Source: an uncultured Candidatus Saccharibacteria bacterium (GTDB taxonomy: Bacteria > Patescibacteriota > Minisyncoccia > Phycocordibacterales > PALSA-1337). Taken from it: a stretch of 64,000 bases of DNA. A program made the position numbers and the translations under genes. The notes below the pieces were generated by a model. That model saw nothing but the letters and a program-made list of their open reading frames with translations, did no database searches and was not told where the DNA came from. The number at the start of each line of letters is the position of its first letter. Within the stretch, counting starts at the first letter, position 1. Below, piece after piece: positions 1 to 64,000 of the stretch. The stretch is taken from positions 77,916 to 141,915 of the forward strand of contig CAZHHB010000001.1 of the NCBI GenBank assembly GCA_964532285.1, written 5' to 3'.

Positions 1-25
1 GACCTCGAGGTCGAACCTCGAGCAC

Positions 26-430
26 TCACAAGATGATGTCCTCAATCCATTTTACTCGCGCCGTCCTCGTTCCCATATCCATATAAACACAAAGAACATG
101 AAAATGGAACTCCCTATCAAAACCATATTTACTTTCTTCAAAATAAGTTTCAATCATTCTACGAATATGTCGTGTTTTGAGTCCGTGAACATTGTCCTCT
201 GGTCTATGTGAATTTGTATCACCCGAAGATCTACCAGTAACACTTTTGACCTCAAAGAAATGAATTACTTTGTCCTTTTCGGCAATAATGTCTATTTCGC
301 CCCAAGCTTTTTGATAATTACGACAAATCACCCTGAATCCATTTTTGATCAGGAATTTACAGGCAATATCCTCACCCTTATTGCCTTTGGCGCGTTTATG
401 CATAACATTTTGAGTAATCTGATTGGACAT
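26..430 (-). CDS. YraN/UPF0102 family putative endonuclease
   Basis: The 134-aa ORF carries the motif GEDIA..FL...GF.I..RNYQ...GEIDIIA typical of UPF0102. An alternative start lies at Met10 (position 403). Confidence 0.6.
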   Translation of the reverse strand: MSNQITQNVMHKRAKGNKGEDIACKFLIKNGFRVICRNYQKAWGEIDIIAEKDKVIHFFEVKSVTGRSSGDTNSHRPEDNVHGLKTRHIRRMIETYFEESKYGFDREFHFHVLCVYMDMGTRTARVKWIEDIIL

Positions 431-621
431 AATTTATACACATTAAGGTCTGAAATCTACGCATTTAAGCCATTTTTCTTGTCTTTTATACCCCTAATCC
501 ACAGACTTATCCCCAGTTGTCCCTTACTTTTACGATTTCAAGCCGTTTCCTGGGGACATAATATCCACACCAAGAGACATTATTCATCTTTTTTGAAAAG
601 ATTGGCTTTTAAGATTAACGA

Positions 622-1251
622 CTATCCTAAATGAGCATGATCATTCCATGTACGCACCGACCATTTATTGGTTTCTTCTTCATACTCAAATGAAGTAATG
701 CCCGTATTGTTGGTCTTAATAGATCGTAACAGATCCAAACACACACTGGCAGAAAAATTATCTCCAGATACCACCCTACCGAATAAAACCCTCAAAAATA
801 GCCCATGCATAACGACCAAAATGTTATCTTCTTTCCTATTAACCAAGAAACTCAAGGCGGCTTCTGCTCTTTTGTTTAAATCATTGAAATTTTCTTCATC
901 AGAATGATGTACATTGTCCTTAGAGAAATTATCTATCACAATTCTATAAATTTCCTGCGATTCTTTACTGTCCTTTATTAATCCGATCTGTGCAGTTGGC
1001 CTACGGTTTTCAATAAACAGATCCGAATATTCAACCTTTATAGATATCTTCTCCGAAATTATCTCAGCAGTCTGCTTTGCACGATTGAGAGTGCTGGAAA
1101 TCAAACAGTTAATTGGTAAATTTGCACAACGCTCCGCGATAATCACAGCCTGTTCTATACCTTTTTCTGTGAGAGGCGAATCGGGCCCTTGAAATGACGG
1201 ACCAGCATTACCTTCGCTTTCCCCGTGGCGAACAAAAAATATATTCTTCAT
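622..1251 (-). CDS. histidine phosphatase family protein (phosphoglycerate mutase-like)
   Basis: The ORF is trimmed to the internal ATG at 1249-1251, giving MKNIFFVRHGESEGN, which matches the RHG phosphatase motif. The longer ORF would read through tRNA-Gly. The start codon lies 2 nt from the tRNA. Confidence 0.65.
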   Translation of the reverse strand: MKNIFFVRHGESEGNAGPSFQGPDSPLTEKGIEQAVIIAERCANLPINCLISSTLNRAKQTAEIISEKISIKVEYSDLFIENRRPTAQIGLIKDSKESQEIYRIVIDNFSKDNVHHSDEENFNDLNKRAEAALSFLVNRKEDNILVVMHGLFLRVLFGRVVSGDNFSASVCLDLLRSIKTNNTGITSFEYEEETNKWSVRTWNDHAHLG

Positions 1252-1253
1252 TG

Positions 1254-1324
1254 TGCGGGTAGGGAGAATCGAACTCCCACCTCGTCCTTGGCAAGGACGC
1301 GTCCTACCACTAAACGATACCCGC
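1254..1324 (-). tRNA. tRNA-Gly (anticodon GCC)
   Basis: The reverse complement folds as a cloverleaf: acceptor GCGGGTA/TACCCGC, anticodon loop TTGCCAA, T-arm GGGAG-TTCGATT-CTCCC. Confidence 0.8.
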
Positions 1325-1451
1325 ATATTCATCTAAAAACCAACTTTCGCTAGTATAGCTTATAGTTTTTTATTTTCCAAATTTTGTACACAAATAGTTT
1401 GCTAGTAGTATACGAGATTTGTGCCTGCACTTCGAAGCTTTGGTGTAGAAG

Positions 1452-1523
1452 TGCGCCCGGTAGGACTCGAACCTACAAAAATAGTTCCGAAGACTATTGT
1501 GATATCCATTTCACCACGGGCGC
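1452..1523 (-). tRNA. tRNA-Arg (anticodon TCG)
   Basis: The reverse complement gives acceptor GCGCCCG/CGGGCGC, D-stem GTGA/TCAC, anticodon stem ATAGT/ACTAT with loop CTTCGGA, T-arm GTAGG-TTCGAGT-CCTAC and a 4-nt variable loop. Confidence 0.7.
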
Positions 1524-1596
1524 GATTTGATCTTGATGGGCGTAACCCATCTTAACGCAAATTGGAAGAAACCCCAAACTGTTATAGAATGACTTG

Positions 1597-3084
1597 ATGA
1601 AGAAAACCGCCAACAATACTATTCCACAGGAAATAGTCACCGTTGTAGAAACTCTCGAAAAGGGCGGATTTCAGGCATATCTCGTAGGAGGATGTGTCCG
1701 AGACATATTCCTAGGCCGAACGCCCAAGGATTGGGACGCTACAACCAACGCAACGCCAGATCAGATACAGAAATTATTCCCCAAGACCGTGTACGAGAAT
1801 ACATTTGGCACAGTAATAGTCATAAATGAACAAACCGAAGACGAAACATTGAGAAATGTAGAGATAACTCCCTACCGAATGGAGTCTAGCTATTCAGATC
1901 GCCGTCATCCCGATCAAGTCAAATTTAGCGATAAGATTGAGGATGATCTAAAGAGACGAGATTTTACAATCAACGCCATCGCAATCAACCTCTCAAATGG
2001 CGCTATAAAGGACACAATTGACTTATACGGCGGTTTTACTGACATAAAGGACAAAACCATCAGAACTGTTGGTGACTCTGTTGAACGCTTCTCTGAGGAC
2101 GCCCTACGCATGATCCGCGCCATCAGATTGGCTGTGGAATTAGGTTTCACGTGCAACAAAGAGACCTTCGCAGCCATAAAAAACCACAATTCAATGATAA
2201 AGGATGTTTCTATGGAGAGAATTCGTGACGAATTTGTGAAAATACTCATGTCCCCTGCCCCAAAACAAGGGATTGAACTGCTCCAAGAATCAGGAATACT
2301 CAAGTTTATAGCCCCAGAATTGGAAAAAGGTATGGGTGTGAAACAGCCACAAGCTCACGCTTATGATGTCTGGGAACACCTATTGAGGAGTTTACAGCAT
2401 GCCGCAGACAAGGAATGGCCCCTAGAAATAAGGCTTTCTGCCCTATTTCATGATATCGCCAAGCCACAGACTAGGGGGTTTTCTATTGAAACAAAACAAC
2501 CTACCTTCTATGGGCACGAAGTCGTTGGTTCACGTGAAACACGCAAGATACTAGAAAGAATGAAGTTTTCACGTGCAACCATTGAAAAGGTGGTTAAAAT
2601 GGTCCGTTGGCACATGTTCTTCTCTGATACTGGCATTGTCACGCTGTCAGCGGTCAGACGCATGATTGTTAACGTTGGCAGGGAAAACATCTGGGATCTC
2701 ATGAACCTCAGGATATGTGACCGTATCGGTACAGGCAGACCCAAAGAGAATCCTTATCGCCTAAGGAAATACAAATCGATGGTAGAGGAAGCTCTTCGAG
2801 ATCCGATCTCGGTATTAATGTTAAAGATTGATGGAAAGAAGATTATGGAAATAGGGAATATCCCCGCTGGCCCTAAAATTGGAATGGTCTTAAATGCTCT
2901 AATGGAAGAAGTTCTGGATGACACAAAACTAAATACTGAAGAATACCTATCCAGGAGAACCTTGGAGTTGCTAGCTCTGCCTGAGATGGAATTGGCTACA
3001 TTAGCAAGAAAAGGTAAGGAGAAAAAGGATCTTGAAGAGGAGAAGGGTATTGAAGAAATCAGAAACAAACACCATGTTTCATAA
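1597..3084 (+). CDS. cca: CCA-adding enzyme / tRNA nucleotidyltransferase with HD domain and C-terminal extension
   Basis: Contains the motifs GGCVRD..LG, DWD and RRDFTINA of the polymerase-beta nucleotidyltransferase head, followed by the HD motif LFHDIAKP. The ATG at 1597 follows an in-frame TTG at 1594. Confidence 0.8.
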   Translation: MKKTANNTIPQEIVTVVETLEKGGFQAYLVGGCVRDIFLGRTPKDWDATTNATPDQIQKLFPKTVYENTFGTVIVINEQTEDETLRNVEITPYRMESSYSDRRHPDQVKFSDKIEDDLKRRDFTINAIAINLSNGAIKDTIDLYGGFTDIKDKTIRTVGDSVERFSEDALRMIRAIRLAVELGFTCNKETFAAIKNHNSMIKDVSMERIRDEFVKILMSPAPKQGIELLQESGILKFIAPELEKGMGVKQPQAHAYDVWEHLLRSLQHAADKEWPLEIRLSALFHDIAKPQTRGFSIETKQPTFYGHEVVGSRETRKILERMKFSRATIEKVVKMVRWHMFFSDTGIVTLSAVRRMIVNVGRENIWDLMNLRICDRIGTGRPKENPYRLRKYKSMVEEALRDPISVLMLKIDGKKIMEIGNIPAGPKIGMVLNALMEEVLDDTKLNTEEYLSRRTLELLALPEMELATLARKGKEKKDLEEEKGIEEIRNKHHVS

Positions 3085-3092
3085 GATCTTAT

Positions 3093-3122
3093 GCCGAAGG
3101 TACCGAGCGTAGCGAAATGTCC
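3093..3122 (+). repeat. degenerate third copy of the 29-nt upstream motif found at xerC and pcrA
   Basis: gccgaaggtaccgagcgtagcgaaatgtcc matches gtcgaagacactgagcgtagcgaagtgtta at about 24 of 30 positions. The GTGTC/GACAC palindrome is lost and no gene follows. Confidence 0.4.
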
Positions 3123-3229
3123 TATATAAACTAAAAGACATTACTATTAGAAAGTTATCCACAGTATGTCCTTTACATCATGTCCTATAAGACATAGAAT
3201 AGTTGCAGACCAGTTTGTCATCCGAGGTG

Positions 3230-3297
3230 ATTGCAGAATAATGTTCCTGAAAATATTTTCATAAAAATTATTTTATTCGGAAATATTATTCTGCAAT
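3230..3297. repeat. long imperfect hairpin in a convergent intergenic region
   Basis: The arms attgcagaataatgttcc and ggaaatattattctgcaat flank an AT-rich palindromic loop. Confidence 0.45.
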
Positions 3298-3643
3298 CGC
3301 GACAGACACAGTTCTTTCCACAACAGGGTAGGCTCAATGCTCCTCTAGTTCGTTGTTGAAGTAAGCGGAAATATTTTTTCCAATCCTTCCATTGCTTGGG
3401 AATAATGACGGTGCAACTTGTCTCAATCACATATCAGTTCTCCTCCGGAGAACAAATTAATTTTAGACAACAGTGCCCATCGTCACCCACCAAAGAAATA
3501 GGAATGGTCTGGATTGATCAGATTCGATCTTTGGATCTGACGGTTCGTTTGTTCTTTCATTTTCGCTCGACTTCGAAGGCCGCGGTATGTACTTCTTTCT
3601 GAATTACCTCTACGCGGTTTTTCTTTTACTTGAAATAAAGTAT

Positions 3644-3803
3644 CGTAAAGTGGAACATTCCATGACGACACCCCTTTCGGAGCGCTGCTGAAGACCAACT
3701 CCGCATATTAATGACACCAGCGCGAGAAGAGACGGCCATGCGAGGTGTTCCGTTGTACGAGCAGGGCCGATCGTGGGTTCGGAATGGAATGTTCCACTTT
3801 ACG
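3644..3803. repeat. MITE-like element with a perfect 20-bp terminal inverted repeat and a ~120-bp GC-rich core
   Basis: cgtaaagtggaacattccat at 3644-3663 is the exact reverse complement of atggaatgttccactttacg at 3784-3803. The right arm abuts the xthA stop codon. Confidence 0.6.
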
Positions 3804-3815
3804 GCACTATTTAAT

Positions 3816-4586
3816 CTAATCGGTAATCACCAGTTCAATCGGACAGTGATCCGACCCCATTACATTATCCAAAATCCTTGTCTTCTCAATCTTTTTCATA
3901 ATTCCAGGAGACACAAAGAAATAATCTATCCTCCAGCCGACATTGCGTTCGCGAGCGTATGTTTTCATATCCCAATATGTGTATTTGTCTTTCAAGTTTG
4001 GGTAGAAATACCTGAAAACATCTATATAGCCAGCATTCACCACTTCATCTAACCAAGCCCGCTCAATAGGGAGGAATCCCGTATTATCTTCATTTTCTTT
4101 CGGTCTAGCTAGATCAATCTCTGTGTGCGCGGTATTTACATCTCCACAAAAGATGACTTCACGCCCTTCTTTTCTTAATTTATTAATATATTTCAAAAAC
4201 TCATCATAGTATCTAAGTTTGAAAGCCAAACGATCCGGACCGCCGCCACCATTGGGGAAATAGACTGTAATCAAGACAAATTCTTTGAAAAAGAGGGCTA
4301 GGAAACGACCCTCTTGATCAAATTCTTCAATACCCATGCCATATTCAACTTTCTCTGGCTTGACCTTGGAATACACAGCCACTCCACTGTATCCTTTGCG
4401 ACCTTTTGAGTGGTCGAAATAAGAAAAATATCCTGGGGGATTACGCACACCTTCCTCCAACTGTTCTGCTTCAGCTTTTACCTCCTGAATGCAATAAATG
4501 TCAGGGGATTCATTTAAGAACCAATCAAAACAACCCTTTTTCACATTGGCGCGGAGACCGTTTACATTCCAAGAGATGATGCGCAT
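3816..4586 (-). CDS. xthA: exodeoxyribonuclease III
   Basis: Starts MRIISWNVNGLRA and contains DIYCIQEVK and a C-terminal ..SDHCP, the EEP-nuclease signature. Confidence 0.85.
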   Translation of the reverse strand: MRIISWNVNGLRANVKKGCFDWFLNESPDIYCIQEVKAEAEQLEEGVRNPPGYFSYFDHSKGRKGYSGVAVYSKVKPEKVEYGMGIEEFDQEGRFLALFFKEFVLITVYFPNGGGGPDRLAFKLRYYDEFLKYINKLRKEGREVIFCGDVNTAHTEIDLARPKENEDNTGFLPIERAWLDEVVNAGYIDVFRYFYPNLKDKYTYWDMKTYARERNVGWRIDYFFVSPGIMKKIEKTRILDNVMGSDHCPIELVITD

Positions 4587-4603
4587 GGGGACATTATAAC
4601 TCT

Positions 4604-5536
4604 TTATCTCTTTTTGTCATGAAACTGTTTATGGACTCTTTTTAGCTCGCTATCTGTAATGTGAGTATATATTTGAGTTGTACCAATATTTGCATGACCC
4701 AGAAGCATCTGAACAGAGCGAAGATCGGCACCATTACCGAGTAGGTCTGTCGCAAAACAATGGCGAATTATATGCGGAGTAACCTTCTTGGAAATACCGG
4801 CCTTGATAGCATAGTACTTTATGATTCTCTCAATTGAGCGGGAGGTTAGTCCCGGATCGTCATTCATTTTCCTATCATCTCCGGCAATCTTTGCGAAGAG
4901 GGAATCTCCCATATCAACACGCTTATCAAGATATCTTCTCAAGGAAGACTTGGCGGTGTCGGAAATGAAAACTACGCGAACCTTGTCACCTTTTCCGCGG
5001 ACAGAGAGTTCATCGCCATGCAAATCTATATCACGAGGCAGGGAACAGAGCTCGGAGACGCGCAGACCAGTAGAAAAGAGTAATTCCAGAATAGCTTTGT
5101 CTCGAAGAGCCTTCAATTCACTACCTTTCGGAGCTTCTAGCAATCTTTTCAATTCATCCGAGCTGATGAGGTCTATGTGCCGTTCGCCAACCTTGGCAAG
5201 CTCTATATGTTCTGGCGAGAGGGTGCTGACATTCCTTCTGGCTAGATACTTCAGGAATGCTCGAAGAGAAATGAGATAATAATTCTGTGTTTTCTTCTTT
5301 AATGTAGTACCTACATCATTGCCACCGCGATTCCTGCCTGAAGATTGACGATTGAGCCAAAGACGAAACTCGCGAACAGTGTCTGGGGTTATAGCAGAAG
5401 GACTATCGCTCTTCAAAAAACCCAAAAAGCGAGTCAGATAATGGTCATAATTCTCAACAGTTTTGAGAGATCGTCCTTTTTCTATTTCAATATACTCTAA
5501 AAATTGCTGTTTTAGGGTTTTGAGATTGTGCGACAT
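4604..5536 (-). CDS. tyrosine site-specific recombinase XerC/XerD-like
   Basis: The C-terminus HIIRHCFATDLL..GADLRSVQMLLGHANIGTTQIYTHI carries the R..H-R-Y catalytic residues. The start is trimmed to the ATG at 5536 because the upstream 14 codons are the conserved 29-nt motif read from a GTG. Confidence 0.8.
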   Translation of the reverse strand: MSHNLKTLKQQFLEYIEIEKGRSLKTVENYDHYLTRFLGFLKSDSPSAITPDTVREFRLWLNRQSSGRNRGGNDVGTTLKKKTQNYYLISLRAFLKYLARRNVSTLSPEHIELAKVGERHIDLISSDELKRLLEAPKGSELKALRDKAILELLFSTGLRVSELCSLPRDIDLHGDELSVRGKGDKVRVVFISDTAKSSLRRYLDKRVDMGDSLFAKIAGDDRKMNDDPGLTSRSIERIIKYYAIKAGISKKVTPHIIRHCFATDLLGNGADLRSVQMLLGHANIGTTQIYTHITDSELKRVHKQFHDKKR

Positions 5537-5549
5537 GGCTTTATTGTAA

Positions 5550-5578
5550 CACTTCGCTACGCTCAGTGTCTTCGACAC
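5550..5578 (-). promoter_or_regulatory. conserved 29-nt motif 13 nt upstream of the xerC start codon
   Basis: In gene orientation it reads GTGTCGAAGACACTGAGCGTAGCGAAGTG. It contains the palindrome GTGTC-N3-GACAC. A copy with one mismatch lies 14 nt upstream of pcrA. Confidence 0.5.
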
Positions 5579-5659
5579 CCAGTGACAAGGTCCCTCCTTC
5601 GCTCACTGCTACGCATGAGCTACGGCGGGCAATGCCGACCTTGCTACCCTCGAAAATAC

Positions 5660-5688
5660 TTGACAATTCCTGCAGGTATGCTAGGATA
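5660..5688 (+). promoter_or_regulatory. sigma70-like promoter, copy 1 of a duplicated promoter
   Basis: TTGACA, a 17-nt spacer ending aggtatgc, then TAGGAT. The other copy at 42219-42246 is almost identical (cttgacaa-N8-aggtatgcta). Confidence 0.5.
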
Positions 5689-5800
5689 CATGCAGAGTGA
5701 CCTATGAACAGTCTAGATTCGCCCGAAACCCCTGTGGGGATTAGGGGGATTAAGCGATAGGTCACATGGCAAAACAATGCAAAAACAAAGAAAGGCACAA

Positions 5801-5914
5801 ATGAAAGATCCTTCGAAAAAGAAACACATTTCCAAGAAAGTCGCGGAATTGAGCTGCAATCATTCGGCCTGCCACGCCGGCGCCGGCACCTTCAACGTTA
5901 TTCTTAACGTTTGA
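5801..5914 (+). CDS. possible 37-aa small protein MKDPSKKKHISKKVAELSCNHSACHAGAGTFNVILNV
   Basis: Lies downstream of the duplicated promoter, with an AAAGAAAGG Shine-Dalgarno-like sequence 7 nt before the ATG. It sits in an orphan GC-rich segment and is followed by a hairpin. It was not in the ORF track because it is shorter than 60 aa. Confidence 0.25.
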   Translation: MKDPSKKKHISKKVAELSCNHSACHAGAGTFNVILNV

Positions 5915-6041
5915 CCCCGGCTTCTCCTGGCCCAGCCCATCACCCTAAGCAAACGAAAGCGTTTGCGGGGTGGTGGGCTTTAATCTATATTCAATGGCGA
6001 ATACTTGCGTCTGCGTATCATTCATGCTAATATACTAAATC

Positions 6042-6308
6042 ATGTTAACAGCCAGACAAAAGACCAAGATTATCAAGGAAACGGGTATTCACGACAAGGA
6101 TAGCGGCTCTCCGGAAGTCCAGGTCGCCCTTTTGACCAAGAAAATTGAGGAATTGACTGGTCATCTACGCAAACATCGCAAAGACAACCACTCTCGCCGT
6201 GGTTTACTCGGTATGGTTGCAGACAGACAGACTCATTTGAATTATCTCAAGAAAAACTATCCTAGACGCTATTCTGCTATAATAAAGAAGTTGGAACTCA
6301 AGAAGTAA
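6042..6308 (+). CDS. rpsO: 30S ribosomal protein S15
   Basis: 88 aa carrying the S15 signature ...[22 protein letters not shown]...L.YL. Confidence 0.9.
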
Positions 6309-6370
6309 TCTCGCACATTACAATTCAATCATTTTTAATAAATTAATCGGTACTTAACGTACTTATTTTC

Positions 6371-6892
6371 ATGTCAGTAATCAAACATCAAGAACAGCGT
6401 GTCGGTGTTTTCATAGACGCGCAAAACTTATATCATAGTGGGAAAAACCTATATCATTCCAAAGTAAATTTCGGTCAAATAGTAAAAGATGCCGTAGATG
6501 GACGCAAACTCGTCCGTGCTATCGCTTATGTTATATCTACAGAATCAGGTGAGGAAAGCGCCTTTTTCGACGCACTCACCAAGATGGGTATAGAAACCAA
6601 GGTCAAAGATCTGCAAATATTCAGTTCCGGCGCCAAAAAAGCGGATTGGGATGTTGGTATGGCTATAGATGCTGTACGCTTGGCTCCGAAATTGGATGCC
6701 ATCATTCTCCTCACTGGCGATGGTGACTTCGTACCACTGGTGGAATATCTACAGATGAATCTCGGGTGCCAGGTTGAAGTCGTATCATTCGGCAAGTCCA
6801 CTTCAGCGAAACTCATAGAAGCTACTGACCATTTCATGGACCTGGATGAGACACCTAATAAATATTTACTTAGATCGGGAGGGAAGAAGTAG
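6371..6892 (+). CDS. NYN/LabA-like (PIN-like) domain protein
   Basis: Contains VGVFIDAQNLYHS...AIAYV....LTGDGDF.PLVEYLQ, the NYN-domain acidic motifs. It is inserted between rpsO and pnp. Confidence 0.7.
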   Translation: MSVIKHQEQRVGVFIDAQNLYHSGKNLYHSKVNFGQIVKDAVDGRKLVRAIAYVISTESGEESAFFDALTKMGIETKVKDLQIFSSGAKKADWDVGMAIDAVRLAPKLDAIILLTGDGDFVPLVEYLQMNLGCQVEVVSFGKSTSAKLIEATDHFMDLDETPNKYLLRSGGKK

Positions 6893-7099
6893 GATAGTGA
6901 ATAGATCTGATCTTGGTATAAAATTTAAGTCTATGTTACTCTGACGGTATACCAAGATCGGATCTTGATATATTACAAACTAATTTCGCCTCCAGATAGG
7001 CAGGTTTGTCCGTCTACATCATTCAATGACGGATCAAGTCTGAAATCTGAGGGCGAAAACGGTTGACCAAGATCGGATCTTGGTCAAACCGAAAATATT
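6893..7099 (+). promoter_or_regulatory. pnp leader carrying three related palindromes (ccaagatcNgatcttgg)
   Basis: The perfect 25-nt palindrome ttgaccaagatcggatcttggtcaa lies at 7065-7089. Partial copies lie at about 6902-6918 and 6948-6968. Confidence 0.45.
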
Positions 7100-9241
7100 A
7101 TGAATAAAAAAGAATACTCTATTGAGGTCGGTGGCAAGACTTTGTCTGCTGAATTCAATGATCTCGCAGATCAAACCAATGGTTCTGTGATGGTTCGTTA
7201 TGGCAACACCATAGTCATGGCCACAGCCGTCATGAGTAAGGAATTAAAAGAAGGTGATTTTTTTCCATTAACAGTTGATTACGAGGAGCGTTTTTATGCT
7301 ACTGGGAAAATATTGGGCTCAAGATTTATGCGCAGGGAAGGACGACCGTCCACTGACGCCATCCTTTCTGGACGTATTGTGGATCGCACCATTCGCCCTT
7401 TATTCAATCAGAAAATGCGCAATGAAGTCCAAATAATATTGACCACTATCTCTGTGGATCAAGATGATCCTGATGTAGTCTCTGTCATTGCTGCGTCACT
7501 CGCTTTGGGAACTTCCGATATTCCATGGAATGGTCCTGTTTCTGCTGTACGCATGGCAAAAGATGGCCAATGGATCATCAATCCCAACTTCAAAGCTAGG
7601 GAAGAAGCGGGTATAAGCATGGAAATGGTCGCTTGCGGTAAAGATGGCATGATAAATATGATAGAGGTTGGTAGCAAAGAAATCAGCGAAGACACTATGA
7701 ACGAAGCTTTGTCTGAGGCTTCAAAAGAGATAGAGAAAATCCAGAAATGGCAATCAAAAATAATCGCGGAAATAGGTAAGAAAAAAGTAAAAGTGGAAAT
7801 AGCAGAACCTACTCCTGGGACACAAGAACTTTTCGATAAAGAAATAAAGCCGAAACTTGCAAAATATATCATGAGCAACACTCCTGGTCACAAGAGTATC
7901 AATGAAATATCAAAAATGTGGACGGATTTATTCGTAGAGAAATTCCCAGAAGGTAATGTCTTGCTTGCTATGGAAATCTTTGAAGACGCAGTGAATGAGC
8001 TCTTACATAGTGAAGCTATAGACAACGATAAGCGTGCCGATGGCCGAACAATGGATGAGATCCGCCCCCTATTCGCCAAAGCTGGTGGAATATCACCGAT
8101 ATTGCACGGCTCAGGAACTTTCTACAGAGGAGGAACTCATATTCTATCCGTCTTAACTCTTGGAAGTCCCGGTGATGCTCAGGTTATAGATGCTTTGATC
8201 GTCCAAGAAGACAAGAGATTCATGCATCATTACAATTTTCCACCATTCTCTACCGGCGAGACCGGTCGTGTAGGCAATACAAACAGGAGGATGATAGGTC
8301 ATGGAGCTTTGGCGGAAAAAGCCCTGCTTCCAGTCATTCCGGAAAAAGCAAAATTCCCATACACTATCCGCCTAGTATCTGAAGCGATGGCCTCCAACGG
8401 TTCAACTTCTATGGGTTCCGTCTGTGGTTCAACCATAGCTCTAATGGACGGAGGTGTCCCCATCAAAGCCCCTGTCGCAGGTATTGCTTCTGGTCTCATG
8501 ATGCGTAGTCCAAAAGAATACAAAGTCCTCACCGACATCCAAGGTCCAGAAGATCATCATGGCGATATGGATTTCAAAGTGGCCGGTACCCGCGAAGGCA
8601 TAACAGCTGTTCAAATGGATGTGAAAGTTGGCGGAATACCACTCAAAATATTGGCCGAGGCTTTCGAAAAAGCCAAGTCAGCCCGTTTCCGCATCTTGGA
8701 TGTTATAGAGAAAGAGATACCGAAGCCACGAGCAAATATTTCTCCTAGTGCTCCCGAGATAATAATGATGAGTATCAAGCCTGATCAGATAGGTCTCGTC
8801 ATCGGTAGTGGAGGAAAGACGATAAATGAAATCCGCGATGTCACAGGAGTGGATGATATCACAATAGAAGATGATGGATCCATCTTCATCACAGGCAAAG
8901 AGGGTAGTGCAGCCAAAGCCAAGGAAATTATCTTCAATATGACACGAGAATATCTGCCGGGAGAGAAATTTGAAGGTGAAGTAGTTCGCCTCATGGACTT
9001 TGGAGCCTTCGTGAAGATTGGTCCGAACGCTGAAGGACTTGTTCATGTCTCCGAGATAGCACCATTCCGTGTAGAAAGAGTTGAGACTTATCTGAAAGAA
9101 GGGGACAAAGTTCCTGTGGCGGTAAAAGAAATAGATGATAAGGGCAGGATCAATCTTTCTATTAAGAATGCCAAACCTGACTTTTTCACAAAGAAGGAAG
9201 AAACTCCAAAACCTAGGACGGAATTCAAGAAGAGGTTTTAG
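7100..9241 (+). CDS. pnp: polynucleotide phosphorylase
   Basis: 713 aa with two RNase PH domains and KH and S1 tails. Typical motifs are GRxxDE.R.L and FGAFV.I. Confidence 0.9.
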   Translation: MNKKEYSIEVGGKTLSAEFNDLADQTNGSVMVRYGNTIVMATAVMSKELKEGDFFPLTVDYEERFYATGKILGSRFMRREGRPSTDAILSGRIVDRTIRPLFNQKMRNEVQIILTTISVDQDDPDVVSVIAASLALGTSDIPWNGPVSAVRMAKDGQWIINPNFKAREEAGISMEMVACGKDGMINMIEVGSKEISEDTMNEALSEASKEIEKIQKWQSKIIAEIGKKKVKVEIAEPTPGTQELFDKEIKPKLAKYIMSNTPGHKSINEISKMWTDLFVEKFPEGNVLLAMEIFEDAVNELLHSEAIDNDKRADGRTMDEIRPLFAKAGGISPILHGSGTFYRGGTHILSVLTLGSPGDAQVIDALIVQEDKRFMHHYNFPPFSTGETGRVGNTNRRMIGHGALAEKALLPVIPEKAKFPYTIRLVSEAMASNGSTSMGSVCGSTIALMDGGVPIKAPVAGIASGLMMRSPKEYKVLTDIQGPEDHHGDMDFKVAGTREGITAVQMDVKVGGIPLKILAEAFEKAKSARFRILDVIEKEIPKPRANISPSAPEIIMMSIKPDQIGLVIGSGGKTINEIRDVTGVDDITIEDDGSIFITGKEGSAAKAKEIIFNMTREYLPGEKFEGEVVRLMDFGAFVKIGPNAEGLVHVSEIAPFRVERVETYLKEGDKVPVAVKEIDDKGRINLSIKNAKPDFFTKKEETPKPRTEFKKRF

Positions 9242-9248
9242 AGGGGTG

Positions 9249-9327
9249 TTATATTCGCTTCGCTCATATATCGTCGGCGCTCGGATTCTGTGAAAGCGAG
9301 CTTTCACGAATCCTCGCTTGACGCTAT
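9249..9327 (+). promoter_or_regulatory. conserved ~80-nt leader element, copy A, upstream of the membrane-protein gene
   Basis: ttatattcgcttcgctcatatatcg, then gcgctcgg, a hairpin at 9283-9313, then cctcgcttgacgctata, ending 11 nt before the ATG at 9338. It is homologous to 36984-37061 upstream of PBP1A, and the hairpin stems show compensatory changes between the two copies. Confidence 0.5.
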
Positions 9328-9337
9328 AATAATCGTA

Positions 9338-10867
9338 ATGGATGAAGACTCAACAATAATTGAACCTCAGCAAAAACAGGAAGTTCCTCAAACTGACCAA
9401 CCGGGGCAAGTCTCTTCTAGACCTGGTAGTGGAAATGTGTTTGAAATAACACCCAACCTAGATATTTCCCCGGTCAAGGAAACAATCGAGCCACCGAAAA
9501 CAAACTCAGGAACCATCACGGAAAACGAAGTTCCTCGAGACCAACTATACAATCAACTGCTCCAAGAATTGGGAAATGGATCTGAGGGGCCGAGTGAGAC
9601 ACCGGCAAATCCTTTTGTGGCCGCTATTACAGAGAATGTATCTGGCGAAAAGATTGTCCACAACGAACAAAAAAGACCTCTGGAAACAACTGCCGGGCCA
9701 AATTCTAGCTCCTTGGTAAGATCAATGCGGACCTATGAAAGCGATATCGCCGAAGTAATGTCGCGTGGACACACATCGACCGCTTCAATGATAATCGCCA
9801 AAAATCAAAAGGAGGATATGCTGAAGAGGGCTTCCTTCAGTAGATTCGCCGACAACAAACCAGCGACAATAGAGATCCCGTCAGCAAGAGGGGTGGGGAA
9901 AAACGCAATGGAAGGCGCACCAACGGAGAAGAAGATCGAGATGGCACCAGCGATGCAAGTGCCGCCAGTAACGGATGATTCTGTCCGACAATCACTTCAT
10001 ATATTTAGGAAATCATTTATCGTCATAATAAGTCTAATCTTGATAGGGGGAGGTGTCGCGGCGGCATATTATCTGTACAAAGTGAGTCCGCTTAGTACAT
10101 CGAAAAACCCAGCAACAAAAACAAATACCCCACAAACAACAACTTCGTCTACAAAATCACCGACAGGAGTGATACAGGTAGACATGCAGACTATTTTTCC
10201 GGTCGACGGTAAAAACGCAAGTGCTATATTGTCAGGATTGAGAACAGAGATAGACAAAAATCAACCCATGAATAGCATTCGAGAAATTATCCCGACCGAA
10301 ACCACCAACGGAACTGTGGTCCGTCTATCAGCGACAACCATGCTATCACGCATGGACATCACTCCACCTGATATTTTGACAAGGTCACTCTTACCATCAT
10401 GGATGTTGGGTGTGTATGCAGACAACAACGAGGAAAAGAATACTTTTGTCATCGTCACGAACAATTTCTTCCAAAACACTTTCGCCGGCATATTACAATG
10501 GGAGAGTGTGATGCCTGATGAATTAAAACAATTCCTATATGATCCGAGACAGCTGGAGGATATCATAACGGATACACAAACTGACCAGGGACAAGCCACT
10601 GTGTCTTCATCGACAACATCCACAGTGAGTTCAACGACAACATCGACGACTACGGAACCGATCTCTGTCCGCTCTTACTTCACGATACGAGGTCAATTCA
10701 AAGACAGAATAGTCAAAAATAGAGATGTGCGGGAATTCATAACCGATGATGGACAAATCCTGTTCTTATATTCATTCATCGACAACAAAAAACTCATAAT
10801 AGCCACGAGTGAATCCGTGATAAGCGAAATATTGTCACGACTTGAAAAGCAGACTTTTGTAAGATAG
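9338..10867 (+). CDS. hypothetical membrane-anchored protein with a Thr/Ser-rich linker
   Basis: One TM helix (IVIISLILIGGGVAAAYYLY) and a low-complexity T/S-rich stretch. No family was recognised. The start is trimmed to the Met after the leader element. Confidence 0.35.
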   Translation: MDEDSTIIEPQQKQEVPQTDQPGQVSSRPGSGNVFEITPNLDISPVKETIEPPKTNSGTITENEVPRDQLYNQLLQELGNGSEGPSETPANPFVAAITENVSGEKIVHNEQKRPLETTAGPNSSSLVRSMRTYESDIAEVMSRGHTSTASMIIAKNQKEDMLKRASFSRFADNKPATIEIPSARGVGKNAMEGAPTEKKIEMAPAMQVPPVTDDSVRQSLHIFRKSFIVIISLILIGGGVAAAYYLYKVSPLSTSKNPATKTNTPQTTTSSTKSPTGVIQVDMQTIFPVDGKNASAILSGLRTEIDKNQPMNSIREIIPTETTNGTVVRLSATTMLSRMDITPPDILTRSLLPSWMLGVYADNNEEKNTFVIVTNNFFQNTFAGILQWESVMPDELKQFLYDPRQLEDIITDTQTDQGQATVSSSTTSTVSSTTTSTTTEPISVRSYFTIRGQFKDRIVKNRDVREFITDDGQILFLYSFIDNKKLIIATSESVISEILSRLEKQTFVR

Positions 10868-10876
10868 AATTGTGAT

Positions 10877-11239
10877 ATGAACAAAAAAGACACCGAACCC
10901 TTCAAGAAGAAACTAGAAGCAGAAAAAGCTGAGCTAGAAAAGGAGCTCTCTTTGGTCGGACACAAAAACTCTAGCAACCCAAACGGCTGGGAAGCCACAA
11001 CCAGCGACTTAGAAGTTGATTCTGCCGACGAAAATGAAGTCGCAGACAAATTCGAAGAGATGGAAGGGAATACCGGCATTATAGACAAGCTAGAGAAAGA
11101 ACTCAAAGAGATCGACTCAGCCTTAGATCGTATCGCGGAAGGCAAGTACGGCTTGTGCGAATTTTGCGGTAAACCCATAGAGCCAGAACGCCTAGAGGCA
11201 AACCCTTCTGCTCGTATTTCTATAAAACACAAACACTAG
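10877..11239 (+). CDS. DksA/TraR-family protein (C4-type zinc-finger region, degenerate)
   Basis: Coiled-coil N-terminus followed by ..GKYGLCEFCGKPIEPERLEANPSAR, resembling the DksA/TraR C-terminus. The second CxxC is missing. Confidence 0.55.
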   Translation: MNKKDTEPFKKKLEAEKAELEKELSLVGHKNSSNPNGWEATTSDLEVDSADENEVADKFEEMEGNTGIIDKLEKELKEIDSALDRIAEGKYGLCEFCGKPIEPERLEANPSARISIKHKH

Positions 11240-12759
11240 ATAAGTTTCCTCCTGTATTGTAGGGCTTCCAAAATGTGTTCTTTTTTTATGTGAGATATCC
11301 CCGCAAGATCAGCAATAGTTCTTCCAACCTTGATCACTCTATGGAAGGCTCTACCTGATAATTCAAACTTCTTGGCTGAAGTTGCGAGTAGATCACGGGC
11401 ATCATCATCAATAATAATATATTTTTCTATATCGTCAGCACTCATTTCTCCATTGAAACATTTTTTAATTCCATTCATTTTGAATCTTTGCAGTTGAATA
11501 TCTCTGGCTTTTATCACTCTATTTCTAATCACGCTAGAATTTTCCTCTAAGGAATTCTTGTTGGCCAATTTATCATAATCTACTTTATTTACATTCAACC
11601 ACAGATCGAAACGGTCAGTAATGGGTCCGGAAATCTTTCTGCGATATGACTCCATTGTCTGATTCGTACAAGTGCACCCATTACCCTTACCCTTACCACA
11701 AGGACAAGGATTGGTAGATGCCATCAATATACATTGTGCTGGAAATGTAATGACTCCACGAACTCGTGAGATGGTGACTATTCTATCCTCGAGAGGTTGA
11801 CGCAAGGCTTCTATGACACTCCTATCAAATTCCGAAAATTCATCCATAAATAAAACTCCACGATGGGCCAGCGTTATCTCGCCTGGTTTCGGAACACTGC
11901 CACCACCGACTATAGAAGGGTATGAGGCCGTATGGTGAGGCGAACGAAATGGTGGTTTGGATATCAGGGAATTACCCAGAGTCCGAGCGGCAGAATGTAT
12001 ACCGGTCACCTCAACTGATTGTTCATATGAGAGGGCTGGGAGTATAGAAGCAAAAGCCTGAGCTAACATAGTTTTACCAGTACCTGGTGGACCACACATG
12101 ATGAGATTATGGGCTCCAGCAGCAGCTATCTCCAATCCACGCTTGGCAGTTTCATTGCCACGCACAGAACGCATATCTATACCTGAATTTTCATTCTCAA
12201 TATCAATAAATTCTCTAAATGAAACCGGGGTCAAAATATTTGTCCCAGACAGATGCTCAATGATCTGGCGCAGGGAGGACACTGCAAACACCTTTATACC
12301 ACGGGCAAGCGAGGCTTCGTGAATATTATCTTCTGGTACGAAAACTTCTGTAAATCCCATGCTCGATGCTTGGCATAATATGGGCAATAGTCCCGGAACT
12401 TTACGGACCTTGCCTTCAAGAGATAGTTCGCCGAGGAATAACTTGCCATCTTGATCGAAAACGATTTCATCTGCCGCAGATAGATATGTGAGGGCCATGG
12501 CGAGTTCAAAAGATGGACCTTCTTTGCGTATATCAGCAGGTGCGAGCGATACGACAACTTTTTGATTCTTTTGCTTTGGTGAAGTGTAACCGGTATTTTT
12601 AATGGCTGCCGAAATACGATCCTTTGATTCTTCCACGGCTCTATCTCCGAGACCGACAATAGAAAAAGCATGTAGACCGTTGGAGATGTCTACCTCTATA
12701 GTAATAATCAAAGACTGTAACCCTATCAACTGTGCGCTGTATGATTTTGCAATACTCAT
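11236..12759 (-). CDS. comM: YifB/ComM family Mg-chelatase-like AAA+ ATPase
   Basis: Lon-like N-domain, Walker A LIMCGPPGTGKTMLA, a sensor region and a C-terminal region. The start is trimmed to MSIAKSYS (ATG at 12757-12759). Confidence 0.8.
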   Translation of the reverse strand: MSIAKSYSAQLIGLQSLIITIEVDISNGLHAFSIVGLGDRAVEESKDRISAAIKNTGYTSPKQKNQKVVVSLAPADIRKEGPSFELAMALTYLSAADEIVFDQDGKLFLGELSLEGKVRKVPGLLPILCQASSMGFTEVFVPEDNIHEASLARGIKVFAVSSLRQIIEHLSGTNILTPVSFREFIDIENENSGIDMRSVRGNETAKRGLEIAAAGAHNLIMCGPPGTGKTMLAQAFASILPALSYEQSVEVTGIHSAARTLGNSLISKPPFRSPHHTASYPSIVGGGSVPKPGEITLAHRGVLFMDEFSEFDRSVIEALRQPLEDRIVTISRVRGVITFPAQCILMASTNPCPCGKGKGNGCTCTNQTMESYRRKISGPITDRFDLWLNVNKVDYDKLANKNSLEENSSVIRNRVIKARDIQLQRFKMNGIKKCFNGEMSADDIEKYIIIDDDARDLLATSAKKFELSGRAFHRVIKVGRTIADLAGISHIKKEHILEALQYRRKLI

Positions 12760-12823
12760 ACACCCATCATACTCACGAAAGATAAATTCCTGATAAAAAA
12801 GAGATAAATTCCTGATAAAATTC

Positions 12824-13906
12824 CTAAAAAGTATTCTTTGCCCCACGAATCTCAAAGTGTACATGCGGTCCAGTGGTTAAACCTGTCATGCCTATATAAC
12901 CAATAGTTTGTCCCTGACCAACACTCTGACCAACAGTTACAATCCCCTTGGACAGGTGAGAATACAGAGTCTGCGTACCATTTGGATGTGAAATAACTAT
13001 ATAATTGCCATATCCGCCATTCCAGCCACCATTCATCTTTGCAATAATGACTATACCGGAAGCCGAAGCACGCAAAGGTGTGCCGACAGGTGCGGCTATA
13101 TCAATACCGTTGTGTCCATGTAATCCCTGGGATTTTACACCACCCAAAACAGGACGAATGAAATATCCTGGCAAAGAAGACCAATTTGAACCCTCAATCA
13201 AAGTGCTACTTGGTAACTTTGTATTGTTTTGCGGTTGAGGTGTTGATACTTCGGCATTTGGAATGAGTATGGTCTGACCGATAATAAGTTTTGATGATGA
13301 CGTTAGATCATTATAATTCAAAATATCATCAACATCAGCATTGTATTTCAAAGCTATTCCTTTGATAGTGTCGCCACTCTTGATGACATGCTTGATGCCT
13401 GAGATTGGCAGAATAATAAGTACTTGTCCTGCTTTTAGGGTAGATTTGCCAGTCAGATCATTGGCCCACAATACTGTATTGACCGACACACCAAACATTT
13501 TTGCAACACCAGAGAGCGTGTCTCCTTGACGAACGGTATATGTACTGATAGTAGCATTGCCAGTATCAGTACTAGTAGCATTGGAAATGGCGATATCAGC
13601 AATCAAAGTCTCTCCTCCATCAACTGGTATGGTATCAAAGGATTTGTCAGGATTCGGATCAATATTGGCTGCTGCAGCCAAAAGACTTATGTTTTGGGAA
13701 TTTGGATACCGACCGGTGGATTTGGAGCTTGCTGAGGCTTGTTCGGCTCCCAAAATAAGAGAAGACATAAAAGAAACGAGACCTGCATGGGCGGTCTCAG
13801 AGAAATTAAATATGGTAATAAAAGAGAACACACAGACGATTGTCCATGTGATTAGACGCTTAAATAGCTTGCTATTTTGGTTTTCTTTTGAGTTGTATAA
13901 TTGCAT
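12824..13906 (-). CDS. LysM-domain M23 family metallopeptidase
   Basis: Two LysM repeats (YTVRQGDTLSGVA.., HVIKSGDTIKGIA..) and an M23 core (HNGIDIAAPVGTP...HVHFE). There is an N-terminal TM helix. The ATG at 13906 is preferred over the TTG at 13933. Confidence 0.8.
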   Translation of the reverse strand: MQLYNSKENQNSKLFKRLITWTIVCVFSFITIFNFSETAHAGLVSFMSSLILGAEQASASSKSTGRYPNSQNISLLAAAANIDPNPDKSFDTIPVDGGETLIADIAISNATSTDTGNATISTYTVRQGDTLSGVAKMFGVSVNTVLWANDLTGKSTLKAGQVLIILPISGIKHVIKSGDTIKGIALKYNADVDDILNYNDLTSSSKLIIGQTILIPNAEVSTPQPQNNTKLPSSTLIEGSNWSSLPGYFIRPVLGGVKSQGLHGHNGIDIAAPVGTPLRASASGIVIIAKMNGGWNGGYGNYIVISHPNGTQTLYSHLSKGIVTVGQSVGQGQTIGYIGMTGLTTGPHVHFEIRGAKNTF

Positions 13907-14117
13907 AACAGATATAGTCTCACCGCAAGTCAATCGTGTTGGTCATCCAGGTGTTTTTTGTAGTTCACCTTGTAATTATATGGCTCTATATAGCCCTAAA
14001 ATATAAATAGCCTACAAGGCTATGCTCTTAGAGTAGCAGGTGACATTTTATTGTCAATGAAAGCTATACACAGCTTATTAACTTGCTATTAAGTCAACAA
14101 ATGTGGCGCAATTGCAT

Positions 14118-14146
14118 GTGTCGAAGACACTGAGCGGAGCGAAGTG
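14118..14146 (+). promoter_or_regulatory. conserved 29-nt motif 14 nt upstream of the pcrA start codon
   Basis: GTGTCGAAGACACTGAGCGGAGCGAAGTG differs at one position from the copy in front of xerC. The orientation and spacing to the ATG are the same. Confidence 0.5.
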
Positions 14147-14159
14147 CTAAACTACCGTG

Positions 14160-16094
14160 ATGACCACCTTAAATGAAGCGCAGGAAAGGGCAGTAACGAC
14201 CACCGATGGACCGGTTTTGATTGTAGCTGGGGCGGGAGCAGGTAAAACGAGAGTTATCACGCACAGAATATTGAATTTAATCAAAAAGGGTGCTGAACCG
14301 CGTTCCATATTGGCGATAACATTCACCAACAAATCCGCCAAGGAAATGCGGGATAGGGTTTCAGCCTTGCTGACTGATGATAAAGGCCTCAATCTGCCTA
14401 TTTCCATGACAAGCAGACCGTTCGTAAGCACATTCCATGCTTTGGGTGTCCACATTATACGAGAAAATGCTGGACTCTTGGGACTGACACGACATTTCAC
14501 AATATACGATCGTTCAGATTCGAAAAAAGTCATCAAAGAGTCAATGATCCAGTCGTCAGTTGATCCGAAGAAGTTTGAACCTGGAACTGTGTTGAACATG
14601 ATCTCAAGAGCCAAGGGTGAGGGATTTGGCAGGCTAGAATACGCAGATCATGCCAAAGACTTTACCGAGGAGATGGTGGCTGGTATTTGGGAGAAGTATG
14701 AGGCGATATTGGCAAAAGAAAAAGCTCTTGATTTCGATGATTTGCTCTTGAAAACTGCTCAACTCCTGGGAAGGAATGAGGCTGTGCGAAAACATTATAG
14801 TTCCACATGGAAATACATCCATGTCGATGAATACCAAGATACAAATCGTGTTCAATATCAGATAGTAAAATACTTGGCAGAGGAACATCGGAATATCTGC
14901 GTCGTGGGAGATGCTGATCAAAACATATACAGCTGGAGAGGAGCTACTATAGAAAACATATTGAATTTTGAGAAGGATTATCCAGAAGCTACTGTTATCA
15001 CACTAGAAAAAAACTACAGATCAACAAAAACCATACTTGCGGCGGCGAATAATGTCATAGAAAAGAATCGTATGCGCAAAAAGAAAACTTTGTATACAGA
15101 CAATGATCATGGAGATAAAATTTCACTCTTGGTTTCGTATACCGATGCAGATGAAGCGCGTATGATAGCAGACACGGCTCGCGAAATAATCGAAAAGGGG
15201 ACTTCTCCCAGAGAAATTGCCATCTTGTATAGAACAAATTTCCAATCTCGTATCTTGGAAGAGGCATTTATCAAGAAAAATATCCCTTACCAGATGCTCG
15301 GTACGCGTTTCTTTGAAAGAAAAGAAGTGAAGGATGTTTTGTCGTACATTCGAGCGGCTTTGAACAGAGATTCCATGGCAGATATAGGCAGAATCATCAA
15401 TGTGCCGACGCGTGGCATAGGCAAAGCGACGATTGCGAAGGTTATGTCTGGGGCAGAGGCGTCATTGCCGCCAGCAATGAAATTAAAAATCTCTAATTTC
15501 TGGAAACTGCTTGATGATATAAGTAAAGAAATCTTGGAAAAGAAACCTTCAGAGTCAGTAAGATTCGTCATCCGAGAAACGGGTATTGAGAAACAATTAC
15601 TAGAAGGGGACAGTGAGGATGAAGAGAGGCTGTTAAATATTCGTGAACTAGTTTCTGTGGCAACACAATACGATCACCTGAAGCCAGAAGAAGGCATTGA
15701 ATCCCTACTAGCGAATGCAGCTCTGGCGACAGATCAGGATGATTTACAGAAAAATGAAGACGCTGTGAAACTGATGACGGTTCACGCATCGAAAGGACTT
15801 GAGTTTGAATATGTTTTTATCGCTGGATTGGAACAGGAACTATTTCCATTCAAACATCTGGATGAAGAAAATATAAACGAAGGCGAAGAGGAGGAGGAAC
15901 GCCGTTTGTTCTATGTGGCTTTGACTAGAGCGAAAAAGAAAGTATATTTAAGTTACGCTATCATTCGTACGATATATGGGGCTCAAAAAGTCAGTGCTCC
16001 GTCGGAATTCATTGAGGACATAGAAAAGAGGTTGATAGAGGATCATGTTCCAGAGAAGCCAAGTGGTGCAAAAGCGTTATTTATTGATTTTTAA
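14160..16094 (+). CDS. pcrA: UvrD/PcrA/Rep-family ATP-dependent DNA helicase
   Basis: Walker A GAGAGKT, the DEYQDTN motif and helicase motifs III-VI. Confidence 0.85.
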   Translation: MTTLNEAQERAVTTTDGPVLIVAGAGAGKTRVITHRILNLIKKGAEPRSILAITFTNKSAKEMRDRVSALLTDDKGLNLPISMTSRPFVSTFHALGVHIIRENAGLLGLTRHFTIYDRSDSKKVIKESMIQSSVDPKKFEPGTVLNMISRAKGEGFGRLEYADHAKDFTEEMVAGIWEKYEAILAKEKALDFDDLLLKTAQLLGRNEAVRKHYSSTWKYIHVDEYQDTNRVQYQIVKYLAEEHRNICVVGDADQNIYSWRGATIENILNFEKDYPEATVITLEKNYRSTKTILAAANNVIEKNRMRKKKTLYTDNDHGDKISLLVSYTDADEARMIADTAREIIEKGTSPREIAILYRTNFQSRILEEAFIKKNIPYQMLGTRFFERKEVKDVLSYIRAALNRDSMADIGRIINVPTRGIGKATIAKVMSGAEASLPPAMKLKISNFWKLLDDISKEILEKKPSESVRFVIRETGIEKQLLEGDSEDEERLLNIRELVSVATQYDHLKPEEGIESLLANAALATDQDDLQKNEDAVKLMTVHASKGLEFEYVFIAGLEQELFPFKHLDEENINEGEEEEERRLFYVALTRAKKKVYLSYAIIRTIYGAQKVSAPSEFIEDIEKRLIEDHVPEKPSGAKALFIDF

Positions 16095-16158
16095 CCCTAC
16101 TGCGCTCAGACAGTCCTCGGCTTTCAAAAATAAATACTCAACCGAACAAAATAACATA

Positions 16159-16935
16159 ATGAAACTGCAACCGAAAAAATCGTTAGGACAACACTTCTTA
16201 AATTCCAAACATGTACTTGATCAGATTATTTCGGCTGGAGAGATCAAGAGTGGTGAAAGTGTGTTGGAAATAGGCCCTGGTACGGGTATTTTGACAACTG
16301 CATTATTGGAAGCGGGCGCAAAAGTCATTGCTGTAGAAAAAGATAGACTGGCATGTGAATTACTAAAGAGTAAGTTTTCAAGACAAATTGCCGACAAACA
16401 ACTTGAACTGATTGAGGGAGATATTCTAGATGAAAAAACTTTCAACTCTTACGCACTAATCGCCAATATCCCTTATTACATCACCGGCGCTATCTTAGAA
16501 AAATTCCTAGAGTATGAACCTCGACCCAACCGTATGGTTTTATTGGTACAAAAAGAGGTTGCGGACCGCATCGTGGCTTTGAATGGGAAGGAAAGTGTTC
16601 TGTCCATATCTGTAAAAGCTTTTGGTACGCCGAAAATAATCGCCAAAGTACCACCAGGAGCATTTACACCACCACCAACAGTTGATTCAGCGATACTTTC
16701 AATCAAAAACATCAACGACAATCATTTTGTAAATAAATTAACCGGCAAAAAGGCTGATGTATCTGAGTTTTTCAAAATAGTCAAAGCGGGATTCGCCCAT
16801 AAGCGTAAATACCTGATCCGTAATCTTGAGTCTGTAATCGCGCCAGAGAAACTCTCACAAATCTGGCAAGAAAATAAGTTTGATCCGAAGATTAGGGCTG
16901 AAGATCTCAAGTTAGAACAATGGTTTTGTTTTTGA
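16159..16935 (+). CDS. rsmA: 16S rRNA (adenine1518/1519-N6)-dimethyltransferase
   Basis: Contains KSLGQHFL, the GPG.G.LT SAM motif and NIPY. The start is trimmed to the ATG at 16159. Ends with a TGA stop. Confidence 0.85.
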   Translation: MKLQPKKSLGQHFLNSKHVLDQIISAGEIKSGESVLEIGPGTGILTTALLEAGAKVIAVEKDRLACELLKSKFSRQIADKQLELIEGDILDEKTFNSYALIANIPYYITGAILEKFLEYEPRPNRMVLLVQKEVADRIVALNGKESVLSISVKAFGTPKIIAKVPPGAFTPPPTVDSAILSIKNINDNHFVNKLTGKKADVSEFFKIVKAGFAHKRKYLIRNLESVIAPEKLSQIWQENKFDPKIRAEDLKLEQWFCF

Positions 16936-16940
16936 GCCCA

Positions 16941-17096
16941 GCAAATATGTTTTTGTGACAGTCTGCGGTACTCGCTCCGTGAAATTGCTAGGTAAAAGGC
17001 TCAGGAATTGTAAACAATTCCAACGACATTCGCCTTTTACCAAGCAATTTCCACTGCGCTCAGACATGTCCTCGACTGTCACAAAAACATATTTGC
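16941..17096. repeat. structured repeat element, copy 1: 23-bp perfect outer inverted repeat around a 111-bp conserved core
   Basis: The outer arms gcaaatatgtttttgtgacagtc and gactgtcacaaaaacatatttgc are exact reverse complements. The core at 16964-17074 matches 37530-37640 at 110 of 111 positions. The core folds as a long stem (gaaattgctaggtaaaaggc / gccttttaccaagcaatttc) around the hairpin ggaattgtaaacaattcc. Confidence 0.7.
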
Positions 17097-17106
17097 CGAG
17101 CTATAA

Positions 17107-17451
17107 CTAAATACTAGAACCGTGATATAGGATAGGGAATCCTTCGCCCATGAAAACATAGGCAAGCATGCAGGGTGTCGGCACATAAGAAGCCATGCCA
17201 ATAAGCCACTGCTGTGGATGTGGAACTATATGCATGAGGTAAGGAAGATTGCCCCAATTCCACATAAGAGTAATTGGTCCCCTCATTGGTTGATATACAT
17301 AGAGTAAAAGGCCATTATTGCACGGTTGTATAGACATTACTCGTCCTCCGAAGGGCATACCTATGCCTTGGGCATTCAATAGTAATGGCATGGAGATAAT
17401 GAGCAGAAAAACAATACAAAATAAATAGAGTCCGTGATGATTTTGATTCAT
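17107..17451 (-). CDS. small secreted hypothetical protein
   Basis: N-terminal signal peptide. No recognisable family. Confidence 0.3.
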   Translation of the reverse strand: MNQNHHGLYLFCIVFLLIISMPLLLNAQGIGMPFGGRVMSIQPCNNGLLLYVYQPMRGPITLMWNWGNLPYLMHIVPHPQQWLIGMASYVPTPCMLAYVFMGEGFPILYHGSSI

Positions 17452-17522
17452 GCGTTAATTGTAGCACATACTATCCCCATTTCTAAGCCATAAAATAACC
17501 CTTCTCTGATATAATTACTAGC

Positions 17523-18389
17523 ATGGCGTTCTTCTACCAACGCATAGGAACTGTGGCTATTTTCATAGTATGTTTAATTGCCATTGGAGCCACTGCTTAT
17601 TACAGGCATGGCAATATTACCGTGTCACATGTGTCATTTGAGAATGTTTCAGCAGTCAGTGTAGCAACAACAGATTCAACTGTTTCATCCAGCGACAATG
17701 AAAACTGGAAAAACCAATTTATAGATAGTTCTACTGATTCAACTTTCGTAAAACCCAAGACATCCGCAACTGTAGCAACAAAAGAAGAACCTCTCACAGC
17801 AACCGACATGCTTGGCAGGGAATTCATGACGAAGTATATGCTTATGCAACAGGCGGGTATTGCCAATGACCAAAAATCCATAAATGATGCGGCTAACACC
17901 CTCATCCAGGAAAGCGTATCAAATATCCAACCGCCGAAAACTTTCATTTTGGAAAATATAAATGTTGTAACAAGCAACGATCTCCGAAGCCTGCGAGTTT
18001 ACGCCGAATCACTGACTGGAGTAATAAAAACTTATATTCCCAATACAGACAACAACGAAGTCGTTATTGCGGTGAATGCTCTCGATAAGAACGATATGAG
18101 CATGCTCGCACGCATAGACCCTGTCATTGCAAATTACAGAACCGCTCTAAAAGTTCTCGTATCCATGCCCGTGCCGAGTCCCTTATCGCAACACCATTTG
18201 AATCTACTGAATGGTGTGAATATTGCTCTATTCAACGCTATTTCCTTTAGGGAACTGGACAAAGACCCATTCAAGGGGATGGCGGCGGTAAGTATGGAAG
18301 TCTCAGCACTGACACTTATGGACAACGCTATGAGGTCTATCGAAAATTATCTGAACTTGTCCGGAGTACCTTTCCAATATTCATCATAA
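17523..18389 (+). CDS. membrane-anchored hypothetical protein (first gene of the T4SS-like operon)
   Basis: N-terminal TM helix. Its stop codon overlaps the next start (ATAATG). Confidence 0.4.
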   Translation: MAFFYQRIGTVAIFIVCLIAIGATAYYRHGNITVSHVSFENVSAVSVATTDSTVSSSDNENWKNQFIDSSTDSTFVKPKTSATVATKEEPLTATDMLGREFMTKYMLMQQAGIANDQKSINDAANTLIQESVSNIQPPKTFILENINVVTSNDLRSLRVYAESLTGVIKTYIPNTDNNEVVIAVNALDKNDMSMLARIDPVIANYRTALKVLVSMPVPSPLSQHHLNLLNGVNIALFNAISFRELDKDPFKGMAAVSMEVSALTLMDNAMRSIENYLNLSGVPFQYSS

Positions 18390-20011
18390 TGTTAAATATA
18401 AGCAATAAAAAAATAAGGGTTGTCTGTATGTCCTTGATATTTGCGGTTGTATTTTCCGCCACTGGATTGACATCACTCATTCTCACGCCGAAAACAGCCA
18501 ATGCAGTGGTGGAAAACGCAACATCTGTACCGGTGGGAGGTTTTAGTCTAACGATGGATTATCTGAAAAATTTCAAATTGGATCGCCTGGCAACTATGAT
18601 TGCAAAACAACTCCTACATCAGATGACTATAAGTGTTGTTACATGGATAAACAGCGGCTTCAATGGCAGTCCGGCATTCCTCACCAATCCTCAAGCCTTT
18701 TTCCTAGATTCTGCAGATCAAGTCACCGGTGAATTCTTGGCATCAGGAGGATTGAGTAGTCTATGTTCTCCATTTAGTTTGAATGTCCGTCTCTCTCTGG
18801 CTCTAAGTCAGACATCACTCATGAGTCAGAGGTATCGATGTACTCTGGGTGGTATCGTGGCAAATGCCAATGGGACGATCAATGGTTTCGTATCGGGAGA
18901 TTTCTCTCAAGGAGGATGGCCGGCATTCATCTCTATGACCACCGAACCACAAAACAATCCGTACGGAGCTTTCTTGTATGCACAGTCTGATCTAAATGCC
19001 AGGATATCTGCTAGACACAATGCCATCACTGCTGATTTGCAACTCGGCAAAGGTTTCATGTCGTGGCAGAGTTGTAAAGATGTGACCTCTATCATGGAGG
19101 GTGGGGGGCAAGACATGGGAGATGTTAGTGACACGGCTGGTGGTTCTACCGTAAAGAAAGTCATCGATCCAAAAACCAAAGCGGTGACTTATCAATCATG
19201 TGAAGTATCTACTCCTGGATCTGTGATCGCTGGAACATTGCAGAAAAATCTGGATGTACCGGTGGTGGAGTTGGAATTGGCAAATAGTATAAATGCTGTG
19301 GTAGATGCTTTGATCTCACAGATGCTAAGTCAAATGTTATCCGGAGGTTTAGGTGGTCTAAGTAGTGCTACGGGCGGTCGTGCTTCGTTCACGAACAATC
19401 TACAGCTCGAGCAGACGAAAATATACCAAGAAGAAATAGACAATGCCCAACTACAGACATCAGCCTCGCTTGGACAGATTCTTGGTTCAGTAGATGAATA
19501 CAGAAATACTTACAAACAAGCCGCCTCAGCGGTAAATGCAAGCAAGACCAGACTCCAAACGGCTAGGGCATGTTTCTCAAACAAACTGGCTGCGTCCGAT
19601 GCTTCTAGTAATCCAATAGAGAAACTTAATCCAATCCAGATCGCCAATGGTAGAAATGCGATGTCATCCATAGAAAGCTATATATCTATGAATATAGATC
19701 CTCTATTAGCTAGTTTATCGTCAAAACAAGCGGGGGCAGAGCGTGATATCAGCAGGATCAATGGTCTTCAGGATTTAAACTCCACTCACCTGTATTCATC
19801 AAATGACATTCAAGCCCAATCTATCGCCTATCAAAATGCCATCCAGTCTGCGGCGGAAATCGACCTACAAGTTCAAGAAAAGATTCAAATCGCAAAACAA
19901 GATGTAGCGAATACGACAAACAAGGTCGCAGAATTCAATACCGCAGCAGACCAGTATCAGAGAGACTGCGAAATGTTCACCTATACATCTGGATCGTGGC
20001 AGGGTATTTAA
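18389..20011 (+). CDS. secreted hypothetical protein with a C-terminal coiled coil (T4SS-like operon)
   Basis: Signal peptide, 540 aa, translationally coupled to the flanking genes. Confidence 0.4.
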   Translation: MLNISNKKIRVVCMSLIFAVVFSATGLTSLILTPKTANAVVENATSVPVGGFSLTMDYLKNFKLDRLATMIAKQLLHQMTISVVTWINSGFNGSPAFLTNPQAFFLDSADQVTGEFLASGGLSSLCSPFSLNVRLSLALSQTSLMSQRYRCTLGGIVANANGTINGFVSGDFSQGGWPAFISMTTEPQNNPYGAFLYAQSDLNARISARHNAITADLQLGKGFMSWQSCKDVTSIMEGGGQDMGDVSDTAGGSTVKKVIDPKTKAVTYQSCEVSTPGSVIAGTLQKNLDVPVVELELANSINAVVDALISQMLSQMLSGGLGGLSSATGGRASFTNNLQLEQTKIYQEEIDNAQLQTSASLGQILGSVDEYRNTYKQAASAVNASKTRLQTARACFSNKLAASDASSNPIEKLNPIQIANGRNAMSSIESYISMNIDPLLASLSSKQAGAERDISRINGLQDLNSTHLYSSNDIQAQSIAYQNAIQSAAEIDLQVQEKIQIAKQDVANTTNKVAEFNTAADQYQRDCEMFTYTSGSWQGI

Positions 20012-20017
20012 AACATA

Positions 20018-21895
20018 ATGAGACGATATATCAAACACATTCCAATGATATCACTGCTAATCCTCATCGGATTGGTATTATTCGCACATCCGGCGTTGGC
20101 ACAGAAAGTTCCAGGTGCGGGGAATGATACTGGGTGGGTTGGAGCTCTCTTCGGATTCGATACGGCGTGGGATTTCCTGTCTTACGGGGTGGCATGGATA
20201 GTCAATCTGTGGCTGACGGTAGCCTCATGGTTTGTGGCTCTGACTGGTATTTTACTGAATGTCTCTATCAACATAACTCTGCATATCAAAGATTTCGTAG
20301 ACAGTACACCGGCAATATATGATGTCTGGAGAGCATTACGTGATATCTCCGGTATATTCATAATATTTGCCTTACTCTGGGCGGCCATCCAACTCATCCT
20401 TGGGATAACCAAGCCGAACTTTGGAGGCCTGATAAAAAATATCGTCATCGCTGGAGTACTGATAAATTTCAGTTTCTTCGTAACGGGGATTCTAATAGAT
20501 GCCTCAAATGTTGTATCGCTCACTATCTACAATGCCATATTGCCAAATGCCGCCGCACAATATAACGGCAATACCACAAAGCTTGTTGAGGAATCTTCAA
20601 CTAGTAACAGGGCAAATATTTCCGATATATTCATGGGTTCACTGAAACTTCAGAAGAGCTTTGATACGAAGAACTTAAATATGGGGCAAGCGGCAGGTGG
20701 CGTAAGTGCTCCATTCAAAATAATCCTTTCAGGTTTAACGGGCGTCATCATTATGATTACTGCCGGCTTGAGTTTCTTATTTGCTTCACTGGCTTTCATT
20801 GTGCGACTTGTGCTTCTGCTGGGAATCTTGGCTTTTTCACCTCTATGGTGCGTGGCGTATGTAGTTCCTCAGCTGAGCAAATATAGCACCAAGCTCGCAG
20901 ACACTTTCAAAGGTCAGCTTATGTTCATGCCAGCATATCTGCTCCTCATGTATATTGCCTTGAAGATACTTGATGGTACAAAAGTCTTCAGTAGTCCTGC
21001 TACGGGCAATCTGTGGCAAGGCGCACAAACTACTGGTGTACCAACGGAGTTTATAACTTTCGCCATCAACGCTGCTTTCGTAATCATTATGCTGAATATT
21101 CCATTACTCGCGGCATTAGAGTTGATGGGGAATACTGCATTATGGAAGGGTGTCGGGGCTGGGGCGATATGGAAGGGTGTTGGAAATTGGACAAAGGACC
21201 GCGCATGGAGAGAAACTGGTGGCAGAGCGGCTAGTAAGGTTGCTACGAGCGAGAAATTCAAGGATCTCGCGAGCCGTTATAAGGTCGCAGAATTTGCATT
21301 GAAAGAGACTAGGGGTGTAGCGAAGGGTTATGATGAGAAGTTAGATAAACAGGTTAAATCAAAGACGGAATTCTCTGAATCTCTTGGTCATGATCAGAGA
21401 GCGATGAATGCGGCACAAGCTAGACTAAGGACAGCACAAAGTAACCTAGCTTCCGCAAAAGCTGCTGGTGCTGCGCCAGGTGTCATAACTAATCTCGAAA
21501 ATCAAGTTGGTGCAGCGAAGGGGGGTATAACTACTGTTGAGAATGCACGGAAGCAGTCTTATGCGACAAGAATTGGTACGCGTGGGATTACTGATGTTGA
21601 TACATTGTGGCTGAAGGTAGCTCGTAAGAACAAAGTAGCAGCAGCCAAAGTTCAGATACCTATTCTAGAAAAGCAAATTACTCAAAGAAAGGAAAGTCTA
21701 AAGGAAACAAGAGACGATATTAAACAGCTTACGAATGCTATCAGAAATAATCCTGCTGGAGCTGGGGTGGCTGCCGGAGCACCAACAGCTGCTCAAGCTA
21801 CGCAATTAGCTCAACTCCAAAGAGATGAGGTTAATAAACTTAATACCATTAATGGTCTTGAAGCAAGCATTGACACTCTTAAACTCATAAAATAA
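20018..21895 (+). CDS. TrbL/VirB6-like polytopic membrane protein with a C-terminal coiled-coil tail
   Basis: N-terminal signal/TM segment, at least six hydrophobic helices with the spacing seen in TrbL/VirB6, and an Ala/Gln-rich coiled-coil C-terminus. Confidence 0.5.
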   Translation: MRRYIKHIPMISLLILIGLVLFAHPALAQKVPGAGNDTGWVGALFGFDTAWDFLSYGVAWIVNLWLTVASWFVALTGILLNVSINITLHIKDFVDSTPAIYDVWRALRDISGIFIIFALLWAAIQLILGITKPNFGGLIKNIVIAGVLINFSFFVTGILIDASNVVSLTIYNAILPNAAAQYNGNTTKLVEESSTSNRANISDIFMGSLKLQKSFDTKNLNMGQAAGGVSAPFKIILSGLTGVIIMITAGLSFLFASLAFIVRLVLLLGILAFSPLWCVAYVVPQLSKYSTKLADTFKGQLMFMPAYLLLMYIALKILDGTKVFSSPATGNLWQGAQTTGVPTEFITFAINAAFVIIMLNIPLLAALELMGNTALWKGVGAGAIWKGVGNWTKDRAWRETGGRAASKVATSEKFKDLASRYKVAEFALKETRGVAKGYDEKLDKQVKSKTEFSESLGHDQRAMNAAQARLRTAQSNLASAKAAGAAPGVITNLENQVGAAKGGITTVENARKQSYATRIGTRGITDVDTLWLKVARKNKVAAAKVQIPILEKQITQRKESLKETRDDIKQLTNAIRNNPAGAGVAAGAPTAAQATQLAQLQRDEVNKLNTINGLEASIDTLKLIK

Positions 21896-22830
21896 TGAAC
21901 CACGACTACAACATACTTGAAGAAAAATTTAAACAACTACCTGAAGATATTCAGATAGCTTTAACTTCCACGGAGATATCTAAAGAGATAAAAAACATCG
22001 CCGACAAGAATAACCTTCTCCTAGACCAAGCCGCCATATTATTTGATCTTACAAGTTATGTAATGTTGGGGCTTGTACCTTCAAAAGAATTCGCGAGCAC
22101 TCTCTCCAAAGAAGCAAACATTGATATGGGAAAAGCTATCGCTGTCACCCAAGAAATCAACACTCAAGTTTTCGCCAAGATCCGATCTTCAATGCAAAAC
22201 CTTCAAAGTACTCGTGAAAATGTAGAAACTGAAACGGCGATACCAAATTCATCACCTATCCCAGAAAAGATGCGACCTTCTTCTGGAATAACCCAACAAC
22301 CAACACCACGACCAGTATCTACACCCTGGACACAGAAGCCGACACAGGGACCAGTGCAACCAGATCATTCAGACCTAGAGAAAGCGGGAGATTTCACGAT
22401 TGTATCGAGTGGAGATAATTTCTCTGTACCTCCACCCACACAACAAAGACAAACATTTACACCTGCACCGAAGCCATACATCCCAACGAATCCTTCTATT
22501 ACACCGAAGCCCGCTTACACACCAATACAAACACCGATTGTTCCGAAACCAATAATTCAGACGCCAAAGATGCAACCAACACCTCAAAGTGTACCGCAAC
22601 CATTCGTTCCAAAAACACCAGACGCAACAACCACAACACCAATTAAACCAGAAACAAAGACGGAACCGTTGGCAGATCATTTACTCAACAGTTTCAAGCC
22701 AGTCATACCGAATATTCCACAAAACAAACCCACACAGAACGTTCCGCCGCAAAATATTCCAACCGGTACACCAACACCGAATGTGCCTCCGAAACCACGA
22801 GGACCTGATATGTATAGAGAAATGGTATAA
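21895..22830 (+). CDS. Pro/Thr-rich hypothetical protein
   Basis: Low-complexity PT/PK-rich C-terminal half. The start overlaps the upstream stop. Confidence 0.35.
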   Translation: MNHDYNILEEKFKQLPEDIQIALTSTEISKEIKNIADKNNLLLDQAAILFDLTSYVMLGLVPSKEFASTLSKEANIDMGKAIAVTQEINTQVFAKIRSSMQNLQSTRENVETETAIPNSSPIPEKMRPSSGITQQPTPRPVSTPWTQKPTQGPVQPDHSDLEKAGDFTIVSSGDNFSVPPPTQQRQTFTPAPKPYIPTNPSITPKPAYTPIQTPIVPKPIIQTPKMQPTPQSVPQPFVPKTPDATTTTPIKPETKTEPLADHLLNSFKPVIPNIPQNKPTQNVPPQNIPTGTPTPNVPPKPRGPDMYREMV

Positions 22831-22839
22831 TAACAACAA

Positions 22840-23274
22840 ATGCGATTCCAAGTTCCCCAATTTATAGAGGTAGAGGATAAGATTTTCGGACCAATCTCCT
22901 TGAAGCAATTCATCTATCTCGCTGGCGGGGGAGGACTGTCATTCTTGGTATATCTTTTCCTAGGCAACTTATTCTTCGCAGCCATACCGATCGCTATCAT
23001 CATGGCCATATCTCTAGCTCTGGCTTTCTACAAACTCAACGGCAAACCATTCATCAGTGTTATGGAGTCGGCCTTCAAATATTACCTCGGCAACAAACTC
23101 TATATTTGGAAGAAGCAGGAGAAAACTCCGCCGAAAGATGTTCAAACAGCCGTCAAAGATGTCAAAAATTACGCCTCCATCATGGTTCCGAAAATATCTG
23201 ATAGCAAACTGAAAGATCTGACATGGAGTTTGGATATAAAGGAGAGTGTTTATTCCAACAAGAATCAAAGGTAG
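22840..23274 (+). CDS. PrgI-family (VirB3-like) small membrane protein
   Basis: The N-terminus MRFQVPQFIEVEDKIFGPISLKQFIYLAGGG with two TM helices matches the PrgI family. It lies directly upstream of the VirB4 homologue. Confidence 0.55.
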   Translation: MRFQVPQFIEVEDKIFGPISLKQFIYLAGGGGLSFLVYLFLGNLFFAAIPIAIIMAISLALAFYKLNGKPFISVMESAFKYYLGNKLYIWKKQEKTPPKDVQTAVKDVKNYASIMVPKISDSKLKDLTWSLDIKESVYSNKNQR

Positions 23275-23282
23275 AAAATAAT

Positions 23283-23930
23283 ATGGCCACAACAGCACCA
23301 CAAAAAACAACTCAGGATTTCGTTCCCATCCAAGAAATACGCGATGGGGTAATAATCCTGAAAAATGGAGGAATGCGAGGTATTTTGTTGGCCTCATCAT
23401 TGAATTTTGCCTTGAAATCAGAAAATGAACAGGGTTCTATCCTGATGCAATTCCAAAATTTCTTGAATTCACTAGACTTCTCCATTCAGATCTTCATCCA
23501 ATCAAAAAAGCTAGATATTAGACCGTATACTGCACTTTTGGAAGACCGCTACAGAGAACAACAGAGTGAACTTATGAAGATACAAGTTCGCGAATACATA
23601 GAATTCATAAAGACTTTCGTAGAAAGCACGAACATAATGTCAAAAAGTTTCTTCGTGGTCATACCTTATGATCCCGCTATTCTGAGTGCCGGCAAAAATC
23701 CATTAAACAAGATGTTCCCTGGAAAAAATAAAGGAAAGACCGATACTGAAACCAACGAAAACCAATTCCAAGAATACCGAAGTCAGTTGGAACAACGTAT
23801 GGCGGTAGTAGAACAAGGCCTCGTCCGCTGTGGTATACGCGCCGCTGAGTTGGGAACTGAGGAGGTGGTAGAATTGTATTACAAACTGTTTAATCCTGGG
23901 GAGACGGAGAAGCCGATACAGATAACATAA
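23283..23930 (+). CDS. VirB4/TraC N-terminal-domain-like protein (possible split VirB4)
   Basis: 216 aa immediately upstream of the VirB4 ATPase gene, separated by 1 nt and in a different frame. The two proteins together total about 820 aa, the size of an intact VirB4. Confidence 0.35.
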   Translation: MATTAPQKTTQDFVPIQEIRDGVIILKNGGMRGILLASSLNFALKSENEQGSILMQFQNFLNSLDFSIQIFIQSKKLDIRPYTALLEDRYREQQSELMKIQVREYIEFIKTFVESTNIMSKSFFVVIPYDPAILSAGKNPLNKMFPGKNKGKTDTETNENQFQEYRSQLEQRMAVVEQGLVRCGIRAAELGTEEVVELYYKLFNPGETEKPIQIT

Positions 23931-23931
23931 T

Positions 23932-25746
23932 ATGTCATTCATTTCAAAAATATTCGGTAAAAAAGAACCAGACCAAATAGTTTCCATCCTGCCCGAGGAA
24001 ATCTATCAGGCTGGTGTTTTGGAATTGAAAGATATCATTGCGCCATCGGCTCTCAAGATAAGCCCAAAGGAATTAAATCTGGGAGAAAAAGTTGGTCGTA
24101 CATTCTTCGTAATATCGTATCCGCGCTTCCTAGATGAAAGCTGGTTCGCACCTATCATCAATCTAGACAAAGTATTCAATGTTTCCATATTCATCCATCC
24201 TGTTGATACAGCCAAGATCTTGAAACATTTCCAAAAGAAAGTCGCTGAAGTCCAAAGCCAGATCTCCAGGAGGGAAGAGAAAGGATTGGTGCGCGAACCC
24301 TCACTAGATACGGCCTACCAAGACCTAGAACAGCTTCGCGATCAGCTCATGCAAGCCCAGGAACATCTATTTGATGTTGGTGTATACATCACACTGTTCG
24401 CTGATTCTGATGGCGAACTAGACAAACTGGAGTCAGAGATCAAATCCATCCTTGAGTCAAAACTTGTCTATGTCAAACCAGCTTTATTCCAACAAGAACA
24501 AGGCTTCAAGAGTGTTATCCCGATAGGTGACGACCAGCTCGCCGTCCATTCCAAACTCAATTCTTCACCGCTTTCTTCATTATTCCCATTTGTATCTTTT
24601 GATCTGACATCAGACAAAGGTATTTTGTATGGGATCAACAGACACAACTCTTCTCTAGTTCTGTTTGACCGTTTCTTGTTGGAAAATTACAATTCCGTGA
24701 CATTTGCTGTAGCTGGAGCTGGTAAATCATACTGCACCAAGCTGGAAATATTGCGTACATTGATGTTTGATACTGATGTTATCGTCATTGATCCAGAGAA
24801 AGAATACGAGTACATGGCAGAAGCCACGGGCGGCAAATACTTCAATATATCCCTGAACTCTGAACATCATATCAACCCATTTGATCTACCTATACCACGC
24901 GAAGATGAGTCTGCCAGTGACGTTTTGCGCTCCAATATCATCAATCTTGTTGGATTATTCCGCATCATGTTGGGTGGCTTGAGTCAGGAGGAAGATGCCA
25001 TCATAGATCGCGCCATCACCGAAACTTACGCCTTGAAAGATATCACTCCGGAATCTGATTTTCGTAATGTTGAACCACCACTATTGTCAGACTTTGAATT
25101 GGTCTTGGCTGGCATGGAAGGAGCAGACTCTCTGGTTCAGAGACTTTCCAAATATACCAAGGGCACCTGGGCTGGTTTCATCAACCGTCCATCAAATGTA
25201 GATATAAATAAAAAGTTCGTAGTCTTCTCTCTGCGCGATATGGAAGATGAATTGAAGCCGGTAGCTATGTATATCGTCACTCACTATATATGGAATGCTA
25301 TCCGCAAAAATCTCAAGAAGCGTTTGTTGGTCATTGATGAGGCTTGGTGGATGATGAAATCAGAAGATACGGCTTCATTCTTGTTCAGCCTGGCAAAACG
25401 CGGCCGCAAATACTTCCTTGGACTGGCGACGATCACTCAAGATGTGGATGACTTCTTGAAATCACCTTATGGTCTGCCAATACTTACGAACTCCTCTATT
25501 CAGATTCTGTTGAAACAATCGCCGACAATCATAGACCATATCCAGCAAACATTTAATCTAACAGATGAAGAAAAGTATTTGCTTCTAGAGTCAGATGTAG
25601 GAGAGGGTATGTTCTTCGTAGGACTCAAACATGTGGCCATAAAGATAGTGGCTTCATATACCGAAGACCAAATTATCACCACCAATCCTGCCCAGGTTAT
25701 GCAGATCGCTCAAGCAAAGAAGGATTTGGAAGCAGCGGGCGGGTAA
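23932..25746 (+). CDS. VirB4/TrbE/CagE-family conjugal-transfer-type ATPase
   Basis: Walker A AVAGAGKSY, Walker B LLVIDEAW and the C-terminal RKY..G....TQ motif. Confidence 0.75.
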   Translation: MSFISKIFGKKEPDQIVSILPEEIYQAGVLELKDIIAPSALKISPKELNLGEKVGRTFFVISYPRFLDESWFAPIINLDKVFNVSIFIHPVDTAKILKHFQKKVAEVQSQISRREEKGLVREPSLDTAYQDLEQLRDQLMQAQEHLFDVGVYITLFADSDGELDKLESEIKSILESKLVYVKPALFQQEQGFKSVIPIGDDQLAVHSKLNSSPLSSLFPFVSFDLTSDKGILYGINRHNSSLVLFDRFLLENYNSVTFAVAGAGKSYCTKLEILRTLMFDTDVIVIDPEKEYEYMAEATGGKYFNISLNSEHHINPFDLPIPREDESASDVLRSNIINLVGLFRIMLGGLSQEEDAIIDRAITETYALKDITPESDFRNVEPPLLSDFELVLAGMEGADSLVQRLSKYTKGTWAGFINRPSNVDINKKFVVFSLRDMEDELKPVAMYIVTHYIWNAIRKNLKKRLLVIDEAWWMMKSEDTASFLFSLAKRGRKYFLGLATITQDVDDFLKSPYGLPILTNSSIQILLKQSPTIIDHIQQTFNLTDEEKYLLLESDVGEGMFFVGLKHVAIKIVASYTEDQIITTNPAQVMQIAQAKKDLEAAGG

Positions 25747-25765
25747 AAAGTGCTACAATTTACTC

Positions 25766-26266
25766 ATGGCATCAAAAGGGAATAAAGGAAAAGGAATCAA
25801 ATGGAAATTACTATATGCAATTACCGGCATAATTGACGCTATTCAGTTAATCATTGATTTTACTGGTGTAGGTATACTAATAAGCGAGATTCTAGAAATT
25901 ATCATGCCTTTTGTGCTTATTGGATATCTAAAAATAATCTGCAGGGTTTCTATGATCACCAAACCCATAAGACTTCTGTCTATAGTGGGAGCCACGGGAC
26001 TGGATGCTGTGACCGGTGGAGCCGCTCCTTTTTGGGTATTGGACGTCTGGTATATACATAATGATGTAAAGAAAGAAGACGCCGAATATAATGCCGCCAT
26101 ACAACAAGAAATGATGGTGAAAGAAGTATCCGACAGTATGAATCAAGATGGTGTCAGAACCCCATCTCAAACAGCAAAACCTTTGAATAGTGGGGGAGTT
26201 CGAGCGCCAACTTTCAATTCCAAACCACCTAGGACTAACCCCAGGATTACATCCGTGTTAAAATAA
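25766..26266 (+). CDS. small membrane protein, hypothetical
   Basis: Two or three TM helices. No family recognised. Confidence 0.3.
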   Translation: MASKGNKGKGIKWKLLYAITGIIDAIQLIIDFTGVGILISEILEIIMPFVLIGYLKIICRVSMITKPIRLLSIVGATGLDAVTGGAAPFWVLDVWYIHNDVKKEDAEYNAAIQQEMMVKEVSDSMNQDGVRTPSQTAKPLNSGGVRAPTFNSKPPRTNPRITSVLK

Positions 26267-26270
26267 ACCC

Positions 26271-27386
26271 ATGTCTCGCTCTCACAAACTATTAAATACT
26301 AGCTGTAAATCATTGTGGGGCATAGGCATCTTCGTCTTGGCCCTTACTTTCAACTTTCAATCCTTCGAGTCTAAAGGACTCTCAGGACCTGAACGGCTTT
26401 TAACTTTTAACTCTGTTCGCGCCCAAGGCATCCCCGTTTCGATAGGCGGTTTGGAGCTTTCTGCCTCAACTGACAACCCCGTACCAGGACAAAAAGTTAC
26501 GATTACGGCAAAAAGTTATAGTACAAACATCAACTCTGCCAAGATCTCCTGGACTGTTGCTGGCAAAAGCGTACTTTCGGGAACAGGAGCGACAAAATTG
26601 GAAGTAACAGCTCCTGCTCTTGGCAAGAGATTGACCGTGAATGCTTCCGCAATAACAGCAGAGGGTAGAACCTTAAATAGCTCTATTGCTATAAATTCTG
26701 GTTCTGTAGATATGATAATAGAATCTGATGGTTATGTCCCGACATCTTTCAGGGGTAAACTGAGTCCTGTCTACCAAAATCTCGTAACCATAACAGCGAT
26801 ACCGCATTTGGCGAATTCTTCGGGTGTGGAATATGATCCGAAGACCCTCGTGTATAACTGGAAGAAAAATAGCCAAGTCATCCAGGATCAAAGCGGATAT
26901 GGTAAGCAATCTATCACTTTGGCAGGGGATATTGTTCCGAGAGCATACACGCTGACTGTTACAGTAGGAACTCGCGATGGCAGTGCACAAGCGGTAGGTA
27001 TGGCTTCGGTTTCATTTAATGAACCTTCAATATCTTTCTATGTAGATGATCCACTGTATGGTCCGCTTTTCAATAGAACTATACTGGATTCTCTCCGCAT
27101 TGGTTCCAAAAACGAGACGAGTGTTCTCATGGTTCCGTTTGGCTACAACAAACCGTTTGATAGTATCGGCAGTTTGTCATTGTTATGGAAGATAAACGGT
27201 GTGGAACATGCAGAATTAGCAGAAAATGAATCAATTGTTCTCCGTGCACCAGAAGGATCTGCTGGGGCTTCGGCTATAGAGTTGGAGATTAGAAATTTGA
27301 GAGACATATTGCAAGGGGGTAGCAATGGGTTCAACGCCATATTCAGTGCCAACAGTTCATCCTCAACAGATTCAGTAACCTTTTAA
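26271..27386 (+). CDS. secreted hypothetical protein
   Basis: Signal peptide and a repetitive beta-rich composition. Confidence 0.35.
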   Translation: MSRSHKLLNTSCKSLWGIGIFVLALTFNFQSFESKGLSGPERLLTFNSVRAQGIPVSIGGLELSASTDNPVPGQKVTITAKSYSTNINSAKISWTVAGKSVLSGTGATKLEVTAPALGKRLTVNASAITAEGRTLNSSIAINSGSVDMIIESDGYVPTSFRGKLSPVYQNLVTITAIPHLANSSGVEYDPKTLVYNWKKNSQVIQDQSGYGKQSITLAGDIVPRAYTLTVTVGTRDGSAQAVGMASVSFNEPSISFYVDDPLYGPLFNRTILDSLRIGSKNETSVLMVPFGYNKPFDSIGSLSLLWKINGVEHAELAENESIVLRAPEGSAGASAIELEIRNLRDILQGGSNGFNAIFSANSSSSTDSVTF

Positions 27387-27391
27387 ATCAT

Positions 27392-28678
27392 ATGAAAAAT
27401 ATATTTTCAAAATCAGTTAGTAAATACGGCCTTTTATTTGTCTTCACGTTCGCAACCGTTACTGGTTCCGTCGCTGTGCCGACTATTACAAAGGCTGATT
27501 GGACAGATGTAACCGTTAAGACCAACTACACACTACTAGAGCCACTGCCTTGTATTCAGGGTAAAGAGGGGGCTTCTAGCACTATCCCTTGTACACCAGG
27601 ACAACAAGTAAAGCAGGTTAATTTCAAGGATTATGTTCAGTATGTATTCAATCTAATTATAGCCTTGGCGGCAGTCGCAGCGGTCTTTGTTATGGTGTAC
27701 GGCGGTTTTGAGTATATGACATCTCTATCTGCTTCAGGCAAAAGTGAGGGTCTCACCAGAGCCAAAAATGCCATCATGGGGCTTGTATTAGTCTTGGCAT
27801 CATTCCTCATCTTGCGAACAATAGATCCTAGGTTGGTTGAGATACCGAGTACTTTCCTGCCGCAGTTGCAATTGAAATGTCCGGATAATAAGGATTGGAA
27901 ATTATCCGACCCGAGATGCAAGTCGAATACACTATCATTGTTTGATAAATTAAGCAGAGATGCGGATGCCTATAATATTGAAATCAGGGATGTTAGGAGC
28001 AAGGTAGATCAAATAAATGCAGAGGTCAAAACACTAGAACAACAAAGAAAGACGGTGCAAGATAGAATTACTTCTTACGCTGGAGGTAACAGAACAGCCG
28101 ACGAACTCTGTCAGTATACATCTGGGGGACAATCTACCGGTGATTCTGAAATTGACGCTATGTGTCTGCAATTATTGAGCCTAGATGATCGTATAGCTAC
28201 TGGTCAAAACGAAAGCAACACCACAGCAGCCATTGGTCTGATAGAAAAAATCCTAGCAAGAAATATTTACGACTTACGTATTATAGATGGAACAATACCG
28301 TCTAGTTCTCTCGGAAATGTTCAACTTTCTTATAAGACTGGCTTTGAAACAGAAATTGCACAAGATTTATTGAATATAGATTCTCGTAGGAATGATTATA
28401 AAACACTTGTCGCAAATGATAGTGTAGCAAGCCAAAAGATCGATAACGAGGCCGACTATGCCAAGGCTTATCTGGAAATACAAAGGGAGTTATATCGTCT
28501 ATATTCTGGTAAATGGCAACAAACTATTGAATATGCATCGACAGCCAAGACAAGGGCTCAAGACAAAATCCAAGAGATAGCAAACAGATATGCACCACTT
28601 ATCAAAGATGCGGACTTACAGAAAAAATTGACTGAAAGACGTGATACAGCAAAAGAGGCGGTAAGGATCTACAAATAA
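27392..28678 (+). CDS. VirB2/TrbC-like pilin module fused to a ~280-aa coiled-coil domain
   Basis: Signal peptide, then the pilin-like block YVFNLIIALAAVAAVFVMVYGGFEYM-(polar loop)-KNAIMGLVLVLASFLIL, which is helix-GG-loop-helix. Confidence 0.35.
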   Translation: MKNIFSKSVSKYGLLFVFTFATVTGSVAVPTITKADWTDVTVKTNYTLLEPLPCIQGKEGASSTIPCTPGQQVKQVNFKDYVQYVFNLIIALAAVAAVFVMVYGGFEYMTSLSASGKSEGLTRAKNAIMGLVLVLASFLILRTIDPRLVEIPSTFLPQLQLKCPDNKDWKLSDPRCKSNTLSLFDKLSRDADAYNIEIRDVRSKVDQINAEVKTLEQQRKTVQDRITSYAGGNRTADELCQYTSGGQSTGDSEIDAMCLQLLSLDDRIATGQNESNTTAAIGLIEKILARNIYDLRIIDGTIPSSSLGNVQLSYKTGFETEIAQDLLNIDSRRNDYKTLVANDSVASQKIDNEADYAKAYLEIQRELYRLYSGKWQQTIEYASTAKTRAQDKIQEIANRYAPLIKDADLQKKLTERRDTAKEAVRIYK

Positions 28679-28679
28679 A

Positions 28680-29957
28680 ATGAAAAAAGTCTTCATCACA
28701 TTATCAATAATCTTCATCGTCGCTCTGGCTGTATTCGCTTACTGGTATTTCTCCATGAGCGGAAATTCTGGTCAGAGGACAACTTATGGTACCCCTACCC
28801 AAAATAACACCTTCGTACCACTGAACAGGCCGGGTACGACGAATACCGGCAGTACAGGAGGAGGAAACGCCACCACGAACACACCTTCAAACAATAATAC
28901 TGCCACACTGACACCAAATCAGAAAGCCAAAATACCTACATTGAGGCTTATCAGCAATTCTCCCGTCGGAGGCTACGGTGCCAGTACTACGGCCAGTACT
29001 ACCATCGTGCGTTGGGTTGATAGGGGGAGGGGCAATGTATTTCAAACTAGCGGAATTACTGAGGAAATAGACACCCTCTCAAACACCATCCTGCCTCGAG
29101 TATATGAAAGTTCCTGGAACAAAAACCTGACTGCTTTTATTGGGTCCGTATTTCAAGAGAATGGTCTGCCGAGTACGCTGTATGCGGAGATGAAAGCCCA
29201 GGCTTCTACCACATCAGCAACACCATTCATACTCAAAGGTAAAAACTTGCCAGAAAATATCATTGGCTATGCCACTTCACCCAAAAAAGACAAGCTATTC
29301 TATATGATAAGGGATAATGGAAGCGGGGTAGGCTATATCTCTACTTTTGAAGGCAAGTCTGTCAAAGAAATATTCAATACACCCCTCACACAAGTAAATG
29401 TTGACTGGCCGGAAGAAAACACTATCGCCATCACAACGAAGGGGACAGCCAGCCAAGGGGGCTATCTTTACTTCGTCAAACCAAACACAGGGGTTTGGAG
29501 CAAGATTGCTGGTCCTATCCAAGGGATAAGTGCTCGTGTCAGTCACGATGCCAAATACGCCATCATTTCCTCAACAAACAACGATACCAGGGAAATTTCT
29601 ACAAACATATACAATGTTAATAAATTAAACATGGGAGATGCTATGGTTCGTACCATTGCCGATAAGTGTACATGGGGTAATTTCTACAAAGAGATGGTCT
29701 ACTGCGGAGTACCCACCAAGAATATTTCCGGCACATATCCGGATGATTGGTACAAAGGGAATGTCTCATTCATAGACAAGGTGTGGCAGATCAATGCGGC
29801 CACCAGTGAAGTCCATCTGATATCCTCCATTCTAGACCAGTCTGACCGTGTTATAGACGCTTTCAACCTAGGTCTAGATCCCAGAGATACATATCTATTC
29901 TTCATGAACAAAAACGACCTATCGCTATGGTCGCTAGATCTAGTTTCTACACAGTAA
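28680..29957 (+). CDS. secreted or membrane-anchored hypothetical protein (last gene of the operon)
   Basis: N-terminal TM segment, an N/T/G-rich linker and a beta-rich C-terminal domain. Confidence 0.35.
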   Translation: MKKVFITLSIIFIVALAVFAYWYFSMSGNSGQRTTYGTPTQNNTFVPLNRPGTTNTGSTGGGNATTNTPSNNNTATLTPNQKAKIPTLRLISNSPVGGYGASTTASTTIVRWVDRGRGNVFQTSGITEEIDTLSNTILPRVYESSWNKNLTAFIGSVFQENGLPSTLYAEMKAQASTTSATPFILKGKNLPENIIGYATSPKKDKLFYMIRDNGSGVGYISTFEGKSVKEIFNTPLTQVNVDWPEENTIAITTKGTASQGGYLYFVKPNTGVWSKIAGPIQGISARVSHDAKYAIISSTNNDTREISTNIYNVNKLNMGDAMVRTIADKCTWGNFYKEMVYCGVPTKNISGTYPDDWYKGNVSFIDKVWQINAATSEVHLISSILDQSDRVIDAFNLGLDPRDTYLFFMNKNDLSLWSLDLVSTQ

Positions 29958-29985
29958 CTATTAATGTGACGGATTGCGCAGGCAG

Positions 29986-30125
29986 CGCCCAGCAAATTAT
30001 TTTGGGCGCAGCTGCGTGTTAGTCTTCCGAGTTATTGGTTGGCGAGCCATAGTCTGCCTCAGAGAAGCATAGACTGACGCACCCATCGCATACTCGCCGT
30101 CGCCCAAAATAATTTGCTGGGTGCC
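29986..30125. terminator. long inverted repeat (~25-bp arms, ~90-nt spacer) between convergent genes
   Basis: gcgcccagcaaattattttgggcgc pairs with cgcccaaaataatttgctgggtgc. It lies between the end of the T4SS-like operon and yidC. Confidence 0.45.
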
Positions 30126-30135
30126 GCCTGCATCA

Positions 30136-30894
30136 CTACACCTTACCTTTCAGATACTTTTCTCCAACATACAACTCCTGTCCTAGAGTAAACAGGGAAC
30201 TAACTGACCAATAAATGGCGATGATGGCTGCCGCTTGAGGGAAGCTTGCTGGAATAATCCAATAGACAGAGACGAAGGCAATAATAGGCAAGAAATACTT
30301 CATCTGTGTATTCATTGAATTTGATAGCTGTGATGCCATATCCAGTCTCCCATCAGCCCCGATCACATTTGCAGGTGCCTTCTTGTGCTGTCTCGCCGCT
30401 ACAGAATACTTCATCTGGAAAAACTGTATAGCCGCAGTGATAAGTGCCAAAATCAAGCTTTTACTAGTCAAATCCAGACCCAATAGTGTAGGTGCTGTTA
30501 TAGGAACATGGATAAAACTGTAAAGTAATTCTGGTTGTACAGTTGGAATGATCTTGTAAAACACAGAGATAAGGGCGAAGAGGATAGGTAATTGTATGAT
30601 AAGAAGCAGGATGCCAGAAAATGGCTTGATGTTGCGAGTCTTGTAAAGTTCCATGATCTTCGCTGCCTGCACCTGCTTGTCACTAGAGTATTGAGCTTTT
30701 ACTTTTGCCACTTCTGGCTCTATTTCTTTCATCTTTACCTGAGTCAATAGAGCTTTCTTTGATAGTGGAAACAAAATTAGACGAATGATAATTGTGAAGA
30801 TAATCACAGCAATACCGACATCTATACCTGGAATAAGATCCATTATACCTACAAGACCGTTGTATAGTGGGAGAAATATGAATTTGTTGTACAT
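30136..30894 (-). CDS. yidC: membrane protein insertase YidC (short form)
   Basis: 252 aa with five TM helices. Motifs include LSKKA..TQ..M..I.PE and a ...Y conserved region. Confidence 0.8.
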   Translation of the reverse strand: MYNKFIFLPLYNGLVGIMDLIPGIDVGIAVIIFTIIIRLILFPLSKKALLTQVKMKEIEPEVAKVKAQYSSDKQVQAAKIMELYKTRNIKPFSGILLLIIQLPILFALISVFYKIIPTVQPELLYSFIHVPITAPTLLGLDLTSKSLILALITAAIQFFQMKYSVAARQHKKAPANVIGADGRLDMASQLSNSMNTQMKYFLPIIAFVSVYWIIPASFPQAAAIIAIYWSVSSLFTLGQELYVGEKYLKGKV

Positions 30895-30904
30895 GCGAGT
30901 TATT

Positions 30905-31261
30905 CTACTTTAAAATGCCAGCTTTTACAAAGACATCCTTCAATTCTTTTGAGAGAACACTTGAATCTGAATCAATCGCAGTGTTTTTTGCAAAGACAAT
31001 CACATGATAGCCCCCCGAAATAACAGGGTAGAGATGTCTAACGGCTCCGTACATCCTCCTACGCAACCTGTTGCGTCCTACCGCGGTCTTTGAGACCTTC
31101 TTGGGAACAGCTGTGGCAATTTTGGTTATTCCTTCAACTCGCAAGCTTCTCAAGAGAAAAAAGGAAGAGCTTGTTATTCTTCCTTTTTCCACAACGGAAT
31201 TGAATTCGTTAACGGAGAGTCTCCGTGATTTCGAAAGCATATTATACGGCAACACGGGCAC
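30905..31261 (-). CDS. rnpA: ribonuclease P protein component
   Basis: Basic protein carrying the RNR motif (VGRNRLRRR). It sits in the conserved rpmH-rnpA-yidC arrangement. Confidence 0.75.
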
Positions 31262-31376
31262 GGCCCTTGGATCTACGGCGGTTCAAAACCTTGCGTCCAG
31301 CAGTAGTTTTCATACGAACACGGAATCCATGGCTCTTTGCACGCTTCCTCTTCTTTGGCTTATATGTGAATGACAT
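31242..31376 (-). CDS. rpmH: 50S ribosomal protein L34
   Basis: [44 protein letters not shown]. The ORF is trimmed to this 44-aa form. Confidence 0.85.
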
Positions 31377-31510
31377 GGGAGTACTATTACATAAAAAAGG
31401 TTCGGAGACAAGTTGTCCACAACTTATCAACATATTTTACAGTCGTCCACAAGTAGGCATAATTATAAACAGGTATATACTTACCTCATAAAAATTTCAC
31501 AAAAAATATT
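31377..31510. promoter_or_regulatory. dnaA upstream region with DnaA-box-like 9-mers
   Basis: TTGTCCACA and TCGTCCACA each differ from TTATCCACA at one or two positions. Confidence 0.4.
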
Positions 31511-32857
31511 ATGAATGACTACTCAAAAATGTGGCAAACCGCTCTGGTAGAGATAGAAACCGCTGTTTCTCAGGCAAACTTTTCTACATGGTTCAAAGAA
31601 ACCAGCATTCTAAAAGAAGAGGAGGGTGTCATATACCTCGGTGTCCCGAATTCTTTTACCCAAGAATGGCTTTTCAAGAAGTTCCACAACTCTATTCTGC
31701 GCATTTTACGCCAGATGAATGAGCGTGTACGAGCCTTGGAGTATGTAGTCACCAAGGAAGAAGAGTCCAGAGGTTCATCCAGCAGTCGCAAACCCATGCT
31801 GGCACCGACAATGTCGATGCCTCTGCAAGATTTCTACATAAACAAGGAAGACAATCTAAACCCACGTTATACATTCGAAAACTTCATCATAGGACCATTC
31901 AATGAGATTGCTCACGCAGCCTCCCAAACAGTCATAAAGAATCCTGGACAGATTTACAATCCACTATTCGTCTATGGATCCACAGGCAGAGGCAAAACCC
32001 ATCTTATTCAGGCTGTGGGTAACCAAATAAAGAAGCAGTACCCAAACAAAAAGGTCTTCTACATGACCTCCGAGAGATTTGGTTCGGAGTTCTTCACGGC
32101 GATCCAAGAAGGGATGGTCCAATCGTTTAAAGAAAAGTATCGCAAATATGATGTAGTCATCATGGATGATGTCCAATTCTTCTCAAACAAAGACAAGTTC
32201 CAGGAGGAACTCTTCCATTTCTTCAATACATTCCATGATACTAGCCGTCAGCTTATATTTTCGTCCGACAGACATCCAAATGTCATACCTGGACTGGAGG
32301 ACCGTCTACGTGGCAGGTTCAGCGTGGGGATGATTGTAGACATACCAGAGCCAGATCAGGAATCACGCATCGCCATCATCAGAACCAAGGGAAATGTACA
32401 CAACATAACCCTGTCAGACGATGTGGCAAATTATATCGCCTCAACAATAGAGGATAACATCCGTGAGATAGAGGGTATCGTAAATGTCATCGCTTGTCAG
32501 ACCCAGCTCCGCAATCGTGAATTGACCATAAATGAGATAAAGAATATCCTCAAAAACAGTGTTAAGGCTAAGAAAACCGTATCCATCAAAGACATTGTGA
32601 AGATAATATCCGAATTCTACAACATAGATGAGGATAGTATATATAATAAAACTCGCCGAAAAGAGGTTGTTAGACCAAGGCAAGTGGCAATGTATGTCCT
32701 TCGTGAAGATTTCGGCATTTCATTCCCATCTATTGGGGAGAAAATGGGCGGAAGAGATCACACTACAGTCATTCACTCTTATGAAAAAATCCGAGAGGAC
32801 ATCAAGAGTGATCAATTATTACTACAAGAGATAAATCAGGTAAGGTCGATGTTATAA
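31511..32857 (+). CDS. dnaA: chromosomal replication initiator protein DnaA
   Basis: Walker A GSTGRGKTHL, a sensor region and the domain IV motif VAMYVLRE..G.S...IG..GGRDHTTV. Confidence 0.9.
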   Translation: MNDYSKMWQTALVEIETAVSQANFSTWFKETSILKEEEGVIYLGVPNSFTQEWLFKKFHNSILRILRQMNERVRALEYVVTKEEESRGSSSSRKPMLAPTMSMPLQDFYINKEDNLNPRYTFENFIIGPFNEIAHAASQTVIKNPGQIYNPLFVYGSTGRGKTHLIQAVGNQIKKQYPNKKVFYMTSERFGSEFFTAIQEGMVQSFKEKYRKYDVVIMDDVQFFSNKDKFQEELFHFFNTFHDTSRQLIFSSDRHPNVIPGLEDRLRGRFSVGMIVDIPEPDQESRIAIIRTKGNVHNITLSDDVANYIASTIEDNIREIEGIVNVIACQTQLRNRELTINEIKNILKNSVKAKKTVSIKDIVKIISEFYNIDEDSIYNKTRRKEVVRPRQVAMYVLREDFGISFPSIGEKMGGRDHTTVIHSYEKIREDIKSDQLLLQEINQVRSML

Positions 32858-33061
32858 GGCTGTGGAAAACTAGCTAACAAAAAGTAGATTACTTTGGGAT
32901 AAGAGCGGACACAAAAAAGCAGAATGGGTTACCAACACAGGAACAAGTATTACATACGGAAAAAAGTTACAAAATATTATTAAATAGAGCCAAAAGAAAA
33001 AACTATCAACATATCCACAGACCTAATAGTAATTGTTTGATTAAAAATTTAAAAAAACAAC
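32858..33061. promoter_or_regulatory. candidate oriC (dnaA-dnaN intergenic region, AT-rich with DnaA boxes)
   Basis: TGTGGAAAA (reverse complement TTTTCCACA) and ATATCCACA sit in a very AT-rich spacer. Confidence 0.45.
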
Positions 33062-34168
33062 ATGAAGATTGAAATTAATTGCCAAAAACTAAAAGAAGCG
33101 GTCTCTTTGGTTGAGAGGGTGGCAGGGAAACACCTAACTCTCCCAATTCTATCTTGTGTTTTGCTTGAATCCAAAAAAAACACCGCCACTCTCAAATCAA
33201 CAAATCTAGATGTTGGGGTAGAGGTTTCTGTTCCGGTCAAGTCCGGTGATGATGAAACGGTGGCTGTTCCTGGGAACATCATCTCATCTTTCGTTTCTCA
33301 GATTTTTGATCCAAATCAGGTTGTGAGAATGGAAACTTCCTCTGGTAATTTGAATATTTTAGCTTCTAAGTCAAAAGGGAACATAAAAACCTTTCCTCCT
33401 GAAGATTTTCCGACGATACCAAGGGTTACGGATGGCAAAATATCAGTTTTGCCGGCAGAATTGTTGATAAAAGGCCTGAAATCTGTCTGGTATAGCTCAT
33501 CAGTATCAAGTGTTAAGCCGGAACTAGCCAGCGTTTATGTATACAAAGATGGTGAATCGCTGGTTTTTGCCGCCACAGACTCATTCCGTTTGGCAGAAAA
33601 GAGAATAAAATTGCCCAAGACAACCAACATGAACGATATTCTTATACCATTCAAGAATATTGCTGACATTGTTCGTGTTTTGGAACATATCAACGGTGAA
33701 GTCGAGGTTTGTATGAACAAAAACCTTGTCTCATTCAGTTCCAACGGAGTATATCTAGTCTCCCGCATTATTGACGGAGTTTTCCCAGATTACAAGCAGA
33801 TAATTCCAAAAGGGTATATTACCGAGGCGGTTGTCTTGAAGCAGGATTTGATAAATGCGCTTAAAATATCAAATATATTCTCAGATAAATTTAATCAAGT
33901 GCACTTTACTGTTGATCCAAAGGCCAAGATATTTGAAATACAGACGAAAAATAGTGATATCGGAGAGAATAAGGCTGCCGTTGACGCCGCCCTAACAGGG
34001 GATCGTTTGGAGATCAATTTCAATTACAAGTATATCGTCGACTGCTTCCAGTCAATAGATGCAGACAGTGTCTCTCTACAGTTTAGTGGCCTGAATAAAC
34101 CTATGGTTATTCGTCCGGTCTCTGGAGATCAGTCCTTCATGTATCTGGTAATGCCAATGAATCGCTAA
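33062..34168 (+). CDS. dnaN: DNA polymerase III beta sliding clamp
   Basis: 368 aa with three-domain clamp architecture, in the conserved position after dnaA. Confidence 0.85.
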   Translation: MKIEINCQKLKEAVSLVERVAGKHLTLPILSCVLLESKKNTATLKSTNLDVGVEVSVPVKSGDDETVAVPGNIISSFVSQIFDPNQVVRMETSSGNLNILASKSKGNIKTFPPEDFPTIPRVTDGKISVLPAELLIKGLKSVWYSSSVSSVKPELASVYVYKDGESLVFAATDSFRLAEKRIKLPKTTNMNDILIPFKNIADIVRVLEHINGEVEVCMNKNLVSFSSNGVYLVSRIIDGVFPDYKQIIPKGYITEAVVLKQDLINALKISNIFSDKFNQVHFTVDPKAKIFEIQTKNSDIGENKAAVDAALTGDRLEINFNYKYIVDCFQSIDADSVSLQFSGLNKPMVIRPVSGDQSFMYLVMPMNR

Positions 34169-34173
34169 GGCTT

Positions 34174-34434
34174 ATGTTCGGAATAGGTCAATTTTTAAAG
34201 AGAATACAAAACTCAAGAACAAAAGATGTTCTGATTGTTTTGTCTGTCAAAGAGGCTGTAAAGAAGTGTGTTGGTATAGAGATTCCAGAGAAGGATATCG
34301 TTATTAAGTCTAATAAAGCCTCATTAAATAATATAAGCCAATCTCTACGGTCAGCAATCTACATTAAAAAACAAGCGATTTTGAAAGAGATCAACGAAAG
34401 GCAAGGGTTTCGAGTAATTGATGATGTCAGGTAA
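34174..34434 (+). CDS. DUF721/DciA-like small protein (putative helicase-loader-associated)
   Basis: The C-terminus ILKEINERQGFRVIDDVRF resembles the DUF721 terminus LLERLN..LG...V.D.RF. Confidence 0.35.
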   Translation: MFGIGQFLKRIQNSRTKDVLIVLSVKEAVKKCVGIEIPEKDIVIKSNKASLNNISQSLRSAIYIKKQAILKEINERQGFRVIDDVR

Positions 34435-34437
34435 CTA

Positions 34438-36972
34438 TTACTGCGTCGTGAAGTTTATTGAAGTCTGAACTTTGTTATATGCCGTATCGTAAACCGTTAC
34501 CGACAGGGTATTGTTCGATGTTAGACCACTGACACTCACATCGGCAGGGACAAAAGATATATTTAATGGATCGTTTTCTTTCGTCAGGACATATTTATTG
34601 TTCAGGTACACTTCACTTTTCTTGGCTGGATAAGGACCTGTTATTTGCAGCTTAATTGATAGTAACTGCTGAGGATCAATACTCGTATTGTTTGCAGGTG
34701 AGACGATCGTTAGCTGCGGCATCTTTTCCGAAGTGTGGACATCATCGGTGGCAGATATTGGAACAGTGGAGGAACCAACCTCTTTGAACTCTGGATGACT
34801 CTGTTTCCATGTATCAAACCATTTCCTGACACCAAATTCCCAATAAGCATATTGTGAATCATTTGTTGGGGTGGTTGGGGCTGGTCCTTGGGGATCATCT
34901 TTGTTTACCCAATGTAAAATCGTGTGTACATTATCGAAGACAATCTCCTTAGTCGTTTCTGGTGGGGTATATTGAGTCGCTAGTTTTCCAGATACAGTGT
35001 CTATTTTATAAGAATACCCACCTTGCCAGATACCACGAAGCACTGGTTTGCCCTCGGTTATCGGTGGTAATGGCTCTTCAAAATTGCTTGGAGGATAATT
35101 CTTCGCTACTTGTGACATGAAAGCACCCCAAAGAGGAGAGATTATAAGCCCAGCCACATTATGTTGCATCGGTATGTTGTCGTTATTACCGGCCCAAGCG
35201 CCCACAACAAGGTCGGAGGTGTATCCAACCGTCCAGACATCTCTATAGTCGTTTGTGGTACCAGTTTTGATAGCTACAGGCCTGCCAACACTTTCTCCTA
35301 TTGGTTTCAGACTATTCATACGGACATCGGTATCTGAGAGAATGCTGGAGATCTTACGAGCAATCTCAGGATCAAGCACTTGTGCCGGATTGGTTGTTGA
35401 TTTTTCCAAGACTATATCCTTCCTATCACGAACTTCTAATATAGAGCGGTATGGGTTTCTGATTCCATCGTTGGCAAACACACCATAGGCACTTGTAAGG
35501 TCTAGAAGTTTGACTTCGCCACCTCCTAGGACCAATGTTAATCCATAACGGTTTGGATCATTGAGGCTTGTGATGCCCATATCTTTGGCGGTTTGGATTG
35601 ATTCTGGTATGCCTGCCAGATACAAAGCTTTTACCGCTGGAATGTTGCGAGATTGCGCTAGGGCTGTGCGAATCTGCAAAGGTCCCTCAAAAATATCATC
35701 ATATTCTCCCGGCATATAACAAACTTTTACTGGGTCATCTGTTGGGTTTATAGGTTTTCCCTCGGGGGTGCAGTGTGTTGAGAATTCTGTTTCGGCATCA
35801 AAGAGGACTGTTTCTGGTGTGTAGCCTTTTTTGAATAGAGTGGCGTACACGAACGGTTTGAATGTAGAGCCTGGCTGGCGTTCTGCTAATGTTACATTGA
35901 AATTGCCGTCTATCTTTGGATCAAAATAGTTTCGTGAACCAACCATAGTCAAAATATCTCCGGTTTTTGGATCAATGGCGATCATGGCAGTATTGCTGGC
36001 ATTGAAGTTTGTAGCTAGGGAAGATCCAAATTTCGTTATCACATCCTCAGCTTTTTGTTGCATGCTGTAATCCAGTGTGGTTATAACTTTGAGCCCACCA
36101 TTACTAACAGCGTCCTCGCCATATTTTTGTATCAGATAATCCCTGACAAACATTACAAAATGTGGAGCCCTGATACCGCTGGCATCTTTTGAAAGGAATA
36201 AAACATTTTCCTTTTTGGCATTGTTGTATTCTTCGGTACTGATCATTCCCAATGCCTTCATGCGATCAAGGACGATCTTCTGTCTCTGTGTGAGAGCGTC
36301 TTTGTGTAAACCATAAGGCGAAAAATAGGTTGGCGCCTGAGGTATGGCTGCCATATATGCAGATTCTGCCAACGATAGTTCCTTGGCTGGTTTGCCGAAG
36401 AAGGCTTGACTGGCTTCTTCTACTCCATACATTGTTCCGCCATAAGGGCTTTCGTTGAGATAAGCTTCAAGTATCTGATCTTTGCTTATAGCTCTGGTTA
36501 ATTTTATTGCCAGGACAAACTCTTTGATTTTGCGTGTAATAGTCTTGTCTTGTGTTAAAAGAGAGTTTTTGACTACCTGCTGAGTGATTGTGGATGCCCC
36601 CTGACTGTATTCGCCAGACAGGAAATCGGCGAGGAGAGCCCGAATGATAGATGTCGGTTCTACACCGATATTGTTGTAGAAGTTTGAGTCTTCTATGGCA
36701 ATGGCGGCCTTGCCGAGATAAGGAGACATTTCAGAGAGGGGAATGATGGTCAGTTTTACATTCATCCCGGTGTCATATAATAGAATTGTTCCAGTGCGGT
36801 CGTATATCTTTGTAGACTCAATAACCTTTCTTGTCTGGAAAGAATTCAGGTCAGGCATACGCAGAGTTGCTACCCAGAGTGCTATAAGACCGATTAGCAC
36901 AAAAATAGCCGATATTCCTAACAGGATCACGGTTTTCAAGAAGCGGAGCCTCTTTTTTCTGTGATGAGACAT
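34438..36972 (-). CDS. bifunctional class A penicillin-binding protein (PBP1A-like), with a ~200-aa C-terminal extension
   Basis: GT51 motifs EDSNFY and GASTITQQ. Transpeptidase motifs STFKP, S.N and KTGTT. N-terminal TM anchor. Confidence 0.85.
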   Translation of the reverse strand: MSHHRKKRLRFLKTVILLGISAIFVLIGLIALWVATLRMPDLNSFQTRKVIESTKIYDRTGTILLYDTGMNVKLTIIPLSEMSPYLGKAAIAIEDSNFYNNIGVEPTSIIRALLADFLSGEYSQGASTITQQVVKNSLLTQDKTITRKIKEFVLAIKLTRAISKDQILEAYLNESPYGGTMYGVEEASQAFFGKPAKELSLAESAYMAAIPQAPTYFSPYGLHKDALTQRQKIVLDRMKALGMISTEEYNNAKKENVLFLSKDASGIRAPHFVMFVRDYLIQKYGEDAVSNGGLKVITTLDYSMQQKAEDVITKFGSSLATNFNASNTAMIAIDPKTGDILTMVGSRNYFDPKIDGNFNVTLAERQPGSTFKPFVYATLFKKGYTPETVLFDAETEFSTHCTPEGKPINPTDDPVKVCYMPGEYDDIFEGPLQIRTALAQSRNIPAVKALYLAGIPESIQTAKDMGITSLNDPNRYGLTLVLGGGEVKLLDLTSAYGVFANDGIRNPYRSILEVRDRKDIVLEKSTTNPAQVLDPEIARKISSILSDTDVRMNSLKPIGESVGRPVAIKTGTTNDYRDVWTVGYTSDLVVGAWAGNNDNIPMQHNVAGLIISPLWGAFMSQVAKNYPPSNFEEPLPPITEGKPVLRGIWQGGYSYKIDTVSGKLATQYTPPETTKEIVFDNVHTILHWVNKDDPQGPAPTTPTNDSQYAYWEFGVRKWFDTWKQSHPEFKEVGSSTVPISATDDVHTSEKMPQLTIVSPANNTSIDPQQLLSIKLQITGPYPAKKSEVYLNNKYVLTKENDPLNISFVPADVSVSGLTSNNTLSVTVYDTAYNKVQTSINFTTQ

Positions 36973-36983
36973 TAGAAACTAGT

Positions 36984-37061
36984 ATAGCGCCAAGCGAGGA
37001 TTTATGAAAGTTTATTTTCATAAAATCCGAGCGCAGGCGATATATGAGCGAAGCGAATATG
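36984..37061 (-). promoter_or_regulatory. conserved ~80-nt leader element, copy B, upstream of PBP1A
   Basis: The reverse complement matches copy A block by block: ttatattcgcttcgctcatatatcg .. gcgctcggatt-hairpin-aatcctcgcttgGcgctata. The hairpin stems differ by paired compensatory substitutions. It ends about 12 nt before the PBP1A ATG. Confidence 0.5.
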
Positions 37062-37064
37062 ACA

Positions 37065-37403
37065 CTACTGCTCCCATTTGTCACCAAAAGGGTTGAGTTC
37101 GTCGTCATCCAAACTAACTTCTTCCGATGTGGTTTCGTCAGTTTCTTCTTCTGGGATGAGGGGGTCAACTTCGGGTTTTTCGTCAGTACCAATGACTGGC
37201 TCTGGGAGATCGAGCTCCAAAGGTTTCTTGGATTTGGTTGGTGGAATATCCATGACTTCTTCCGTCTCGGTATGAGATTCCTCCACACGTGTCTCACTTT
37301 TTGTTTTTTTGTTTTGAGCGTGTTTTGTTGGCATACACTTAGTTTTTACATTGCTAAATTTAGTGCGTGCATATGTTGTAACAAAGACGCAATCCTTTTG
37401 CAA
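37065..37403 (-). CDS. acidic hypothetical protein
   Basis: K-rich N-terminus and a D/E-rich C-terminal half. No family recognised. Confidence 0.3.
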   Translation of the reverse strand: MQKDCVFVTTYARTKFSNVKTKCMPTKHAQNKKTKSETRVEESHTETEEVMDIPPTKSKKPLELDLPEPVIGTDEKPEVDPLIPEEETDETTSEEVSLDDDELNPFGDKWEQ

Positions 37404-37500
37404 GAAAGGGGAGTTGGGGATAATGATGAAGTTTCGAAGCGGGAAACGATATTACATTCCGAACCCACGATCGGCCTTGCTCGCGCCACAGAGTAGCTCA

Positions 37501-37670
37501 CAAGGCGAATAATAGTTCCTCTCGCCAGCCTGCGGTACTCGCTCCGTGAAATTGCTAGGTAAAAGGCTCAGGAATTGTAAACAATTCCAACGACATTCGC
37601 CTTTTACCAAGCAATTTCTACTGCGCTCAGACATGTCCTCGGCTGTTTCGAGGAACTATTATTCGCCTTG
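37501..37670. repeat. structured repeat element, copy 2: 21-bp perfect outer inverted repeat around the same 111-bp core
   Basis: The outer arms caaggcgaataatagttcctc and gaggaactattattcgccttg are exact reverse complements. The core at 37530-37640 matches copy 1 with one mismatch. It lies just downstream of ruvC. Confidence 0.7.
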
Positions 37671-38192
37671 CCGTCTTAACCCACCTCTCGCTGCGTGTGT
37701 GAGTGCTACAGCAATAGCATCGTATTCATCGTCAACCCTTTTCTTTTTTGTCATTGCGACCAGCAAATCCACCATTTTTATGATACGCGACTTGTCACTG
37801 GAGCCATCGCCTGTTACCGCAACTTTTATCTCCATTGGAGTATATTCAAATATAGGAATATCTCGTTTGATAGCCTCATGCATGATGATGCCGCGGATCT
37901 CCGAGACACGCATAGCAGTCTTTTGATTTTTCGTTATGAATAAATTTTCAATTGCTAAAACATCCGGTTTATATTCATTGAAGACGCGGTCAACTTCCAT
38001 ACCGACTTTTTTAAATCTAGAGTAGATATCTTCTTTTGAAGAAGTTTGTAGACACGATGAATACAATACAGTTTCTTTGCCCTTCGTGGGTTTTTCAATC
38101 ACGGCAATACCGAGGCGATCATAGCCGGGATCTATTCCCAGGATTCGAAGTCTTGCGCCAGATTGAACTTTATTCGGCATTGGTGAAGACAT
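37659..38192 (-). CDS. ruvC: crossover junction endodeoxyribonuclease RuvC
   Basis: ILGIDPG motif followed by acidic catalytic residues. Confidence 0.8.
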   Translation of the reverse strand: MSSPMPNKVQSGARLRILGIDPGYDRLGIAVIEKPTKGKETVLYSSCLQTSSKEDIYSRFKKVGMEVDRVFNEYKPDVLAIENLFITKNQKTAMRVSEIRGIIMHEAIKRDIPIFEYTPMEIKVAVTGDGSSDKSRIIKMVDLLVAMTKKKRVDDEYDAIAVALTHAARGGLRRQGE

Positions 38193-38700
38193 CCTGAACT
38201 TCTTCGTTATTTTCCAATTCTTCTACAAGCTTGGTCAATGTTTCTATGTCGGCATCTTCTAGCGGCATAGTTGTGGTCGGTGTCCATCCGTCATTGGTCT
38301 TCTGGAAAGCCCATGAAGCACTGCCTGGGGAAGCGAGCTCGAAACCATTGAGTGACAAGATGTGTTTTATCTCCTGCGCGGCCTTGTTGCGGTTGTCTGT
38401 CAGGGCTGAGATAAGTATAGCGACGCCTCCTGGCCCGTATGATTCATAGATGATGGATTCCATAGCGGCGCTATTATCAGTCATGGCCTTTTTCACAGCA
38501 CGATCTATAGTGTCATTGGGCATATTCTCTTTGCGAGCTTTTTCTATTGCTGATGCCAAACCAGGTGAAGTCAGATTGCCGTGAGCTTTCTTGGCCTCAA
38601 CGGTTATCAACCTTACGAATTTACCGAAATGCTTGCTCTTTTGGGCATCATTCTTGGCCTTGAGGTGTTTTATCTTTGAGAATTTATTGTGTCCTGACAT
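38170..38700 (-). CDS. YebC/PmpR-family protein, shortened (176 aa versus about 245 aa)
   Basis: The N-terminus MSGHNKFSKIKHLKA..DA.K.K.F.K is the YebC signature. The middle domain appears to be missing. The gene overlaps the ruvC start by 23 nt. Confidence 0.65.
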   Translation of the reverse strand: MSGHNKFSKIKHLKAKNDAQKSKHFGKFVRLITVEAKKAHGNLTSPGLASAIEKARKENMPNDTIDRAVKKAMTDNSAAMESIIYESYGPGGVAILISALTDNRNKAAQEIKHILSLNGFELASPGSASWAFQKTNDGWTPTTTMPLEDADIETLTKLVEELENNEEVQDVFTNAE

Positions 38701-38742
38701 GGTAGTTAGTTATAAAGTTATAAGGTTATAAAGTTTGTAAAG

Positions 38743-39753
38743 TTATAATAGCTTCGCCGTGCCTTTGACTCCGATATGTGCATACGCTTTGTCTGTAGCT
38801 GTTCTGCCTCGCGGTGTGCGTTCCAACAAACCTAATTGTATCAAATAAGGTTCATAGACTTCTTCTATAGTCGCTTGTTCCTCAGATAGGGCCGCCGCTA
38901 ATGTATTCAACCCCACAGGTCCGCCGCCGAATTTATTAATAAGAACTTTCAAAATATCGCGGTCGGCCTGAGTGAGACCTATTATATCTACACCAAGCAT
39001 GGCAAGGGCTTTCTCTACAGCATCTTTCGTAAGCGAGGTCTTCTTGATCTGGGCATAGTCACGGCAACGCTTGAGGTGATAATTGGCGGTGCGTGGGGTA
39101 AATCTGGATCGTACGGCGATCTCTTTCACAGCATCGGGATGGATTTCTATGTCCAAGATCTTTGCCGAACGCTTGACGATGTCAGAGATCTCATCATCTG
39201 AGTAAAATTCAAGCTTGAATACACCTCCGGAGAAACGAGAGCGCAGTGGCGCAGAGATCATCGCTATCCTAGTCGTTGCCGCAATGAGGGTGAATTGAGG
39301 AAGATCTAATTGAATAGTTCGAGCCGATGGACCCTTGCCGATGATGATGTCCAAAGTGCCGGTTTCCATAGCAGGGTAGAGGACTTCCTCGATGGCTTTG
39401 TTCAGACGATGAATCTCATCTATGAATAGAATGTCTCCAGTAGAAAGATTTGTGAGAACAGAAGCGAGATCTCCGACTTTCAAAATAGCTGGACCGGAAG
39501 TAACTTTCATCTGCGCGCCGGTCTCTTTTGCGATCAGGTGTGCCAGTGTAGTCTTGCCGAGTCCCGGTGGACCGTAGAAAAGTATATGTTCCGGCGGATG
39601 TTTGCGCTCTTTTGCAGCAGTAAGCAGTATATGCAAGTTGTCTTTTATCCCTTTTTGGCCAATGTATTCGTCCCAACGCGAAGGACGGAGGGTTTGATCC
39701 AGGAACCCCACTTCTTTTTCATTTAATGGTGTATCTTTGATACTTCTTGACAT
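38743..39753 (-). CDS. ruvB: Holliday junction branch-migration helicase RuvB
   Basis: Walker A GPPGLGKTTLA, Walker B DEIHRL and a sensor 2 region. Confidence 0.9.
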   Translation of the reverse strand: MSRSIKDTPLNEKEVGFLDQTLRPSRWDEYIGQKGIKDNLHILLTAAKERKHPPEHILFYGPPGLGKTTLAHLIAKETGAQMKVTSGPAILKVGDLASVLTNLSTGDILFIDEIHRLNKAIEEVLYPAMETGTLDIIIGKGPSARTIQLDLPQFTLIAATTRIAMISAPLRSRFSGGVFKLEFYSDDEISDIVKRSAKILDIEIHPDAVKEIAVRSRFTPRTANYHLKRCRDYAQIKKTSLTKDAVEKALAMLGVDIIGLTQADRDILKVLINKFGGGPVGLNTLAAALSEEQATIEEVYEPYLIQLGLLERTPRGRTATDKAYAHIGVKGTAKLL

Positions 39754-39839
39754 TTAGATATGAGTATGCTAGTATTCTACACGAGTAAGATATTTAAACG
39801 CTAAGTGCTTGGTTGTCTAATATTAAGCATACAGCGCAA

Positions 39840-40127
39840 GAAGCAAAAAACAAAGCGTAGATTAGGGGGTATTTTCGAGCTCACGAACCTCTAAGCAATG
39901 GCCTTCCCAGGTTTGGGCATAGTTCTAAGGACATTCTGGTTGCAATGCTTCGGTATTGCGTACTGGAATTCTCCTCGGGACTGTGCCTCGCGCGACGCAT
40001 CACGCGTTGCGATATTGCTTAGAGATTCTCGCGCTTGAATCTCTCCGAGAACGCTTCTGTTGGCATCCTAGCGCTGTCCACAGGAAAAAGGCAAGTGACA
40101 AGTGACGCCGAACATGGTGAATAGTTT
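39840..40127. other. GC-rich non-coding segment with long-range complementarity (candidate structured RNA)
   Basis: No ORF of at least 60 aa. ctctaagcaat at 39888 pairs with attgcttagag at 40016. A hairpin gagattc..gaatctc is present. It shares gattaggggg(t)at with 5745. It occupies the position upstream of ruvB where ruvA is usually found. Confidence 0.25.
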
Positions 40128-40451
40128 TTACCTTACCTTCATCCCAGACTTTTGGAGCGCCTCAGTATATTCTCTTTGAATTCTTTCCAATTCAGAATGT
40201 CTCTTTTGATGTTCAAGTTTGAGTGTCCTGATATCGGACATCAGTTTTGGCTTCTTCCTTTCAAATTCTCTTAATTGAGCTTTCTTTTCTTCCAGAGTTC
40301 TTTCTAAGGTAATTATTTCTTGTTTTACTTTCGGCATACCAGTTTCCATCGCCTGTAACTCTTCTTCCTTGGCTTTCAATTCATGAGTCTCTTTTTCGGT
40401 CTCTCTTTGTAAAGCCTGGATCGCTTGGTTCAAATCATTTGGGTTTTGCAT
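40128..40451 (-). CDS. coiled-coil hypothetical protein
   Basis: Predicted to be all-helical and K/E-rich. It overlaps the end of pilB. Confidence 0.3.
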   Translation of the reverse strand: MQNPNDLNQAIQALQRETEKETHELKAKEEELQAMETGMPKVKQEIITLERTLEEKKAQLREFERKKPKLMSDIRTLKLEHQKRHSELERIQREYTEALQKSGMKVR

Positions 40452-40494
40452 ATTATTTTTTCGCCCTTCGAATCTTGCGAGGAGCGAAGTAGGA

Positions 40495-42168
40495 TTAATC
40501 TTGTAATGATATAACTCTCTCCAATTCTTCAAGGGATGTCATTCCTCGAAGTATTTTCAATACGCCGTCCTGTCTCATGGTGAGAATACCCTGACCTTTT
40601 GCAGCGGCCCATATCTCGCGTTCGCTCGGATTCATCTCTACAGCGCTCTCTATCTTCGCATCTGTGAGAACTGCCTCGTACACACCGATACGACCTTTGT
40701 ATCCAGTCATATTACATTTATCACAACCGACAGACACCCACATCTTTGAACGATTGTCTGGGATGAGTTTCTTGTCCTCAATTTCATTGATAACATTCTC
40801 AATCTCTTTTTGGGATTCACCTTCAATAACAACTTCTTTCTTGCAGGATTCACAAAGTTTCCTAGCCAATCTCTGCGCCATGGCGATACGGACAGCTGAA
40901 GTTATAACTTTTGAATTGACTCCGAGATCTATGAGGCGTGGGAATGTGCCGGCGGCATCATTGGTGTGCAGGGTAGAGAAGACGAGGTGTCCGGTCAAAG
41001 CAGAATTGACTGCGATATCGGCGGTCTCATGATCGCGGATTTCACCGACCATGATGATGTCAGGGTCCTGGCGAACGGCGGCACGCAGACCTTCCAGGAA
41101 ATTGTAGCCCTTATCATTGACCTGAGTTTGTACGATGCCGGGCAGATGATATTCAATAGGGTCTTCAATGGTAATTATCTTTACCTGTGGTGTGTGGATC
41201 CTTTTCAAAAATGCGTACAGAGTGGTTGTTTTGCCGGAACCAGTTGGACCAGTGGTGAGTATCATACCGTCGGGTCTTTCCATTTCCTTCAATAGAATAG
41301 AGAGAAGTTTCTCGTTGATGCCAAGGTCTTCAAGGGAAATATCTATAGACTTGGGGTTTAGTAAGCGCATCACGATGGATTCGTCATAAGCGCCAGGGAG
41401 TATGGACACGCGAACTTCTATCTCACCAATATTCAAATGGATACTGAAACGGCCGTCTTGAGAAGCCTTCTTCACATTTAACTTCATGCCCGATATGAGT
41501 TTGATGCGGGAAAGTAGAAGTTTGTATGTCTCCAGATCAAACCTGATAACATCTTGCAGTACGCCATCTAGTCTGTAACGCAGACGAACATAACCTTCTT
41601 CTGGTTCAAAATGTATATCGGAGGCCTCTACAGCCAAAGCTCCGGCTACGGCGGTCTCTAGTATGTGGGATACACGGTAACTCTTTTTCTCAGAGATGGC
41701 GGTTTCTAGGATGGAAATAATAGCAGGGAGATTCTTGGCCTGATTTATAATATTAGTTATTTCTTCGCTAGAGATCTCTAGTGCTCCAGCCTTGCTCTCG
41801 TAGGCGAAAGACAGGTCGCCGTAAGTTTTCCATGCCTTCTCTAAGCCCTGAGTTGAGGTGATAGTGAGCTCCGGTGTATATCCTTTCTTTTTCAAATCTT
41901 CCAATACAGCCAAGACCTTGGCGTCTTGGGGATTCCTAGCGGCAACCTTGATCTTCTTGTCCAGTAGGGCATAGGCGACGACCTGTGACTCACGAGAAAT
42001 ATTCTCCGGTATCAGACGCAGGGCATCTGTGTTTACGGATTGCGCCATGAGGTTTACATACTCCAGTCCATATTTGCCGGAGAGGATGCGTACGAGCTCC
42101 TCCTCTTCCTTATGTAATAGGTCGGACAGTTTTCGCTTTTGTTTATCCTCGTCAAAGATGATGGTCAT
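40495..42168 (-). CDS. pilB: type II secretion / type IV pilus assembly ATPase (GspE/PilB family)
   Basis: Walker A GPTGSGKTTT, Asp/His boxes and a tetracysteine motif (CESC...C..C). The start is trimmed to MTIIFDEDK (ATG at 42166-42168) because the upstream 119 codons have junk-like composition. Confidence 0.8.
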   Translation of the reverse strand: MTIIFDEDKQKRKLSDLLHKEEEELVRILSGKYGLEYVNLMAQSVNTDALRLIPENISRESQVVAYALLDKKIKVAARNPQDAKVLAVLEDLKKKGYTPELTITSTQGLEKAWKTYGDLSFAYESKAGALEISSEEITNIINQAKNLPAIISILETAISEKKSYRVSHILETAVAGALAVEASDIHFEPEEGYVRLRYRLDGVLQDVIRFDLETYKLLLSRIKLISGMKLNVKKASQDGRFSIHLNIGEIEVRVSILPGAYDESIVMRLLNPKSIDISLEDLGINEKLLSILLKEMERPDGMILTTGPTGSGKTTTLYAFLKRIHTPQVKIITIEDPIEYHLPGIVQTQVNDKGYNFLEGLRAAVRQDPDIIMVGEIRDHETADIAVNSALTGHLVFSTLHTNDAAGTFPRLIDLGVNSKVITSAVRIAMAQRLARKLCESCKKEVVIEGESQKEIENVINEIEDKKLIPDNRSKMWVSVGCDKCNMTGYKGRIGVYEAVLTDAKIESAVEMNPSEREIWAAAKGQGILTMRQDGVLKILRGMTSLEELERVISLQD

Positions 42169-42218
42169 TTGGGATAATTGTAATACGAATCGGCGAATTA
42201 TACGACTTTTTATATAGC

Positions 42219-42246
42219 TTGACAACCACAATAGGTATGCTATAAT
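42219..42246 (+). promoter_or_regulatory. near-consensus sigma70 promoter, copy 2 of the duplicated promoter
   Basis: TTGACA, a 16-nt spacer, then TATAAT. Flanking bases match the copy at 5660-5688. Confidence 0.55.
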
Positions 42247-42298
42247 GGTGGGGTAACAGAGAGATAACAATAAACCAATAGAAGAAAGAGAGTACATT

Positions 42299-42649
42299 GT
42301 GAAAACCAACAAAATCGTTAAGCTGCTCAGTCTGATCATCCTGACCATCATCACCCTCAACTTCACTGGCTGCGTCACGTCCGTGACGAATACGGATTCC
42401 AGCGGCAATAAACATCGCCGCCTCAGCATCATGGACCCGCTGGCCAATTGCGCCAGCGATAATGGTGGAAATGTGCGGATCCAGCAGGGTGTGTCCATCG
42501 GCGGTGTGGGGCAGATCCAGACCACGGGTCGAATGATCTTCGTCCCAGAAGGGCAGAGCCCGCCACCGGGATTTGTTCCGGTCGGGTCTCAGACTCAGAC
42601 CAAGACTTGGAGTCCGACGGAAATGTCGGACACAACTATCAGACGGTGA
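42299..42649 (+). CDS. GC-rich small lipoprotein gene (GTG start)
   Basis: An AAGAAAGAGAG Shine-Dalgarno-like sequence lies 8 nt before the GTG. The signal peptide ends in a lipobox-like LNFTGC. GC content is about 55% against a ~40% background. It is bracketed by a consensus promoter and an intrinsic terminator. Confidence 0.45.
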   Translation: MKTNKIVKLLSLIILTIITLNFTGCVTSVTNTDSSGNKHRRLSIMDPLANCASDNGGNVRIQQGVSIGGVGQIQTTGRMIFVPEGQSPPPGFVPVGSQTQTKTWSPTEMSDTTIRR

Positions 42650-42670
42650 AAATCACTCGCATTTCGCAAC

Positions 42671-42710
42671 CAGCCGCTATTCCTTCAAGGACTAGCGGCT
42701 GATTTTTTTA
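42671..42710 (+). terminator. rho-independent terminator
   Basis: Stem cagccgcta / tagcggctg followed by TTTTTTTATT. Confidence 0.7.
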
Positions 42711-42747
42711 TTCAGAAATATGCGCTATATTTAGATAGTTAGATATT

Positions 42748-43236
42748 ATGAAAATTCACACATCACATTCACTGGAAGAAACACAAAAGATCGCCGCCGA
42801 ATGGCTGGTGAGTATTATCCAAGATCCGATCTTGGACAAGAAAGAAGCAACCGTCGTTGGCCTGTCTGGTCACCTCGGAGCTGGGAAGACGGCTTTTGTA
42901 AAAGCGGTGGCGAAGGAACTCGGAATTACAGGGGAGGTTACGAGTCCGACTTTTGTGCTGATGAAGATATATAGTATCGAGGTGAGGCCTAGTAGGCCTA
43001 ACCTACAAGGCCCAACCTACAAGGTCTCGCCTTGGACAAGACTGATTCACATCGACGCATACCGCCTAGAAAAAAGGGAAGAGTTACAAGCTTTGGACTT
43101 TGAGAATATTGTTTCGGATCCTGGTAATCTGGTGATGATAGAATGGCCGGAAAATGTGGATTTGAATGAGTTTGAGAAAAATTGTCACCTGAAGTTTGAG
43201 ATAAGGGATGGGGTTTATGAGATCAAGATTGATTAG
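42748..43236 (+). CDS. tsaE: tRNA threonylcarbamoyladenosine biosynthesis protein TsaE, carrying a ~17-aa in-frame insertion
   Basis: GLSGHLGAGKT P-loop, SPTFVL, and HIDAYRL. The insertion VRPSRPNLQGPTYKVSP is encoded by a GC-rich palindromic and repeated stretch. Confidence 0.75.
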   Translation: MKIHTSHSLEETQKIAAEWLVSIIQDPILDKKEATVVGLSGHLGAGKTAFVKAVAKELGITGEVTSPTFVLMKIYSIEVRPSRPNLQGPTYKVSPWTRLIHIDAYRLEKREELQALDFENIVSDPGNLVMIEWPENVDLNEFEKNCHLKFEIRDGVYEIKID

Positions 43237-43337
43237 GGTGGTGGTTGATGGCGTAGGGAAATAATCTCACACTTTATTTTTGTAGTTTCAAAAAACACCG
43301 CAGAGCGCGGTGTTTTTCTCTTCGCTTAAAGGTTTAG

Positions 43338-44246
43338 TTAGATGCAGATTGCTGTTGCTGTGAGTGGTCCGGTTCCACTGTTGAAATAGGCACTACAGTT
43401 CCAGCCGGCATTATCACTAGTTGGAGCTGTTTTCATGATGGTGCTACCTGAGTTATATGAGGAGGAACATCCCCCGCCGATAATCTTTTTGGGAGAAGTA
43501 CACAAAACACTGGAATCTACATACACCCCTCCGCCAAGAGGAGTAGGAGCCGAGTTCGAGTTTGTCACATATTCAACTGCCGCTCGCACGTCTGAAATTG
43601 AAATTCCAGGAGTTCCTCCACTCACCGTACTCAAACATTTCGTACCGTCACTGTTCAAACAGAAGTCATCAGCCTTGGTAACACCAGCAACCTGCAATTT
43701 TACAGCTGGAGCTTCCGTGCCGACACCGACATTGCCAGTCGCTCCCTTGATGGTCATCCAGGTAGGACTGCCGTACATGGCAGTGATCTTCAGATCAGCG
43801 GCACTAGAGGTGAAAGCCGTACCACTCTGAATATAGTTGACTCCCGCTGACGTGATAAATCTCATGGCACTAGAAGCGTCGTAAACACCCAAACCATAGC
43901 CGCCGAATACATCCAGCCTGCGAGGGAATGTTGCTGCGGGCGCTGCTCCCAAACCGACATTACTGGTGGTTTGGATTGTGCCAGTTATGATGTCGTCCAT
44001 GACTCCTGTGCCAAATACACGGAAGTTTACCCCAGGAAGAATACCTGAACTGGCACCTATTCCCAATGGGCCACTCTTGTACTGTGTTGTTGCTCCGGTA
44101 TTGATAGGTGCGTCCACATTGCCGTTTGGTGGAGCACTAGCAGGTGCTGTCCATGTTCCAGTAGCGAGTACGGATAAGGCAAACGCTCCAAATCCGAGTC
44201 CTGTTAGGATACTCACACGCTTCATTGTTGGGAATAGGTTTTTCAT
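43338..44246 (-). CDS. secreted Gly/Ala/Thr-rich hypothetical protein
   Basis: Signal peptide and a low-complexity G/A/T/S-rich mature region. Confidence 0.35.
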   Translation of the reverse strand: MKNLFPTMKRVSILTGLGFGAFALSVLATGTWTAPASAPPNGNVDAPINTGATTQYKSGPLGIGASSGILPGVNFRVFGTGVMDDIITGTIQTTSNVGLGAAPAATFPRRLDVFGGYGLGVYDASSAMRFITSAGVNYIQSGTAFTSSAADLKITAMYGSPTWMTIKGATGNVGVGTEAPAVKLQVAGVTKADDFCLNSDGTKCLSTVSGGTPGISISDVRAAVEYVTNSNSAPTPLGGGVYVDSSVLCTSPKKIIGGGCSSSYNSGSTIMKTAPTSDNAGWNCSAYFNSGTGPLTATAICI

Positions 44247-44273
44247 AATGGTTTTGCTTTTAATGAAATAATA

Positions 44274-44624
44274 TTAAATTTCTGATAATTGTTTTACTAT
44301 TGCAGCTCTCTGGGTGTCGGTTAATTTGGTTCTAGTTTTCTTTAATTGTATAGAAGTGTTAGTAATCGTTTGTGTGTCTGGGCTTGAGTTTGAACTTTCT
44401 AACTGGTTGACTATTTGTTGACGCATCTGTGCCTCCGTGAGTTCGGTTGAACTTAATTGATAAGGTGTATAATCCTGAATTGCTGGTTTGGTAGACCAGA
44501 AGATCAAACCAATAACAATAGCCACGATAATAACGACCACAAGTAACATCAACAAACGACGATGTTCGTGGTGTGGGATGGGTGTCCCCGGTAGGACGTG
44601 TGATCTGAGAAAATTACTAGGCAT
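44274..44624 (-). CDS. membrane hypothetical protein
   Basis: One TM helix (LLMLLVVVIIVAIVIGLIFW). The start is trimmed so that it does not overlap the divergent polA. Confidence 0.3.
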   Translation of the reverse strand: MPSNFLRSHVLPGTPIPHHEHRRLLMLLVVVIIVAIVIGLIFWSTKPAIQDYTPYQLSSTELTEAQMRQQIVNQLESSNSSPDTQTITNTSIQLKKTRTKLTDTQRAAIVKQLSEI

Positions 44625-44705
44625 TTCACTCACCATTGTAACATTCTGTGAACACGACCGAATAGGGGAAAATATGTGTATAACCATACATGATACAATA
44701 CCGTT

Positions 44706-47210
44706 ATGACCGCAAAAGTTATCCATGATAAAAAAAGATTGGTTTTGCTTGATGCTCACGCCATATTACATCGCGCATATCACGCTCTACCGGATTTCTC
44801 TACAGCCAAGGGTGAACCGACCGGTGCACTGTATGGTCTGTCGGCGATGCTTCTTAAAATTATTGAAGATTTGAAGCCGGATTACATAGTGGCTTGTTAT
44901 GATGTGAAGGGTCCGACCTATCGGCATGAAGCTTACAAAAAATACAAGGCTGGGAGGAAAGCGGCCGAAGATGACCTCGTCGCTCAGATGATAAGTTCAC
45001 GCAGAGTGTTTGAAGCATTCAATATCCCTATATATGACAAACAAGGTTTCGAGGCGGATGATATTTTGGGGACGATAGTAGAACAAATCACCCCCACACC
45101 CTCTCGGCCCGACGCGGTCTCCCTTCGTTTCGCTTCGCGAAAGTCGGGAGACGCGTCGCTGCCTGCGGGTGTGGGAGCGGTCGAGATAATCATAGCATCT
45201 GGCGATATGGATACTTTGCAATTGGTCAGTGGCAAAGATGTGAAGGTCTATACTTTGAAGAAGGGTTTGAATGACACGATTATGTATGACGAGGACGCTG
45301 TTAACAAGCGTTTTGGTTTTGGTCCGGAACTCATACCTGATTACAAGGGACTTCGTGGAGATCCATCGGATAACATCATTGGCGTGAAGGGTATAGGCGA
45401 GAAAACTGCCACGATATTGATCACGACATTTGGGACTATTGAAAATATGTATAAGGAGTTGGAGGCTGGTAATGACAATAAATTCAAAAAGGCTGGCATT
45501 ACTCCGCGCATCATTCAATTACTCAGAGACAATAAAGAAGAGGCAGAATTCAGTAAAATGCTGGCTACAATCCGTCGTGATGCACCGATAACATTTGAAT
45601 TGCCTAAGAAGACTTTCAGAGATGATTTGGATTTGAGGAAAGTGAAAAATCTATGGAATGAATTGGAGTTCAGGACATTGGGGCAGAGGCTAGATAAAGT
45701 TATGCATCCTGTAGTTGGGAACAAGATTGATGTGGGTGTTGTTGATGGGGAAGAGAGTTATAAAGTTAAAAGTGCAGAAAACACAAACCAACAGTCACTT
45801 TATGAGGCTGTTTCCAGTGATGAATTAGAGAAAACAGGTATAGCCCTGTGGCTTATTAATTCCAATATCGTAAACCCGAAACTTGAAGATGTTTTGAATT
45901 TTGTGAATACAGAAGACTTTGAGATTGCCAAGAAAAAGATATTTGAAGAATTGGATCACCTAGATCTGCGCAAGGTTTATGAAAACATTGAATTACCCCT
46001 GATCCCAATCACTCACAAGATGGAAGAATGTGGGGTAAAAATAGATCGTGTTGTATTACAAAACTTGGCGAAAACATATCACGCCGAAGTAGATAGGTTG
46101 AATAAAGAGATAACGAAATTGGCCGGCATGGAATTCAATATAAACTCCCCAAAACAACTAGGCGAAGTTTTGTTTGATAAATTGGGTCTAGTCGGGAAAA
46201 ATATGAAGAAAACTTCTGGCGGGGCGCGTTCTACTAGAGAATCAGAATTGGAGAAACTCCGCGGTTCGCACCCGATCATCCCTTTGATATTTGAACATCG
46301 CGAACTGCAAAAACTCCTATCTACTTACATAGATGCCATACCGCCGCTTCTGGATGACAAAGACAGATTGCATACCGATTTCATACAATCAGGCACTACT
46401 ACTGGTCGCATGGCTTCGCAGACACCAAATCTACAGAATATCCCGATCAAAACAGAACTCGGCAAAGCTATACGCAATGCTTTTATTGCGGAGAAAGGAT
46501 TCAAACTCTGTAGTTTTGATTATTCACAGGTGGAGCTTCGCATCGCTGCCTTTTTGTCCGGTGATGAGAAATTGTTGGAAATATTCCGAAAAGGGGAAGA
46601 CGTACATACTTCGGTAGCATCTTTCGTATTCAAGGTTCCGCGAGACGAAGTCACTCCAGCTATGCGTCGTCAGGCAAAGGTTATTAATTTCGGAATAATA
46701 TATGGCATGGGAGTGATGGCATTGAAACAAAATCTTGATACGACCAGAGATGAGGCGCAGAAGTTTTTGAATAGTTATTTTGAAACATTCAAAACCCTCG
46801 CTGATTATCTAGATAATGTGAAGAAGGAAACGGGGGAGCGCGGATACACGACTACTTTCTTCGGTCGCAGACGATCTTTCGAAGGCATAAATTCCAAGAT
46901 TCCATATATAAAGGCGGCGGCAGAACGCATGGCGATAAATGCTCCGATCCAGGGGACTGGAGCTGATATTGTGAAGTTGGCGATGATAAAGATAGATGGA
47001 TATATTAGGAAAAATAATTTGGAGAAAGATGTTTTTCCATTACTCCAGGTGCACGATGAATTGGTCTGTGAAATCCGTAATGAAAAAGCAAAGGATATTT
47101 CGTCTGAAATCCAGAAGATAATGGAGTCGGTGGTTGATCCGAAAGACATCAAGGGTATTGTATTGAAGTCATCGGCTTCTGTTGGTGATAATTGGGGAGA
47201 GCTCAAGTAG
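44706..47210 (+). CDS. polA: DNA polymerase I
   Basis: 5'-nuclease domain (LLDAHA.LHRAY..) plus the family A polymerase motifs A, B and C (DYSQVELR, RRQAKVINFGIIYG, VHDE). Confidence 0.9.
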   Translation: MTAKVIHDKKRLVLLDAHAILHRAYHALPDFSTAKGEPTGALYGLSAMLLKIIEDLKPDYIVACYDVKGPTYRHEAYKKYKAGRKAAEDDLVAQMISSRRVFEAFNIPIYDKQGFEADDILGTIVEQITPTPSRPDAVSLRFASRKSGDASLPAGVGAVEIIIASGDMDTLQLVSGKDVKVYTLKKGLNDTIMYDEDAVNKRFGFGPELIPDYKGLRGDPSDNIIGVKGIGEKTATILITTFGTIENMYKELEAGNDNKFKKAGITPRIIQLLRDNKEEAEFSKMLATIRRDAPITFELPKKTFRDDLDLRKVKNLWNELEFRTLGQRLDKVMHPVVGNKIDVGVVDGEESYKVKSAENTNQQSLYEAVSSDELEKTGIALWLINSNIVNPKLEDVLNFVNTEDFEIAKKKIFEELDHLDLRKVYENIELPLIPITHKMEECGVKIDRVVLQNLAKTYHAEVDRLNKEITKLAGMEFNINSPKQLGEVLFDKLGLVGKNMKKTSGGARSTRESELEKLRGSHPIIPLIFEHRELQKLLSTYIDAIPPLLDDKDRLHTDFIQSGTTTGRMASQTPNLQNIPIKTELGKAIRNAFIAEKGFKLCSFDYSQVELRIAAFLSGDEKLLEIFRKGEDVHTSVASFVFKVPRDEVTPAMRRQAKVINFGIIYGMGVMALKQNLDTTRDEAQKFLNSYFETFKTLADYLDNVKKETGERGYTTTFFGRRRSFEGINSKIPYIKAAAERMAINAPIQGTGADIVKLAMIKIDGYIRKNNLEKDVFPLLQVHDELVCEIRNEKAKDISSEIQKIMESVVDPKDIKGIVLKSSASVGDNWGELK
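45090..45180 (+). repeat. in-frame GC-rich palindromic insertion inside polA
   Basis: cccacacc ... ggtgtggg and cgacgcggtctccc ... gggagacgcgtcg. It encodes about 27 extra residues (TPTPSRPDAVSLRFASRKSGDASLPAGVGA) at a position where E. coli PolI has about 10. Confidence 0.45.
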
Positions 47211-47335
47211 GAAAGAGCGGTGGCATTTTATTTCCAAGGACGCGGATATTTTCCTGCTGGAAAATTCCTAGTGCTCGCGCCAGTCGCGCTCGCAGTGTCC
47301 TTGGAAATAAAATGTCACCGCTCTTTCCTTACTCG
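47211..47335. repeat. 32-bp near-perfect inverted repeat around a ~55-bp GC-rich core (polA-holA spacer)
   Basis: ggaaagagcggtggcattttatttccaaggac pairs with gtccttggaaataaaatgtcaccgctctttcc, with one mismatch. Confidence 0.55.
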
Positions 47336-47358
47336 CCATCAAACACTATACTTACAGT

Positions 47359-48105
47359 ATGCTTTACATATTCCACGGCTCCGATATTGCGAAATCAGGT
47401 GACAAAGCAAGGTCGCTTGTCAGTTCGTTGCGCGCAAAGAAAAATGATGCGACTTTTATCTCTGTGGGTGCGAATGATTGGAGTGAATCGGTGATTGAGG
47501 AGAATATCGGCGGGCAAGGATTGTTCTCCAGCAAATATATTATTTTTCTTGATCGGGTAACTGAAAACTCAGAGGCGAAAGAAAAGATCGTTGACTTTAT
47601 ACCCACGATGCACGAGTCCGCGAATATCTTTATTGTTTTGGAAGGCAAGTTAAATGCGGAATTAAAAAAGGCTTTTGATAAATATGCGGAGAAGGTTGTG
47701 ATGTCGGACGAAATCGCCGCCGCATCTTCTTTTGGCCGAGCTACGGAGGGCAAGAGGGAGTTCAATATTTTTGCTCTGGCAGATGCGGTAAGTTCTCGTG
47801 ACAGGATGAAATCTTGGATGATATATCGCCAGGCTGTTGATCGCGGTCTGGAATCAGAGAGTATTGTTGGTACATTGTTCTGGCAAGTGAAGTCCATGAT
47901 CCTTGCAAGTGAAGCTAAAACTGCTGGTGAGTGTGGTTTGAATCCATTTGTTTTCAGTAAAGCTAAGAGGGGTGCGGGCAATTATTCCAAAGAAGAATTA
48001 CGAAACTTATCAGAAAAACTCATCACTATATATCACAACGGGCATAGGGGAATGGGGGATATTGAATTGGGGGTGGAAAGAGTGTTGTTGGGATTGGGGA
48101 GATAA
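47359..48105 (+). CDS. holA: DNA polymerase III delta subunit-like (HolA-like)
   Basis: MLYIFHG.D clamp-loader delta N-terminus. Small size. Adjacent to polA. Confidence 0.5.
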   Translation: MLYIFHGSDIAKSGDKARSLVSSLRAKKNDATFISVGANDWSESVIEENIGGQGLFSSKYIIFLDRVTENSEAKEKIVDFIPTMHESANIFIVLEGKLNAELKKAFDKYAEKVVMSDEIAAASSFGRATEGKREFNIFALADAVSSRDRMKSWMIYRQAVDRGLESESIVGTLFWQVKSMILASEAKTAGECGLNPFVFSKAKRGAGNYSKEELRNLSEKLITIYHNGHRGMGDIELGVERVLLGLGR

Positions 48106-48153
48106 AAATAAATAAAAAGCCGACGAGTGTCGGCTGTGCTGAATGCTCCATCC

Positions 48154-48705
48154 TCAATTGAAAGAGCTGATCGGACGGATATATACGGATGTCTCCTTGT
48201 CCGTATTGTCTTTGTAACGGATTCTGATTGACAGCTTCTCGCCCGTGAGAAGTCTGTACATCCAGTACTTATCACTCGACAACATTTGGTCGTGTGGGAG
48301 ACTGTGTGCGAAAAACCAGCACATCTTTTCGTATTCTTCGTTCGGGGCAAAGATTTTATCTATCCTCCCGATGTTTGCGAGATAGATGTGGACCAACCAA
48401 AGCGGGGTGGGGTTGTCGTTTATGTACCCGCGGAGAATACCGACCTTACGGAAACATCTCAGAGGGATAAATATTCCAGTTTCCTGTAGGACTTCTCTTT
48501 GGGCGCTGTGTTTCTGGCTTTTGTCAGTCGGTTCGGTAGCTCCGCCTGGCGGCACAAATTTGCCGCTTCCGACCACCTTCCGCGTTCTCTTTTCGTCACC
48601 CTTTCTTTTTTTCCTCTTCAAGCCGAGAAGAACTCTCGTCGTCCTTTGCCATATAGGCCTGTCGAGAATGAGGGTAACATTCCCCACATGTGTTTTAGTT
48701 TTCAT
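48154..48705 (-). CDS. NUDIX hydrolase
   Basis: The Nudix-box-like PGGATEPTDKSQKHSAQREVLQETGI carries REVxQETG. A K/R-rich stretch is inserted before the box. Confidence 0.55.
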   Translation of the reverse strand: MKTKTHVGNVTLILDRPIWQRTTRVLLGLKRKKRKGDEKRTRKVVGSGKFVPPGGATEPTDKSQKHSAQREVLQETGIFIPLRCFRKVGILRGYINDNPTPLWLVHIYLANIGRIDKIFAPNEEYEKMCWFFAHSLPHDQMLSSDKYWMYRLLTGEKLSIRIRYKDNTDKETSVYIRPISSFN

Positions 48706-48900
48706 ACGTTTTCAATTCTAAAGAAAGATTACTCCATGCCAGATTATTGTCAATTTATGCATCAACTTACAAAAAGGTGATTGCACAAAGCGTATTTTGT
48801 GATAATCTGTCAATTATCCTCTAGATTTGTTTATTGCGCCCATAGAAGGTTGGCGAAAGGTTAGTCGTTCCTTAAATTTAAAAACATTCTTTAAATATAT

Positions 48901-48973
48901 GCGCCCATAGCTCAGGTGGTAGAGCAACTCCCTTTTAAGGAGTGGGTCGTTGGTTCGAATCCAACTGGGCGCA
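48901..48973 (+). tRNA. tRNA-Lys (anticodon TTT)
   Basis: Acceptor GCGCCCA/TGGGCGC, D-arm TAGCTCAGGTGGTAGAGCA, anticodon stem ACTCC/GGAGT with loop CTTTTAA, T-arm GTTGG-TTCGAAT-CCAAC. Confidence 0.85.
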
Positions 48974-50551
48974 CCCTTCGCTAGATTTTATAAACATGTT
49001 GGAACATATAGGTTTCTTCGTATTTTGGCTTTTTTGTGATACGTGTTCGAGCTTCAAAAGTTGGTCAAAAAGTAGGGAGGGATTTGATTTTATTATAAGT
49101 CCGTCGGAAACTTGGAAATTATCCCAAAAGAATGCCAGGTATTGTCGTTTGAGGTCTGGCGAAGCTTTTATGTAGGCATCGTAAATATTTCTAGTGAGAT
49201 TTAGAATCTCCTGAGCGATATCCATATTCACATTCTTTTGTTTCTCAAGTTCAAACAGCCTGTCATCTATCCTTTGGATTTCTTGGTCTATCTCGGTCTT
49301 CACTCTAGTGAAATCATCATCGGAGATTATATTGGCAAATAGTTTTTCTTCAGCCACCTTTCTCTTTATTTCGTATGCAGTTCGTTGATTGACGCATTCT
49401 TTCCTCTTGATTTCATATGTTTTGCGTCGTTCATAAAATATAGCTTTTGCTTTGCCGATTACCTTATCAATAAACACCTGACTGAATTCTATCGTCTTGA
49501 ATTTCTCTGCGACCATATCTTCAAGCCTCCAAGTCTCAATGTACTTGCCACAACCAGATGGGCGAGAGCAGTGATAGTACGCCTTACTTTTGTTCAAGTG
49601 CCATTCGGCGGAGTAACGACATTCGTGGGTATAACAACGGACGAATCCGCTTAAGAGCCAAGAATATCGTCTCCTACGACAAGCATGCTTATTTTTTGCC
49701 ATCATCACTTTCTGCACTTGATCGAAAAGTTCCTTACTGATAAGAGGTTCATGTTTTCCATCTTTGTTGTGTACATCACTCCAGTGTACTTCACCAATGA
49801 AGAACCTATTTTTTAAGGTGTTATAGAGCTGGGCATCAGACCGTTTACCACCATGCTTTGTTTGTAGTCCTTTCTCAAACATAATGTCGTTTAGTTCGTA
49901 GACATTATAATTACCTGTCGCGTACAGTTTGAACGCTTCCTTAACAAGCGGTCCGTCATGTGGGTCAATGATTATGCTTTTCTGACCAAAGCGCCCAATG
50001 GATAAATTGGGAGTACTAACGTTTTTGTAACCGACTGGAGCCATGCAAGGGTAGTAGCCCGCTTTAGCTTTTTCTTTCATTGTCATGATGACTTTTTCGG
50101 ATGTTATATCCCTGTGGAATTGGTTCATTGATGCCATGACAGTACTGACCATTTTGGAAGTAGCCGAATCATCCATGTCTGGTTGTTGAATACACTTAAC
50201 TAATACTCCATTTTTACGAAACAAATCCATAAGATTTAGGTGGTCTAGGGTATTGCGAGCCAGTCGGTCGCTGTGAACGACATAGATAGCATTGATGGAC
50301 TTTGCCAAGACGAGTTTTATTACCTGCTGAATCCCAGGTCTTTTCAAGGTACCAGCGCTTTTGCCTTCGTCCTTGATAACTTCTAGGATTGAATACCCGT
50401 CTTTTGTGGCGTCTTCGATGCAGATATTCTCCTGTGATTCAATAGAGAGTCCTGTACTTGCTTGGTCATCAGTACTCACACGGCAATAAATGACGGCAAC
50501 CTTTTTGCCCAATTCGGGCATCGTATAATTTTGTGATTGTGAGTTTGTCAT
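48935..50551 (-). CDS. large serine recombinase (integrase type)
   Basis: Resolvase domain (VAVIYCRVSTDDQ with a catalytic Ser), a recombinase domain, and a Cys-rich zinc-ribbon with a coiled-coil C-terminus. The 3' end of the ORF runs about 39 nt into the tRNA-Lys 3' half. Confidence 0.8.
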   Translation of the reverse strand: MTNSQSQNYTMPELGKKVAVIYCRVSTDDQASTGLSIESQENICIEDATKDGYSILEVIKDEGKSAGTLKRPGIQQVIKLVLAKSINAIYVVHSDRLARNTLDHLNLMDLFRKNGVLVKCIQQPDMDDSATSKMVSTVMASMNQFHRDITSEKVIMTMKEKAKAGYYPCMAPVGYKNVSTPNLSIGRFGQKSIIIDPHDGPLVKEAFKLYATGNYNVYELNDIMFEKGLQTKHGGKRSDAQLYNTLKNRFFIGEVHWSDVHNKDGKHEPLISKELFDQVQKVMMAKNKHACRRRRYSWLLSGFVRCYTHECRYSAEWHLNKSKAYYHCSRPSGCGKYIETWRLEDMVAEKFKTIEFSQVFIDKVIGKAKAIFYERRKTYEIKRKECVNQRTAYEIKRKVAEEKLFANIISDDDFTRVKTEIDQEIQRIDDRLFELEKQKNVNMDIAQEILNLTRNIYDAYIKASPDLKRQYLAFFWDNFQVSDGLIIKSNPSLLFDQLLKLEHVSQKSQNTKKPICSNMFIKSSEGCAQLDSNQRPTP

Positions 50552-50749
50552 AGTAGTAGTTTGATTATTTTTTTATTTTATAAACTTGCGCAGAATAAAC
50601 AACCGGAGTTATACACACTAATTACAACTATTAAGAGCTTGCGATTAATGAGTGATTTGGGATTTTAGATAACAATTATTTATTTAATTTCTTATAGGTT
50701 AGTTATTGTACTAAGATGCTTTATAGCTCACTCTAAAGATTCTTTATGG

Positions 50750-51151
50750 TCACCATAAATTAGGTGGCATACTCCTCGGTTTCTTCTTTTCATTCTTGGC
50801 TGTATTTATAATCTTATCCACATACTTCCATCGATCTATTGCTTCTGGTCCCAAATTCAAGCACACTCTTCCGTTGCGGTAACTTTGCACAATAAGTTCA
50901 TCGCGTTTCAATCGTTTCAGAGCCTTGAAGACGGTTACTGATGATGTCCGCGCAATCTTTGCCATTAACTCCTTACTGGCGTAGCAGTACAGTCCTTTTC
51001 GATGGAATGAGCAAACAAGAGAAAGAACAACAACTTCAATCGGGTTCAGATTAAAATATGACGATACACCGCAGTAGACGAGGTAGTACATTTCTTCAAT
51101 GTTCGCCTGATAACCTGTTGTTGGAGTTTGGTTTTCCATTTTTTTGCTCAT
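50750..51151 (-). CDS. winged-helix protein resembling the RepA N-terminal domain
   Basis: ..YASKELMAKIARTSSVTVFKALKRLKRDELI, a helix-turn-helix/winged-helix pattern. Confidence 0.3.
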   Translation of the reverse strand: MSKKMENQTPTTGYQANIEEMYYLVYCGVSSYFNLNPIEVVVLSLVCSFHRKGLYCYASKELMAKIARTSSVTVFKALKRLKRDELIVQSYRNGRVCLNLGPEAIDRWKYVDKIINTAKNEKKKPRSMPPNLW

Positions 51152-51384
51152 TTTGATTTGTAATCTTTTGATCGACCTGTTCAATGAAAATAGACGCCAA
51201 CATTTCTGTTGCTTCATCAATTATTTTTTGATTAATATCTGCGTCTTTCATTGTAAAGACAATCAAACCACGAAGAAAATGAATTTGCCCTTATGAAATA
51301 TTTTTTTGTTTGCATGACAAAAATATCCTTATTTTATAAGGATTAAATTACGATATCTGAAAAATTATCCCAGATATATCCCAC

Positions 51385-52215
51385 TCAGACCTGTATGTAA
51401 TATAAAAATAATTTAAAACCAGACCCCATTTTTTTGATTTCAATAGGCATTCTCTTTTTTGCTATTGATTTTCGCATATCTCTTATAATCTGAAATACTT
51501 CTCTTCGCCAAAAATCGATCACCGCGCCGCTGTAATCTTTACCAATAGAGTTTGCTAAAAAGCTGACACTTACAATGCCACCATTTTTATAAATTCGACC
51601 ACTTGCTTTATCTTTGACCTCTCGTTCCCTCCATAATTTTTGAAAAAATTCTTTACGTCTATTTTCATGAAATGAGATGGCTTTATTCCCAAAACTAAGA
51701 ACACCTCGTTCAAAATTAAATCTTGGTCTCGTTACTCCTTGTTTGTAAGAATGTACAAGTTTTTTTAACTTGCCAAGTCTTTGTAGATTGATTTCAATCT
51801 TGGCACATTGTAATTCAATAGAAATGTGCGGATTGTCGTTATCTATTCGTGTGTAATAATGCAATGATAAAAATACACACTCTTTTAATAAATATCCAAG
51901 AAATTGCTTTATCACTATGTGTTCAAAATATCTTAACTGCGAATCGGTATCACCATCATCAATTATGCGATCAATATCAATATTTATGATTTTTGAACGG
52001 GTCCGTCTTTTTCTGAGCTCTATAGCTTTTTGATAGATTAATTCTGAATAGTAGAGAAAATCCTTTTTTGCCCCAACTCTAACATGTTCAATTTGTTCAA
52101 GAGTAGGTGGTTCTAAACTCGTAATTCCATATTCTTTTTCAGCAAGTTTTAGAGACTCAAGAATAGAGAAGTCTTTAATTTTCGATGGCGATAATTTTTT
52201 AGTTACTTTTTTCAT
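51385..52215 (-). CDS. hypothetical protein (possible replication protein of the element)
   Basis: No motif recognised. It sits next to the iteron-like region. Confidence 0.25.
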   Translation of the reverse strand: MKKVTKKLSPSKIKDFSILESLKLAEKEYGITSLEPPTLEQIEHVRVGAKKDFLYYSELIYQKAIELRKRRTRSKIINIDIDRIIDDGDTDSQLRYFEHIVIKQFLGYLLKECVFLSLHYYTRIDNDNPHISIELQCAKIEINLQRLGKLKKLVHSYKQGVTRPRFNFERGVLSFGNKAISFHENRRKEFFQKLWREREVKDKASGRIYKNGGIVSVSFLANSIGKDYSGAVIDFWRREVFQIIRDMRKSIAKKRMPIEIKKMGSGFKLFLYYIQV

Positions 52216-52682
52216 AGAATACCCCAGTACTTAACAGCTGTTCCTTTGCGTAAAACTAAGTTATAACACATTCAAATCGGCTTTTGTATAGGTAACACCA
52301 AGTTTGTATGTTTTCCATAGAATATCCATAGTTTTCTAATAACTCGTCTTACCCGACATATATCATAGCTCTATCATAGGTCTTTCCAGTAACATTCATG
52401 GTTTTTCTATCTTTAAATCTTAGGTTTTCTAAGGTTCTCTAAGTTATTCACAAATAATCATTTGGTGCTATGATACGGATACAACTGAATATCGTGAAAG
52501 TAGCCTAAACTAGTAAGTAATTATTAGCATGGCAAAAAATCCCATGGAAGATACTGAACCCCACGTTCAGCGCTCTTCCATGGGTTATACCGGGAAACTG
52601 GTATAGAAGCCGTAAGGCTTTGCTGGCGTGGGGCTTAGTGTTTATACACTGACCCCCTACCATAAACTGTGGGTCTTTTTGC
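52216..52682. repeat. iteron-like direct repeats and a nested hairpin (candidate element origin)
   Basis: Repeated ccatagaata / catag units and ttctaaggttctctaag. A hairpin cccatggaaga..(ctgaac cccacg ttcag)..tcttccatggg lies at 52541-52585. Confidence 0.35.
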
Positions 52683-53234
52683 ATGGATAAGAAACAACTA
52701 CAAACAGAAAAGGAAAGTTTTGCTGAAGACGAGGTTTTGTTTTCGGTATTTCAAGGTGCACTTAACCGAGGTTATCCATATCTTGTCTATGAGAAAAACA
52801 CTGATGTAGAGAGAAGGGGAGACTTTAAGATCTACTTGTCAAAATTATTGAGAAAATATCAAGGACTTGTAATACAAAGTCCCGATAAAAATACGGACAT
52901 TATTTCGGATTTTCAAGTAGAGATAAATAGGTCTGAGTTCACTGATATTCTAAAGAAACAGACGATAACATTTGGGCGAGTCCAAAAACTTCTTAATCTG
53001 TATTTGAAGTACCATTGGATTTTTAATTGTGATGAAGACAATTTCGAACCGCCACATTGTCCAATCGATTCTATAATTCTTGGGGAAATAGGATGGGTCG
53101 GTCCTTCATGGGCAAATCCAAGATTCGGTAAAAGCGAATACGATAAAGCTATCGAGAAATGTAAGACGAAAGCCCATGGCGTGAAAATCGCAGAATGGGA
53201 GCTCGTAACATTTAATAATCGAACAAAGGAATAA
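52683..53234 (+). CDS. hypothetical protein
   Basis: 183 aa, no family recognised. Confidence 0.3.
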   Translation: MDKKQLQTEKESFAEDEVLFSVFQGALNRGYPYLVYEKNTDVERRGDFKIYLSKLLRKYQGLVIQSPDKNTDIISDFQVEINRSEFTDILKKQTITFGRVQKLLNLYLKYHWIFNCDEDNFEPPHCPIDSIILGEIGWVGPSWANPRFGKSEYDKAIEKCKTKAHGVKIAEWELVTFNNRTKE

Positions 53235-53350
53235 ATTATGAGTAATTTCTTATCCACACAAAAATCTAGGTTTATTTATTTAACAGCAGTATTTAATATA
53301 AGCAAGTATGTATAACTTCTCTTGAAAATTAATAAATATAAAAAGCTAAC

Positions 53351-54205
53351 ATGAAAATAAGATACACTTTAGTTACATTCGTAATCGCCACACTGATAAT
53401 TCCTAACATAGTTTTTGCTGTGTGGTGGAATCCTCTCTCGTGGTTTAGGAAATCGGTACCAGTATCACAATTATTCTCCTCTACAACTCAACCTACTGTT
53501 GAGGAACTACTGAAAAAGGTCGAGACACTACAGAAACAGATCGATGAGAAAGGTCCTCAACTCAGCCAAACTGTAGAAATTCCCGAAGTGATTAAGAATG
53601 AGCCTAAACAAATAATTAAGACTAGCGTTACATCTAATGATAACAGTCAGTTAAAGAAGGAGTTAGAAGGACTTAGAAATAAAGTAGCCAAAGAAGAGGC
53701 GTGTCGTAGTGCAGATAGTATCTTGAAAGAAGCCCACGATGTTTATGATTCTGGGGTCAGAAGAATAACTAGTGAATATGCTTCGATCAATGAATTGGTT
53801 TCTATAATAGCCAGCACATCACAAGAATATAAAATTATGAGTGAAGATTACAACCTCTTATGTCCAGTACCTACAAGAGAGAACATAATCACCTACTGCA
53901 TGAATTGGAATAGTCATTTGACATATCACAATCATACCCGTGACTATTCTTTGTCAGATGACCCTGAAACTAGAAAAAATCGTATATTTACTTGTGGAAT
54001 AAATGCTAAAGATTTGAACGGTATTATTGTTAGTAGAGCTGATTGGCAGAATAACATTGATAATTTGATAACAACATGGACAAAAGAGTGTGGAAGAATG
54101 AATAAAAACTTTTCAGCTGAATATATTACGCTCCAGAAGAATTACAACCGCTTGTTAGAGCTACAAAAAGAATATGATATTCAAGCTAAATTGTGCAAGC
54201 AGTAA
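53351..54205 (+). CDS. secreted hypothetical protein
   Basis: Signal peptide, several Cys residues and a coiled-coil segment. Confidence 0.35.
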   Translation: MKIRYTLVTFVIATLIIPNIVFAVWWNPLSWFRKSVPVSQLFSSTTQPTVEELLKKVETLQKQIDEKGPQLSQTVEIPEVIKNEPKQIIKTSVTSNDNSQLKKELEGLRNKVAKEEACRSADSILKEAHDVYDSGVRRITSEYASINELVSIIASTSQEYKIMSEDYNLLCPVPTRENIITYCMNWNSHLTYHNHTRDYSLSDDPETRKNRIFTCGINAKDLNGIIVSRADWQNNIDNLITTWTKECGRMNKNFSAEYITLQKNYNRLLELQKEYDIQAKLCKQ

Positions 54206-54223
54206 TATAAGTAACTTATCCAA

Positions 54224-54436
54224 ATGAATACAATACAAAAAATCTTAATACTAGCTAGCATAATACTGACTCTGTCAGCTTCAGTCAGTCTAATTTACTA
54301 TTTTGTCGCAAGACCTATACAACAAGATATACGACTTGATGAATGTCTTGATTCAATGTGGGCTCTTTATGGTAATCAAGACGATTTATATAAGGAGAAA
54401 GTAAATCTTTGCATTAAGGAGATTAAGGGGAATTAA
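54224..54436 (+). CDS. small membrane protein
   Basis: 70 aa with one TM helix. Confidence 0.3.
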   Translation: MNTIQKILILASIILTLSASVSLIYYFVARPIQQDIRLDECLDSMWALYGNQDDLYKEKVNLCIKEIKGN

Positions 54437-54447
54437 ATAATATAAAC

Positions 54448-55152
54448 ATGCGCCTCTGGACTTACATAAAATCCCTGAATAAAAGGCTGATAATTACTGC
54501 AATTGCTTTGTTGGGGTTTATTTCGTTACTTGTCTATTTGGAAAACACACCAAGGATTATGGAATATAAGAACGATGTTGTTCAGGAAAAGAAATCGTAT
54601 ACAGACGAAGATGTAAAACAAATAATGGAGAGAATAGCCAAACTTTCGGCGATCGATTACGACTTCATCTGTCCAGAAAAATATACGGATTCTAAAACTT
54701 ATATTGACGATACAGCGAAGTTTACAAGAAATTATCTTGATATATACCCCGATGCGACAAAAGACGATATATTATATTTTCGTAGTAGTCTCCTGGTAAA
54801 ATATAATTGCTCGGGCTCTTCTTATGGGATAGCGAGGGATAATTCCGCAGAACTTAATCTAAGCGGAAAGGTTGTGTCATTTATGACTTACGGACGAATT
54901 ATAGTAGAGAACCATGTCTCCGATTCGTCGTCATTCGTGTATTTTATTGCAGAACCGACTGATGTAATTACCGATAGTGTCTTCAGATATAGTCCAACGA
55001 CCTTTAGACTAGACGAGGGAGATACTGTTAAGGTCATTGGGAAGGTGATAGACGAATGCTACTGGAATGATGAAGATTATGGTGGTTGCGTGCCTCTGGT
55101 GGAAATAAGAGACTTGCAAAAAGTACAAAGCGACGATATCACCCGTATTTAA
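54448..55152 (+). CDS. membrane-anchored hypothetical protein
   Basis: N-terminal TM helix. No family recognised. Confidence 0.3.
   Translation: MRLWTYIKSLNKRLIITAIALLGFISLLVYLENTPRIMEYKNDVVQEKKSYTDEDVKQIMERIAKLSAIDYDFICPEKYTDSKTYIDDTAKFTRNYLDIYPDATKDDILYFRSSLLVKYNCSGSSYGIARDNSAELNLSGKVVSFMTYGRIIVENHVSDSSSFVYFIAEPTDVITDSVFRYSPTTFRLDEGDTVKVIGKVIDECYWNDEDYGGCVPLVEIRDLQKVQSDDITRI

Positions 55153-64000: not shown

Follow-up and report, generated by a model that had tools for sequence, protein, structure and literature searches.

Two copies of a 29-nt motif precede xerC and pcrA

The 64-kb stretch of DNA analysed here (the window) carries two near-identical 29-nt sequences of the form GTGTCGAAGACACTGAGCG(T/G)AGCGAAGTG, one directly upstream of an xerC-like tyrosine recombinase gene and the other directly upstream of a gene for the UvrD-family helicase PcrA. 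The features at the two sites are as follows.

5534-5551, minus strand: xerC extended -10 and start (TG 5550-5551, T, TACAAT 5543-5548, 6-nt spacer, ATG 5534-5536)
5549-5569, minus strand: copy A hairpin 2, ACACT / GA-GC-GTA-GC-GA / AGTGT (MFE structure)
5550-5578, minus strand: motif copy A, GTGTCGAAGACACTGAGCGTAGCGAAGTG, at about -42 to -14 relative to the xerC ATG
5554-5564, minus strand: core of copy A, GAGCGTAGCGA
5566-5578, minus strand: copy A hairpin 1, GTGTC-GAA-GACAC
14118-14130, plus strand: copy B hairpin 1
14118-14146, plus strand: motif copy B, GTGTCGAAGACACTGAGCGGAGCGAAGTG, at about -42 to -14 relative to the pcrA ATG
14132-14142, plus strand: core of copy B, GAGCGGAGCGA, with closing stem CACT/AGTG
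14145-14162, plus strand: pcrA extended -10 and start (TG 14145-14146, C, TAAACT 14148-14153, 6-nt spacer, ATG 14160-14162)

Both copies had been reported in the initial annotation, and both were recovered at these positions and on these strands with 0 mismatches to the degenerate 29-mer; compared directly with one another, they are identical at 28/29 positions. Against these two exact copies, 0/100 dinucleotide-preserving shuffles contained a match, even with 3 mismatches allowed. Each copy is also present within contigs of independent Logan assemblies of the same organism (L001 and L002), and the two are therefore not assembly artefacts. As described previously, the first 13 nt of the 29-mer form the perfect 5-3-5 palindrome GTGTC-GAA-GACAC, which is specific to the Paceibacterota form of the motif and, in copies A and B, competes with the closing stem CACT/AGTG for the bases CAC. 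The motif had been placed 13 nt before the xerC ATG, which is correct, and 14 nt before that of pcrA, where the measured distance is again 13 nt (TTACAATAAAGCC and CTAAACTACCGTG, respectively). Similarly, the two sequences had been said to diverge immediately after the motif. Weak similarity in fact extends to 37 nt, but what lies beyond the 29-mer is each gene's own ancestral -10 box and is not repeat sequence, since the same -10 boxes are found in motif-less orthologues (see below). No larger homology was found between the two upstream regions, or between these and the other loci that were fetched, and only the 29-32-mer is common to them. Finally, a GTG at 5578 lies in frame with xerC and lengthens the mechanically called ORF from 310 to 324 aa, which bears out the inflation of 14 codons noted earlier; public gene calls start xerC with the ATG at 5536.

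The motif abuts predicted leaderless promoters

Using a crude gene map of the window, TANNNT is found 5-8 nt before the ATG of 18/57 genes, compared to 4.2 +/- 2.1 at random positions, and eight of these 18 genes have TG at the extended -10 position. An SD-like 4-mer precedes only 3/57 genes. Judged from these signals, the genome of the window is largely leaderless. At both genes under study, a sigma-70 extended -10 element of the leaderless arrangement (TGnTAnnnT 5-8 nt before the start, no SD) is present, reading ...GAAG-TG-T-TACAAT-AAAGCC-ATG at xerC and ...GAAG-TG-C-TAAACT-ACCGTG-ATG at pcrA. The 13 nt between motif and ATG are thus accounted for by a single base, the hexamer of the -10 box and a spacer of 6 nt. 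The last two bases of the motif are, at both genes, the TG of the extended -10 element. The xerC mRNA is predicted to be leaderless, and putative transcription starts can be placed at both genes. A consensus promoter scan at xerC returned AAGACA-18-TACAAT with TG (score 9/12), in which AAGACA, a -35-like sequence 18 nt from the -10 box, lies within the motif itself. The earlier suggestion of a shared promoter element is therefore positionally correct, as the motif abuts the -10 boxes of two putatively leaderless genes in the same register; the alternative offered with it, an SOS-like operator, is not supported by the comparisons described below.

Further copies and related repeats in the window

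In addition to the two copies, the window contains one decayed copy. It had been placed at 3093-3122 and was found at 3092-3120 on the plus strand, with 24/29 positions matching. Additionally, the motif core TGAGCGNAGCGAA occurs within both copies of an 86-nt repeat, at 9246-9331 (minus strand) and 36980-37065 (plus strand).

3092-3122, plus strand: decayed copy, directly after the stop of the CCA-adding enzyme gene
5552-5652, minus strand: xerC-proximal insertion of about 101 nt, of which copy A is the promoter-proximal end
9246-9331, minus strand: 86-nt structured repeat, first copy, with core TGAGCGAAGCGAA at 9254-9266 closed by ATATA/TATAT
36980-37065, plus strand: 86-nt repeat, second copy, with core at 37045-37057

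In the decayed copy, the stem that closes the core is gone, and the first hairpin persists in the form TGCC-GAA-GGTA, in which one change is compensatory and one pair is G-T; a -10-like TATATA follows, with no ORF after it. An origin of replication in the surrounding gap (3085-3815) was considered and rejected, as only one DnaA box is present there. The two copies of the 86-nt repeat are 85% identical and show compensatory changes in their long hairpin. Each also adjoins a promoter: the other strand of the first copy abuts the -10 box TATAAT of a leaderless gene at 9338-10867, and the other strand of the second abuts the -10 box TATACT of a gene at 34438-36972 (minus strand). Elsewhere in the xerC-proximal insertion, a CAAGGTC/GACCTTG inverted repeat encloses a second core, AGTGAGCGAAGGAGG, which is degenerate. 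A tRNA-like reading of this insertion (GCCCGCCGTAGCTCA...) was discarded, as neither ARAGORN nor Rfam calls anything there.

Orthologous promoters keep their -10 boxes and lack the motif

PcrA orthologues with 70-81% identity are numerous in Paceibacterota. Five syntenic loci were used for comparison (L090-L094; PcrA 79-81% identical), in which the order xth-xerC-S15-NYN-...-LysM-pcrA-rsmA is conserved. The motif is absent upstream of xerC and of pcrA in all five relatives; the exact core does not occur anywhere in these loci, and the 1-mismatch matches that do occur lie elsewhere than at the two promoters. The gene-specific -10 boxes, on the other hand, are kept as in the window. For xerC, these are TGtTACAAT (L090), cTACAAT (L092), and TGcTAAACT (L093). 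For pcrA, they are TGTAAACT (L090), TGtTAAACT (L092), TGTAAGAT (L093), and TGtTAAGAT (L094), such that the TAAACT of the window is conserved in two motif-less orthologues (L090 and L092). Because the relatives keep the -10 boxes without the motif, the latter is best described as a lineage-specific insertion and not as a conserved operator.

The flanking sequences are consistent with this. Upstream of xerC, the shared anchors TTGTCAAGTATTTT and TGTTACAAT are separated by about 101 nt in the window, as compared to 14 nt in L090 (junctions were read by eye from the sequences). Upstream of pcrA, the sequence between a conserved block (TATTGTCAATGAAAGCTATACACAGCT...AATGTGG) and the -10 box is variable: it is the 29-mer in the window, 31 nt in L093, a long perfect palindrome in L094, and direct repeats in L092. 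As the contents differ from one relative to the next, the site just upstream of the xerC and pcrA promoters is hypervariable and a hotspot for different insertions.

The flanks of the conserved core covary like a hairpin stem

The core GAGCGNAGCGA occurs with widely differing but complementary flanks, for instance TCATTCT/AGAATC, CATCCC/GGGAC, ACACG/CGTG, ATATA/TATAT, and GGTGG/CCACC. Covariation was measured on 23 core occurrences that had not been picked by the search pattern, among them the 86-nt repeat of the window. The mean closing stem in this set is 4.0 pairs, compared to 2.24 +/- 0.26 when flanks are shuffled among the occurrences (n=23). In a recount with 12-nt flanks (n=22), the four stem positions closest to the core (1-4) form Watson-Crick pairs in 16-18/22 occurrences, with at least three pair types at each position. 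In contrast to the paired positions, the middle base of the loop is unconstrained (A34, C25, T17, and G11 among 87 distinct occurrences). Taken as a hairpin, the module consists of a variable closing stem, tandem G.A/A.G pairs (both in Y-GA-R context), a G-C and a C-G pair, and a GNA triloop; in forms from Bacteroidota and Acidobacteriota, the module is followed by another tandem GA and then by an outer stem that also covaries.

Minimum free energy folds reproduce this order of stem, 2x2 GA, GC-GC and triloop. Nearest-neighbour folding energies were not better than those of shuffled sequences (z -0.7 to -1.3), in models that have no terms for the GCGNAGC motif, and the hairpin assignment is based on covariation together with literature values. 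The core contains GCGNAGC with any base at N, the sequence of the extraordinarily stable DNA mini-hairpin d(GCGNAGC) of Hirao and colleagues (PMC13037366). The DNA form d(GCGAAGC) has a Tm of 76.5 C as compared to 39 C for r(GCGAAAGC), the RNA form being far less stable (PMC13037366). A hairpin at the DNA level is thus favoured. Stem mismatches showed no bias of G-T over A-C, and are too few to serve as a test of RNA versus DNA. The core was also read against the hammerhead ribozyme core (CUGANGA...GAAA), to which it gave no fit.

The motif family extends across many phyla

A 21-nt piece of the motif was used as a pattern, GACACYGAGCGNAGCGAARTG, to scan GTDB genomes (one genome per species, in a collection that does not include the source genome of the window); the census patterns fix part of the stem. 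This returned 73 loci, as compared to about 4.3 expected by chance, from Acidobacteriota, Bacteroidota, Chloroflexota, Gemmatimonadota, Saccharibacteria, Paceibacterota, Omnitrophota, Rickettsiales, Syntrophorhabdus, and others. There are often several copies in one genome, with about 12 loci in Ardenticatenales MGR_bin47 (Chloroflexota) and six in Bacteroidota C13 bin 24. About 8 of the 73 matches, with C at Y or A at R, are in apparent coding sequence (Halomonas, Reyranella, Thalassospira, and others), several of them inside long ORFs, and look like chance matches. The others are intergenic; they lie within longer repeats that are lineage-specific, and are frequently close to the end of a contig. 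The genes beside them include unrelated genes, rRNA, tRNA, and GIY-YIG genes. A CRISPR repeat was rejected as an identity for the multi-copy forms, as their spacings are irregular (53 and 195-235 nt) and their flanks are themselves repeated.

A scan of metagenomes with the pattern GAAGACACTGAGCGNAGCGAAGTG gave 14 CPR-type loci, which are of two kinds. In the first kind, found in several Paceibacterota, the exact 29-mer or a variant with one substitution starts 2-3 nt after a TTTACAAT box in the leader of an rRNA operon. In L056 and L077, 62 nt separate the exact 29-mer from the downstream 16S rRNA gene, and in L028 the distance from the one-substitution variant to this gene is 116 nt (16S rRNA genes called with Rfam); at another rRNA-leader locus, L087, AGAGTTTGATCC is present downstream of the motif. 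Copy B is about 97% identical to these Paceibacterota copies over 31-32 nt, the one mismatch being the free base of the loop. GTDB genomes with an rRNA-leader copy have a single match each in the GTDB scan. In the second kind, a variant of the motif ends a structured spacer of about 75 nt that begins directly after a tRNA (Gln or Met where called), and a GIY-YIG ORF of 80-88 aa starts 11-71 nt beyond the spacer. Two of these loci from Saccharibacteria (L013 and L020) have the motif followed by GTG-A-TACAAT, upstream of the GIY-YIG gene.

Plasmid collections and viral contigs contained no match to the motif, and phage collections gave two marginal Rhizobium phage matches (E = 0.6). Rfam covariance models, applied at gathering and permissive thresholds to the window and 28 motif-bearing loci, gave no relevant match. 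Apart from noise, the models called only tRNA, rRNA, LOOT, and Acido-Lenti-1 (elsewhere). Literature searches by sequence strings, for GIY-YIG together with repeats, and for Bpu (see below) together with bacteria found no description of a bacterial family of this kind.

A GIY-YIG nuclease recurs beside the motif

All ORFs within 250 nt of the motif were compared all-against-all. The only protein family that recurs is GIY-YIG, confirmed as PF01541, at 13 loci from CPR, Acidobacteriota, and Syntrophorhabdus; the other ORF clusters are translations of the repeat itself or chance coding matches. In the reverse approach, homologues of one CPR GIY-YIG protein were located on their contigs. Among the loci listed, the GIY-YIG ATG is preceded at 4/4 distinct CPR loci by a motif-like hairpin (CTGAG...CGAAG), and this in turn by the 3' end of a tRNA or tRNA-like sequence; the exact core is present at one of the four, and variant loops at the others. 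No GIY-YIG gene or remnant was found in the window itself (tblastn, best E = 0.3).

Probably a hairpin repeat rather than an operator

We consider the two 29-mers to be copies of a REP/MITE-like hairpin repeat, located at a permissive site upstream of promoters and not dedicated operators, with a probability of roughly 0.6. The initial annotation had proposed an SOS-like operator common to repair genes, and several observations oppose this: the motif is missing from the orthologous xerC and pcrA promoters of five relatives, it belongs to a repeat family of many phyla that occurs beside unrelated genes, its location in relatives is the rRNA leader or the interval between a tRNA and a GIY-YIG gene, and the flanks of the core covary as a hairpin stem, which is unlike the evolution of a protein operator. 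LexA binds the Cheo box CGAACN4GTTCG or, in E. coli, CTGTN8ACAG, and reading both 29-mers against these consensuses agrees with the earlier statement that the motif matches neither. The initial annotation had also allowed that the motif might be part of a repeated mobile sequence, and this is essentially what was found.

As a mechanism, the hairpin would form in single-stranded or extruded DNA and would be recognised there by a mobilising or copying machinery, for which the associated GIY-YIG nuclease is a candidate. Copies may survive upstream of extended -10 promoters because no specific -35 region would be needed there, and because the terminal GTG of the repeat would recreate the TG of the extended -10 element; the transcriptional effect of the motif on xerC and pcrA is then probably small or modest. 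We infer that the repeat is mobile. Neither a target-site duplication nor terminal inverted repeats were found at the window copies, and, with regard to MITEs, no duplicated flank is present at the xerC, pcrA, or rRNA-leader junctions, the unit being only 29-31 nt. Two further observations count against a repeat. An identical register relative to -10 box and ATG together with 28/29 identity would rarely arise by random insertion; we propose that the register results from selection for a preserved TG, or from target preference. In addition, xerC, pcrA, and the motif-preceded GIY-YIG genes of relatives all act on DNA, which would look like a small regulon.

These same observations are what an unlikely alternative, co-option of the motif as a cis-regulatory site, draws upon. 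A lineage-specific protein would bind GTGTC-N3-GACAC or the extruded hairpins and co-regulate xerC and pcrA, and in relatives the same protein would regulate GIY-YIG nuclease genes and the rRNA operon. The shared register places both copies over the -35/spacer region, where repressors act; the rRNA-leader copies, 2-3 nt after the -10 box, are in a classical operator position; and GTG-N-TACAAT again comes after the motif at L013 and L020, upstream of a GIY-YIG gene. All three downstream gene classes act on DNA, and copies A and B are 28/29 identical. However, a site of this kind would be expected neither to be missing at the orthologous promoters of the five relatives nor to stand as the sole copy found by the scan in genomes with an rRNA-leader copy. 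Moreover, the combination of a part conserved across phyla and covarying flanks fits a nucleic-acid structure and is unlike a protein operator, the LexA boxes do not match, and no candidate regulator was found. A quite improbable alternative is a transcribed element that acts as an RNA hairpin, whether as a 5' leader, processing site, or terminator; an example would be a boxB-like hairpin before the boxA-like TGCTGTTTTTTG in pre-rRNA, reused at xerC and pcrA. The Paceibacterota rRNA-operon motif, being downstream of the TTTACAAT -10 box, is probably at the 5' end of the pre-rRNA, the motif directly follows tRNA genes in CPR, and the RNA of the xerC copy has the same hairpin as its MFE structure (-7.7 kcal/mol). 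At xerC and pcrA, however, a conserved -10 box and 6-nt spacer separate motif and ATG, which should put the motif outside the mRNA, and neither site has a co-directional upstream gene. G-T pairs in the stems are not favoured over A-C mismatches, few as these are, RNA versions of the GCGNAGC hairpin have much lower stability (PMC13037366), and no Rfam family matches. An RNA-level role is plausible in the rRNA and tRNA contexts, but not at the putatively leaderless xerC and pcrA genes.

Recombination between the two copies is the least probable explanation. As inverted repeats 8539 nt apart, one of them adjoining a tyrosine recombinase gene, they flank 5579-14117 and could serve to invert this 8.5-kb segment, either through homologous recombination or through the XerC-like recombinase; one gene within it, ComM, has the opposite orientation in relatives. 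Yet the housekeeping genes S15 and PNPase within it keep the order and orientation seen in relatives, xerC is a conserved, syntenic housekeeping copy, the motif does not resemble dif or attC architecture, and relatives have a single copy. Similarly, an integron attC site or a dif site for XerC was rejected, as xerC is a syntenic housekeeping gene in all relatives, and these are motif-less.

Turning from the alternatives to the hairpin repeat itself, near-identical non-coding DNA of 20-30 nt in Acidobacteriota, Bacteroidota, Chloroflexota, CPR, and others is unusual, and here its stem covaries, its core contains a DNA-specific mini-hairpin, and a GIY-YIG gene recurs beside it. A broader proposal, which is tentative and rather doubtful as a whole, is that an undescribed class of selfish DNA, shared across phyla, has the GAGCGNAGCGA rod hairpin as its recognition module and is mobilised or maintained by stand-alone Slx1/YhbQ-like GIY-YIG nucleases acting on extruded or single-stranded mini-hairpins. 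The same module would have seeded the Bpu elements of cycad and ginkgo mitochondria, and would have been domesticated in CPR, both at the 5' end of rRNA operons and close to promoters such as those of xerC and pcrA. If confirmed, this would be a new partnership of repeat and nuclease, comparable to REP/RAYT; it would account for many of the false ORFs called in metagenome assemblies and for many of the points at which their contigs break, and might supply a bacterial origin for a plant mitochondrial repeat family. Within the window, an SOS-like regulon is removed as a false lead, the start codon of xerC is corrected, and the promoters of this CPR genome are characterised as extended -10 and predicted leaderless, with repeats accumulating directly upstream.

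Comparison with known systems

The closest known kind of element is the REP/REPIN with its RAYT. REP/BIME sequences and REPINs are likewise imperfect extragenic palindromes of about 30-40 nt that are repeated and show compensatory stem changes, which are properties also found in the motif family, and they too probably function as hairpins in single-stranded DNA, in association with a single small gene for a nuclease or transposase. They differ in being specific to a species or genus, whereas the hairpin tip of the motif family is conserved across phyla, and in having a GTAG or CGTC head, which none of the aligned motif copies has. Additionally, the partner of REP is the Y1/HUH RAYT, as opposed to the GIY-YIG nuclease (PF01541) beside the motif family, and the copy number of the motif in the genome of the window is very low. 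Neisserial Correia elements are promoter-carrying MITEs, i.e. small non-autonomous repeats that land beside genes and can contribute promoter hexamers. The motif repeat is similarly small, lies beside genes, and offers a promoter hexamer, but it has no terminal inverted repeats or target-site duplication, and the -10 boxes of xerC and pcrA are ancestral to the genes and were not delivered by it.

With LexA/SOS sites, the motif shares a palindrome-containing site that overlaps the promoters of a UvrD-family helicase and a recombinase, but not the consensus, conservation at orthologous promoters, an evident enrichment at repair genes in other genomes, or the mode of evolution, as its flanks covary as a hairpin. 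GIY-YIG homing cassettes and Slx1/YhbQ-type genes resemble the motif loci in that a free-standing ORF of 80-120 aa lies beside a conserved DNA site, near tRNA or rRNA genes, and often on contigs that break at the repeat. They differ in that no intron or intein context is present here, hairpin cleavage or homing being candidate roles only, and in that the window has no GIY-YIG gene.

GCGNAGC mini-hairpins are present at the phage G4 origin, at RSF1010 ssiA, and in the phage N4 virion-RNAP promoters (PMC13037366), and the motif core shares GCGNAGC with its free middle base. The first palindrome of the motif, a 5-bp stem with a GAA loop, also resembles the N4 early promoter hairpins (PMC13037366). 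These systems are priming or phage-polymerase signals, whereas nothing at the loci described here shows priming or a phage polymerase. The loop of the N4 promoter hairpin is centred near -11, and those of the motif differ in lying at about -23 and -36 relative to +1.

The only sequence match in the literature, and the closest published match to the motif, is the Bpu family of short interspersed elements from the mitochondria of Cycas and Ginkgo (Chaw et al. 2008, cited in PMC8297867). Bpu has a 36-nt consensus, AAGGTTATCCCTTTCCTGAGCGTAGCGAAGGGAAGG, about 500 copies, AAGG terminal direct repeats, and a Bpu10I site (PMC8297867). It is a repeat of a eukaryotic organelle, its AAGG ends are absent from the motif, and the likeness is one of sequence and layout; no bacterial or GIY-YIG link is reported in PMC8297867. 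As given there, Bpu and copy A have CTGAGCGTAGCGAAG in common (15/15 nt), and the Bpu core is likewise closed by a stem, of 8 bp and with one G-T pair included (CCTTTCCT/AGGGAAGG).

Repeats at the pcrA promoter of syntenic relatives

The site upstream of pcrA that is filled by the hairpin-forming motif in the window is occupied by other repeats in two of its syntenic relatives. At the promoter-upstream position, L094 (9870-9960 of that locus) has a long perfect palindrome (cacgaatccacgaatgcacacgaatacc...), and L092 (9880-9990) has ttttcaaaaagaatgtt direct repeats. An intergenic block 5' of pcrA, TATTGTCAATGAAAGCTATACACAGCT at 14047-14075 (plus ..AATGTGG further on), is kept in the relatives L090, L092, and L093, whereas the alignment with L094 is limited to the downstream ..GTCAA..AATGTG.. 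part. This block may be the promoter of the divergent LysM-peptidase gene or a genuine regulatory site. In the same syntenic region, the ComM (Mg-chelatase-like) gene at 11236-12864 is encoded on the minus strand of the window, opposite to its plus-strand orientation in L090-L093. The L094 version of the gene is split and has a DUF3800 ORF alongside.

Other structured repeats and leaderless promoters

Two further repeat families in the window resemble the motif in part:

9246-9331, 86-nt repeat
36980-37065, 86-nt repeat
near 40607-40633, degenerate third copy of the 86-nt repeat
16959-17079, 121-nt repeat (within 16935-17102, including flanking inverted repeats)
37526-37646, 121-nt repeat (within 37501-37670, including flanking inverted repeats)

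The 86-nt repeat forms a long hairpin in which compensatory changes maintain pairing (GGATTCTGTGAAAG.. versus GGATTTTATGAAAA..), and its opposite strand carries the TGAGCGAAGCGAA core found in the motif. Two leaderless genes (9338-10867 and 34438-36972) each have a copy adjoining their -10 box. The copy at 9246 also immediately follows the PNPase stop codon, and thus may have a double role as a terminator. The copies of the 121-nt repeat are 98% identical and have a motif-like 5' end, CGAGGACATGTCTGAGCGCAGTGGAA. Each copy is central within a perfect 29-30-nt inverted repeat, and the two inverted repeats differ; either the repeat has inserted into palindromes, or it requires a covarying outer stem.

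The genome is, for the most part, leaderless: 18 of the 57 window genes have a -10 hexamer 5-8 nt 5' of the ATG (TATAAT, TACAAT, or TAGAAT; TG is often present as well), and SD-like sequences precede just three of the 57. Examples of predicted leaderless promoters are:

4587-4602
17452-17467
25750-25765
44690-44705

Motif-associated elements in other genomes

A recurrent CPR cassette consists of tRNA-Gln or tRNA-Met, followed by a ~75-nt hairpin spacer and an 80-90 aa ORF for a GIY-YIG nuclease (loci L013, L044, L076, L081, L085, L095, L105, L111, and others). In L105, two such ORFs form a tandem GIY-YIG pair, with a tRNA-like sequence 5' of each, and L054 has a tRNA-like 3' end, missed by tRNA detection, that hints at tRNA-end duplication.

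In six Paceibacterota rRNA leaders (L056, L077, L080, L082, L083, and L087), the 29-mer is followed by TGCTGTTTTTTGTTTTG, which resembles the boxA antitermination sequence; in the pre-rRNA leader, the hairpin would therefore be placed like a boxB.

The 15-nt core and stem-loop layout of the bacterial motif family are also common to the Bpu consensus of Cycas and Ginkgo mitochondria (PMC8297867). The Bpu repeat may have a bacterial origin.

Non-coding regions of the window

The 730-nt gap that separates xth from the CCA-adding enzyme gene (3085-3815) has no convincing ORF and no Rfam match. A 56-nt segment of it is 80% complementary to 37451-37506, and it contains:

3155-3163, perfect DnaA box (the only one in the gap)
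3229-3298, inverted repeat
3639-3680 / 3767-3808, inverted repeat

Four DnaA-box-like 9-mers, with one mismatch each, are clustered within 136 nt of intergenic sequence at 434-569, and the cumulative GC skew of the window has its minimum at ~4-6 kb. Together, the cluster and the skew minimum may indicate proximity to a replication origin.

52502-52621, LOOT RNA (RF03000; 98 bits, full length)

The GC content is low around this RNA (~0.355 from 50 to 58 kb), and the stretch may represent an island.

Follow-up and report, generated by a model that had tools for sequence, protein, structure and literature searches.

A fast-evolving, probably translated mini-gene between xerC and rpsO in a patescibacterial genome and its relatives

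Patescibacteria (candidate phyla) have tiny, poorly understood genomes in which hardly any small genes or RNAs have been annotated. Described systems that come closest to the locus reported here include bacterial small open reading frames (ORFs) of fewer than 50 codons on their own mRNAs, which gene callers miss; regulatory leader peptides such as mgtL/mgtP in Salmonella and tnaC in E. coli, whose action hinges on proline codons or the stop codon; and small genes of the arfA/brfA type, in which the end of the ORF is embedded in a hairpin or terminator. To these can be added the leaders of rpsO, the gene for ribosomal protein S15 (Rfam RF00114 and relatives), and LOOT RNA (RF03000), a small RNA of candidate-phyla bacteria. 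In a 64,000-nt stretch of patescibacterial DNA, hereafter the window, we found a unit between xerC and rpsO that shares features with each of them.

Like stand-alone small ORFs, the unit has its own promoter, ribosome-binding site (RBS), short ORF with codon periodicity and terminator, all in putative form, and gene callers miss it; it differs in a peptide that is almost unconstrained past five residues, in GC motifs that bracket the stop codon, and in a strong Shine-Dalgarno-like site where the genome shows almost none. With mgtL/mgtP and tnaC it has in common a short ORF with early prolines, structure and a C-rich stretch from the stop codon onwards, and a terminator hairpin, but it contains no regulated gene, no antiterminator pairing was found in it, and rpsO has its own promoter. 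As in arfA and brfA, the gene is small, lineage-specific and fast-evolving, with its 3' end in a hairpin, and in one relative (L051) the ORF enters the terminator and meets no in-frame stop ahead of rpsO; unlike theirs, a basic C-terminus is not a consistent trait of the peptides and a stop codon is normally present. Position and structure recall the S15 leaders, but Rfam gives no match, two thirds of relatives lack the unit, and it is separated from rpsO by a terminator and that gene's promoter. LOOT RNA, from the same genome, is likewise a short, structured and, by prediction, strongly promoted stand-alone transcript; however, LOOT has a covarying structure and no ORF, whereas the unit has a periodic ORF with an RBS motif and does not match the LOOT model.

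We consider it probable that positions 5659-5987 are an independent, monocistronic mini-gene that is unannotated, fast-evolving and translated, and that they are neither an rpsO leader nor a known RNA. The features of the locus, with the LOOT match, are as follows.

4604-5536, minus strand: xerC-like tyrosine recombinase gene, left neighbour, with Pfam Phage_integrase and SAM-like domains; synteny in ~70 loci
5537-5658, no strand assigned: 122-nt stretch separating the promoters of xerC and the mini-gene, 54% GC
5659-5687, plus strand: predicted sigma-70-type mini-gene promoter, with -35 TTGACA at 5660-5665, TG at 5679-5680 and -10 TAGGAT at 5682-5687
5694-5800, plus strand: 5' leader, a terminal hairpin (arms 5697-5705 and 5757-5765) and then an unstructured A-rich tract
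5789-5795, plus strand: purine-rich, Shine-Dalgarno-like AGAAAGG, 5 nt upstream of the ATG at 5801
5801-5914, plus strand: small ORF of 37 codons plus stop, peptide MKDPSKKKHISKKVAELSCNHSACHAGAGTFNVILNV
5875-5921, plus strand: GC clamp, with CGCCGGCGCCGGC in frame within the ORF; GCCGG at 5882-5886 pairs with CCGGC at 5917-5921 in the fold
5934-5987, plus strand: terminator-like hairpin, stem 5934-5979 followed by the weak U tract UUUAAUCU
6005-6033, plus strand: predicted promoter of rpsO itself, TTGCGT, 17 nt, TGcTAATAT
6042-6308, plus strand: rpsO, ribosomal protein S15 (PF00312), right neighbour
52502-52621: LOOT RNA (RF03000), Rfam match

The unit runs in the order promoter, 5' hairpin, putative RBS, 37-codon ORF, GC clamp at the stop and terminator hairpin. 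The promoter (TTGACA-16-TAGGAT) matches 10 of the 12 hexamer positions and has a TG-extended -10, giving a predicted transcription start at ~5694. The 5' leader folds at -29.6 kcal/mol (z=-2.75), and its stem is an inverted repeat (I3) with 9/9 complementary positions; relative to the most similar copy in another genome (L053), this stem carries a compensatory change from G-C to A-U. Read from an upstream ATG, the small ORF would give 45 aa; ORFs of 37-45 aa here and 116 aa at a second site stand as the preliminary description had them; VAELSCNHSACHAGAGTFNVILNV is an example of a predicted tryptic peptide of the 37-codon product. The UGA stop (5912-5914) is enclosed by the GCCGG/CCGGC pairing, and CGCCGGCG of the clamp occurs once in the window. 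The tail past the stop has much C and little G (GC skew -0.30 at 5850-5949).

The hairpin at 5934-5979 is very stable (-34.5 kcal/mol, z=-6.1) and ends 62 nt upstream of rpsO, so the GC hairpin described earlier is present at a gap of 62 nt, not 45 nt. A terminator scan made no call for it because it is followed by too few U residues; the relatives' hairpins at this position have better U tracts. The transcript folds with z=-3.8 overall and z=-6.75 in the 3' part of the window's unit. The predicted transcript (5694-5985) averages 50% GC and reaches 60% locally, at 5850-5949, in a window of 42.1%; the ~55% reported for both units thus describes the second unit's ORF (55.8%), but the mini-gene is GC-rich only locally.

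Both neighbours appear to be leaderless. The -10 element of xerC, TGTTACAAT (minus strand, 5543-5551), ends 6 nt upstream of its ATG, which makes the xerC mRNA look leaderless, and the rpsO promoter ends 8 nt before the ATG at 6042, with a predicted transcript start at ~6041 and virtually no 5' UTR. Because rpsO has this promoter of its own, the segment 5694-5985 is not its leader: by its predicted ends, the transcript neither forms part of the rpsO 5' UTR nor overlaps its translation start. Nearly all spacers of relatives, short or long, show an rpsO promoter where they meet the gene, a few nucleotides from the ATG. The stretch at 5537-5658 folds weakly on either strand (z about -1.6); no counterpart of it was found in relatives, and it is absent from the L053 alignment.

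As an independent mini-gene, the unit would work as follows. A near-consensus sigma-70 promoter with an extended -10 would start transcription at ~5694, and the first ~70 nt would fold into a 5'-terminal hairpin that we infer stabilises the transcript. An A-rich single-stranded tract would then present AGAAAGG, a strong purine-rich candidate for the RBS, to ribosomes, and translation of 5801-5914 would yield a polar, probably disordered peptide. The stop codon would be reached within the GC clamp, and the long hairpin would end the ~290-nt transcript upstream of rpsO's leaderless-type promoter.

The unit recurs in related genomes. Among ~70 loci in which xerC diverges from rpsO, ~47 have a spacer of 45-117 nt and ~23 have one of 250-750 nt, and all of these loci have xerC, rpsO, an NYN-domain gene and pnp as neighbours. 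The long spacers have the mini-gene architecture in common, at a fixed site and in a fixed orientation in the ~23 loci, which corresponds to about one third of the related Paceibacteria genomes; two further long-spacer relatives, with S15 94-97% identical, also have it. One genome, L078, instead has such a unit after its NYN gene. The window's unit matches L053 by nhmmer (E=1e-7), and the starts of the two ORFs (ATG AAA GAT CCN TCN) differ by two synonymous changes; the comparison also shows an in-frame 6-nt indel. The nearest relatives by XerC lack the unit, and L053 belongs to another clade. Loss or replacement may account for this patchy distribution; the fixed site and orientation fit inheritance with frequent loss. 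Two contigs of the same strain (L081 and L082), carried by samples ERR3094292 and ERZ27247828, are identical in sequence, with no microdiversity, and the gene callers used on the public contigs did not call the small ORF.

Across this family the architecture is kept while the sequence drifts almost freely. The 15 family ORFs are almost unalignable, and the peptide is nearly unconstrained even between genomes with 94-97% identical S15. What is kept is the promoter, a 5' hairpin with a GAUCUUUG-like 5' arm, a putative RBS with its ATG, and the terminator; within the ORF, an N-terminal M-(N/K/R)-x-(S/D/G)-P-(P/S) and 25-62 GC3-rich codons; and, on either side of the stop, CGCCGG-type motifs. Of 16 family leaders, 14 have their first paired base no more than 7 nt from where the transcript is predicted to begin. 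CGCCG/CCGGC-type motifs stand on both sides of the stop in 15/15 members and in 0/225 leader windows, and the stop codon falls within a hairpin in most minimum-energy folds of the family. Some members have ORFs shortened to 7-15 codons. In the long forms of relatives AAAGAAAGGAG occurs a second time, and no conserved ORF follows it there; a small ORF beginning M-x-SYT can be read after this second motif in inconsistent frames, in a part that is absent from the window.

The 15 family ORFs also carry a coding signal. Their GC content by codon position is 0.475/0.514/0.694 (chi-square p=7e-15), with the third position highest in 12 of 15 (p=3e-4). In four-fold boxes the third base is C in 58% of in-frame codons, compared with 24-38% when either of the other frames is read and 24-32% for the neighbouring genes, and CCGGC is kept in one frame in 15 of its 16 occurrences. 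Six ORFs begin MNSPP, and all differences among these starts are synonymous, including serine as AGT, AGC or TCG; proline is present at residues 4-8 in 14/15. The putative initiation signal AAGAAAGG(AG) is conserved 5-10 nt upstream of the ATG in family relatives. The periodicity and the synonymous-only change at the start, over 15 lineages, speak against the earlier suggestion that the ORF is spurious. ORF length was not counted towards this signal (p about 0.3 for each ORF against composition-matched shuffles); 11/15 lie within the narrow span of 25-42 codons. Residues N, T, S, G, A and P are abundant in these polar peptides, V, L and I occur at about half of background, and the composition is constrained, with few D, E, V, L, I, Y and W. 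In five members the ACC GGC codons are free of synonymous variation, a sign of RNA- or DNA-level constraint within the ORF.

Initiation sites set the mini-gene apart from most genes around it. Even a weak AAGG precedes the start in only 5 of 47 other window genes, and the organism seems, from these upstream regions, to use almost no Shine-Dalgarno sites. Long purine-rich putative RBS motifs are found at the mini-gene and at the lipoprotein ORF described below, and most window genes have none; AGAAAGG is a candidate ribosome-binding site. If the 16S 3' end has the tail CCUCCUUUCU, AAAGAAAGG(AG) would be its perfect partner over 9-11 nt. A search of the literature on small ORFs and on Shine-Dalgarno or leaderless usage in candidate-phyla bacteria returned nothing specific.

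Known families gave no match to the unit. Against Rfam 15, the region 5300-6200 had no match at the gathering score and only chance microRNA-like ones at E<=10, hence neither a housekeeping RNA (RNase P, tmRNA, SRP, 6S), a T-box nor an rpsO leader; housekeeping RNAs and rpsO leaders are what the preliminary description had wanted checked for 5700-6000; LOOT and three tRNAs were the only matches in the whole window, 20 related loci had none at the gathering score or E<=10, and ARAGORN found no tmRNA. Ten family peptides matched nothing in Pfam and NCBIfam, and family peptides matched nothing among 5.8 billion proteins (word-indexed search) or 1.84 billion representatives (exhaustive phmmer). 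A metagenome scan with a promoter-plus-leader pattern hit a single unrelated AT-rich sequence, present on four contigs and matched by chance, and blastn of the spacer against phage genomes found nothing.

Several known types of element were considered and rejected. The terminator 3' arm GGGGUGGUGGGC is similar by eye to a T-box, and the T-box model did not score. A type I toxin-antitoxin is opposed by the polar, not hydrophobic, family peptides and by the lack of a minus-strand promoter in 5690-5990. The variable C-terminal part would suit a RiPP, bacteriocin or pheromone precursor, but the neighbours are xerC, rpsO, NYN and pnp, and there are no family matches. A ribosome-rescue factor fails on composition or context. 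For a leader-peptide attenuator, the only downstream gene has its own promoter, and the sole candidate alternative pairing (5741-5750 with 5939-5948, 9/10) is at chance level for the region. A dif site, or an insertion exploiting Xer recombination by xerC, was discarded because the short spacers consist of two divergent promoters only, those of 45-75 nt having no room for such a site, and because the window's flanking repeats (12 nt, 10/12) are at chance level.

The mini-gene promoter has a close counterpart elsewhere in the window, at the head of a unit of the following features; a related promoter is listed with it.

39746-39775, plus strand: third predicted promoter of the same type, with a spacer one base longer
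42218-42246, plus strand: predicted lipoprotein promoter and second copy of the motif, TTGACA-16-TATAAT, 12/12, with TG
42280-42292, plus strand: purine run AGAAGAAAGAGAG, 6 nt upstream of the GTG at 42299
42299-42649, plus strand: 116-aa orphan lipoprotein gene in the pilB-tsaE spacer, with GTG start, signal peptide and FTGC lipobox; GC3 0.70
42671-42710, plus strand: intrinsic terminator, a 13-bp stem (42671-42701) and then U7; -22.3 kcal/mol, z=-6.1

A pattern search of the window found exact matches to CTTGACAA-N7-AGGTATGCTA-N2-AT at 5659-5687 and 42218-42246, where 0.01 would be expected by chance. The repeated motif reported before is thus present at both sites, with a spacer of 7 nt, not 8, and coordinates one base lower; an N8 version matches at neither 5659 nor 42218 and instead picks up the related promoter at 39746-39775. 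Both predicted promoters, with their 16-nt spacers, fit the pattern of a TTGACA-like -35, 16-18 nt and TGnTAnnAT, and they do not differ from the extended -10 ('TRTGn') sigma-A/sigma-70 promoters of low-GC bacteria and phages, with the same TTGACA, 16-17 nt ending in GGT(A/G)TGn, and TAnnAT. All positions common to the two copies fall in the extended consensus taCTTGACAAa...GGTrTGCTAnnAT, which is also seen in the equivalent promoters of relatives and occurs 14 times in unrelated phage contigs, upstream of ordinary genes. Given the same type at 39746, in relatives and in these phage contigs, the motif is a promoter class and a shared consensus, not a pairwise duplicated or co-transferred module; the preliminary description had itself allowed that the similarity might go no further than consensus. 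The likeness of the promoters at 5659 and 42218 is convergence on the lineage's optimal promoter and not descent from a cassette. Rfam had no match in the region of the third promoter.

Each of the two sites does head an autonomous unit of predicted promoter, Shine-Dalgarno-like motif, GC-rich mini-ORF and terminator, as had been proposed. The lipoprotein leader (42253-42298) is unstructured. The signal peptide and the lipobox that its ORF encodes, MKTNKIVKLLSLIILTIITLNFTG followed by C, were read from the translation by inspection. The protein has no family in Pfam or NCBIfam, matches only itself among 5.8 billion proteins, and has no relatives that we found in viral contigs.

That the two units are copies of one mobile promoter-plus-cargo cassette brought in by recent horizontal transfer, the main reading of the preliminary description, we hold to be distinctly doubtful. 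Several observations speak for it: the two ORFs rank first (lipoprotein, 0.70) and second (37-codon ORF, 0.61) in GC3 among the 62 ORFs of the window, both have the long purine-rich motifs that are so scarce in the other genes, the lipoprotein is an orphan, the rpsO-side unit is patchy, with its closest copy in another clade, and a tyrosine recombinase gene adjoins it. Nevertheless, the generic consensus fully explains the promoter identity; beyond it the units have no common sequence, one leader being structured and the other unstructured; and all ~70 loci, whether or not they have the unit, keep the recombinase as a neighbour of housekeeping type. Mobile gene cassettes are marked by recombination sites or duplicated flanks and by varied positions; here the flanking repeats are not significant, no phage or viral matches were found, and the constant site and orientation fit inheritance with frequent loss, a verdict that the displaced L078 copy weakens. 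For the rpsO-side unit, present at the same site in ~23 of ~70 genomes, a simple history of horizontal acquisition is unlikely; for the orphan lipoprotein, with its GC3 of 0.70, acquisition is possible. It is very improbable that the unit regulates rpsO in cis, as a leader or attenuator (an S15-binding mimic, for instance) from which transcription continues into the gene. The unit does lie immediately upstream of rpsO on the same strand, and the weak U tract and the missed terminator call would suit read-through, but the rpsO promoter stands between hairpin and gene, 8 nt from the ATG, and is seen next to rpsO in nearly all relatives' spacers, unit or no unit, rpsO has no RBS that a leadered transcript could use, two thirds of relatives do without the unit, L078 has it after the NYN gene, and no Rfam S15 leader matches.

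The remaining alternatives concern what the transcript does. Near-free drift is unusual for a functional protein, and so fits a role of the act of translation, or of the RNA, at least as well. The unit might accordingly be a lineage-specific, translation-sensing RNA device whose peptide is a by-product, which is possible but on balance unlikely. Early proline codons (xPP or DPS) could slow or stall ribosomes, so that EF-P, prolyl-tRNA or free ribosome supply could matter; ribosome position would decide whether the GC clamp and the C-rich tail are folded or exposed, and with it the fate of the transcript, through stability, Rho access, NYN/PNPase cleavage or, in the long forms, use of the second putative RBS. 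Such a device would account for conservation of only the first five residues as amino acids, for the GC motifs around a stop that most folds place in a hairpin, for ACC GGC being invariant at the nucleotide level, for the skewed tail past the stop, for a second AAAGAAAGGAG with no conserved ORF behind it, and for a unit that stays near rpsO, NYN and pnp even when displaced. It sits less well with the window, where no regulated gene separates ORF and terminator, rpsO is separately promoted, no antiterminator pairing exceeds chance and the motif is DPS, not PP; a strong third-position bias and constrained amino-acid composition suggest, moreover, that the peptide is of importance in its own right. 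It is quite unlikely that the unit is a small non-coding RNA, whether trans-acting or a sponge, with an accidental ORF. High structure overall and in the 3' part, a strong predicted promoter and terminator as for LOOT in the same window, an unexceptional ORF length and the lack of protein homologues would all suit it, but it leaves three-base periodicity across 15 independent lineages, the synonymous-only MNSPP changes with their six-fold serine switch, the correct spacing of RBS motif and ATG in all members, the in-frame indels and the kept frame of CCGGC (15/16) to coincidence. These same features are what lead us to prefer a translated mini-gene.

The mini-gene would be one of a recurrent, by prediction strongly promoted family that gene callers, Pfam, NCBIfam and Rfam have missed, with an unusual mode of evolution in which architecture, the first five residues and the stop-flanking GC motifs are kept and the rest is free to change. 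The promoter motif can be used as a consensus when strong promoters are sought in this lineage, and as one of very few genes in the segment with a Shine-Dalgarno-like site, the mini-gene offers a handle on translation initiation in an apparently leaderless-mRNA lineage. If its product is a small disordered protein, it would be a modest addition to the small-protein catalogue. If it is an RNA device, the neighbouring NYN-domain nuclease and PNPase might take part; and if it senses translation, it would be a new regulatory device, and a sensible one among mRNAs that are mostly leaderless and lack Shine-Dalgarno sites.

The source of the window is a Paceibacteria / Taylorbacteria-type member of the candidate phyla (Patescibacteria), and a search with its S15 protein recovered relatives (65-95% identical) from such genomes only. 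The 505-nt gap between xerC and rpsO houses the mini-gene, whose features are listed below with their surroundings; structures throughout were judged from folds of single sequences and from simple counts.

Features of the rpsO neighbourhood, and the LOOT RNA
4604-5536, minus strand: xerC-like recombinase gene, left neighbour of the mini-gene
5659-5687, plus strand: promoter, by sequence match
about 5694, plus strand: predicted transcription start
5697-5705 and 5757-5765, plus strand: arms of the 5'-terminal hairpin (leader fold z=-2.75)
5789-5795, plus strand: AGAAAGG, putatively Shine-Dalgarno-like, carried by an A-rich open tract
5801 (ATG) to 5912-5914 (UGA), plus strand: 37-codon ORF
5882-5886 (GCCGG) and 5917-5921 (CCGGC), plus strand: GC clamp predicted to pair around the stop, with CGCCGGCGCCGGC in frame
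5934-5979, plus strand: predicted 20-bp hairpin, then UUUAAUCU
6042-6308, plus strand: rpsO, right neighbour of the mini-gene
6371-6892: NYN-domain gene between rpsO and pnp
52502-52621, plus strand: LOOT RNA (RF03000), a small RNA of candidate-phyla bacteria, 98 bits

A 122-nt, 54% GC stretch of weak predicted structure (5537-5658) separates the xerC promoter from that of the mini-gene; no relative has a counterpart, and the long spacers of related loci L034, L056 and L063 hold other filler there, in some cases with inverted repeats. Further downstream, the pnp leader (6990-7099, plus strand) is predicted to fold into a pair of strong hairpins (z=-5.7), of which the downstream one is near-perfect (~7060-7091) and ends 8 nt upstream of the pnp ATG; the arrangement recalls the pnp leader of E. 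coli that RNase III processes.

For most genes of the window, a -10-like element lies 6-8 nt 5' of the ATG and no Shine-Dalgarno motif is present (for example 5543-5551, minus; 6028-6041, plus; 17458-17485, minus); upstream of the start, even a weak AAGG occurs in just 5 of 47. This suggests a genome that is largely leaderless, with widespread leaderless mRNAs. GGAGG appears neither avoided nor favoured, its 83 occurrences on both strands being near the estimated chance frequency.

The preliminary description had read a motif shared by the mini-gene and a lipoprotein gene as a duplicated promoter with an 8-nt gap. The motif is exact at 5659-5687 and 42218-42246 with a 7-nt gap (8 nt fits neither), and this form has two exact matches in the window against 0.01 expected by chance. 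Each site is a sigma-70 promoter whose -10 is extended by TG; the scores are 10/12 (5659) and 12/12 (42218). Duplication found no support. The window has a third such promoter at 39746, its spacer one base longer; the -10 regions of rpsO and the LOOT RNA likewise read TGCTAnnAT; relatives' promoters at the equivalent position follow taCTTGACAAa...GGT(A/G)TGCTAnnAT, a consensus containing all bases common to both window copies; and CTTGACAA-N7-RGGTRTGCTANNAT occurs upstream of ordinary genes in 14 unrelated phage contigs, where a rough estimate of the chance expectation is <1. These four lines of evidence argue that the identity is one of shared consensus, with no duplicated module. Past the promoter the two units have nothing in common, one leader being structured and the other unstructured. 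The LOOT RNA promoter, TTCACA...GGTGCTATGATAC, stops ~28 nt upstream of its RNA (region 52447-52621, plus strand).

The second motif copy is flanked by tsaE and by a minus-strand gene for a pilB-type ATPase. Its perfect promoter is followed by a 52-nt unstructured leader, a purine run (AGAAGAAAGAGAG) and a GTG start; the 116-aa lipoprotein with a clean terminator is as first described, and its predicted signal peptide ends in an FTGC lipobox. Family and homologue searches returned no family and no homologue except itself. ORFs preceded by purine-rich motifs and followed by hairpins were confirmed at both sites. The GC-richness ascribed to both segments (~55%) was matched by the lipoprotein ORF (56%), while the rpsO-side transcript reaches 50% with a 60% peak; the window mean is 42%. 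By third-position GC the lipoprotein and mini-gene ORFs rank one and two among 62 ORFs. The lipoprotein's GC3 of 0.70 is far above that of 23 long genes (0.43 +/- 0.05), and its gene is a plausible candidate for foreign acquisition. GC peaks locally a second time at 59000-59300 (0.54-0.55 over 300-nt windows), within the region of ORF 58910-59776 (minus strand).

The third near-consensus promoter (39746-39775 in the region 39746-40135, plus strand) is divergent from ruvB and precedes a gene-free stretch of 374 nt that is predicted to fold very strongly (-131 kcal/mol, z=-7.3). With no Rfam family matched even at E<=10, this stretch is a candidate structured RNA of ~300 nt outside known families. 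Its 10-mer GATTAGGGGG and its A-rich tract (GCAAAAAACAAAGCG) are also present in the mini-gene leader.

Among ~70 related loci with xerC divergent from rpsO, ~47 have a 45-117-nt spacer holding solely two promoters and ~23 a spacer of 250-750 nt, most of the latter with the window unit's architecture on the rpsO strand. Only one relative, L053, can be aligned with the window's unit (nhmmer E=1e-7). The two ORFs (37 codons in the window, 38 in L053, with a 6-nt indel) both start ATG AAA GAT CCN TCN with two synonymous differences, and one pair of the 5' stem has undergone a compensatory change, G-C to A-U. The unit is also present at loci L101 and L103 (S15 94-97% identical), where its ORFs differ considerably; three other relatives of similar closeness have short spacers. 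In a rough tree the unit clusters in some clades and is absent from the genomes whose XerC is closest to that of the window. A metagenome scan gave a chance match only.

Several relatives vary the arrangement. At locus L078 (~2600-3100, plus strand) a unit of the same type, made up of promoter, CGAAUCG... leader, AAAGAAAGGAG and a 60-codon GC3-rich ORF whose stop is accompanied by GC motifs, follows the NYN gene instead of preceding rpsO, which shows that the unit is not tied to one spacer of this neighbourhood. Long-form units (L053, L063, L034, L065, L017, L018, L036 and L031) have a second, very strong AAAGAAAGGAG(G) 30-110 nt past the small ORF, followed in four of them by UC(U/G)(U/A)ACA(C/U)CC, and then 100-250 nt of variable sequence up to the terminator. 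No consistent second ORF was found in these units, and the second-motif part is absent from the window's unit. In L051 the small ORF (MIRGPP...) reads through the terminator hairpin without an in-frame stop before rpsO, so a terminated transcript would be a non-stop mRNA.

ORF length by itself is no proof of coding. The earlier suggestion that the small ORF might be spurious nevertheless gave way to a clear in-frame signature across 15 family ORFs: GC at codon positions 1/2/3 is 0.475/0.514/0.694 (p=7e-15), and GC3 is the highest in 12 of 15 (p=3e-4). In four-fold boxes the third position is C in 58% of in-frame codons, against 24-38% in the other two frames and 24-32% in neighbouring genes, and the bias persists in codons 6-18, clear of the GC motif. 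Of 16 CCGGC occurrences, 15 share a frame. Six ORFs start MNSPP with only synonymous differences (serine as AGT, AGC or TCG), and 14 of 15 have a proline somewhere at residues 4-8. Peptide composition is skewed towards N, P, H, C, T, G, S and A and away from E, D, V, L, I, Y and W. Constraint is evident at the RNA level as well, since the 5' end is predicted to pair in 14 of 16 leaders, all 15 members have CGCCG/CCGGC-type motifs on both sides of the stop, <=60 nt ahead of it and <=28 nt past it (0 of 225 leader windows), and ACC GGC never varies synonymously.

That constraint sits beside the coding signature, and a purely non-coding RNA fits less well and is quite unlikely. The preliminary description had raised a known housekeeping RNA or an rpsO leader. 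Neither held: no Rfam family matched the segment even at E<=10 or the corresponding regions of 20 relatives, and the segment contains no tmRNA; the rpsO promoter (6005-6033; TTGCGT, 17 nt, TGcTAATAT), which can be recognised next to rpsO in almost every spacer of the relatives, ends 8 nt 5' of the rpsO ATG. An attenuator of rpsO, for all the unit's position and terminator-like hairpin, likewise fits less well and is most improbable. A mobile cassette, for all the unit's patchy occurrence among relatives, also fits less well, the promoter being shared by consensus, and is very unlikely.

A translation sensor, in which translation itself would be the point, is kept alive by the family's three-part pattern of five conserved N-terminal residues, a freely drifting remainder and conserved RNA motifs around the stop; we regard it as unlikely but conceivable. 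The best-supported reading of these comparisons is that the unit is probably an independent, strongly expressed and translated mini-gene of an unannotated, fast-evolving family.

Follow-up and report, generated by a model that had tools for sequence, protein, structure and literature searches.

The pnp leader of a tiny groundwater-type Patescibacteria bacterium contains a structured RNA element, H2, which covaries, is associated exclusively with pnp and is the conserved regulatory element of this leader. The palindromes lying in the same spacer are not; they belong to a scattered hairpin repeat, as recent copies specific to this strain. The gene for an NYN-domain protein that precedes the spacer belongs with rpsO and not with pnp. 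The results obtained for the locus, its relatives and the whole 64-kb stretch of DNA analysed (the window) are probably best explained by a combination of an NYN gene acting as the partner of rpsO, pnp forming a unit of its own with H2 as the core, and palindromes serving as slot-fillers.

The NYN gene beside rpsO

The locus comprises rpsO (6042–6308), the NYN gene (6371–6892), a spacer of 207 nt (6893–7099) and pnp (7100–9241), all on the + strand. The first of these genes codes for ribosomal protein S15 (Pfam PF00312, E 1e-30) and the last for a polynucleotide phosphorylase (PNPase) of 713 aa with two RNase_PH domains, a KH and an S1 domain. A sequence-only reading of this DNA had described an NYN gene between rpsO and pnp followed by a 207-nt spacer, and the coordinates and Pfam assignments confirm this. 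Since the identical locus sequence is present in two independent assemblies (Logan ERR3094292 and ENA ERZ27247828), it is not an assembly artefact. A probable extended -10 promoter element, TGCTAATAT, read from the sequence on the + strand, ends approximately 7 nt before the ATG of rpsO, and the rpsO transcript appears to be leaderless. A gathering-score Rfam scan of the whole window matched only three tRNAs and LOOT, and a signature search for RNases III, Y, J and E and for Rho, confined to the same 64 kb, found none of them, which is uninformative for a stretch of this length.

The NYN gene encodes a LabA-like protein of 173 aa belonging to the NYN.COG1432 group. It matches PF01936 with 126.8 bits (cut-off 24.2), residues 10–159 covering profile positions 1–145 of 145, and aligns with PDB structure 2qip (E 1e-26) such that D16, D92, D94, D100, D117 and D119 fall on identical residues, in agreement with the earlier description of an NYN/LabA-like gene with a predicted RNase fold. 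Acidic residues of a PIN-like active site are part of the family description in PMC5499597, while nuclease function has been demonstrated for no member of the NYN.COG1432 group and none has been characterised biochemically (PMC5499597). From its sequence, the protein is predicted to be a metal-dependent endoribonuclease, and it offers a testable lead in a family without a characterised member. A literature search found no report of a link between rpsO and NYN genes, the review PMC5499597 containing no mention of it, and nothing relevant on NYN proteins in Patescibacteria, on pnp RNA motifs in Parcubacteria or on CPR ribonucleases.

In all 78 assessable related species or loci, rpsO is found directly upstream of NYN. 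The gap between the two genes ranges from -1 to 480 nt, and in four loci it does not exceed 16 nt, an indication of translational coupling. As for pnp, it directly follows NYN in 20 loci, is separated from it in 22 by 0.6–3.6 kb of heterogeneous, often opposite-strand genes (including those for TerC/DUF475, ORF6N/Bro-N, PIF1 and HTH proteins), and is absent within at least 3 kb of NYN in at least 29. In L001, the closest reference species (91% NYN identity), a homologue of orf525 directly follows NYN. Because NYN is kept beside rpsO where pnp is separated or absent, it is tied to the former gene and not to the latter. Every relative with pnp at the locus has NYN between rpsO and pnp, rpsO never being immediately upstream of pnp, and all five loci picked via their PNPase show the arrangement cca / exoIII xerC / rpsO NYN pnp, with zero or one small ORF between NYN and pnp.

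The order rpsO-NYN-pnp is the ancestral gene order of the clade and is conserved in relatives, with pnp adjacent in the 20 loci mentioned above. These data do not agree with the earlier view that NYN was ‘inserted’ into an rpsO-pnp operon, since rpsO and NYN are constant neighbours in 78 of 78 species; the absence of NYN from this position in close relatives, which had been considered as an outcome that would weaken the sequence-only reading, was likewise not observed. Conservation of NYN also exceeds that of S15 in 68 of 77 loci, that of PNPase in 39 of 39 and that of Xer in 60 of 61. A protein that is more conserved than S15, and whose gene is locked beside rpsO across the class, is a strong candidate for a core ribonuclease.

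A conserved motif of the NYN 5' UTR, CATTTTTAATAA (6330–6341, + strand), is preceded by a -10-like TACAAT at 6319–6324. Of 80 related loci, 43 have a motif of the form ATTTT(T)AATA/ATAA in the 75 nt preceding the NYN ATG, which is approximately 134-fold above background. The A/U-rich motif of this UTR resembles that of the pnp linker described below. We propose that, in Patescibacteria of the Paceibacteria type, NYN serves rpsO as a housekeeping partner and is most likely an Mg2+-dependent endoribonuclease involved in the processing of rRNA, tRNA or general mRNA. It would be co-expressed with S15 and, in most species, also transcribed from its own promoter with a 5' UTR, and it would not be a pnp-specific regulator.

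The H2 leader RNA and the pnp unit

H2 extends over positions 6984–7058 (+ strand), between the palindromes, and consists of P1, an invariant internal loop and a variable P2, which together make up a near-continuous helix of approximately 28–30 bp. The internal loop reads 5' GAU-A-N-R-CAG on one side and 3' CUG-AA-AUC on the other. In alignments A1 and A3, 90.8% of the cells are paired versus 26–47% in slid controls, and compensatory (double) changes affect 16 of 20 pairs, the observed values being reached in none of 500 shuffles. A covariance model applied to 919 kb of sequence gave + strand matches only directly upstream of pnp (26 loci and the window). H2 stays with pnp where this gene is separated from NYN, and it was also found 5' of pnp in further relatives (L192–L197 and L200–L202). 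Comparison of region 6890–7110 with Rfam 15 at permissive thresholds produced only sub-threshold microRNA and snoRNA noise of at most 17 bits.

A covarying structure and a consistent genomic context, as expected of generic structured cis-regulatory RNAs, are thus both found for H2, and the pnp leader is very likely a post-transcriptional control element. PNPase control does not strictly require H2, given that about 40% of the pnp genes in sampled relatives lack it and possess either a promoter of the leaderless type or another leader. The additional or alternative post-transcriptional control suggested in the sequence-only reading is retained insofar as the structured leader is very likely regulatory, but the palindromes to which it was ascribed are not the conserved part of this leader. 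H2 was not mentioned in that reading.

According to the proposed model, pnp would be a separate regulatory unit with its own sigma-70 promoter, TTGnnA-17/18-TGnTAnnnT, at 6913–6942. Its probable extended -10 element, TGTTACTCT (6934–6942, + strand), matches the TGnTAnnnT element that 17 of 25 leaders carry 31–52 nt upstream of H2. With the promoter and transcription start that we infer, the unit would run from the promoter through P0, an A/U-rich linker, H2, an optional H3 and 4–16 unpaired nucleotides devoid of a Shine-Dalgarno (SD) sequence to the AUG. The single-stranded linker of the window, ATATTACAAACTAA (6970–6983, + strand), matches the conserved CAYWTTAWYAA between P0 and H2. Slot P0 is always occupied by some hairpin, in other species by small unrelated ones, while slot H3 is optional, being absent in approximately 40% of leaders and filled with unrelated hairpins in others. 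The distance from H2 to AUG is 7–91 nt and the stretch before AUG that is predicted to be unpaired is 4–16 nt (median 9); in the window this stretch is 8 nt long and contains no SD sequence. The preserved unpaired distance to AUG and the constant presence of a hairpin in P0 indicate that the slots are structurally constrained even if their sequences are not.

H2 may be the regulatory core of this unit, most likely through autogenous or RNase-dependent control analogous to that of the E. coli pnp leader. The candidate for binding or cutting the long H2 helix and its loop would most probably be PNPase, alone or together with RNase III, any such protein partner being putative, and this event would set mRNA stability or ribosome access beside the start codon.

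Alternatively, instead of being a target of PNPase or RNase III, H2 could control pnp translation as a small-molecule riboswitch or as the site of another protein, for example S15 or S1. A small invariant loop with covarying helices and a variable distal stem is typical of ribosomal-protein leaders and small riboswitches, and rpsO is located nearby; the loop is compatible with a riboswitch, and the leaders showed neither an alternative pairing nor consistent SD sequestration. However, the single gene family that H2 accompanies codes for an RNase, no association with metabolic or transport genes being seen, H2 bears no resemblance to Rfam riboswitches or S15 leaders, and the 3' arm of P1 has no consistent SD-like sequence. 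We consider this possibility quite unlikely. SD sequestration by the 3' arm of P1 was also rejected as a general mechanism, since the leaders differ in whether this arm is rich in G or in C, and interpretations of the loop as a K-turn, a loop E or an S15 site were dropped on inspection by eye because the consensus did not fit them.

Palindromes in the pnp spacer and elsewhere

Prediction of the leader structure, which the sequence-only reading had proposed as a check, showed that the spacer is strongly structured (z = -7.3 versus shuffles). Regarding the three palindrome copies reported there, one is a perfect 25-mer and another is near-perfect, but the third is only a half copy. The perfect 25-mer, copy 3 (TTGACCAAGATCgGATCTTGGTCAA, 7063–7087, + strand), ends 12 nt before the pnp ATG, rather than 10 nt as stated earlier, and gives hairpin H3 (7059–7091, + strand), which ends 8 nt before the ATG. 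Copy 2 (6948–6972, + strand), with one mismatch in the 17-nt core, occupies slot P0 and is predicted to form the 5'-terminal hairpin of the pnp mRNA. Copy 1, the half copy AGATCTGATCTTGGTATA (6903–6920, + strand; also 6900–6916), has an intact right arm and a left arm matching at 5 of 8 bases only. It overlaps TTGGTA at 6913–6918, a putative -35 element, and pairs mainly with copy 2 (6903–6920 with 6948–6965), resulting in an 18-bp hairpin, H1, in read-through transcripts. No terminator-like site was found on the + strand of the spacer, H1 and H3 having no U runs after them; in the relatives L198 and L199 classical terminators follow NYN.

The 17-mer core with up to two mismatches was found four times in the window versus 0.03 expected by chance. 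One copy is located inside tsaE (42815–42839, codons 23–31); it is identical at 22 of 25 positions to 7063–7087 on the minus strand, with the core exact at 42819–42835, some 36 kb away. A weaker copy with two mismatches, CCAAGATCCGATCTTCA (22175–22191), lies inside the ORF at 21895–22830; neither this copy nor that in tsaE had been noticed in the sequence-only reading. A related palindrome, CGAGATCCGATCTCG (2797–2811), is located inside cca (1594–3084), a gene of the CCA-adding enzyme / poly(A) polymerase family. In total, the window contains six copies of the family, three in the pnp spacer and three in coding sequence. The family of the pnp-leader palindrome, also written CCAAGATC, thus recurs away from pnp, and its apex, RTC-S-GAY, is shared by palindromes in other genomes. 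Further members were found at other loci in L012, L025, L031 and L201; in L012 they are located between convergent genes (2238 and 2310) and in-frame inside rsmE (2028 and 2053), and in L025 one (1781) is located between convergent genes. The search for the palindrome elsewhere, likewise suggested in the sequence-only reading, therefore does not bear out pnp-specificity: because the family occurs in coding and convergent-gene sites, the generic repeat which that reading had set against its own proposal is largely what was observed.

Several other leads were followed and abandoned. The tsaE palindrome as an in-frame insertion is unproven, the gap being only 3 aa versus the single available orthologue. 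A metagenome-wide scan for CCAAGATCSGATCTTGG returned 108 matches in unrelated organisms with GC of 0.20–0.71, none together with NYN, pnp, rpsO or another gene of the window; this is about the chance level and hence uninformative on the copy number in the source genome. The commonest odd palindrome in the loci (apex TTGGCAA) is the anticodon arm of tRNA-Gly. A link with GATC avoidance or methylation was rejected, as GATC is not depleted (269 observed versus 238–307 expected).

The palindromes are missing from the pnp leaders of the closest relatives (94–95% NYN identity), although the leader itself is present. Copies within a genome are alike and copies from different genomes differ. The outer arms vary among copies yet remain complementary, for example in the four L012 copies, and complementarity kept despite change points to selection for a hairpin and not for a duplex-DNA half-site. 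The palindromes would represent a lineage-specific dispersed hairpin repeat with apex RTC-S-GAY that in this strain occupies the sequence-tolerant slots P0 and H3 and the site just after the NYN stop codon. The repeats would supply stable stems but no specific recognition sequence; these stems would protect the 5' end, place a structured block directly against the AUG and, in read-through transcripts, form the 18-bp H1. RTC-S-GAY hairpins are present in the pnp spacers of the window (three), L002, L025, L031 (two) and L201, and 7 of the approximately 13 strongest family palindromes sit in pnp spacers. This share is perhaps above what tolerance of long UTRs would give, and such hairpins may have a pnp-related role.

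A neutral origin of the palindromes, as selfish or mutational products (mini mobile palindromes or template-switch conversion) persisting where a hairpin is tolerated, is compatible with the slot-filler explanation but denies them any role. It is consistent with the strain-specificity of the copies and their likeness within but not between genomes, with their occurrence inside coding regions, and with the dispensability of H3 in about 40% of leaders. Against it, the unpaired distance to AUG is preserved with or without H3 and P0 always holds some hairpin, which implies structural constraint on the slots though not on their sequences. We regard this origin as less likely than not.

The perfect or near-perfect dyads of 17–25 bp may also be seen as DNA operators, where a dimeric transcription factor would repress the pnp promoter and have another target in tsaE. 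Copy 1 overlaps the putative -35 element, copy 2 is at +1 and copy 3, farther downstream, could support looping; relative to the putative promoter these positions are operator-like, and the exact core recurs 36 kb away. However, half of the six window copies are inside coding sequences, L012 has two in-frame in rsmE and two between convergent genes, the arms vary with compensatory changes instead of forming conserved half-sites, the sites are absent from the orthologous promoters of the nearest relatives, and no candidate regulator gene is located nearby. An operator function is thus very unlikely.

The sequence-only reading raised the possibility that the NYN protein acts on the repeated hairpins of the pnp leader; in such a model the nuclease would recognise and cleave them, adding an NYN-dependent control of PNPase. 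In its favour, the predicted active site of NYN is intact, rpsO and pnp flank the gene in the ancestral order, pnp spacers are enriched in RTC-S-GAY hairpins, and a similar A/U-rich motif is found in the NYN 5' UTR and the pnp linker. Nevertheless, no evidence connects the protein with the hairpins. NYN is kept by rpsO in at least 29 species without a nearby pnp and in 22 with intervening genes, the palindromes are missing in the closest relatives despite NYN being 94–95% identical, hairpin sequences vary by species while NYN is 70–95% conserved, and these palindromes are also found elsewhere, within coding regions and at the ends of genes. We find such cleavage highly improbable.

A broader and unlikely scenario is a minimal rpsO-NYN-(pnp) RNA-processing module in Paceibacteria. 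NYN would be an essential, S15-coupled endoribonuclease, possibly replacing RNases that these reduced genomes lack, and PNPase would be tuned by H2, either as a novel type of leader that senses RNases or as a riboswitch. RTC-S-GAY hairpins would be the genome's standard 3'-end and processing hairpins, ‘sampled’ by the pnp leader such that the supply of PNPase matches demand.

Comparison with known systems

The rpsO and pnp genes are classically adjacent, and in E. coli and Streptomyces the pnp leader is cleaved by RNase III and autoregulated by PNPase. The locus described here shares with them the S15 gene upstream of the PNPase gene. The fold of the E. coli spacer comprises a terminator hairpin, a pnp-proximal promoter, a long imperfect hairpin and then pnp, a layout comparable to that of the window, where a long hairpin in the pnp 5' UTR follows a putative pnp-proximal promoter; by analogy, the shared logic would be post-transcriptional autocontrol of an RNase. 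Unlike in E. coli, rpsO and pnp are separated by a conserved NYN gene, and the pnp leader has a sequence-invariant internal loop and no SD sequence. The E. coli leader is not homologous, since H2 model R1, run with filters off on the rpsO-pnp region of MG1655, reached at most 8.9 bits, and this best match was inside the pnp coding sequence.

Like the 5' UTRs that autoregulate RNase genes, such as hp2 of the rne 5' UTR, and like ribosomal-protein leaders, the pnp leader is structured, confined to one gene and equipped with a conserved internal loop in covarying helices near the start codon, but H2 belongs to a different sequence and structure family without an Rfam match. Similarly, the NYN protein resembles LabA-like NYN proteins (PF01936; structure 2qip, VPA0982) in being a single-domain protein (about 170 aa) whose Pfam match is full-length and whose acidic active-site residues are conserved, and differs from them generally in that its subfamily is fixed beside rpsO.

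Rickettsia palindromic elements insert in-frame into genes. With these and with REP/BIME sequences, the palindromes have in common that they are short hairpin repeats with several copies per genome, alike within a genome, located in UTRs, at the ends of genes and, in some cases, within coding genes in frame. Unlike both, they are much shorter (15–37 nt), perfect or near-perfect dyads with the conserved RTC-S-GAY apex, and unlike REP/BIME they have no GTAG head and a copy number that is low as far as known; no RAYT-type transposase was noticed beside the copies in a casual look at their neighbourhood. The comparison holds a more general lesson, that striking perfect palindromes can be recent slot-fillers, with function residing in the less conspicuous imperfect hairpin that they flank. 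To our knowledge, the RNA metabolism of Patescibacteria (CPR), which have very small genomes, is almost unstudied, and a covarying pnp leader outside Rfam would carry RNase autoregulation beyond the models known from proteobacteria and actinobacteria.

Gene order around rpsO, NYN and pnp

In the window, rpsO (6042-6308) is followed by a 173-aa ORF (6371-6892) with a full-length match to the NYN family PF01936, and then, after a 207-nt spacer, by pnp (7100-9241). The NYN protein is a bona fide PF01936 member that aligns to the structural-genomics entry 2qip (E value 1e-26) with all active-site aspartates conserved; the NYN.COG1432 group has no characterised member (PMC5499597). Its homologues number in the thousands; the 120 best-matching clusters share 85-100% identity, and the named entries among them all come from Patescibacteria/Paceibacterota.

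Using the NYN protein, 80 species-level loci were retrieved at 70-91% identity. The rpsO gene lies immediately 5' of NYN in all 78 loci with upstream sequence present, with a gap of -1 to 480 nt (median 104; 16 nt or less in four loci). The pnp gene begins within 450 nt 3' of NYN in only 20 loci; in 22 others the two are separated by unrelated genes, often on the opposite strand, that span 0.6-3.6 kb and encode TerC/DUF475, ORF6N, Bro-N, PIF1 helicase and HTH proteins, and in 29 no pnp was found within at least 3 kb of NYN. Many of the latter, including the closest reference species, carry directly 3' of NYN a homologue of orf525, the gene 3' of pnp in the window. Five loci selected through PNPase all have the order cca / exoIII xerC / rpsO NYN pnp orf5xx dksA-like, with at most one small ORF between NYN and pnp, and the four closest relatives (NYN identity 94-95%) share this frame. 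Because of this combined synteny, rpsO-NYN-pnp is the ancestral order of the clade, rpsO-NYN is invariant, and the NYN-pnp junction is a breakpoint, pnp being dispensable at this locus. The sequence-only reading saw NYN as inserted into an rpsO-pnp operon, a view that these loci do not support.

Among the four genes compared, NYN shows the highest conservation: it surpasses S15 at 68 of 77 loci, PNPase at all 39 and Xer at all but one of 61. In the nearest homologues identity is 95% for NYN versus 84% for PNPase. Most likely it would be a housekeeping endoribonuclease co-expressed with S15.

Most of the longer rpsO-NYN spacers contain a TGnTATAAT-type box, and a conserved ATTTT(T)AATAA motif is present in 43 of the 80 loci (about 134 times background). 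In the window this element, CATTTT(T)AATAA, occupies 6330-6341, and across species it usually lies 3' of the box. It resembles the linker CAYWTTAWYAA of pnp leaders, which may reflect a cis element common to both or a mere coincidence between A/T-rich sequences. Upstream of rpsO, region 5660-5800 contains a strong sigma-70-like promoter (TTGACA-16-TAGGAT with TG) with a hairpin (GTGACCTAT...ATAGGTCAC) after it. Another hairpin, rich in G+C, occupies 5925-5978; neither region has a convincing ORF or an Rfam match, and a small RNA may be encoded here.

A covarying hairpin in front of pnp

The NYN-pnp spacer folds, as RNA, far more stably than shuffled sequences (z = -7.3), into three hairpins, H1, H2 (6984-7058) and H3. 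H3 is formed by a perfect 25-nt palindrome, TTGACCAAGATCgGATCTTGGTCAA (copy 3, 7063-7087), and H1 is an 18-bp duplex between two related elements, a half copy (copy 1, 6903-6920) and a copy with one mismatch within the 17-nt core (copy 2, 6948-6972). The 17-mer with up to two mismatches occurs four times, versus 0.03 expected in 64 kb, and the sequence is identical in two independent assemblies. From this excess over chance, the strong fold and the two assemblies, the observation is therefore real. Three related elements had been noted before; only one proves perfect, and it ends 12 nt, not 10 nt, before the pnp ATG.

When the regions 5' of pnp are compared between loci, conservation falls on H2, an imperfect hairpin that the palindromes flank, rather than on the palindromes. 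In 24 aligned leaders it consists of a stem P1, 5' GAU-A-N-R-CAG, a variable stem P2, CUG-AA-AUC 3' and P1', with the loop and closing pairs invariant. RNAalifold detected compensatory changes in 12 of 17 pairs. Under a 20-pair structure, pairing holds in 90.8% of cells, falling to 26-47% once the 3' partners have been slid; double changes occur at 16 pairs (55 cells), and none of 500 shuffles matched any observed measure.

A covariance model of H2 (R1) was searched against both strands of the window and the 80 loci (919 kb). Sense-strand matches occur only immediately 5' of pnp, in 26 loci and the window, and weaker antisense matches coincide with these sites; loci L192-L197 and L200-L202 of further relatives also match. 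H2 qualifies as a structured cis-regulatory RNA. It stays with pnp where other genes part pnp from NYN. The proposal that the NYN protein acts on the leader hairpins is very improbable.

H2 is missing where the promoter of pnp is of the leaderless type (TGCTACAnT, some 7 nt from the ATG), and another leader replaces it in three Kaiserbacteria-like loci. The latter (L067, L077, L079) share, about 100 nt 5' of pnp, ...CTCAATTTTTGATT...AATCAGGAATTGAG...GACTCACWRCGGGGCAGGTCCG..., a candidate for another pnp leader motif, independent of H2. Extended -10 boxes (TGCTAnAnT) also end about 6-8 nt before the rpsO start in the window (6026-6042), with the same spacing before pnp in many relatives (L010, L013, L026, L034, L053, L057, L065, L066); because of this proximity to start codons, the boxes suggest that leaderless mRNAs are frequent in this lineage.

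The surroundings of H2 follow a common plan. In 17 of 25 leaders an extended -10 element, TGnTAnnnT, precedes H2 by 31-52 nt, frequently with TTGTCA a further 17 nt upstream; the version present in the window, TGTTACTCT (6934-6942), falls within the H1 loop. Next comes P0, a small hairpin unrelated in sequence between leaders, then the A/U-rich linker CAYWTTAWYAA and H2, followed in 13-14 of 23 leaders by H3 hairpins of unrelated sequence and very variable size. P0 and H3 are slots, filled in the window by copies 2 and 3. H2 and AUG are 7-91 nt apart. Just before AUG, a stretch predicted to be unpaired measures 4-16 nt (median 9) in the leaders compared; it is A-rich and has no Shine-Dalgarno sequence. 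Because this stretch stays short despite the variable distance, H3 behaves as a tolerated insertion keeping a structured block against the start codon.

Dispersal of the palindromes

The palindromes also have copies elsewhere in the window, overlooked earlier. The core recurs exactly inside tsaE (42819-42835; 22 of 25 positions matching over the long palindrome) and, with two mismatches, within another ORF (22175-22191), and a related palindrome, CGAGATCCGATCTCG, lies at 2797 within a cca-type gene. No CCAAGATC palindromes were found in the nearest relatives, though H2 is present there; in L193, P0 is GTGCT...AGCAC and H3 is absent, and in L195 and L196 other, longer hairpins fill the H3 slot.

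Palindromes with the apex RTC-S-GAY are the dominant non-tRNA odd-palindrome class across the 919 kb. Strong members occupy the pnp spacers of the window, L002, L025, L031 (two copies, one of them at the apex of P2 within H2) and L201. Others lie between convergent rsmE and the trigger-factor gene tig (L012, 2238 and 2310), between convergent cca and exoIII (L025, 1781; TATACCGAGATCCGATCTCGGTA, close to copy 2) and, as two tandem GGAGGTCGGACCTCC-type copies (L012, 2028-2073), in-frame inside rsmE (ORF 1428-2222, RsmE PF04452), just 5' of the IGPEGGWSPDE motif of this 16S rRNA methyltransferase. The palindrome is thus a recent, lineage-specific dispersed repeat with pnp spacers as a favoured location, and no signal specific to pnp.

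Copies within a genome have the core in common. Because their outer arms differ yet remain complementary, what is under selection is hairpin formation, in RNA or in single-stranded DNA, rather than a half-site in duplex DNA. A role as DNA operators is highly unlikely. That the palindromes are functionally neutral is possible, if doubtful, and compatible with regulation through H2.

Other repeats were also seen. A 23-nt inverted repeat (GATTGCAGAATAATGTTCCTGAA / TTCGGAAATATTATTCTGCAATC; 3229-3298) lies in the long spacer separating the convergent cca-type and exoIII genes of the window, where L025 has its RTC-S-GAY palindrome at the orthologous position. The CCAAGATCSGATCTTGG core also forms part of a repeat, tandem or dispersed and spaced at 95 nt, in six very AT-rich metagenome contigs (about 21% GC) of unrelated origin (L094, L102, L118, L123, L139, L158). 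A pair of almost identical elements, about 120 nt in length (16963-17080 and 37530-37647), both form a long hairpin (arms GAAATTGCTAGGTAAAAGGC / GCCTTTTACCAAGCAATTTC) and both sit between convergent genes; an additional outer inverted repeat surrounds the first. Neither reached an Rfam gathering score, and they may be a repeated terminator, small RNA or MITE-like element. A LOOT RNA (RF03000; 52502-52621, plus strand; 98 bits, gathering score 46) is located within a low-GC island (about 50000-58000; 35% versus about 42% GC elsewhere) beside tRNA-Lys (48900-48976), which looks like an integrated element.

Proposed control of pnp and comparison with known systems

Transcription of pnp would start from its own promoter (near 6949), supplemented by read-through, with P0 protecting the 5' end and H1 possibly a processing site in read-through transcripts. 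H2 would be recognised or cleaved in control of the autogenous or RNase III type, comparable to that in E. coli, and the only role of H3 would be upkeep of the structured block beside AUG. H2 matched no Rfam 15 family, and R1 did not match the E. coli rpsO-pnp spacer. It seems unlikely that H2 acts as a riboswitch or is bound by a different protein. The interest of the locus lies mainly in H2 and in the NYN protein locked to S15, not in a link between palindromes and NYN.

The palindromes resemble REP-type repeats or Rickettsia palindromic elements in behaviour but do not share their sequence features. In E. coli the spacer is similarly organised, with a terminator hairpin and a long imperfect hairpin before pnp. 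The locus would work like a classical rpsO-pnp unit, yet is no member of that family: NYN intervenes and the leader is non-homologous.

Follow-up and report, generated by a model that had tools for sequence, protein, structure and literature searches.

Comparison of the palindromic elements carried by the window (the whole stretch of DNA analyzed, 64 kb in length) indicates that a conserved core and the long outer arms enclosing it assort independently. When orthologous junctions in related genomes are taken as the reference, the elements prove to be insertions. Related families occur in several copies, leave degraded fragments, gather at junctions that tolerate them, and are able to sit in frame within a gene. 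Where arms have diverged between copies, a change in one arm is matched in its partner and pairing is preserved. Our preferred reading, a tentative one with a confidence that stops a little short of an even chance, is a superfamily of palindromic mobile elements akin to Rickettsia palindromic elements (RPEs) and MITEs, whose palindromic scaffolds exchange cores or receive them by insertion. RsmA homologs, the closest of which are at most 69% identical, place the host in the Patescibacteria (Paceibacteria/Parcubacteria-like), and the window includes rnpA-yidC-dnaA-dnaN. Coordinates of the elements and their parts are collected in Table 1.

Table 1. Palindromic elements, their component parts, and related fragments in the window.
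Feature	Positions	Strand	Remarks
Copy A, whole element	16935–17102	+	fills the 171-nt convergent spacer
Copy A, left outer arm	16935–16963	+	perfect over 16941–16963; outer 6 nt with two transition mismatches
Copy A, conserved unpaired 5′ strand of core, CTGCGGTACTCGCTCCGT	16963–16980	+	16 of 16 fixed positions the same in L015
Copy A, inner stem and apical hairpin	16981–17051	+	pairing kept in L015 through compensatory changes
Copy A, conserved unpaired 3′ strand of core, ACTGCGCTCAGACATGTCCTCG	17053–17074	+	without complementarity to the 5′ strand
Copy A, right outer arm	17074–17102	+	
Copy B, whole element	37501–37670	+	core 37526–37646
Element I1	3639–3808	+	20-bp perfect outer arms (3644–3663/3784–3803) and imperfect inner stem; convergent spacer
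Element I3, different core	29978–30131	+	convergent spacer downstream of yidC; core also starts CAG-CTGCG
Element I2	47209–47329	+	immediately 3′ of the polA stop codon
Element I6	39874–40039	+	26-nt arms at 81%; highly structured core; between ruvB and the upstream gene
Solo remnant of core 3′ strand (ACTGCGCTCAGACA-GTCCTCGG...)	16097–16133	+	in the 64-nt pcrA/rsmA spacer
I1-type fragment	37458–37506	−	80% over 49 nt; directly adjoins copy B

A direct-repeat search of the window retrieved only one long family, the core of copies A and B. The two cores (16959–17079 and 37526–37646) are 98% identical over 121 nt and 99.1% identical over 110 nt, the latter with one mismatch, in line with the 111-bp core described in an initial annotation of this DNA. 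Three differences separate the copies: one C/T substitution beside the 3′ strand and a compensatory pair at the core edge, CAGTC/GACTG in copy A vs CAGCC/GGCTG in copy B. In the alignment, the similarity ends sharply at both core edges and is confined to the core, which argues against a larger segmental duplication; that possibility, raised at the outset as one that would undo the interpretation, was rejected on this ground. The core is asymmetric, spans ~110–130 nt, and consists of two noncomplementary conserved strands flanking a covarying stem-loop.

Element A accounts for 168 of the 171 nt separating the stop codon of rsmA (16935) from that of a small secreted-protein gene (17107–17451, minus strand). 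Its perfect arms (16941–16963/17074–17096) measure 23 bp, or 29 nt if two transition mismatches are allowed. The inner stem (16981–17000/17032–17051) has 20 nt per arm with one A·A mismatch and contains the perfect 7-bp hairpin GGAATTGTAAACAATTCC at 17004–17021, as expected from the ~20-bp stem around a perfect hairpin first described. Copy B lies downstream of ruvC (37659–38192, minus strand), with perfect 21-bp arms (37501–37521/37650–37670), the right one taking in the last three ruvC codons and the stop. Reading inward from the copy B arm, a 4 × 4-nt noncomplementary bubble comes first, CAGCC/GGCTG next, and finally the core. The outer repeats are thus perfect and copy specific, at the lengths originally given (23 and 21 bp), and their sequences are unrelated (shuffle p = 0.41). 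Folding, which the initial annotation had proposed for the core as a check, gave −77 to −88 kcal/mol for the whole elements (z about −11) on either strand. The architecture was found in independent assemblies and independent metagenomes, and an assembly artifact was rejected accordingly; copy A is present in full on an independent ENA contig (L010), and two Logan contigs stop within the core, as a repeat is expected to cause.

Besides A and B, the window contains four long-stem hairpin elements. Perfect long-range inverted repeats (arm at least 16, spacer 30–260) numbered five, against 0.0 expected from 30 resampled windows. The 20-bp perfect repeat reported for I1 (3644–3803) is as stated. 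For I2, placed initially at 47211–47335, the long repeat with one mismatch stands (33 nt, 47209–47241/47297–47329), whereas the end coordinate was a few bases off, the arms ending at 47329. The element reported at 29986–30125, I3, is likewise real, but its arms are not 25 bp long; they are perfect over 21 bp (29988–30008/30101–30121) and extend to 31 nt with two mismatches. I6 was absent from that first list. Four of the six elements are found between convergent genes, and the other two follow a gene in co-directional spacers, in keeping with the placement at gene ends and in convergent spacers first proposed. The A/B core itself is represented in the window by two full copies and one fragment. 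Several candidate relationships were discarded. Motifs common to unrelated cores (CTCGC, CTGCG) or arms (AGCAA) were not significant after correction, and regular-expression matches to a putative 3′ motif of the superfamily fell mostly in coding DNA. An origin of the solo fragment's right flank as an inverted copy of the pcrA 3′ end was considered and rejected: folding of the region was no more stable than that of shuffled sequences (z = 0.46), and the supposed repeat amounts to a run of 11 A/T nucleotides.

We extended the comparison to relatives through 80 rsmA-centered loci (807 kb) plus eight added loci. No RuvC is encoded in the retrieved loci. The core is not limited to the two loci known at the outset: in addition to the solo fragment, a homologous copy is present in L015 (positions 7781–7978; RsmA 64% identical) with 70% identity and an E value of about 1e-15. 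Its outer stem is a third unrelated perfect repeat, of 35 bp. The arms of the three full copies are mutually unrelated (p = 0.41 for A vs B, 0.17 for A vs L015, and 0.90 for the remaining pair) despite core identities of 98% (A/B) and 70% (L015). Rather than at a gene end, the L015 copy is found between divergent genes, upstream of pcrA, and is accompanied by an extra inverted partial copy comprising the left arm and the first 15 nt of the core. A covariance model, R1, built from the three full copies (A, B, and L015), retrieved no further core copies from about 0.99 Mb of relatives, leaving the total at three. Broader searches were likewise negative: a scan of a genome collection with the apical-hairpin 19-mer gave only chance matches to the palindrome itself, the core 19-mer had no matches in metagenome and viral scans, and a two-motif pattern had none in the viral scan. 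Translations of the two open frames of the core yielded no candidates for copies annotated by mistake as genes among 5.8 billion proteins, a collection from which the window's own core ORFs are absent, and the element had no BLAST match in phage or plasmid collections.

Between the window and L015, the unpaired strands of the core are near-invariant (5′, CTGCGnnACTCGCTCCGT; 3′, ACTGCGCTCAGACAnGTyCTCG). These 5′ and 3′ strands are not complementary and form no terminal inverted repeat. The inner stem behaves differently: 6 of 26 pairs are changed on both sides and none on one side only, with one pair unpaired in L015, a covariation whose basis is two independent lineages. The L015 stem retains the A·A mismatch, and its apical hairpin is longer by an 18-nt insertion. 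Across the window and L015 copies, 98.7% of cells in the inner helices are paired; no shuffle reached the observed value in four of five measures, 6 of 500 did so for the number of further pair types, and slid controls for pairing collapsed. G·U pairs are nearly absent, with none among the 26 inner-stem pairs and one among 56 in the full predicted structure, at the arm-core bubble of copy B. The suggestion of a structure-constrained core is borne out by these double changes, and the comparison supports a core under structural constraint. Such signals would fit a functional RNA or a structure-reading protein, and the combination of near-invariant unpaired strands with a covarying stem would suit the two equally.

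If the core is a functional structured RNA, it could be a small RNA, a self-cleaving ribozyme, or a protein-binding 3′-UTR module, in each case with a closing helix (P1) that could vary; the outer stem would act as an RNase III-type processing or stabilizing clamp, and the copies would be gene duplicates. We consider this unlikely, though it retains an appreciable share of our confidence. The invariant strands and covarying helices speak for it, and the folds are very stable. Most window elements sit just past stop codons, and three of four occurrences (copy A, the solo fragment, and the L015 copy) are in sense to the pcrA-rsmA operon. Copy B, however, is antisense to ruvC and lacks a convincing upstream gene or promoter, and the L015 copy falls within a divergent promoter spacer. 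The elements have no match in Rfam 15 at gathering score; at E ≤ 10, two weak microRNA-precursor look-alikes appear, scoring 23 and 16 bits where the cut-offs are 73 and 100. A truncated core remnant exists, and sister families act as insertions, one of them in frame in pcrA. The stems are Watson-Crick paired with almost no G·U, the arm mismatches of copy A are A·C on the rsmA-sense strand, and compensation at the RNA level would not be expected to yield perfect stems of 21–35 bp.

That the elements are insertions is most readily seen at the rsmA junctions. In many relatives, rsmA faces a convergent homolog of the secreted-protein gene. In the eight for which the C-terminus of this homolog was matched, the spacer between the two genes is −11, −8, −4, −4, 0, 7, 13, and 63 nt vs 171 nt in the window. 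The initial annotation had suggested looking for an ancestral empty site in such spacers downstream of rsmA; seven of the eight, at −11 to +13 nt, leave no room for an element, and no long hairpin could have pre-existed there in those seven. On the other side of rsmA, the pcrA/rsmA junction is essentially spacerless in three relatives (L013, L015, and L016) and short in three others (12–28 nt by gene coordinates in L091, L093, and L097). In L011, L021, and L096 it is occupied by unrelated hairpins whose long arms measure 25, 38, and about 46 bp, respectively. The I2 core provides one clean empty-site case through an 88%-identical homolog inside pcrA of L035. There, the I2-like element makes PcrA exactly 29 in-frame residues longer than the window and L015 proteins; the inserted 87 nt include both arms, neither of which matches the target. 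Flanks read from the sequence of copy A (...TTTTTG/element/ATAACT), copy B (...GCTCA/element/CCGTC), and the L035 element (GCCGGG/element/TCAGCG) contain no direct repeat beside the element that would mark a target-site duplication. Other families are multi-copy within a locus, with three copies of one family in L029 and two copies of another in L026.

The origin of the outer arms bears directly on how the elements are built. Although the cores of A and I3 are not significantly similar (p = 0.56) beyond a collinear resemblance over the first ~30 nt from CAG-CTGCG, their arms are about 77% identical along the whole length (left, p = 2e-4; right, p = 0.004). Homology of the A and I3 arms implies that arms are heritable modules and are not made anew each time. 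Since A and B share a core, its freely covarying stems included, but not arms, and A and I3 share arms but not cores, core and arms behave as separable modules. Inheritance of arms is also evident in relatives: arms of the L029 family are homologous between copies, with every difference mirrored in the partner arm, and both copies of the L026 family have identical arms. Arm mismatches are transitions with no strand bias.

The initial annotation had taken arms that are perfect yet differ between copies to argue for either an inverted duplication created on insertion or structure-constrained RNA modules. The first of these, in its most explicit form, holds that a mobile core would freshly duplicate adjacent DNA in inverted orientation, either on insertion or by fold-back (snap-back) synthesis primed from its own hairpin. 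The arms are indeed perfect, copy specific, and continuous with the terminal pairing of the core, and their mismatches (3–6%) are of the same order as the A/B core divergence. The inclusion of the ruvC stop and three codons in the copy B arm would follow, and the extra inverted left arm in L015, reaching 15 nt into the core, is what aberrant hairpin-primed copying would give. Against this origin, the arms of the L035 element are both inside the insert, and the ancestral rsmA junction offered essentially no spacer to copy. By eye, copy A's arms do not convincingly resemble the adjacent gene ends, the sole overlap between the rsmA 3′ end and the inner left arm being a low-complexity 8-mer, TGTTTTTG; the likeness of these arms is to those of I3. 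Arms are inherited in the L029 and L026 families, and the noncomplementary bubble of copy B interrupts the passage from arm to core. The proposal of an inverted target duplication finds no support in these comparisons, and we regard fresh duplication of flanking DNA as distinctly unlikely.

Alternatively, the outer arms may have been supplied by pre-existing terminator or REP-like hairpins into which cores inserted, as the initial annotation proposed for terminator stem-loops. Simple long perfect hairpins with 22–43-nt loops do occur in seven relatives (L012, L017, L021, L011, L038, L039, and L066), one family being common to L017 and L066, and REP palindromes are well-known targets of insertion sequences (PMC3184786). 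Orthologous junctions nevertheless lack any hairpin, and seven of the eight rsmA spacers are too short to have contained a long one. In the window, short-loop palindromes with arms of at least 12 nt number only two, both of another kind, so that empty palindromes are almost absent. No terminator-like site coincides with the outer stems, whose arms are AT-rich, with neither a T tract nor a G+C-rich stem; the one terminator-like site in copy B is a local 7-bp stem within the element. Loop remnants are missing beside the core in copy A and L015. Insertion into terminators is not supported by these features, and we judge a supply of arms by pre-existing terminator or REP-like hairpins very improbable. 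The related idea of hairpin-targeting elements persists in modified form: cores may enter, or swap between, palindromic scaffolds.

A further possibility is that A and B are old, diverged paralogs whose arms have drifted and whose cores were recently homogenized by gene conversion anchored in the conserved strands. The A/B differences are suitably placed at the core edges, with the compensatory pyrimidine/purine pair outside the conserved strands and the single C/T beside the 3′ strand. Related elements have common end motifs, such as CAG-CTGCG, and with cores 30% diverged, the arms of the window and L015 copies are unrelated. Against this, recombination could be anchored in invariant tracts of 11–22 nt at the longest, the limits of conversion would need to fall symmetrically at both core edges, and the likeness of copy A arms to I3 arms is left unexplained. 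We rate homogenization of old paralogs as quite improbable.

In the preferred reading, that of a palindromic mobile-element superfamily, the asymmetric core would be the unit under selection, centered in a long outer palindrome with perfect Watson-Crick pairing. The conserved unpaired strands are candidate recognition sites for a trans-acting enzyme working in the style of HUH/Y1 proteins or hairpin recombinases, and its substrate would be folded single-stranded or cruciform DNA. Cores would be moved into, or swapped between, existing palindromic scaffolds, joining core to arm either by targeted insertion at the palindrome center or by conversion between related elements. Both routes have a counterpoint. 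Insertion at a palindrome center would be expected to leave loop remnants, and only copy B has a 4+4-nt bubble; for conversion, elements about 30% diverged would be without long identical tracts. Arm perfection may be kept at the DNA level through arm-to-arm copying by intrastrand template switching and not through RNA-level compensation. The near absence of G·U pairs, the unbiased transitions, the mirrored arm changes, and the inverted partial copy in L015 point to such DNA-level constraint or repair.

Genes for a transposase, HUH enzyme, reverse transcriptase, or RAYT were not found within the 64-kb window. Its recombinases are a XerC/D-like tyrosine recombinase and a large serine recombinase at tRNA-Lys, in a low-GC island. 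Copies A and B share a strand and flank dnaA, the likely origin, one on each side, which argues, from two copies only, against a strictly lagging-strand-specific single-strand mechanism.

Among described systems, the closest functional analogy may be to RPEs, which are about 105–146 bp long (Ogata et al. 2000, as summarized in PMC3184786). Both are noncoding hairpin repeats, here of 100–170 nt, that occur in spacers of a small reduced genome as several families without an evident transposase. In-frame gene insertion is another point of likeness, represented here by the I2-family element in L035 pcrA and not by the A/B core itself. RPE families, however, have a sequence conserved over the whole length, whereas here the outer 20–35 bp may be unrelated with the same core. 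The phylum and sequences also differ, and the core described here has two conserved noncomplementary strands. Bacterial MITE-like repeats with long terminal inverted repeats (TIRs) include Correia, ERIC, Nezha, and others (PMC3184786, PMC2229807, PMC10969869). They are of similar size, fold over the full length, lie at gene ends, may extend or replace gene 3′ ends, and are non-autonomous. Unlike the elements described here, classical (DDE-type) MITE families have one TIR sequence together with target-site duplications. The initial view that the elements are not transposase-mobilized MITEs therefore holds, given unrelated A/B outer repeats and no target-site duplication.

REP and REPIN sequences are mobilized by RAYT (Y1/HUH) enzymes, and their palindromes are targeted by insertion sequence elements (PMC3733652, PMC3184786). 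They resemble the present elements in presenting a hairpin with adjacent conserved single-stranded nucleotides as enzyme substrate, in the use of palindromes as targets, and in mirrored changes. They differ in being 20–40 nt, G+C-rich, highly repeated, and marked by a GTAG/CGTC tag, whereas the elements here are 120–170 nt with AT-rich arms and no conserved tag of this kind. IS200/IS605-derived palindrome-associated elements (PATEs) carry two subterminal hairpins, one per end, and their insertion site lies 3′ of a fixed tetra- or pentanucleotide. Asymmetric noninverted ends, the lack of target duplication, and a hairpin central to the element are common to both; here, by contrast, there is a single central stem-loop, and the bases just 5′ of the core vary (CAGT in A, CAGC in B, and AAAC in L015), with no fixed tetranucleotide. 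A full-text search of a paper library found no report of palindromic or MITE-like elements in Patescibacteria. Palindromic selfish DNA is a known kind of element; the independent assortment of core and scaffold is the unusual feature.

Bacteria of the candidate phyla radiation (CPR), to which the Patescibacteria belong, have tiny, tightly packed genomes that are thought to be poor in repetitive DNA. This lineage nonetheless carries diverse, turning-over long-stem palindromic insertions in convergent spacers, repeatedly at one operon junction, where they rewrite gene 3′ ends; one lies in frame in an essential helicase gene, pcrA. In practical terms, the elements break short-read assemblies and create spurious ORFs and false N-terminal extensions, such as a 296-aa "RsmA" ORF that starts inside pcrA. 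Independent assortment of core and palindrome is not explained by textbook MITE, REP, or RPE models and offers a concrete handle for finding the responsible enzyme or RNA function. We give a low but real probability to an undescribed hairpin-reading mobilization system in Patescibacteria, which would place ~110-nt cassettes precisely at the center of long perfect palindromes or swap them from one to another, keeping the arms perfect through copying of one arm from the other, or else to a new catalytic or regulatory RNA class of this radiation. The modular behavior would gain in novelty if a dedicated mechanism were found, and the elements, if so mobilized, would represent a modular "core-in-scaffold" mobile element with no known counterpart.

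The junction between pcrA and rsmA is a hot spot: six relatives have little or no spacer there. In the relative loci L011, L021, and L096, it is occupied by unrelated hairpin elements whose perfect arms measure 25 to ~46 bp; in the window, the spacer holds a solo fragment of the core shared by copies A and B. At window 16045-16158, the longest "RsmA" ORF, at 296 aa, starts within pcrA and crosses the core-fragment spacer. The true start of RsmA is the ATG at 16159 (MKLQPKKSLGQHF...), and public RsmA gene calls of 290-296 aa contain a false N-terminal extension. Downstream of rsmA lies a conserved type IV secretion-like cluster (PrgI, TraC-like, and VirB4/TraG-like; window 22840-25746), with synteny retained in the relatives L091, L093, and L097.

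A hairpin element was also observed within coding sequence. In the relative locus L035, an 87-nt element (~405-495) homologous to the core of the window element at 47209-47329 lies in frame inside the PcrA helicase gene (pcrA, 63-1388), lengthening the protein by 29 residues between two conserved motifs.

Copy A and I3, a window element with a different core, have the 11-mer GCCCAGCAAAT in common in their outer arms, which are ~77% identical over the whole arm length. In L015, the complete element is followed, 25 nt downstream, by an extra inverted partial copy (7995-8037) of its own left arm (22 nt) together with the initial ~15 nt of the core. Another hairpin family, in L029, is present as three copies (~80% identical) within 11.5 kb, and where an arm differs between copies, the partner arm mirrors the difference.

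Coordinates of junction elements, the shared arm 11-mer, and the L029 hairpin family
Feature	Locus	Position	Remark
Hairpin element at pcrA-rsmA junction	L011	2695-2824	
Hairpin element at pcrA-rsmA junction	L021	9894-10001	
Hairpin element at pcrA-rsmA junction	L096	~2900-3095	
pcrA-rsmA spacer with solo core fragment	window	16095-16158	
11-mer GCCCAGCAAAT	window	16936-16946	copy A
11-mer GCCCAGCAAAT	window	29987-29997	I3
11-mer GCCCAGCAAAT	window	30112-30122	minus strand
Hairpin family copy	L029	1446-1624	
Hairpin family copy	L029	8110-8292	
Hairpin family copy	L029	8375-8503	

Near ruvC, a 150-aa ORF (37044-37496, in the region 36973-37500) has an odd composition rich in F, W, and C; it matched no family and was absent from the protein collection searched. 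Between ruvC and PBP1, the spacer of ~690 nt probably consists of non-coding debris, an I1-type fragment included. A YebC/PmpR-like ORF of just 176 aa (38170-38700, minus strand) overlaps the ruvC start and aligns to profile positions 1-137 of 245; it could represent either a short form of the protein or a truncated one. Elsewhere, two perfect 12-bp palindromes (6909-6959 and 7063-7087), both containing CCAAGATC, lie immediately upstream of the PNPase gene (7100-9241) and may represent a leader structure or an operator.

The environmental sequences from which LOOT RNA has been described had, to our knowledge, no classified host. A full-length LOOT RNA (RF03000; 98 bits versus a cut-off of 46) was found at window 52502-52621 (plus strand), within a 35%-GC island (~48.9-58 kb), where tRNA-Lys (48900-48976) and the gene for a large serine recombinase (48935-50551) mark the beginning. 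This LOOT-bearing block is probably an element that integrated into the chromosome of a Patescibacteria bacterium.

Follow-up and report, generated by a model that had tools for sequence, protein, structure and literature searches.

A large part of bacterial diversity belongs to the Patescibacteria. Their type IV secretion system (T4SS) is, to our knowledge, the first that a bacterium has been shown to require for its own growth. The system is already known, having been described in 2023-2025. Quinonero-Coronel (2025, Microb Genom, PMC12102498) reports a Patescibacteria T4SS with a split TrsD/VirB4, PrgI, VirB6, VirB2-like pilins and no relaxase, and places the Paceibacteria form in a dnaA/ksgA/rnpA neighbourhood. 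A homologous cluster in Southlakia epibionticum, which belongs to the class Saccharimonadia and not to Paceibacteria, was found by Tn-seq to be essential for epibiotic growth (Wang 2023, Cell, PMC10633639), and the Patescibacteria system has been reviewed as a new T4SS type (PMC12857230).

The window, by which we mean the whole 64-kb stretch of DNA analysed, contains at 17523-29957 a set of 11 tightly packed, co-directional ORFs on the + strand. We read this operon, with a probability of about 0.9 that includes the mechanism proposed below, as a chromosomal T4SS of the Patescibacteria type in its Paceibacteria (Parcubacteria) form, vertically inherited, derived from monoderm conjugation machinery and no longer used for conjugation. 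The original prediction had counted twelve genes with junction overlaps of 0-10 nt; the ORF listing gives 11, and neighbouring genes overlap by 1 nt at most and lie no more than 19 nt apart (from g1 to g11, in nt: -1, 6, -1, 9, 8, 1, 19, 4, 5, 1). Every component that it had named is nevertheless present, each at the position predicted. The genes, and the hairpin that follows them, are:

17523..18389, +, g1, bitopic membrane protein with a transmembrane (TM) segment at about residues 8-26, an S/T-rich linker and a ~200-aa domain (ORF, TM scan)
18389..20011, +, g2, secreted protein whose conserved N-domain contains Cys and whose C-terminal part is a three-helix bundle (signal-like N-terminus)
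20018..21895, +, g3, VirB6/TrbL-like polytopic membrane protein ("extended VirB6")
21895..22830, +, g4, protein with no TM segment, whose helical N-domain (~100 aa) precedes a long tail rich in Pro, Thr and Gln
22840..23274, +, PrgI, small PrgI/VirB3-like protein with two TM segments (Pfam PF12666, TM scan)
23283..23930, +, TrsD, free-standing N-terminal VirB4-like domain (NCBIfam TrsD and VirB4 model matches)
23932..25746, +, VirB4 ATPase of the monoderm MPF-FATA CD1110-like type, without its first domain (NCBIfam conju_CD1110, Pfam P-loop_TraG)
25766..26266, +, g8, small polytopic membrane protein without a signal peptide (hydrophobic segments at 15-59)
26271..27386, +, g9, exported beta-rich protein, probably of Ig-like repeats (weak profile matches)
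27392..28678, +, g10, VirB2-like T4SS pilin module with a ~280-aa helical C-terminal extension (PF18895)
28680..29957, +, g11, bitopic protein with a TM segment at 4-22, an S/T/N-rich linker and a probable beta-propeller ectodomain (TM scan, profile match)
29978..30131, no strand, long hairpin separating g11 from yidC, two convergent genes, with 31-nt arms that are 94% complementary

The operon is chromosomal and lies beside the replication origin (oriC). Genes for UvrD and KsgA adjoin it at one end and those for YidC, RnpA, DnaA and DnaN at the opposite end, and its G+C of 0.41-0.44 is that of its flanks. Our search returned at least 593 relatives, and we compared the 80 best loci at species level. 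Across the genomes of these 80 the order uvrD-ksgA-[g1..g11]-yidC-rnpA-dnaA-dnaN recurs, and every informatively labelled one is a member of the Patescibacteria, mostly Paceibacterota/Parcubacteria, with some labelled only "bacterium". We accordingly assign the window itself to a patescibacterium of the class Paceibacteria/Parcubacteria. The gene-order comparison that the original prediction had proposed places the same 11-gene block between ksgA and yidC/rnpA/dnaA across the 80, and strongly bears out its reading of a host-encoded, non-conjugative, T4SS-derived apparatus among core genes. That reading is also backed by the flank-equal G+C, by the lack of a relaxase, coupling protein or integrase nearby, and by the published Patescibacteria T4SS analysis (PMC12102498).

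Among window ORFs of at least 300 aa we found no relaxase, VirD4/T4CP, VirB11, VirB9/10 or integrase, in agreement with the prediction that the first four would be missing, and no relaxase, T4CP or integrase was found within ~17 kb upstream or ~19 kb downstream of the operon. No oriT was found in the 64-kb window either. A T4CP or relaxase could lie elsewhere in the genome, beyond that window; PMC12102498 describes T4CP homologues as common elsewhere in Patescibacteria genomes. Family and profile searches recovered no VirB8-like or VirB1-like component within the operon, nor was a DNA-binding component, a hydrolase or an NTF2-like gene detected there. The recombinases nearest to it are Xer-like (4604-5578) and a serine recombinase (48935-50551) that lies, with a tRNA-Lys island, ~19 kb downstream. 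The window also holds an M23/LysM peptidase gene 3.6 kb upstream of the operon on the opposite strand, a comM-like gene at 11236-12864, and a gene for the type IV pilus ATPase PilB at 40495-42525.

The VirB4 ATPase scores above the cut-off of the NCBIfam model conju_CD1110 (376.6 bits against 325; E 2.4e-112; profile positions 179-733), and also matches Pfam P-loop_TraG (1e-25). In the PDB it matches the Thermoanaerobacter VirB4 4ag5 (3.7e-39) far better than TrwK (1e-4), which, with the conju_CD1110 score, places it in the monoderm MPF-FATA lineage. Its Walker A (GAGKS, residue 262) and Walker B (VIDEAW, residue 467) motifs are preserved in every one of the 80 orthologues. VirB4 identity is 78-95% across the 80 related species, with a median among related loci of 82% as against 59% for DnaA, and VirB4 is the more conserved of the two in all 48 loci that hold both; the protein is under strong purifying selection. 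The apparatus had been called minimal, a word that undersells a conserved 11-gene machine whose VirB4 is held more tightly than DnaA.

Directly ahead of VirB4, TrsD matches the NCBIfam TrsD/TraD family (E 3e-7) and, in models of full-length VirB4, the N-terminal 100-230 positions (VirB4_plasma positions 100-233, E 7e-12), covers positions 1-119 of the CD1110 profile, and carries PF26593 (TraC-like) in precomputed annotation; a search against PDB sequences returned no match. The TrsD stop codon falls 1 nt ahead of the virB4 start. TrsD is a separate ORF in 80/80 loci at 56-90% identity, with a length as called of 202-272 aa (~210-220 aa in nearly all of them). The proposed division of VirB4 into two ORFs 1 nt apart is thus real, per the matches to TrsD and to the N-terminal part of VirB4 models. 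PrgI likewise exceeds the curated cut-off of PF12666 (E 2.6e-11; 44.4 bits, cut-off 27) and is found in 80 of the 80 related loci at 45-86% identity, and g3 is a polytopic membrane protein with a VirB6 fold and a C-terminal helical extension of ~240 aa, so that the predicted PrgI/VirB3-like and TrbL/VirB6-like proteins were both recovered. The profile searches that had been suggested for these components thus place PrgI and VirB4 above their cut-offs and the pilin 1 bit below.

The pilin module of g10, at about residues 40-150, comprises a signal peptide, a YTLLxPLP motif and two TM helices ending in TI(N/D)P, and its topology (signal peptide, two hydrophobic helices, short charged loop) agrees with that of a VirB2/TrbC-type pilin. 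Residues 84-142 match T4SS_pilin PF18895 with E 1.3e-5 (25.6 bits, cut-off 26.6), and all 28 of 28 orthologues match it as well, the best at 2e-9. In the orthologue alignment the pilin core is conserved and the tail is variable, at 0-300 aa; more than 100 relatives are 300-580 aa long, some of them named "pilin". The C-terminal region has 2 Pro in 254 residues, is 55% EKQRDLA and draws weak matches to coiled-coil families, which makes a coiled coil plausible. A Fourier test of heptad periodicity was powerless here, as it missed even the g2 helices that AlphaFold predicts confidently. Of the pilin-coiled-coil fusion originally proposed, the pilin half is probable, and the coiled coil is plausible only. 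A 280-residue tail is unusual on a VirB2-like subunit and could block canonical packing. A Zn-peptidase reading of the "GGTEYWLH...HWHV" C-terminal domain in pilin orthologues L049, L058 and L071 found no support in Pfam or PDB sequence searches and was dropped.

Six of the 11 proteins (g1, g2, g4, g8, g9 and g11) are lineage-specific and without an assigned family or role. The g1 sequence matches no Pfam, NCBIfam or PDB profile, and 40 loci have an orthologue in the same position at 22-41% identity. The 648 relatives of g2 are all unnamed; AlphaFold predicts helices at 334-405, 415-465 and 471-528 with block-mean pLDDT mostly >90 (77-84 around residues 461-490) and yields a poor model of the N-domain, and Cys126/151/229/271/395/527 are invariant. 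As a three-helix bundle encoded just upstream of the VirB6-like gene, g2 was considered as a VirB5-like protein and set aside, since Foldseek turned up nothing more specific than generic helical bundles and the modelling of the N-domain is poor; profiles of g1 and g2 retrieved nothing meaningful from the PDB. No Pfam or NCBIfam family was found for g4, which is conserved among its relatives in the N-terminal third only (median coverage 0.36). For g8, family searches including Pfam gave no family; a small ORF occupies its position in most of 25 mapped loci, with D24, G36 and P88 conserved. Weak profile matches to Ig-like Hoc (E 0.0018) and antibody domains suggest that g9, present in 76 loci, probably consists of Ig-like repeats, and a weak match to the TolB beta-propeller (E 0.002-0.02) makes a propeller probable for the ectodomain of g11, present in 60.

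These accessory genes are fixed in order and found in nearly every relative, and the majority of their products have an N-terminal anchor or signal peptide. The original prediction had offered such proteins as candidate effectors or adhesins; the features just listed speak against effectors, and structural envelope or adhesin parts fit better than cargo. Within the operon VirB4, TrsD and PrgI are the parts under extreme constraint, and the pilin tail, g2, g9 and g11 are the fast-evolving surface candidates for host specificity.

The operon encodes a membrane platform, consisting of VirB4, the detached TrsD, PrgI as a VirB3-like anchor and the VirB6-like polytopic protein, and a VirB2-like pilin exported by Sec. 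In the mechanism that we propose, by extension from T4SSs that have been studied, VirB4 hexamers on PrgI and VirB6 would pull the pilin from the membrane, and its polymerisation on the VirB6 platform would give a pilus or conduit across the cell wall. The anchored or exported g1, g2, g9 and g11 may make up or decorate the wall-spanning, host-contact part, with the C-terminal extension of the pilin presumably exposed outside the cell. Given that there is neither relaxase nor coupling protein, the most likely use of the system is in epibiotic life, where it would exchange material with a host cell on contact (exporting protein or importing host macromolecules) and not transfer plasmids. It is possible, though on balance unlikely, that in the Paceibacteria form g1, g2, g4, g8, g9 and g11, together with a pilin with swappable tails, would constitute a previously unseen wall-spanning host-contact conduit that imports host macromolecules, with VirB4 constrained beyond DnaA as the cell depends on the machine.

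A rather doubtful alternative is that the T4SS runs in import mode and takes up DNA, in the manner of H. pylori ComB or archaeal Ced, supplying DNA (nucleotides) from the host or the environment to a cell unable to make them. A relaxase and T4CP are missing as in ComB, VirB4 weakly matches the NCBIfam model of the archaeal DNA importer CedB (1.4e-7), the comM-like gene and the type IV pilus ATPase lie in the window, and the authors of PMC12102498 favour import of DNA or other macromolecules. However, the sequence gives no indication of transport direction, the CedB match is far under its cut-off, and the operon has no detected DNA-binding component. In Southlakia, moreover, competence needs comEC and type IV pili, and cells lacking comEC are viable but those lacking the T4SS are not, so what makes the T4SS essential there is not ComEC-linked transformation.

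We consider it improbable that the operon encodes an adhesion or pilus organelle only, in which the VirB4/VirB6 platform assembles a filament or a complex of adhesins on the surface, for attachment to the host, without translocating a substrate. The large pilin tail, which could be displayed externally and varies between species in sequence and length, the fast-evolving exported proteins with Ig-like and propeller-like domains typical of adhesins, and the absent coupling protein would suit such an organelle, but PilB marks a separate type IV pilus system in the window, of a kind that mediates attachment in Saccharibacteria, and VirB4, TrsD and PrgI are conserved to an extreme degree, which suggests that their role is mechanochemically demanding.

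Long hairpins occur on both sides of the operon, at 16935-17102 upstream and at 29978-30131 downstream; the latter (RNA fold -81 kcal/mol, z -6.2) is a probable bidirectional terminator. Further long intergenic hairpins stand at four sites in the window (3639, 37501, 39874 and 47209), the core of that at 37501 being near-identical to that of the upstream flank, and the 11-mer GCCCAGCAAAT is found at both operon ends (4 occurrences against 1.3 expected, not significant). A promoter and terminator scan gave fewer sites than in shuffled sequence. The flanking hairpins and the 11-mer were examined as att sites or borders of an integrative conjugative element (ICE) and rejected, since similar hairpins occur at those four other sites and the 11-mer is not enriched. 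A further reading, an integrated element (conjugative or mobilisable) or its remnant with a relaxase and att sites just outside the operon, is largely refuted and highly improbable. In its favour, the CD1110-type VirB4, PrgI and TrsD come from the conjugation systems of monoderms, the operon is flanked by those repeats, and a serine recombinase and tRNA-Lys island lie downstream. Against it, the insertion site and gene order are identical in dozens of species, divergence tracks core genes, G+C does not shift, and the search of the window found neither att sites nor, among ORFs of at least 300 aa, a relaxase. The conserved site and order, the conservation of VirB4, and the absence of a relaxase, coupling protein, VirB11 or integrase nearby argue for a vertically inherited core machine and not an ICE.

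Among known systems, H. pylori ComB and archaeal Ced resemble the operon in being T4SS-derived, chromosomal, without relaxase and T4CP, and built of VirB2-, VirB3-, VirB4- and VirB6-like parts, but ComB is a diderm system with VirB7-10, and the score against CedB is 30.6 bits for a cut-off of 700. The MPF-FATA conjugative T4SSs (pCF10 Prg, pGO1 Trs, CTn2 CD1110-type) share its VirB4 subtype, PrgI and TrsD and likewise have no VirB7/9/10 outer-membrane parts. In contrast to the operon, they have a relaxase, a T4CP (PcfC/VirD4), VirB1-like hydrolases and VirB8-like proteins, lack a VirB2 pilin, and are carried on plasmids or ICEs.

Also close is the T4SS of Southlakia epibionticum ML1 (SEML1_0005-0019; PMC10633639), which lies near the chromosome start, has no recognised relaxase or coupling protein, and shares the core of VirB6-like protein, PrgI, TrsD-like protein, VirB4, exported Ig-like protein and PF18895 pilins. 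Its exported Ig-like (PEGA) protein SEML1_0005 resembles g9, likewise exported and probably Ig-like. Southlakia has six tandem short pilins and two very large VirB6-like proteins, whereas the operon has one long-tailed pilin and one VirB6-like protein, and the Southlakia NTF2-like (VirB8-like) protein and lysozyme/peptidase gene have no equivalent in it. From the Patescibacteria-clade T4SS in its Paceibacteria arrangement, as set out in the parts of PMC12102498 consulted (VirB4 with adjacent TrsD, PrgI/VirB3, VirB6 and a PF18895 pilin, chromosomal, without relaxase, adjoining dnaA, dnaN, rnpA and ksgA), the operon shows no essential difference. Those parts do not spell out that the 11 genes keep a fixed order and include six for conserved, unassigned proteins, that VirB4 is more conserved than DnaA, or that the single pilin bears a long variable C-terminal tail. 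The window presents no new kind of system; with its fixed arrangement of 11 genes it cleanly illustrates, for Paceibacteria, a real and biologically important system of the ultra-small Patescibacteria, although one already described.

The plus strand at 17523-29957 carries eleven ORFs (g1 to g11); neighbouring ORFs overlap by 1 nt at the closest and lie 19 nt apart at the widest. The original prediction had counted twelve genes; a twelfth would not fit, and eleven ORFs at matching positions are likewise seen in most of the 25 related loci that were mapped. The tight packing it described was found, at a spacing slightly wider than claimed. A scan of the operon for internal promoters and terminators yielded no convincing pattern. 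The flanks are housekeeping genes on both sides and include RnpA, DnaA and DnaN, and the operon therefore directly adjoins the replication origin region.

Features of the operon and its flanks
14157-16094, UvrD/PcrA helicase, upstream flank
16045-16935, KsgA, upstream flank
17523-18389 (+), g1, membrane anchor at the N-terminus
18389-20011 (+), g2, signal sequence, conserved Cys-rich domain (where the AlphaFold model failed) and a confidently modelled three-helix bundle
20018-21895 (+), g3, VirB6-like protein
21895-22830 (+), g4, no TM segment, Pro-rich tail
22840-23274 (+), PrgI/VirB3, two hydrophobic helices
23283-23930 (+), TrsD
23932-25746 (+), VirB4
25766-26266 (+), g8, small polytopic membrane protein
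26271-27386 (+), g9, signal sequence, weak Ig-like similarity
27392-28678 (+), g10, putative VirB2-like pilin
28680-29957 (+), g11, anchor at the N-terminus, weak similarity to TolB-type beta-propellers
30136-30894 (-), YidC, downstream flank
30905-31261 (-), RnpA, downstream flank
31511-32857, DnaA, downstream flank
33062-34168, DnaN, downstream flank

As had been predicted, the ORF at 22840-23274 is PrgI/VirB3-like, with an HMM match to Pfam PrgI above the curated cut-off (E 2.6e-11). VirB4 falls in the NCBIfam CD1110 family of conjugal ATPases (376.6 bits against a cut-off of 325, with profile positions 179-733 of 752 aligned), keeps both Walker motifs intact (A: GAGKS, residue 262; B: VIDEAW, residue 467), and finds its closest solved structure in the Thermoanaerobacter VirB4 C-terminal domain (4ag5, 3.7e-39). 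Its gene starts 1 nt after the stop codon of TrsD, which matches the TrsD/TraD family (3e-7) and also several full-length VirB4 models at N-terminal positions 100-230 (7e-12 to 1e-3). The split VirB4 that had been proposed is real, and no frameshift is its cause. TrsD stands as an ORF of its own, with a length of about 210-220 aa in almost every one of the best 80 related loci.

The pilin g10 was said to be fused to a long coiled-coil. Its core combines a signal peptide with a YTLLxPLP motif and a pair of hydrophobic helices that end in TI(N/D)P; the match to PF18895 (T4SS_pilin) lies 1 bit under the cut-off (E 1.3e-5), and all 28 of 28 orthologues match this family, the best at 2e-9. The C-terminal tail of 280 residues has few Pro and Gly and many charged residues and Leu, and it matched coiled-coil families weakly, so a predicted helical extension is the safe description and the coiled coil a putative reading. 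Such long tails occur in other genomes as well, with over 100 relatives at 300-580 aa; among more distant relatives, the tail is missing, short or of another kind. In some related genomes (L049:13214-14104, L058:12286-13131 and L071:13224-14141), the pilin orthologue has a different C-terminal domain replacing the helical tail, with conserved motifs GGTEYWLH, VVDL and HWHV. This domain looks like a metal-binding enzyme domain, but Pfam and PDB sequence searches with it returned no match.

For g1, g2, g4, g8, g9 and g11, no convincing match was retrieved from Pfam, NCBIfam or PDB sequences. The accompanying proteins were first suggested to be effectors or adhesins; because their gene order is fixed and they are near-universal among relatives, we read them as probable structural or adhesive parts and not as effectors. 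No VirB8-like or VirB1-like gene was recognised within the operon. At 12824-13933 on the minus strand, 3.6 kb upstream, lies an M23 peptidase carrying two LysM domains, a possible substitute for the absent VirB1-type wall hydrolase.

Scanning a single genome for each species returned at least 593 VirB4 relatives, of which the best 80 were used. These 80 are all from MAGs, and wherever a title is informative it gives a Patescibacteria group, in most cases Paceibacterota, Parcubacteria, Taylorbacteria or Zambryskibacteria. Nearly every related locus of sufficient length has the order uvrD-ksgA-g1...g11-yidC-rnpA-dnaA-dnaN. Median identity to the window proteins across related loci is 82% for VirB4, 64% for TrsD, 59% for DnaA, 57% for PrgI, 53% for DnaN and 28-38% for the exported and membrane accessory proteins, and VirB4 identity exceeds DnaA identity in all 48 loci holding both. 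Such a pattern of conservation marks a core machine that is passed on vertically and kept under strong constraint, while its surface evolves fast, rather than a mobile element. The conserved ksgA-[g1-g11]-yidC order and the operon's G+C (0.41-0.44 throughout, as in the flanks) bear out the earlier placement of a host-encoded locus among core genes.

From the parts list, topology, conservation pattern and absence of DNA-processing genes established here, and by analogy with T4SSs that have been studied, we infer how the machine might work. VirB4 and TrsD would dock on PrgI and VirB6; VirB4 would pull the pilin out of the membrane and, with VirB6 as the platform, polymerise it; a wall-spanning, host-facing part would be formed or decorated by the proteins that are anchored or exported, and the pilin tail would be exposed outside the cell. 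The machine may export proteins, may import host material or may be an attachment organelle only. As the putative role we rank contact-dependent exchange first; import and adhesion alone are live rivals. An integrated conjugative element is effectively excluded by the conservation signature and by the lack of any relaxase, coupling protein or VirB11 among all window ORFs of at least 300 aa, in agreement with the relaxase, VirD4 and VirB11 having been called absent; the only recombinases among these ORFs are a Xer-like protein (4604-5578) and, about 19 kb away, a serine recombinase that belongs to the tRNA-Lys island.

In that island, tRNA-Lys (48900-48976) adjoins the large serine recombinase (48935-50551, minus strand), beyond which lies a low-G+C stretch with a GNAT protein, an AAA_14/DUF4143 ATPase and several family-less ORFs. 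The region (48900-58000) is an integrated element with no relation to the T4SS. Downstream of tRNA-Lys, its low-G+C island (about 0.34-0.36) also contains a LOOT RNA at 52502-52621 (+; Rfam RF03000, 98 bits, E 1e-17). Long intergenic hairpins at the operon ends (16935-17102 and 29978-30131) resemble those at four other window sites (3639-3808, 37501-37670, 39874-40039 and 47209-47329). They are about 120-170 nt long and mostly near-perfect, with RNA folds down to -78 to -81 kcal/mol (z -10 and -6), and two of them, at 16960-17075 and 37527-37645, have in common a core of about 115 nt that hardly differs. No Rfam family was matched; MITE- or REP-like repeats and bidirectional terminators are the candidate identities.

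The product of a small ORF divergent from g1 (17107-17451, minus strand) has a signal peptide and contains an FGGRV...C...YQP motif. The closest relatives have an extra gene of about 330 aa between ksgA and g1 that ends in this motif (L002:2351-3346, L005:2678-3682, L008:2652-3641 and L015:2592-3629). Neither protein has a Pfam family, and tblastn between them gave no significant similarity; the gene may be a further lineage-specific T4SS neighbour. A type IV pilus extension ATPase of the PilB type (T2SSE and MshEN domains; 40495-42525, minus strand) is present, and the genome therefore holds, near the T4SS, a type IV pilus system distinct from it. A sigma-70-like protein (61117-62628, minus strand) has regions 1.2, 2 and 3, and its C-terminal part matches a DnaA C-terminal helix-turn-helix model (E 5e-6, below the cut-off) at the expected place of region 4. 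Two further ORFs have no Pfam family: 9290-10867 (+; 525 aa, central TM segment, S/T-rich linkers) and 43338-44246 (-; 302 aa, exported, Gly/Ser/Thr-rich, cysteines near the C-terminus).

The operon's system is already known from the literature. In a survey of 3,035 Patescibacteria genomes by Quinonero-Coronel et al. 2025 (PMC12102498), VirB4 formed a monophyletic clade nested in MPF-FATA, with TrsD as its commonest partner, PrgI/VirB3, VirB6 and VirB2-like PF18895 pilins near virB4, relaxases almost absent, and, in Paceibacteria, dnaA, dnaN, rnpA, ksgA and rpmH in the neighbourhood. A FEMS review (2025; PMC12857230) presents the Patescibacteria systems as a new T4SS type. In Southlakia epibionticum, a homologous cluster is essential for epibiotic growth by Tn-seq (Wang et al. 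2023; PMC10633639), and its structure-based annotation gives the same core as the window operon (PMC10633639). Points of remaining interest are the conserved family-less proteins, the variability of the pilin tail and how unusually strongly VirB4 is conserved. With the gene count and spacing corrected, the first observation is confirmed; the interpretation made from the sequence is supported and agrees with the published one at nearly every point.
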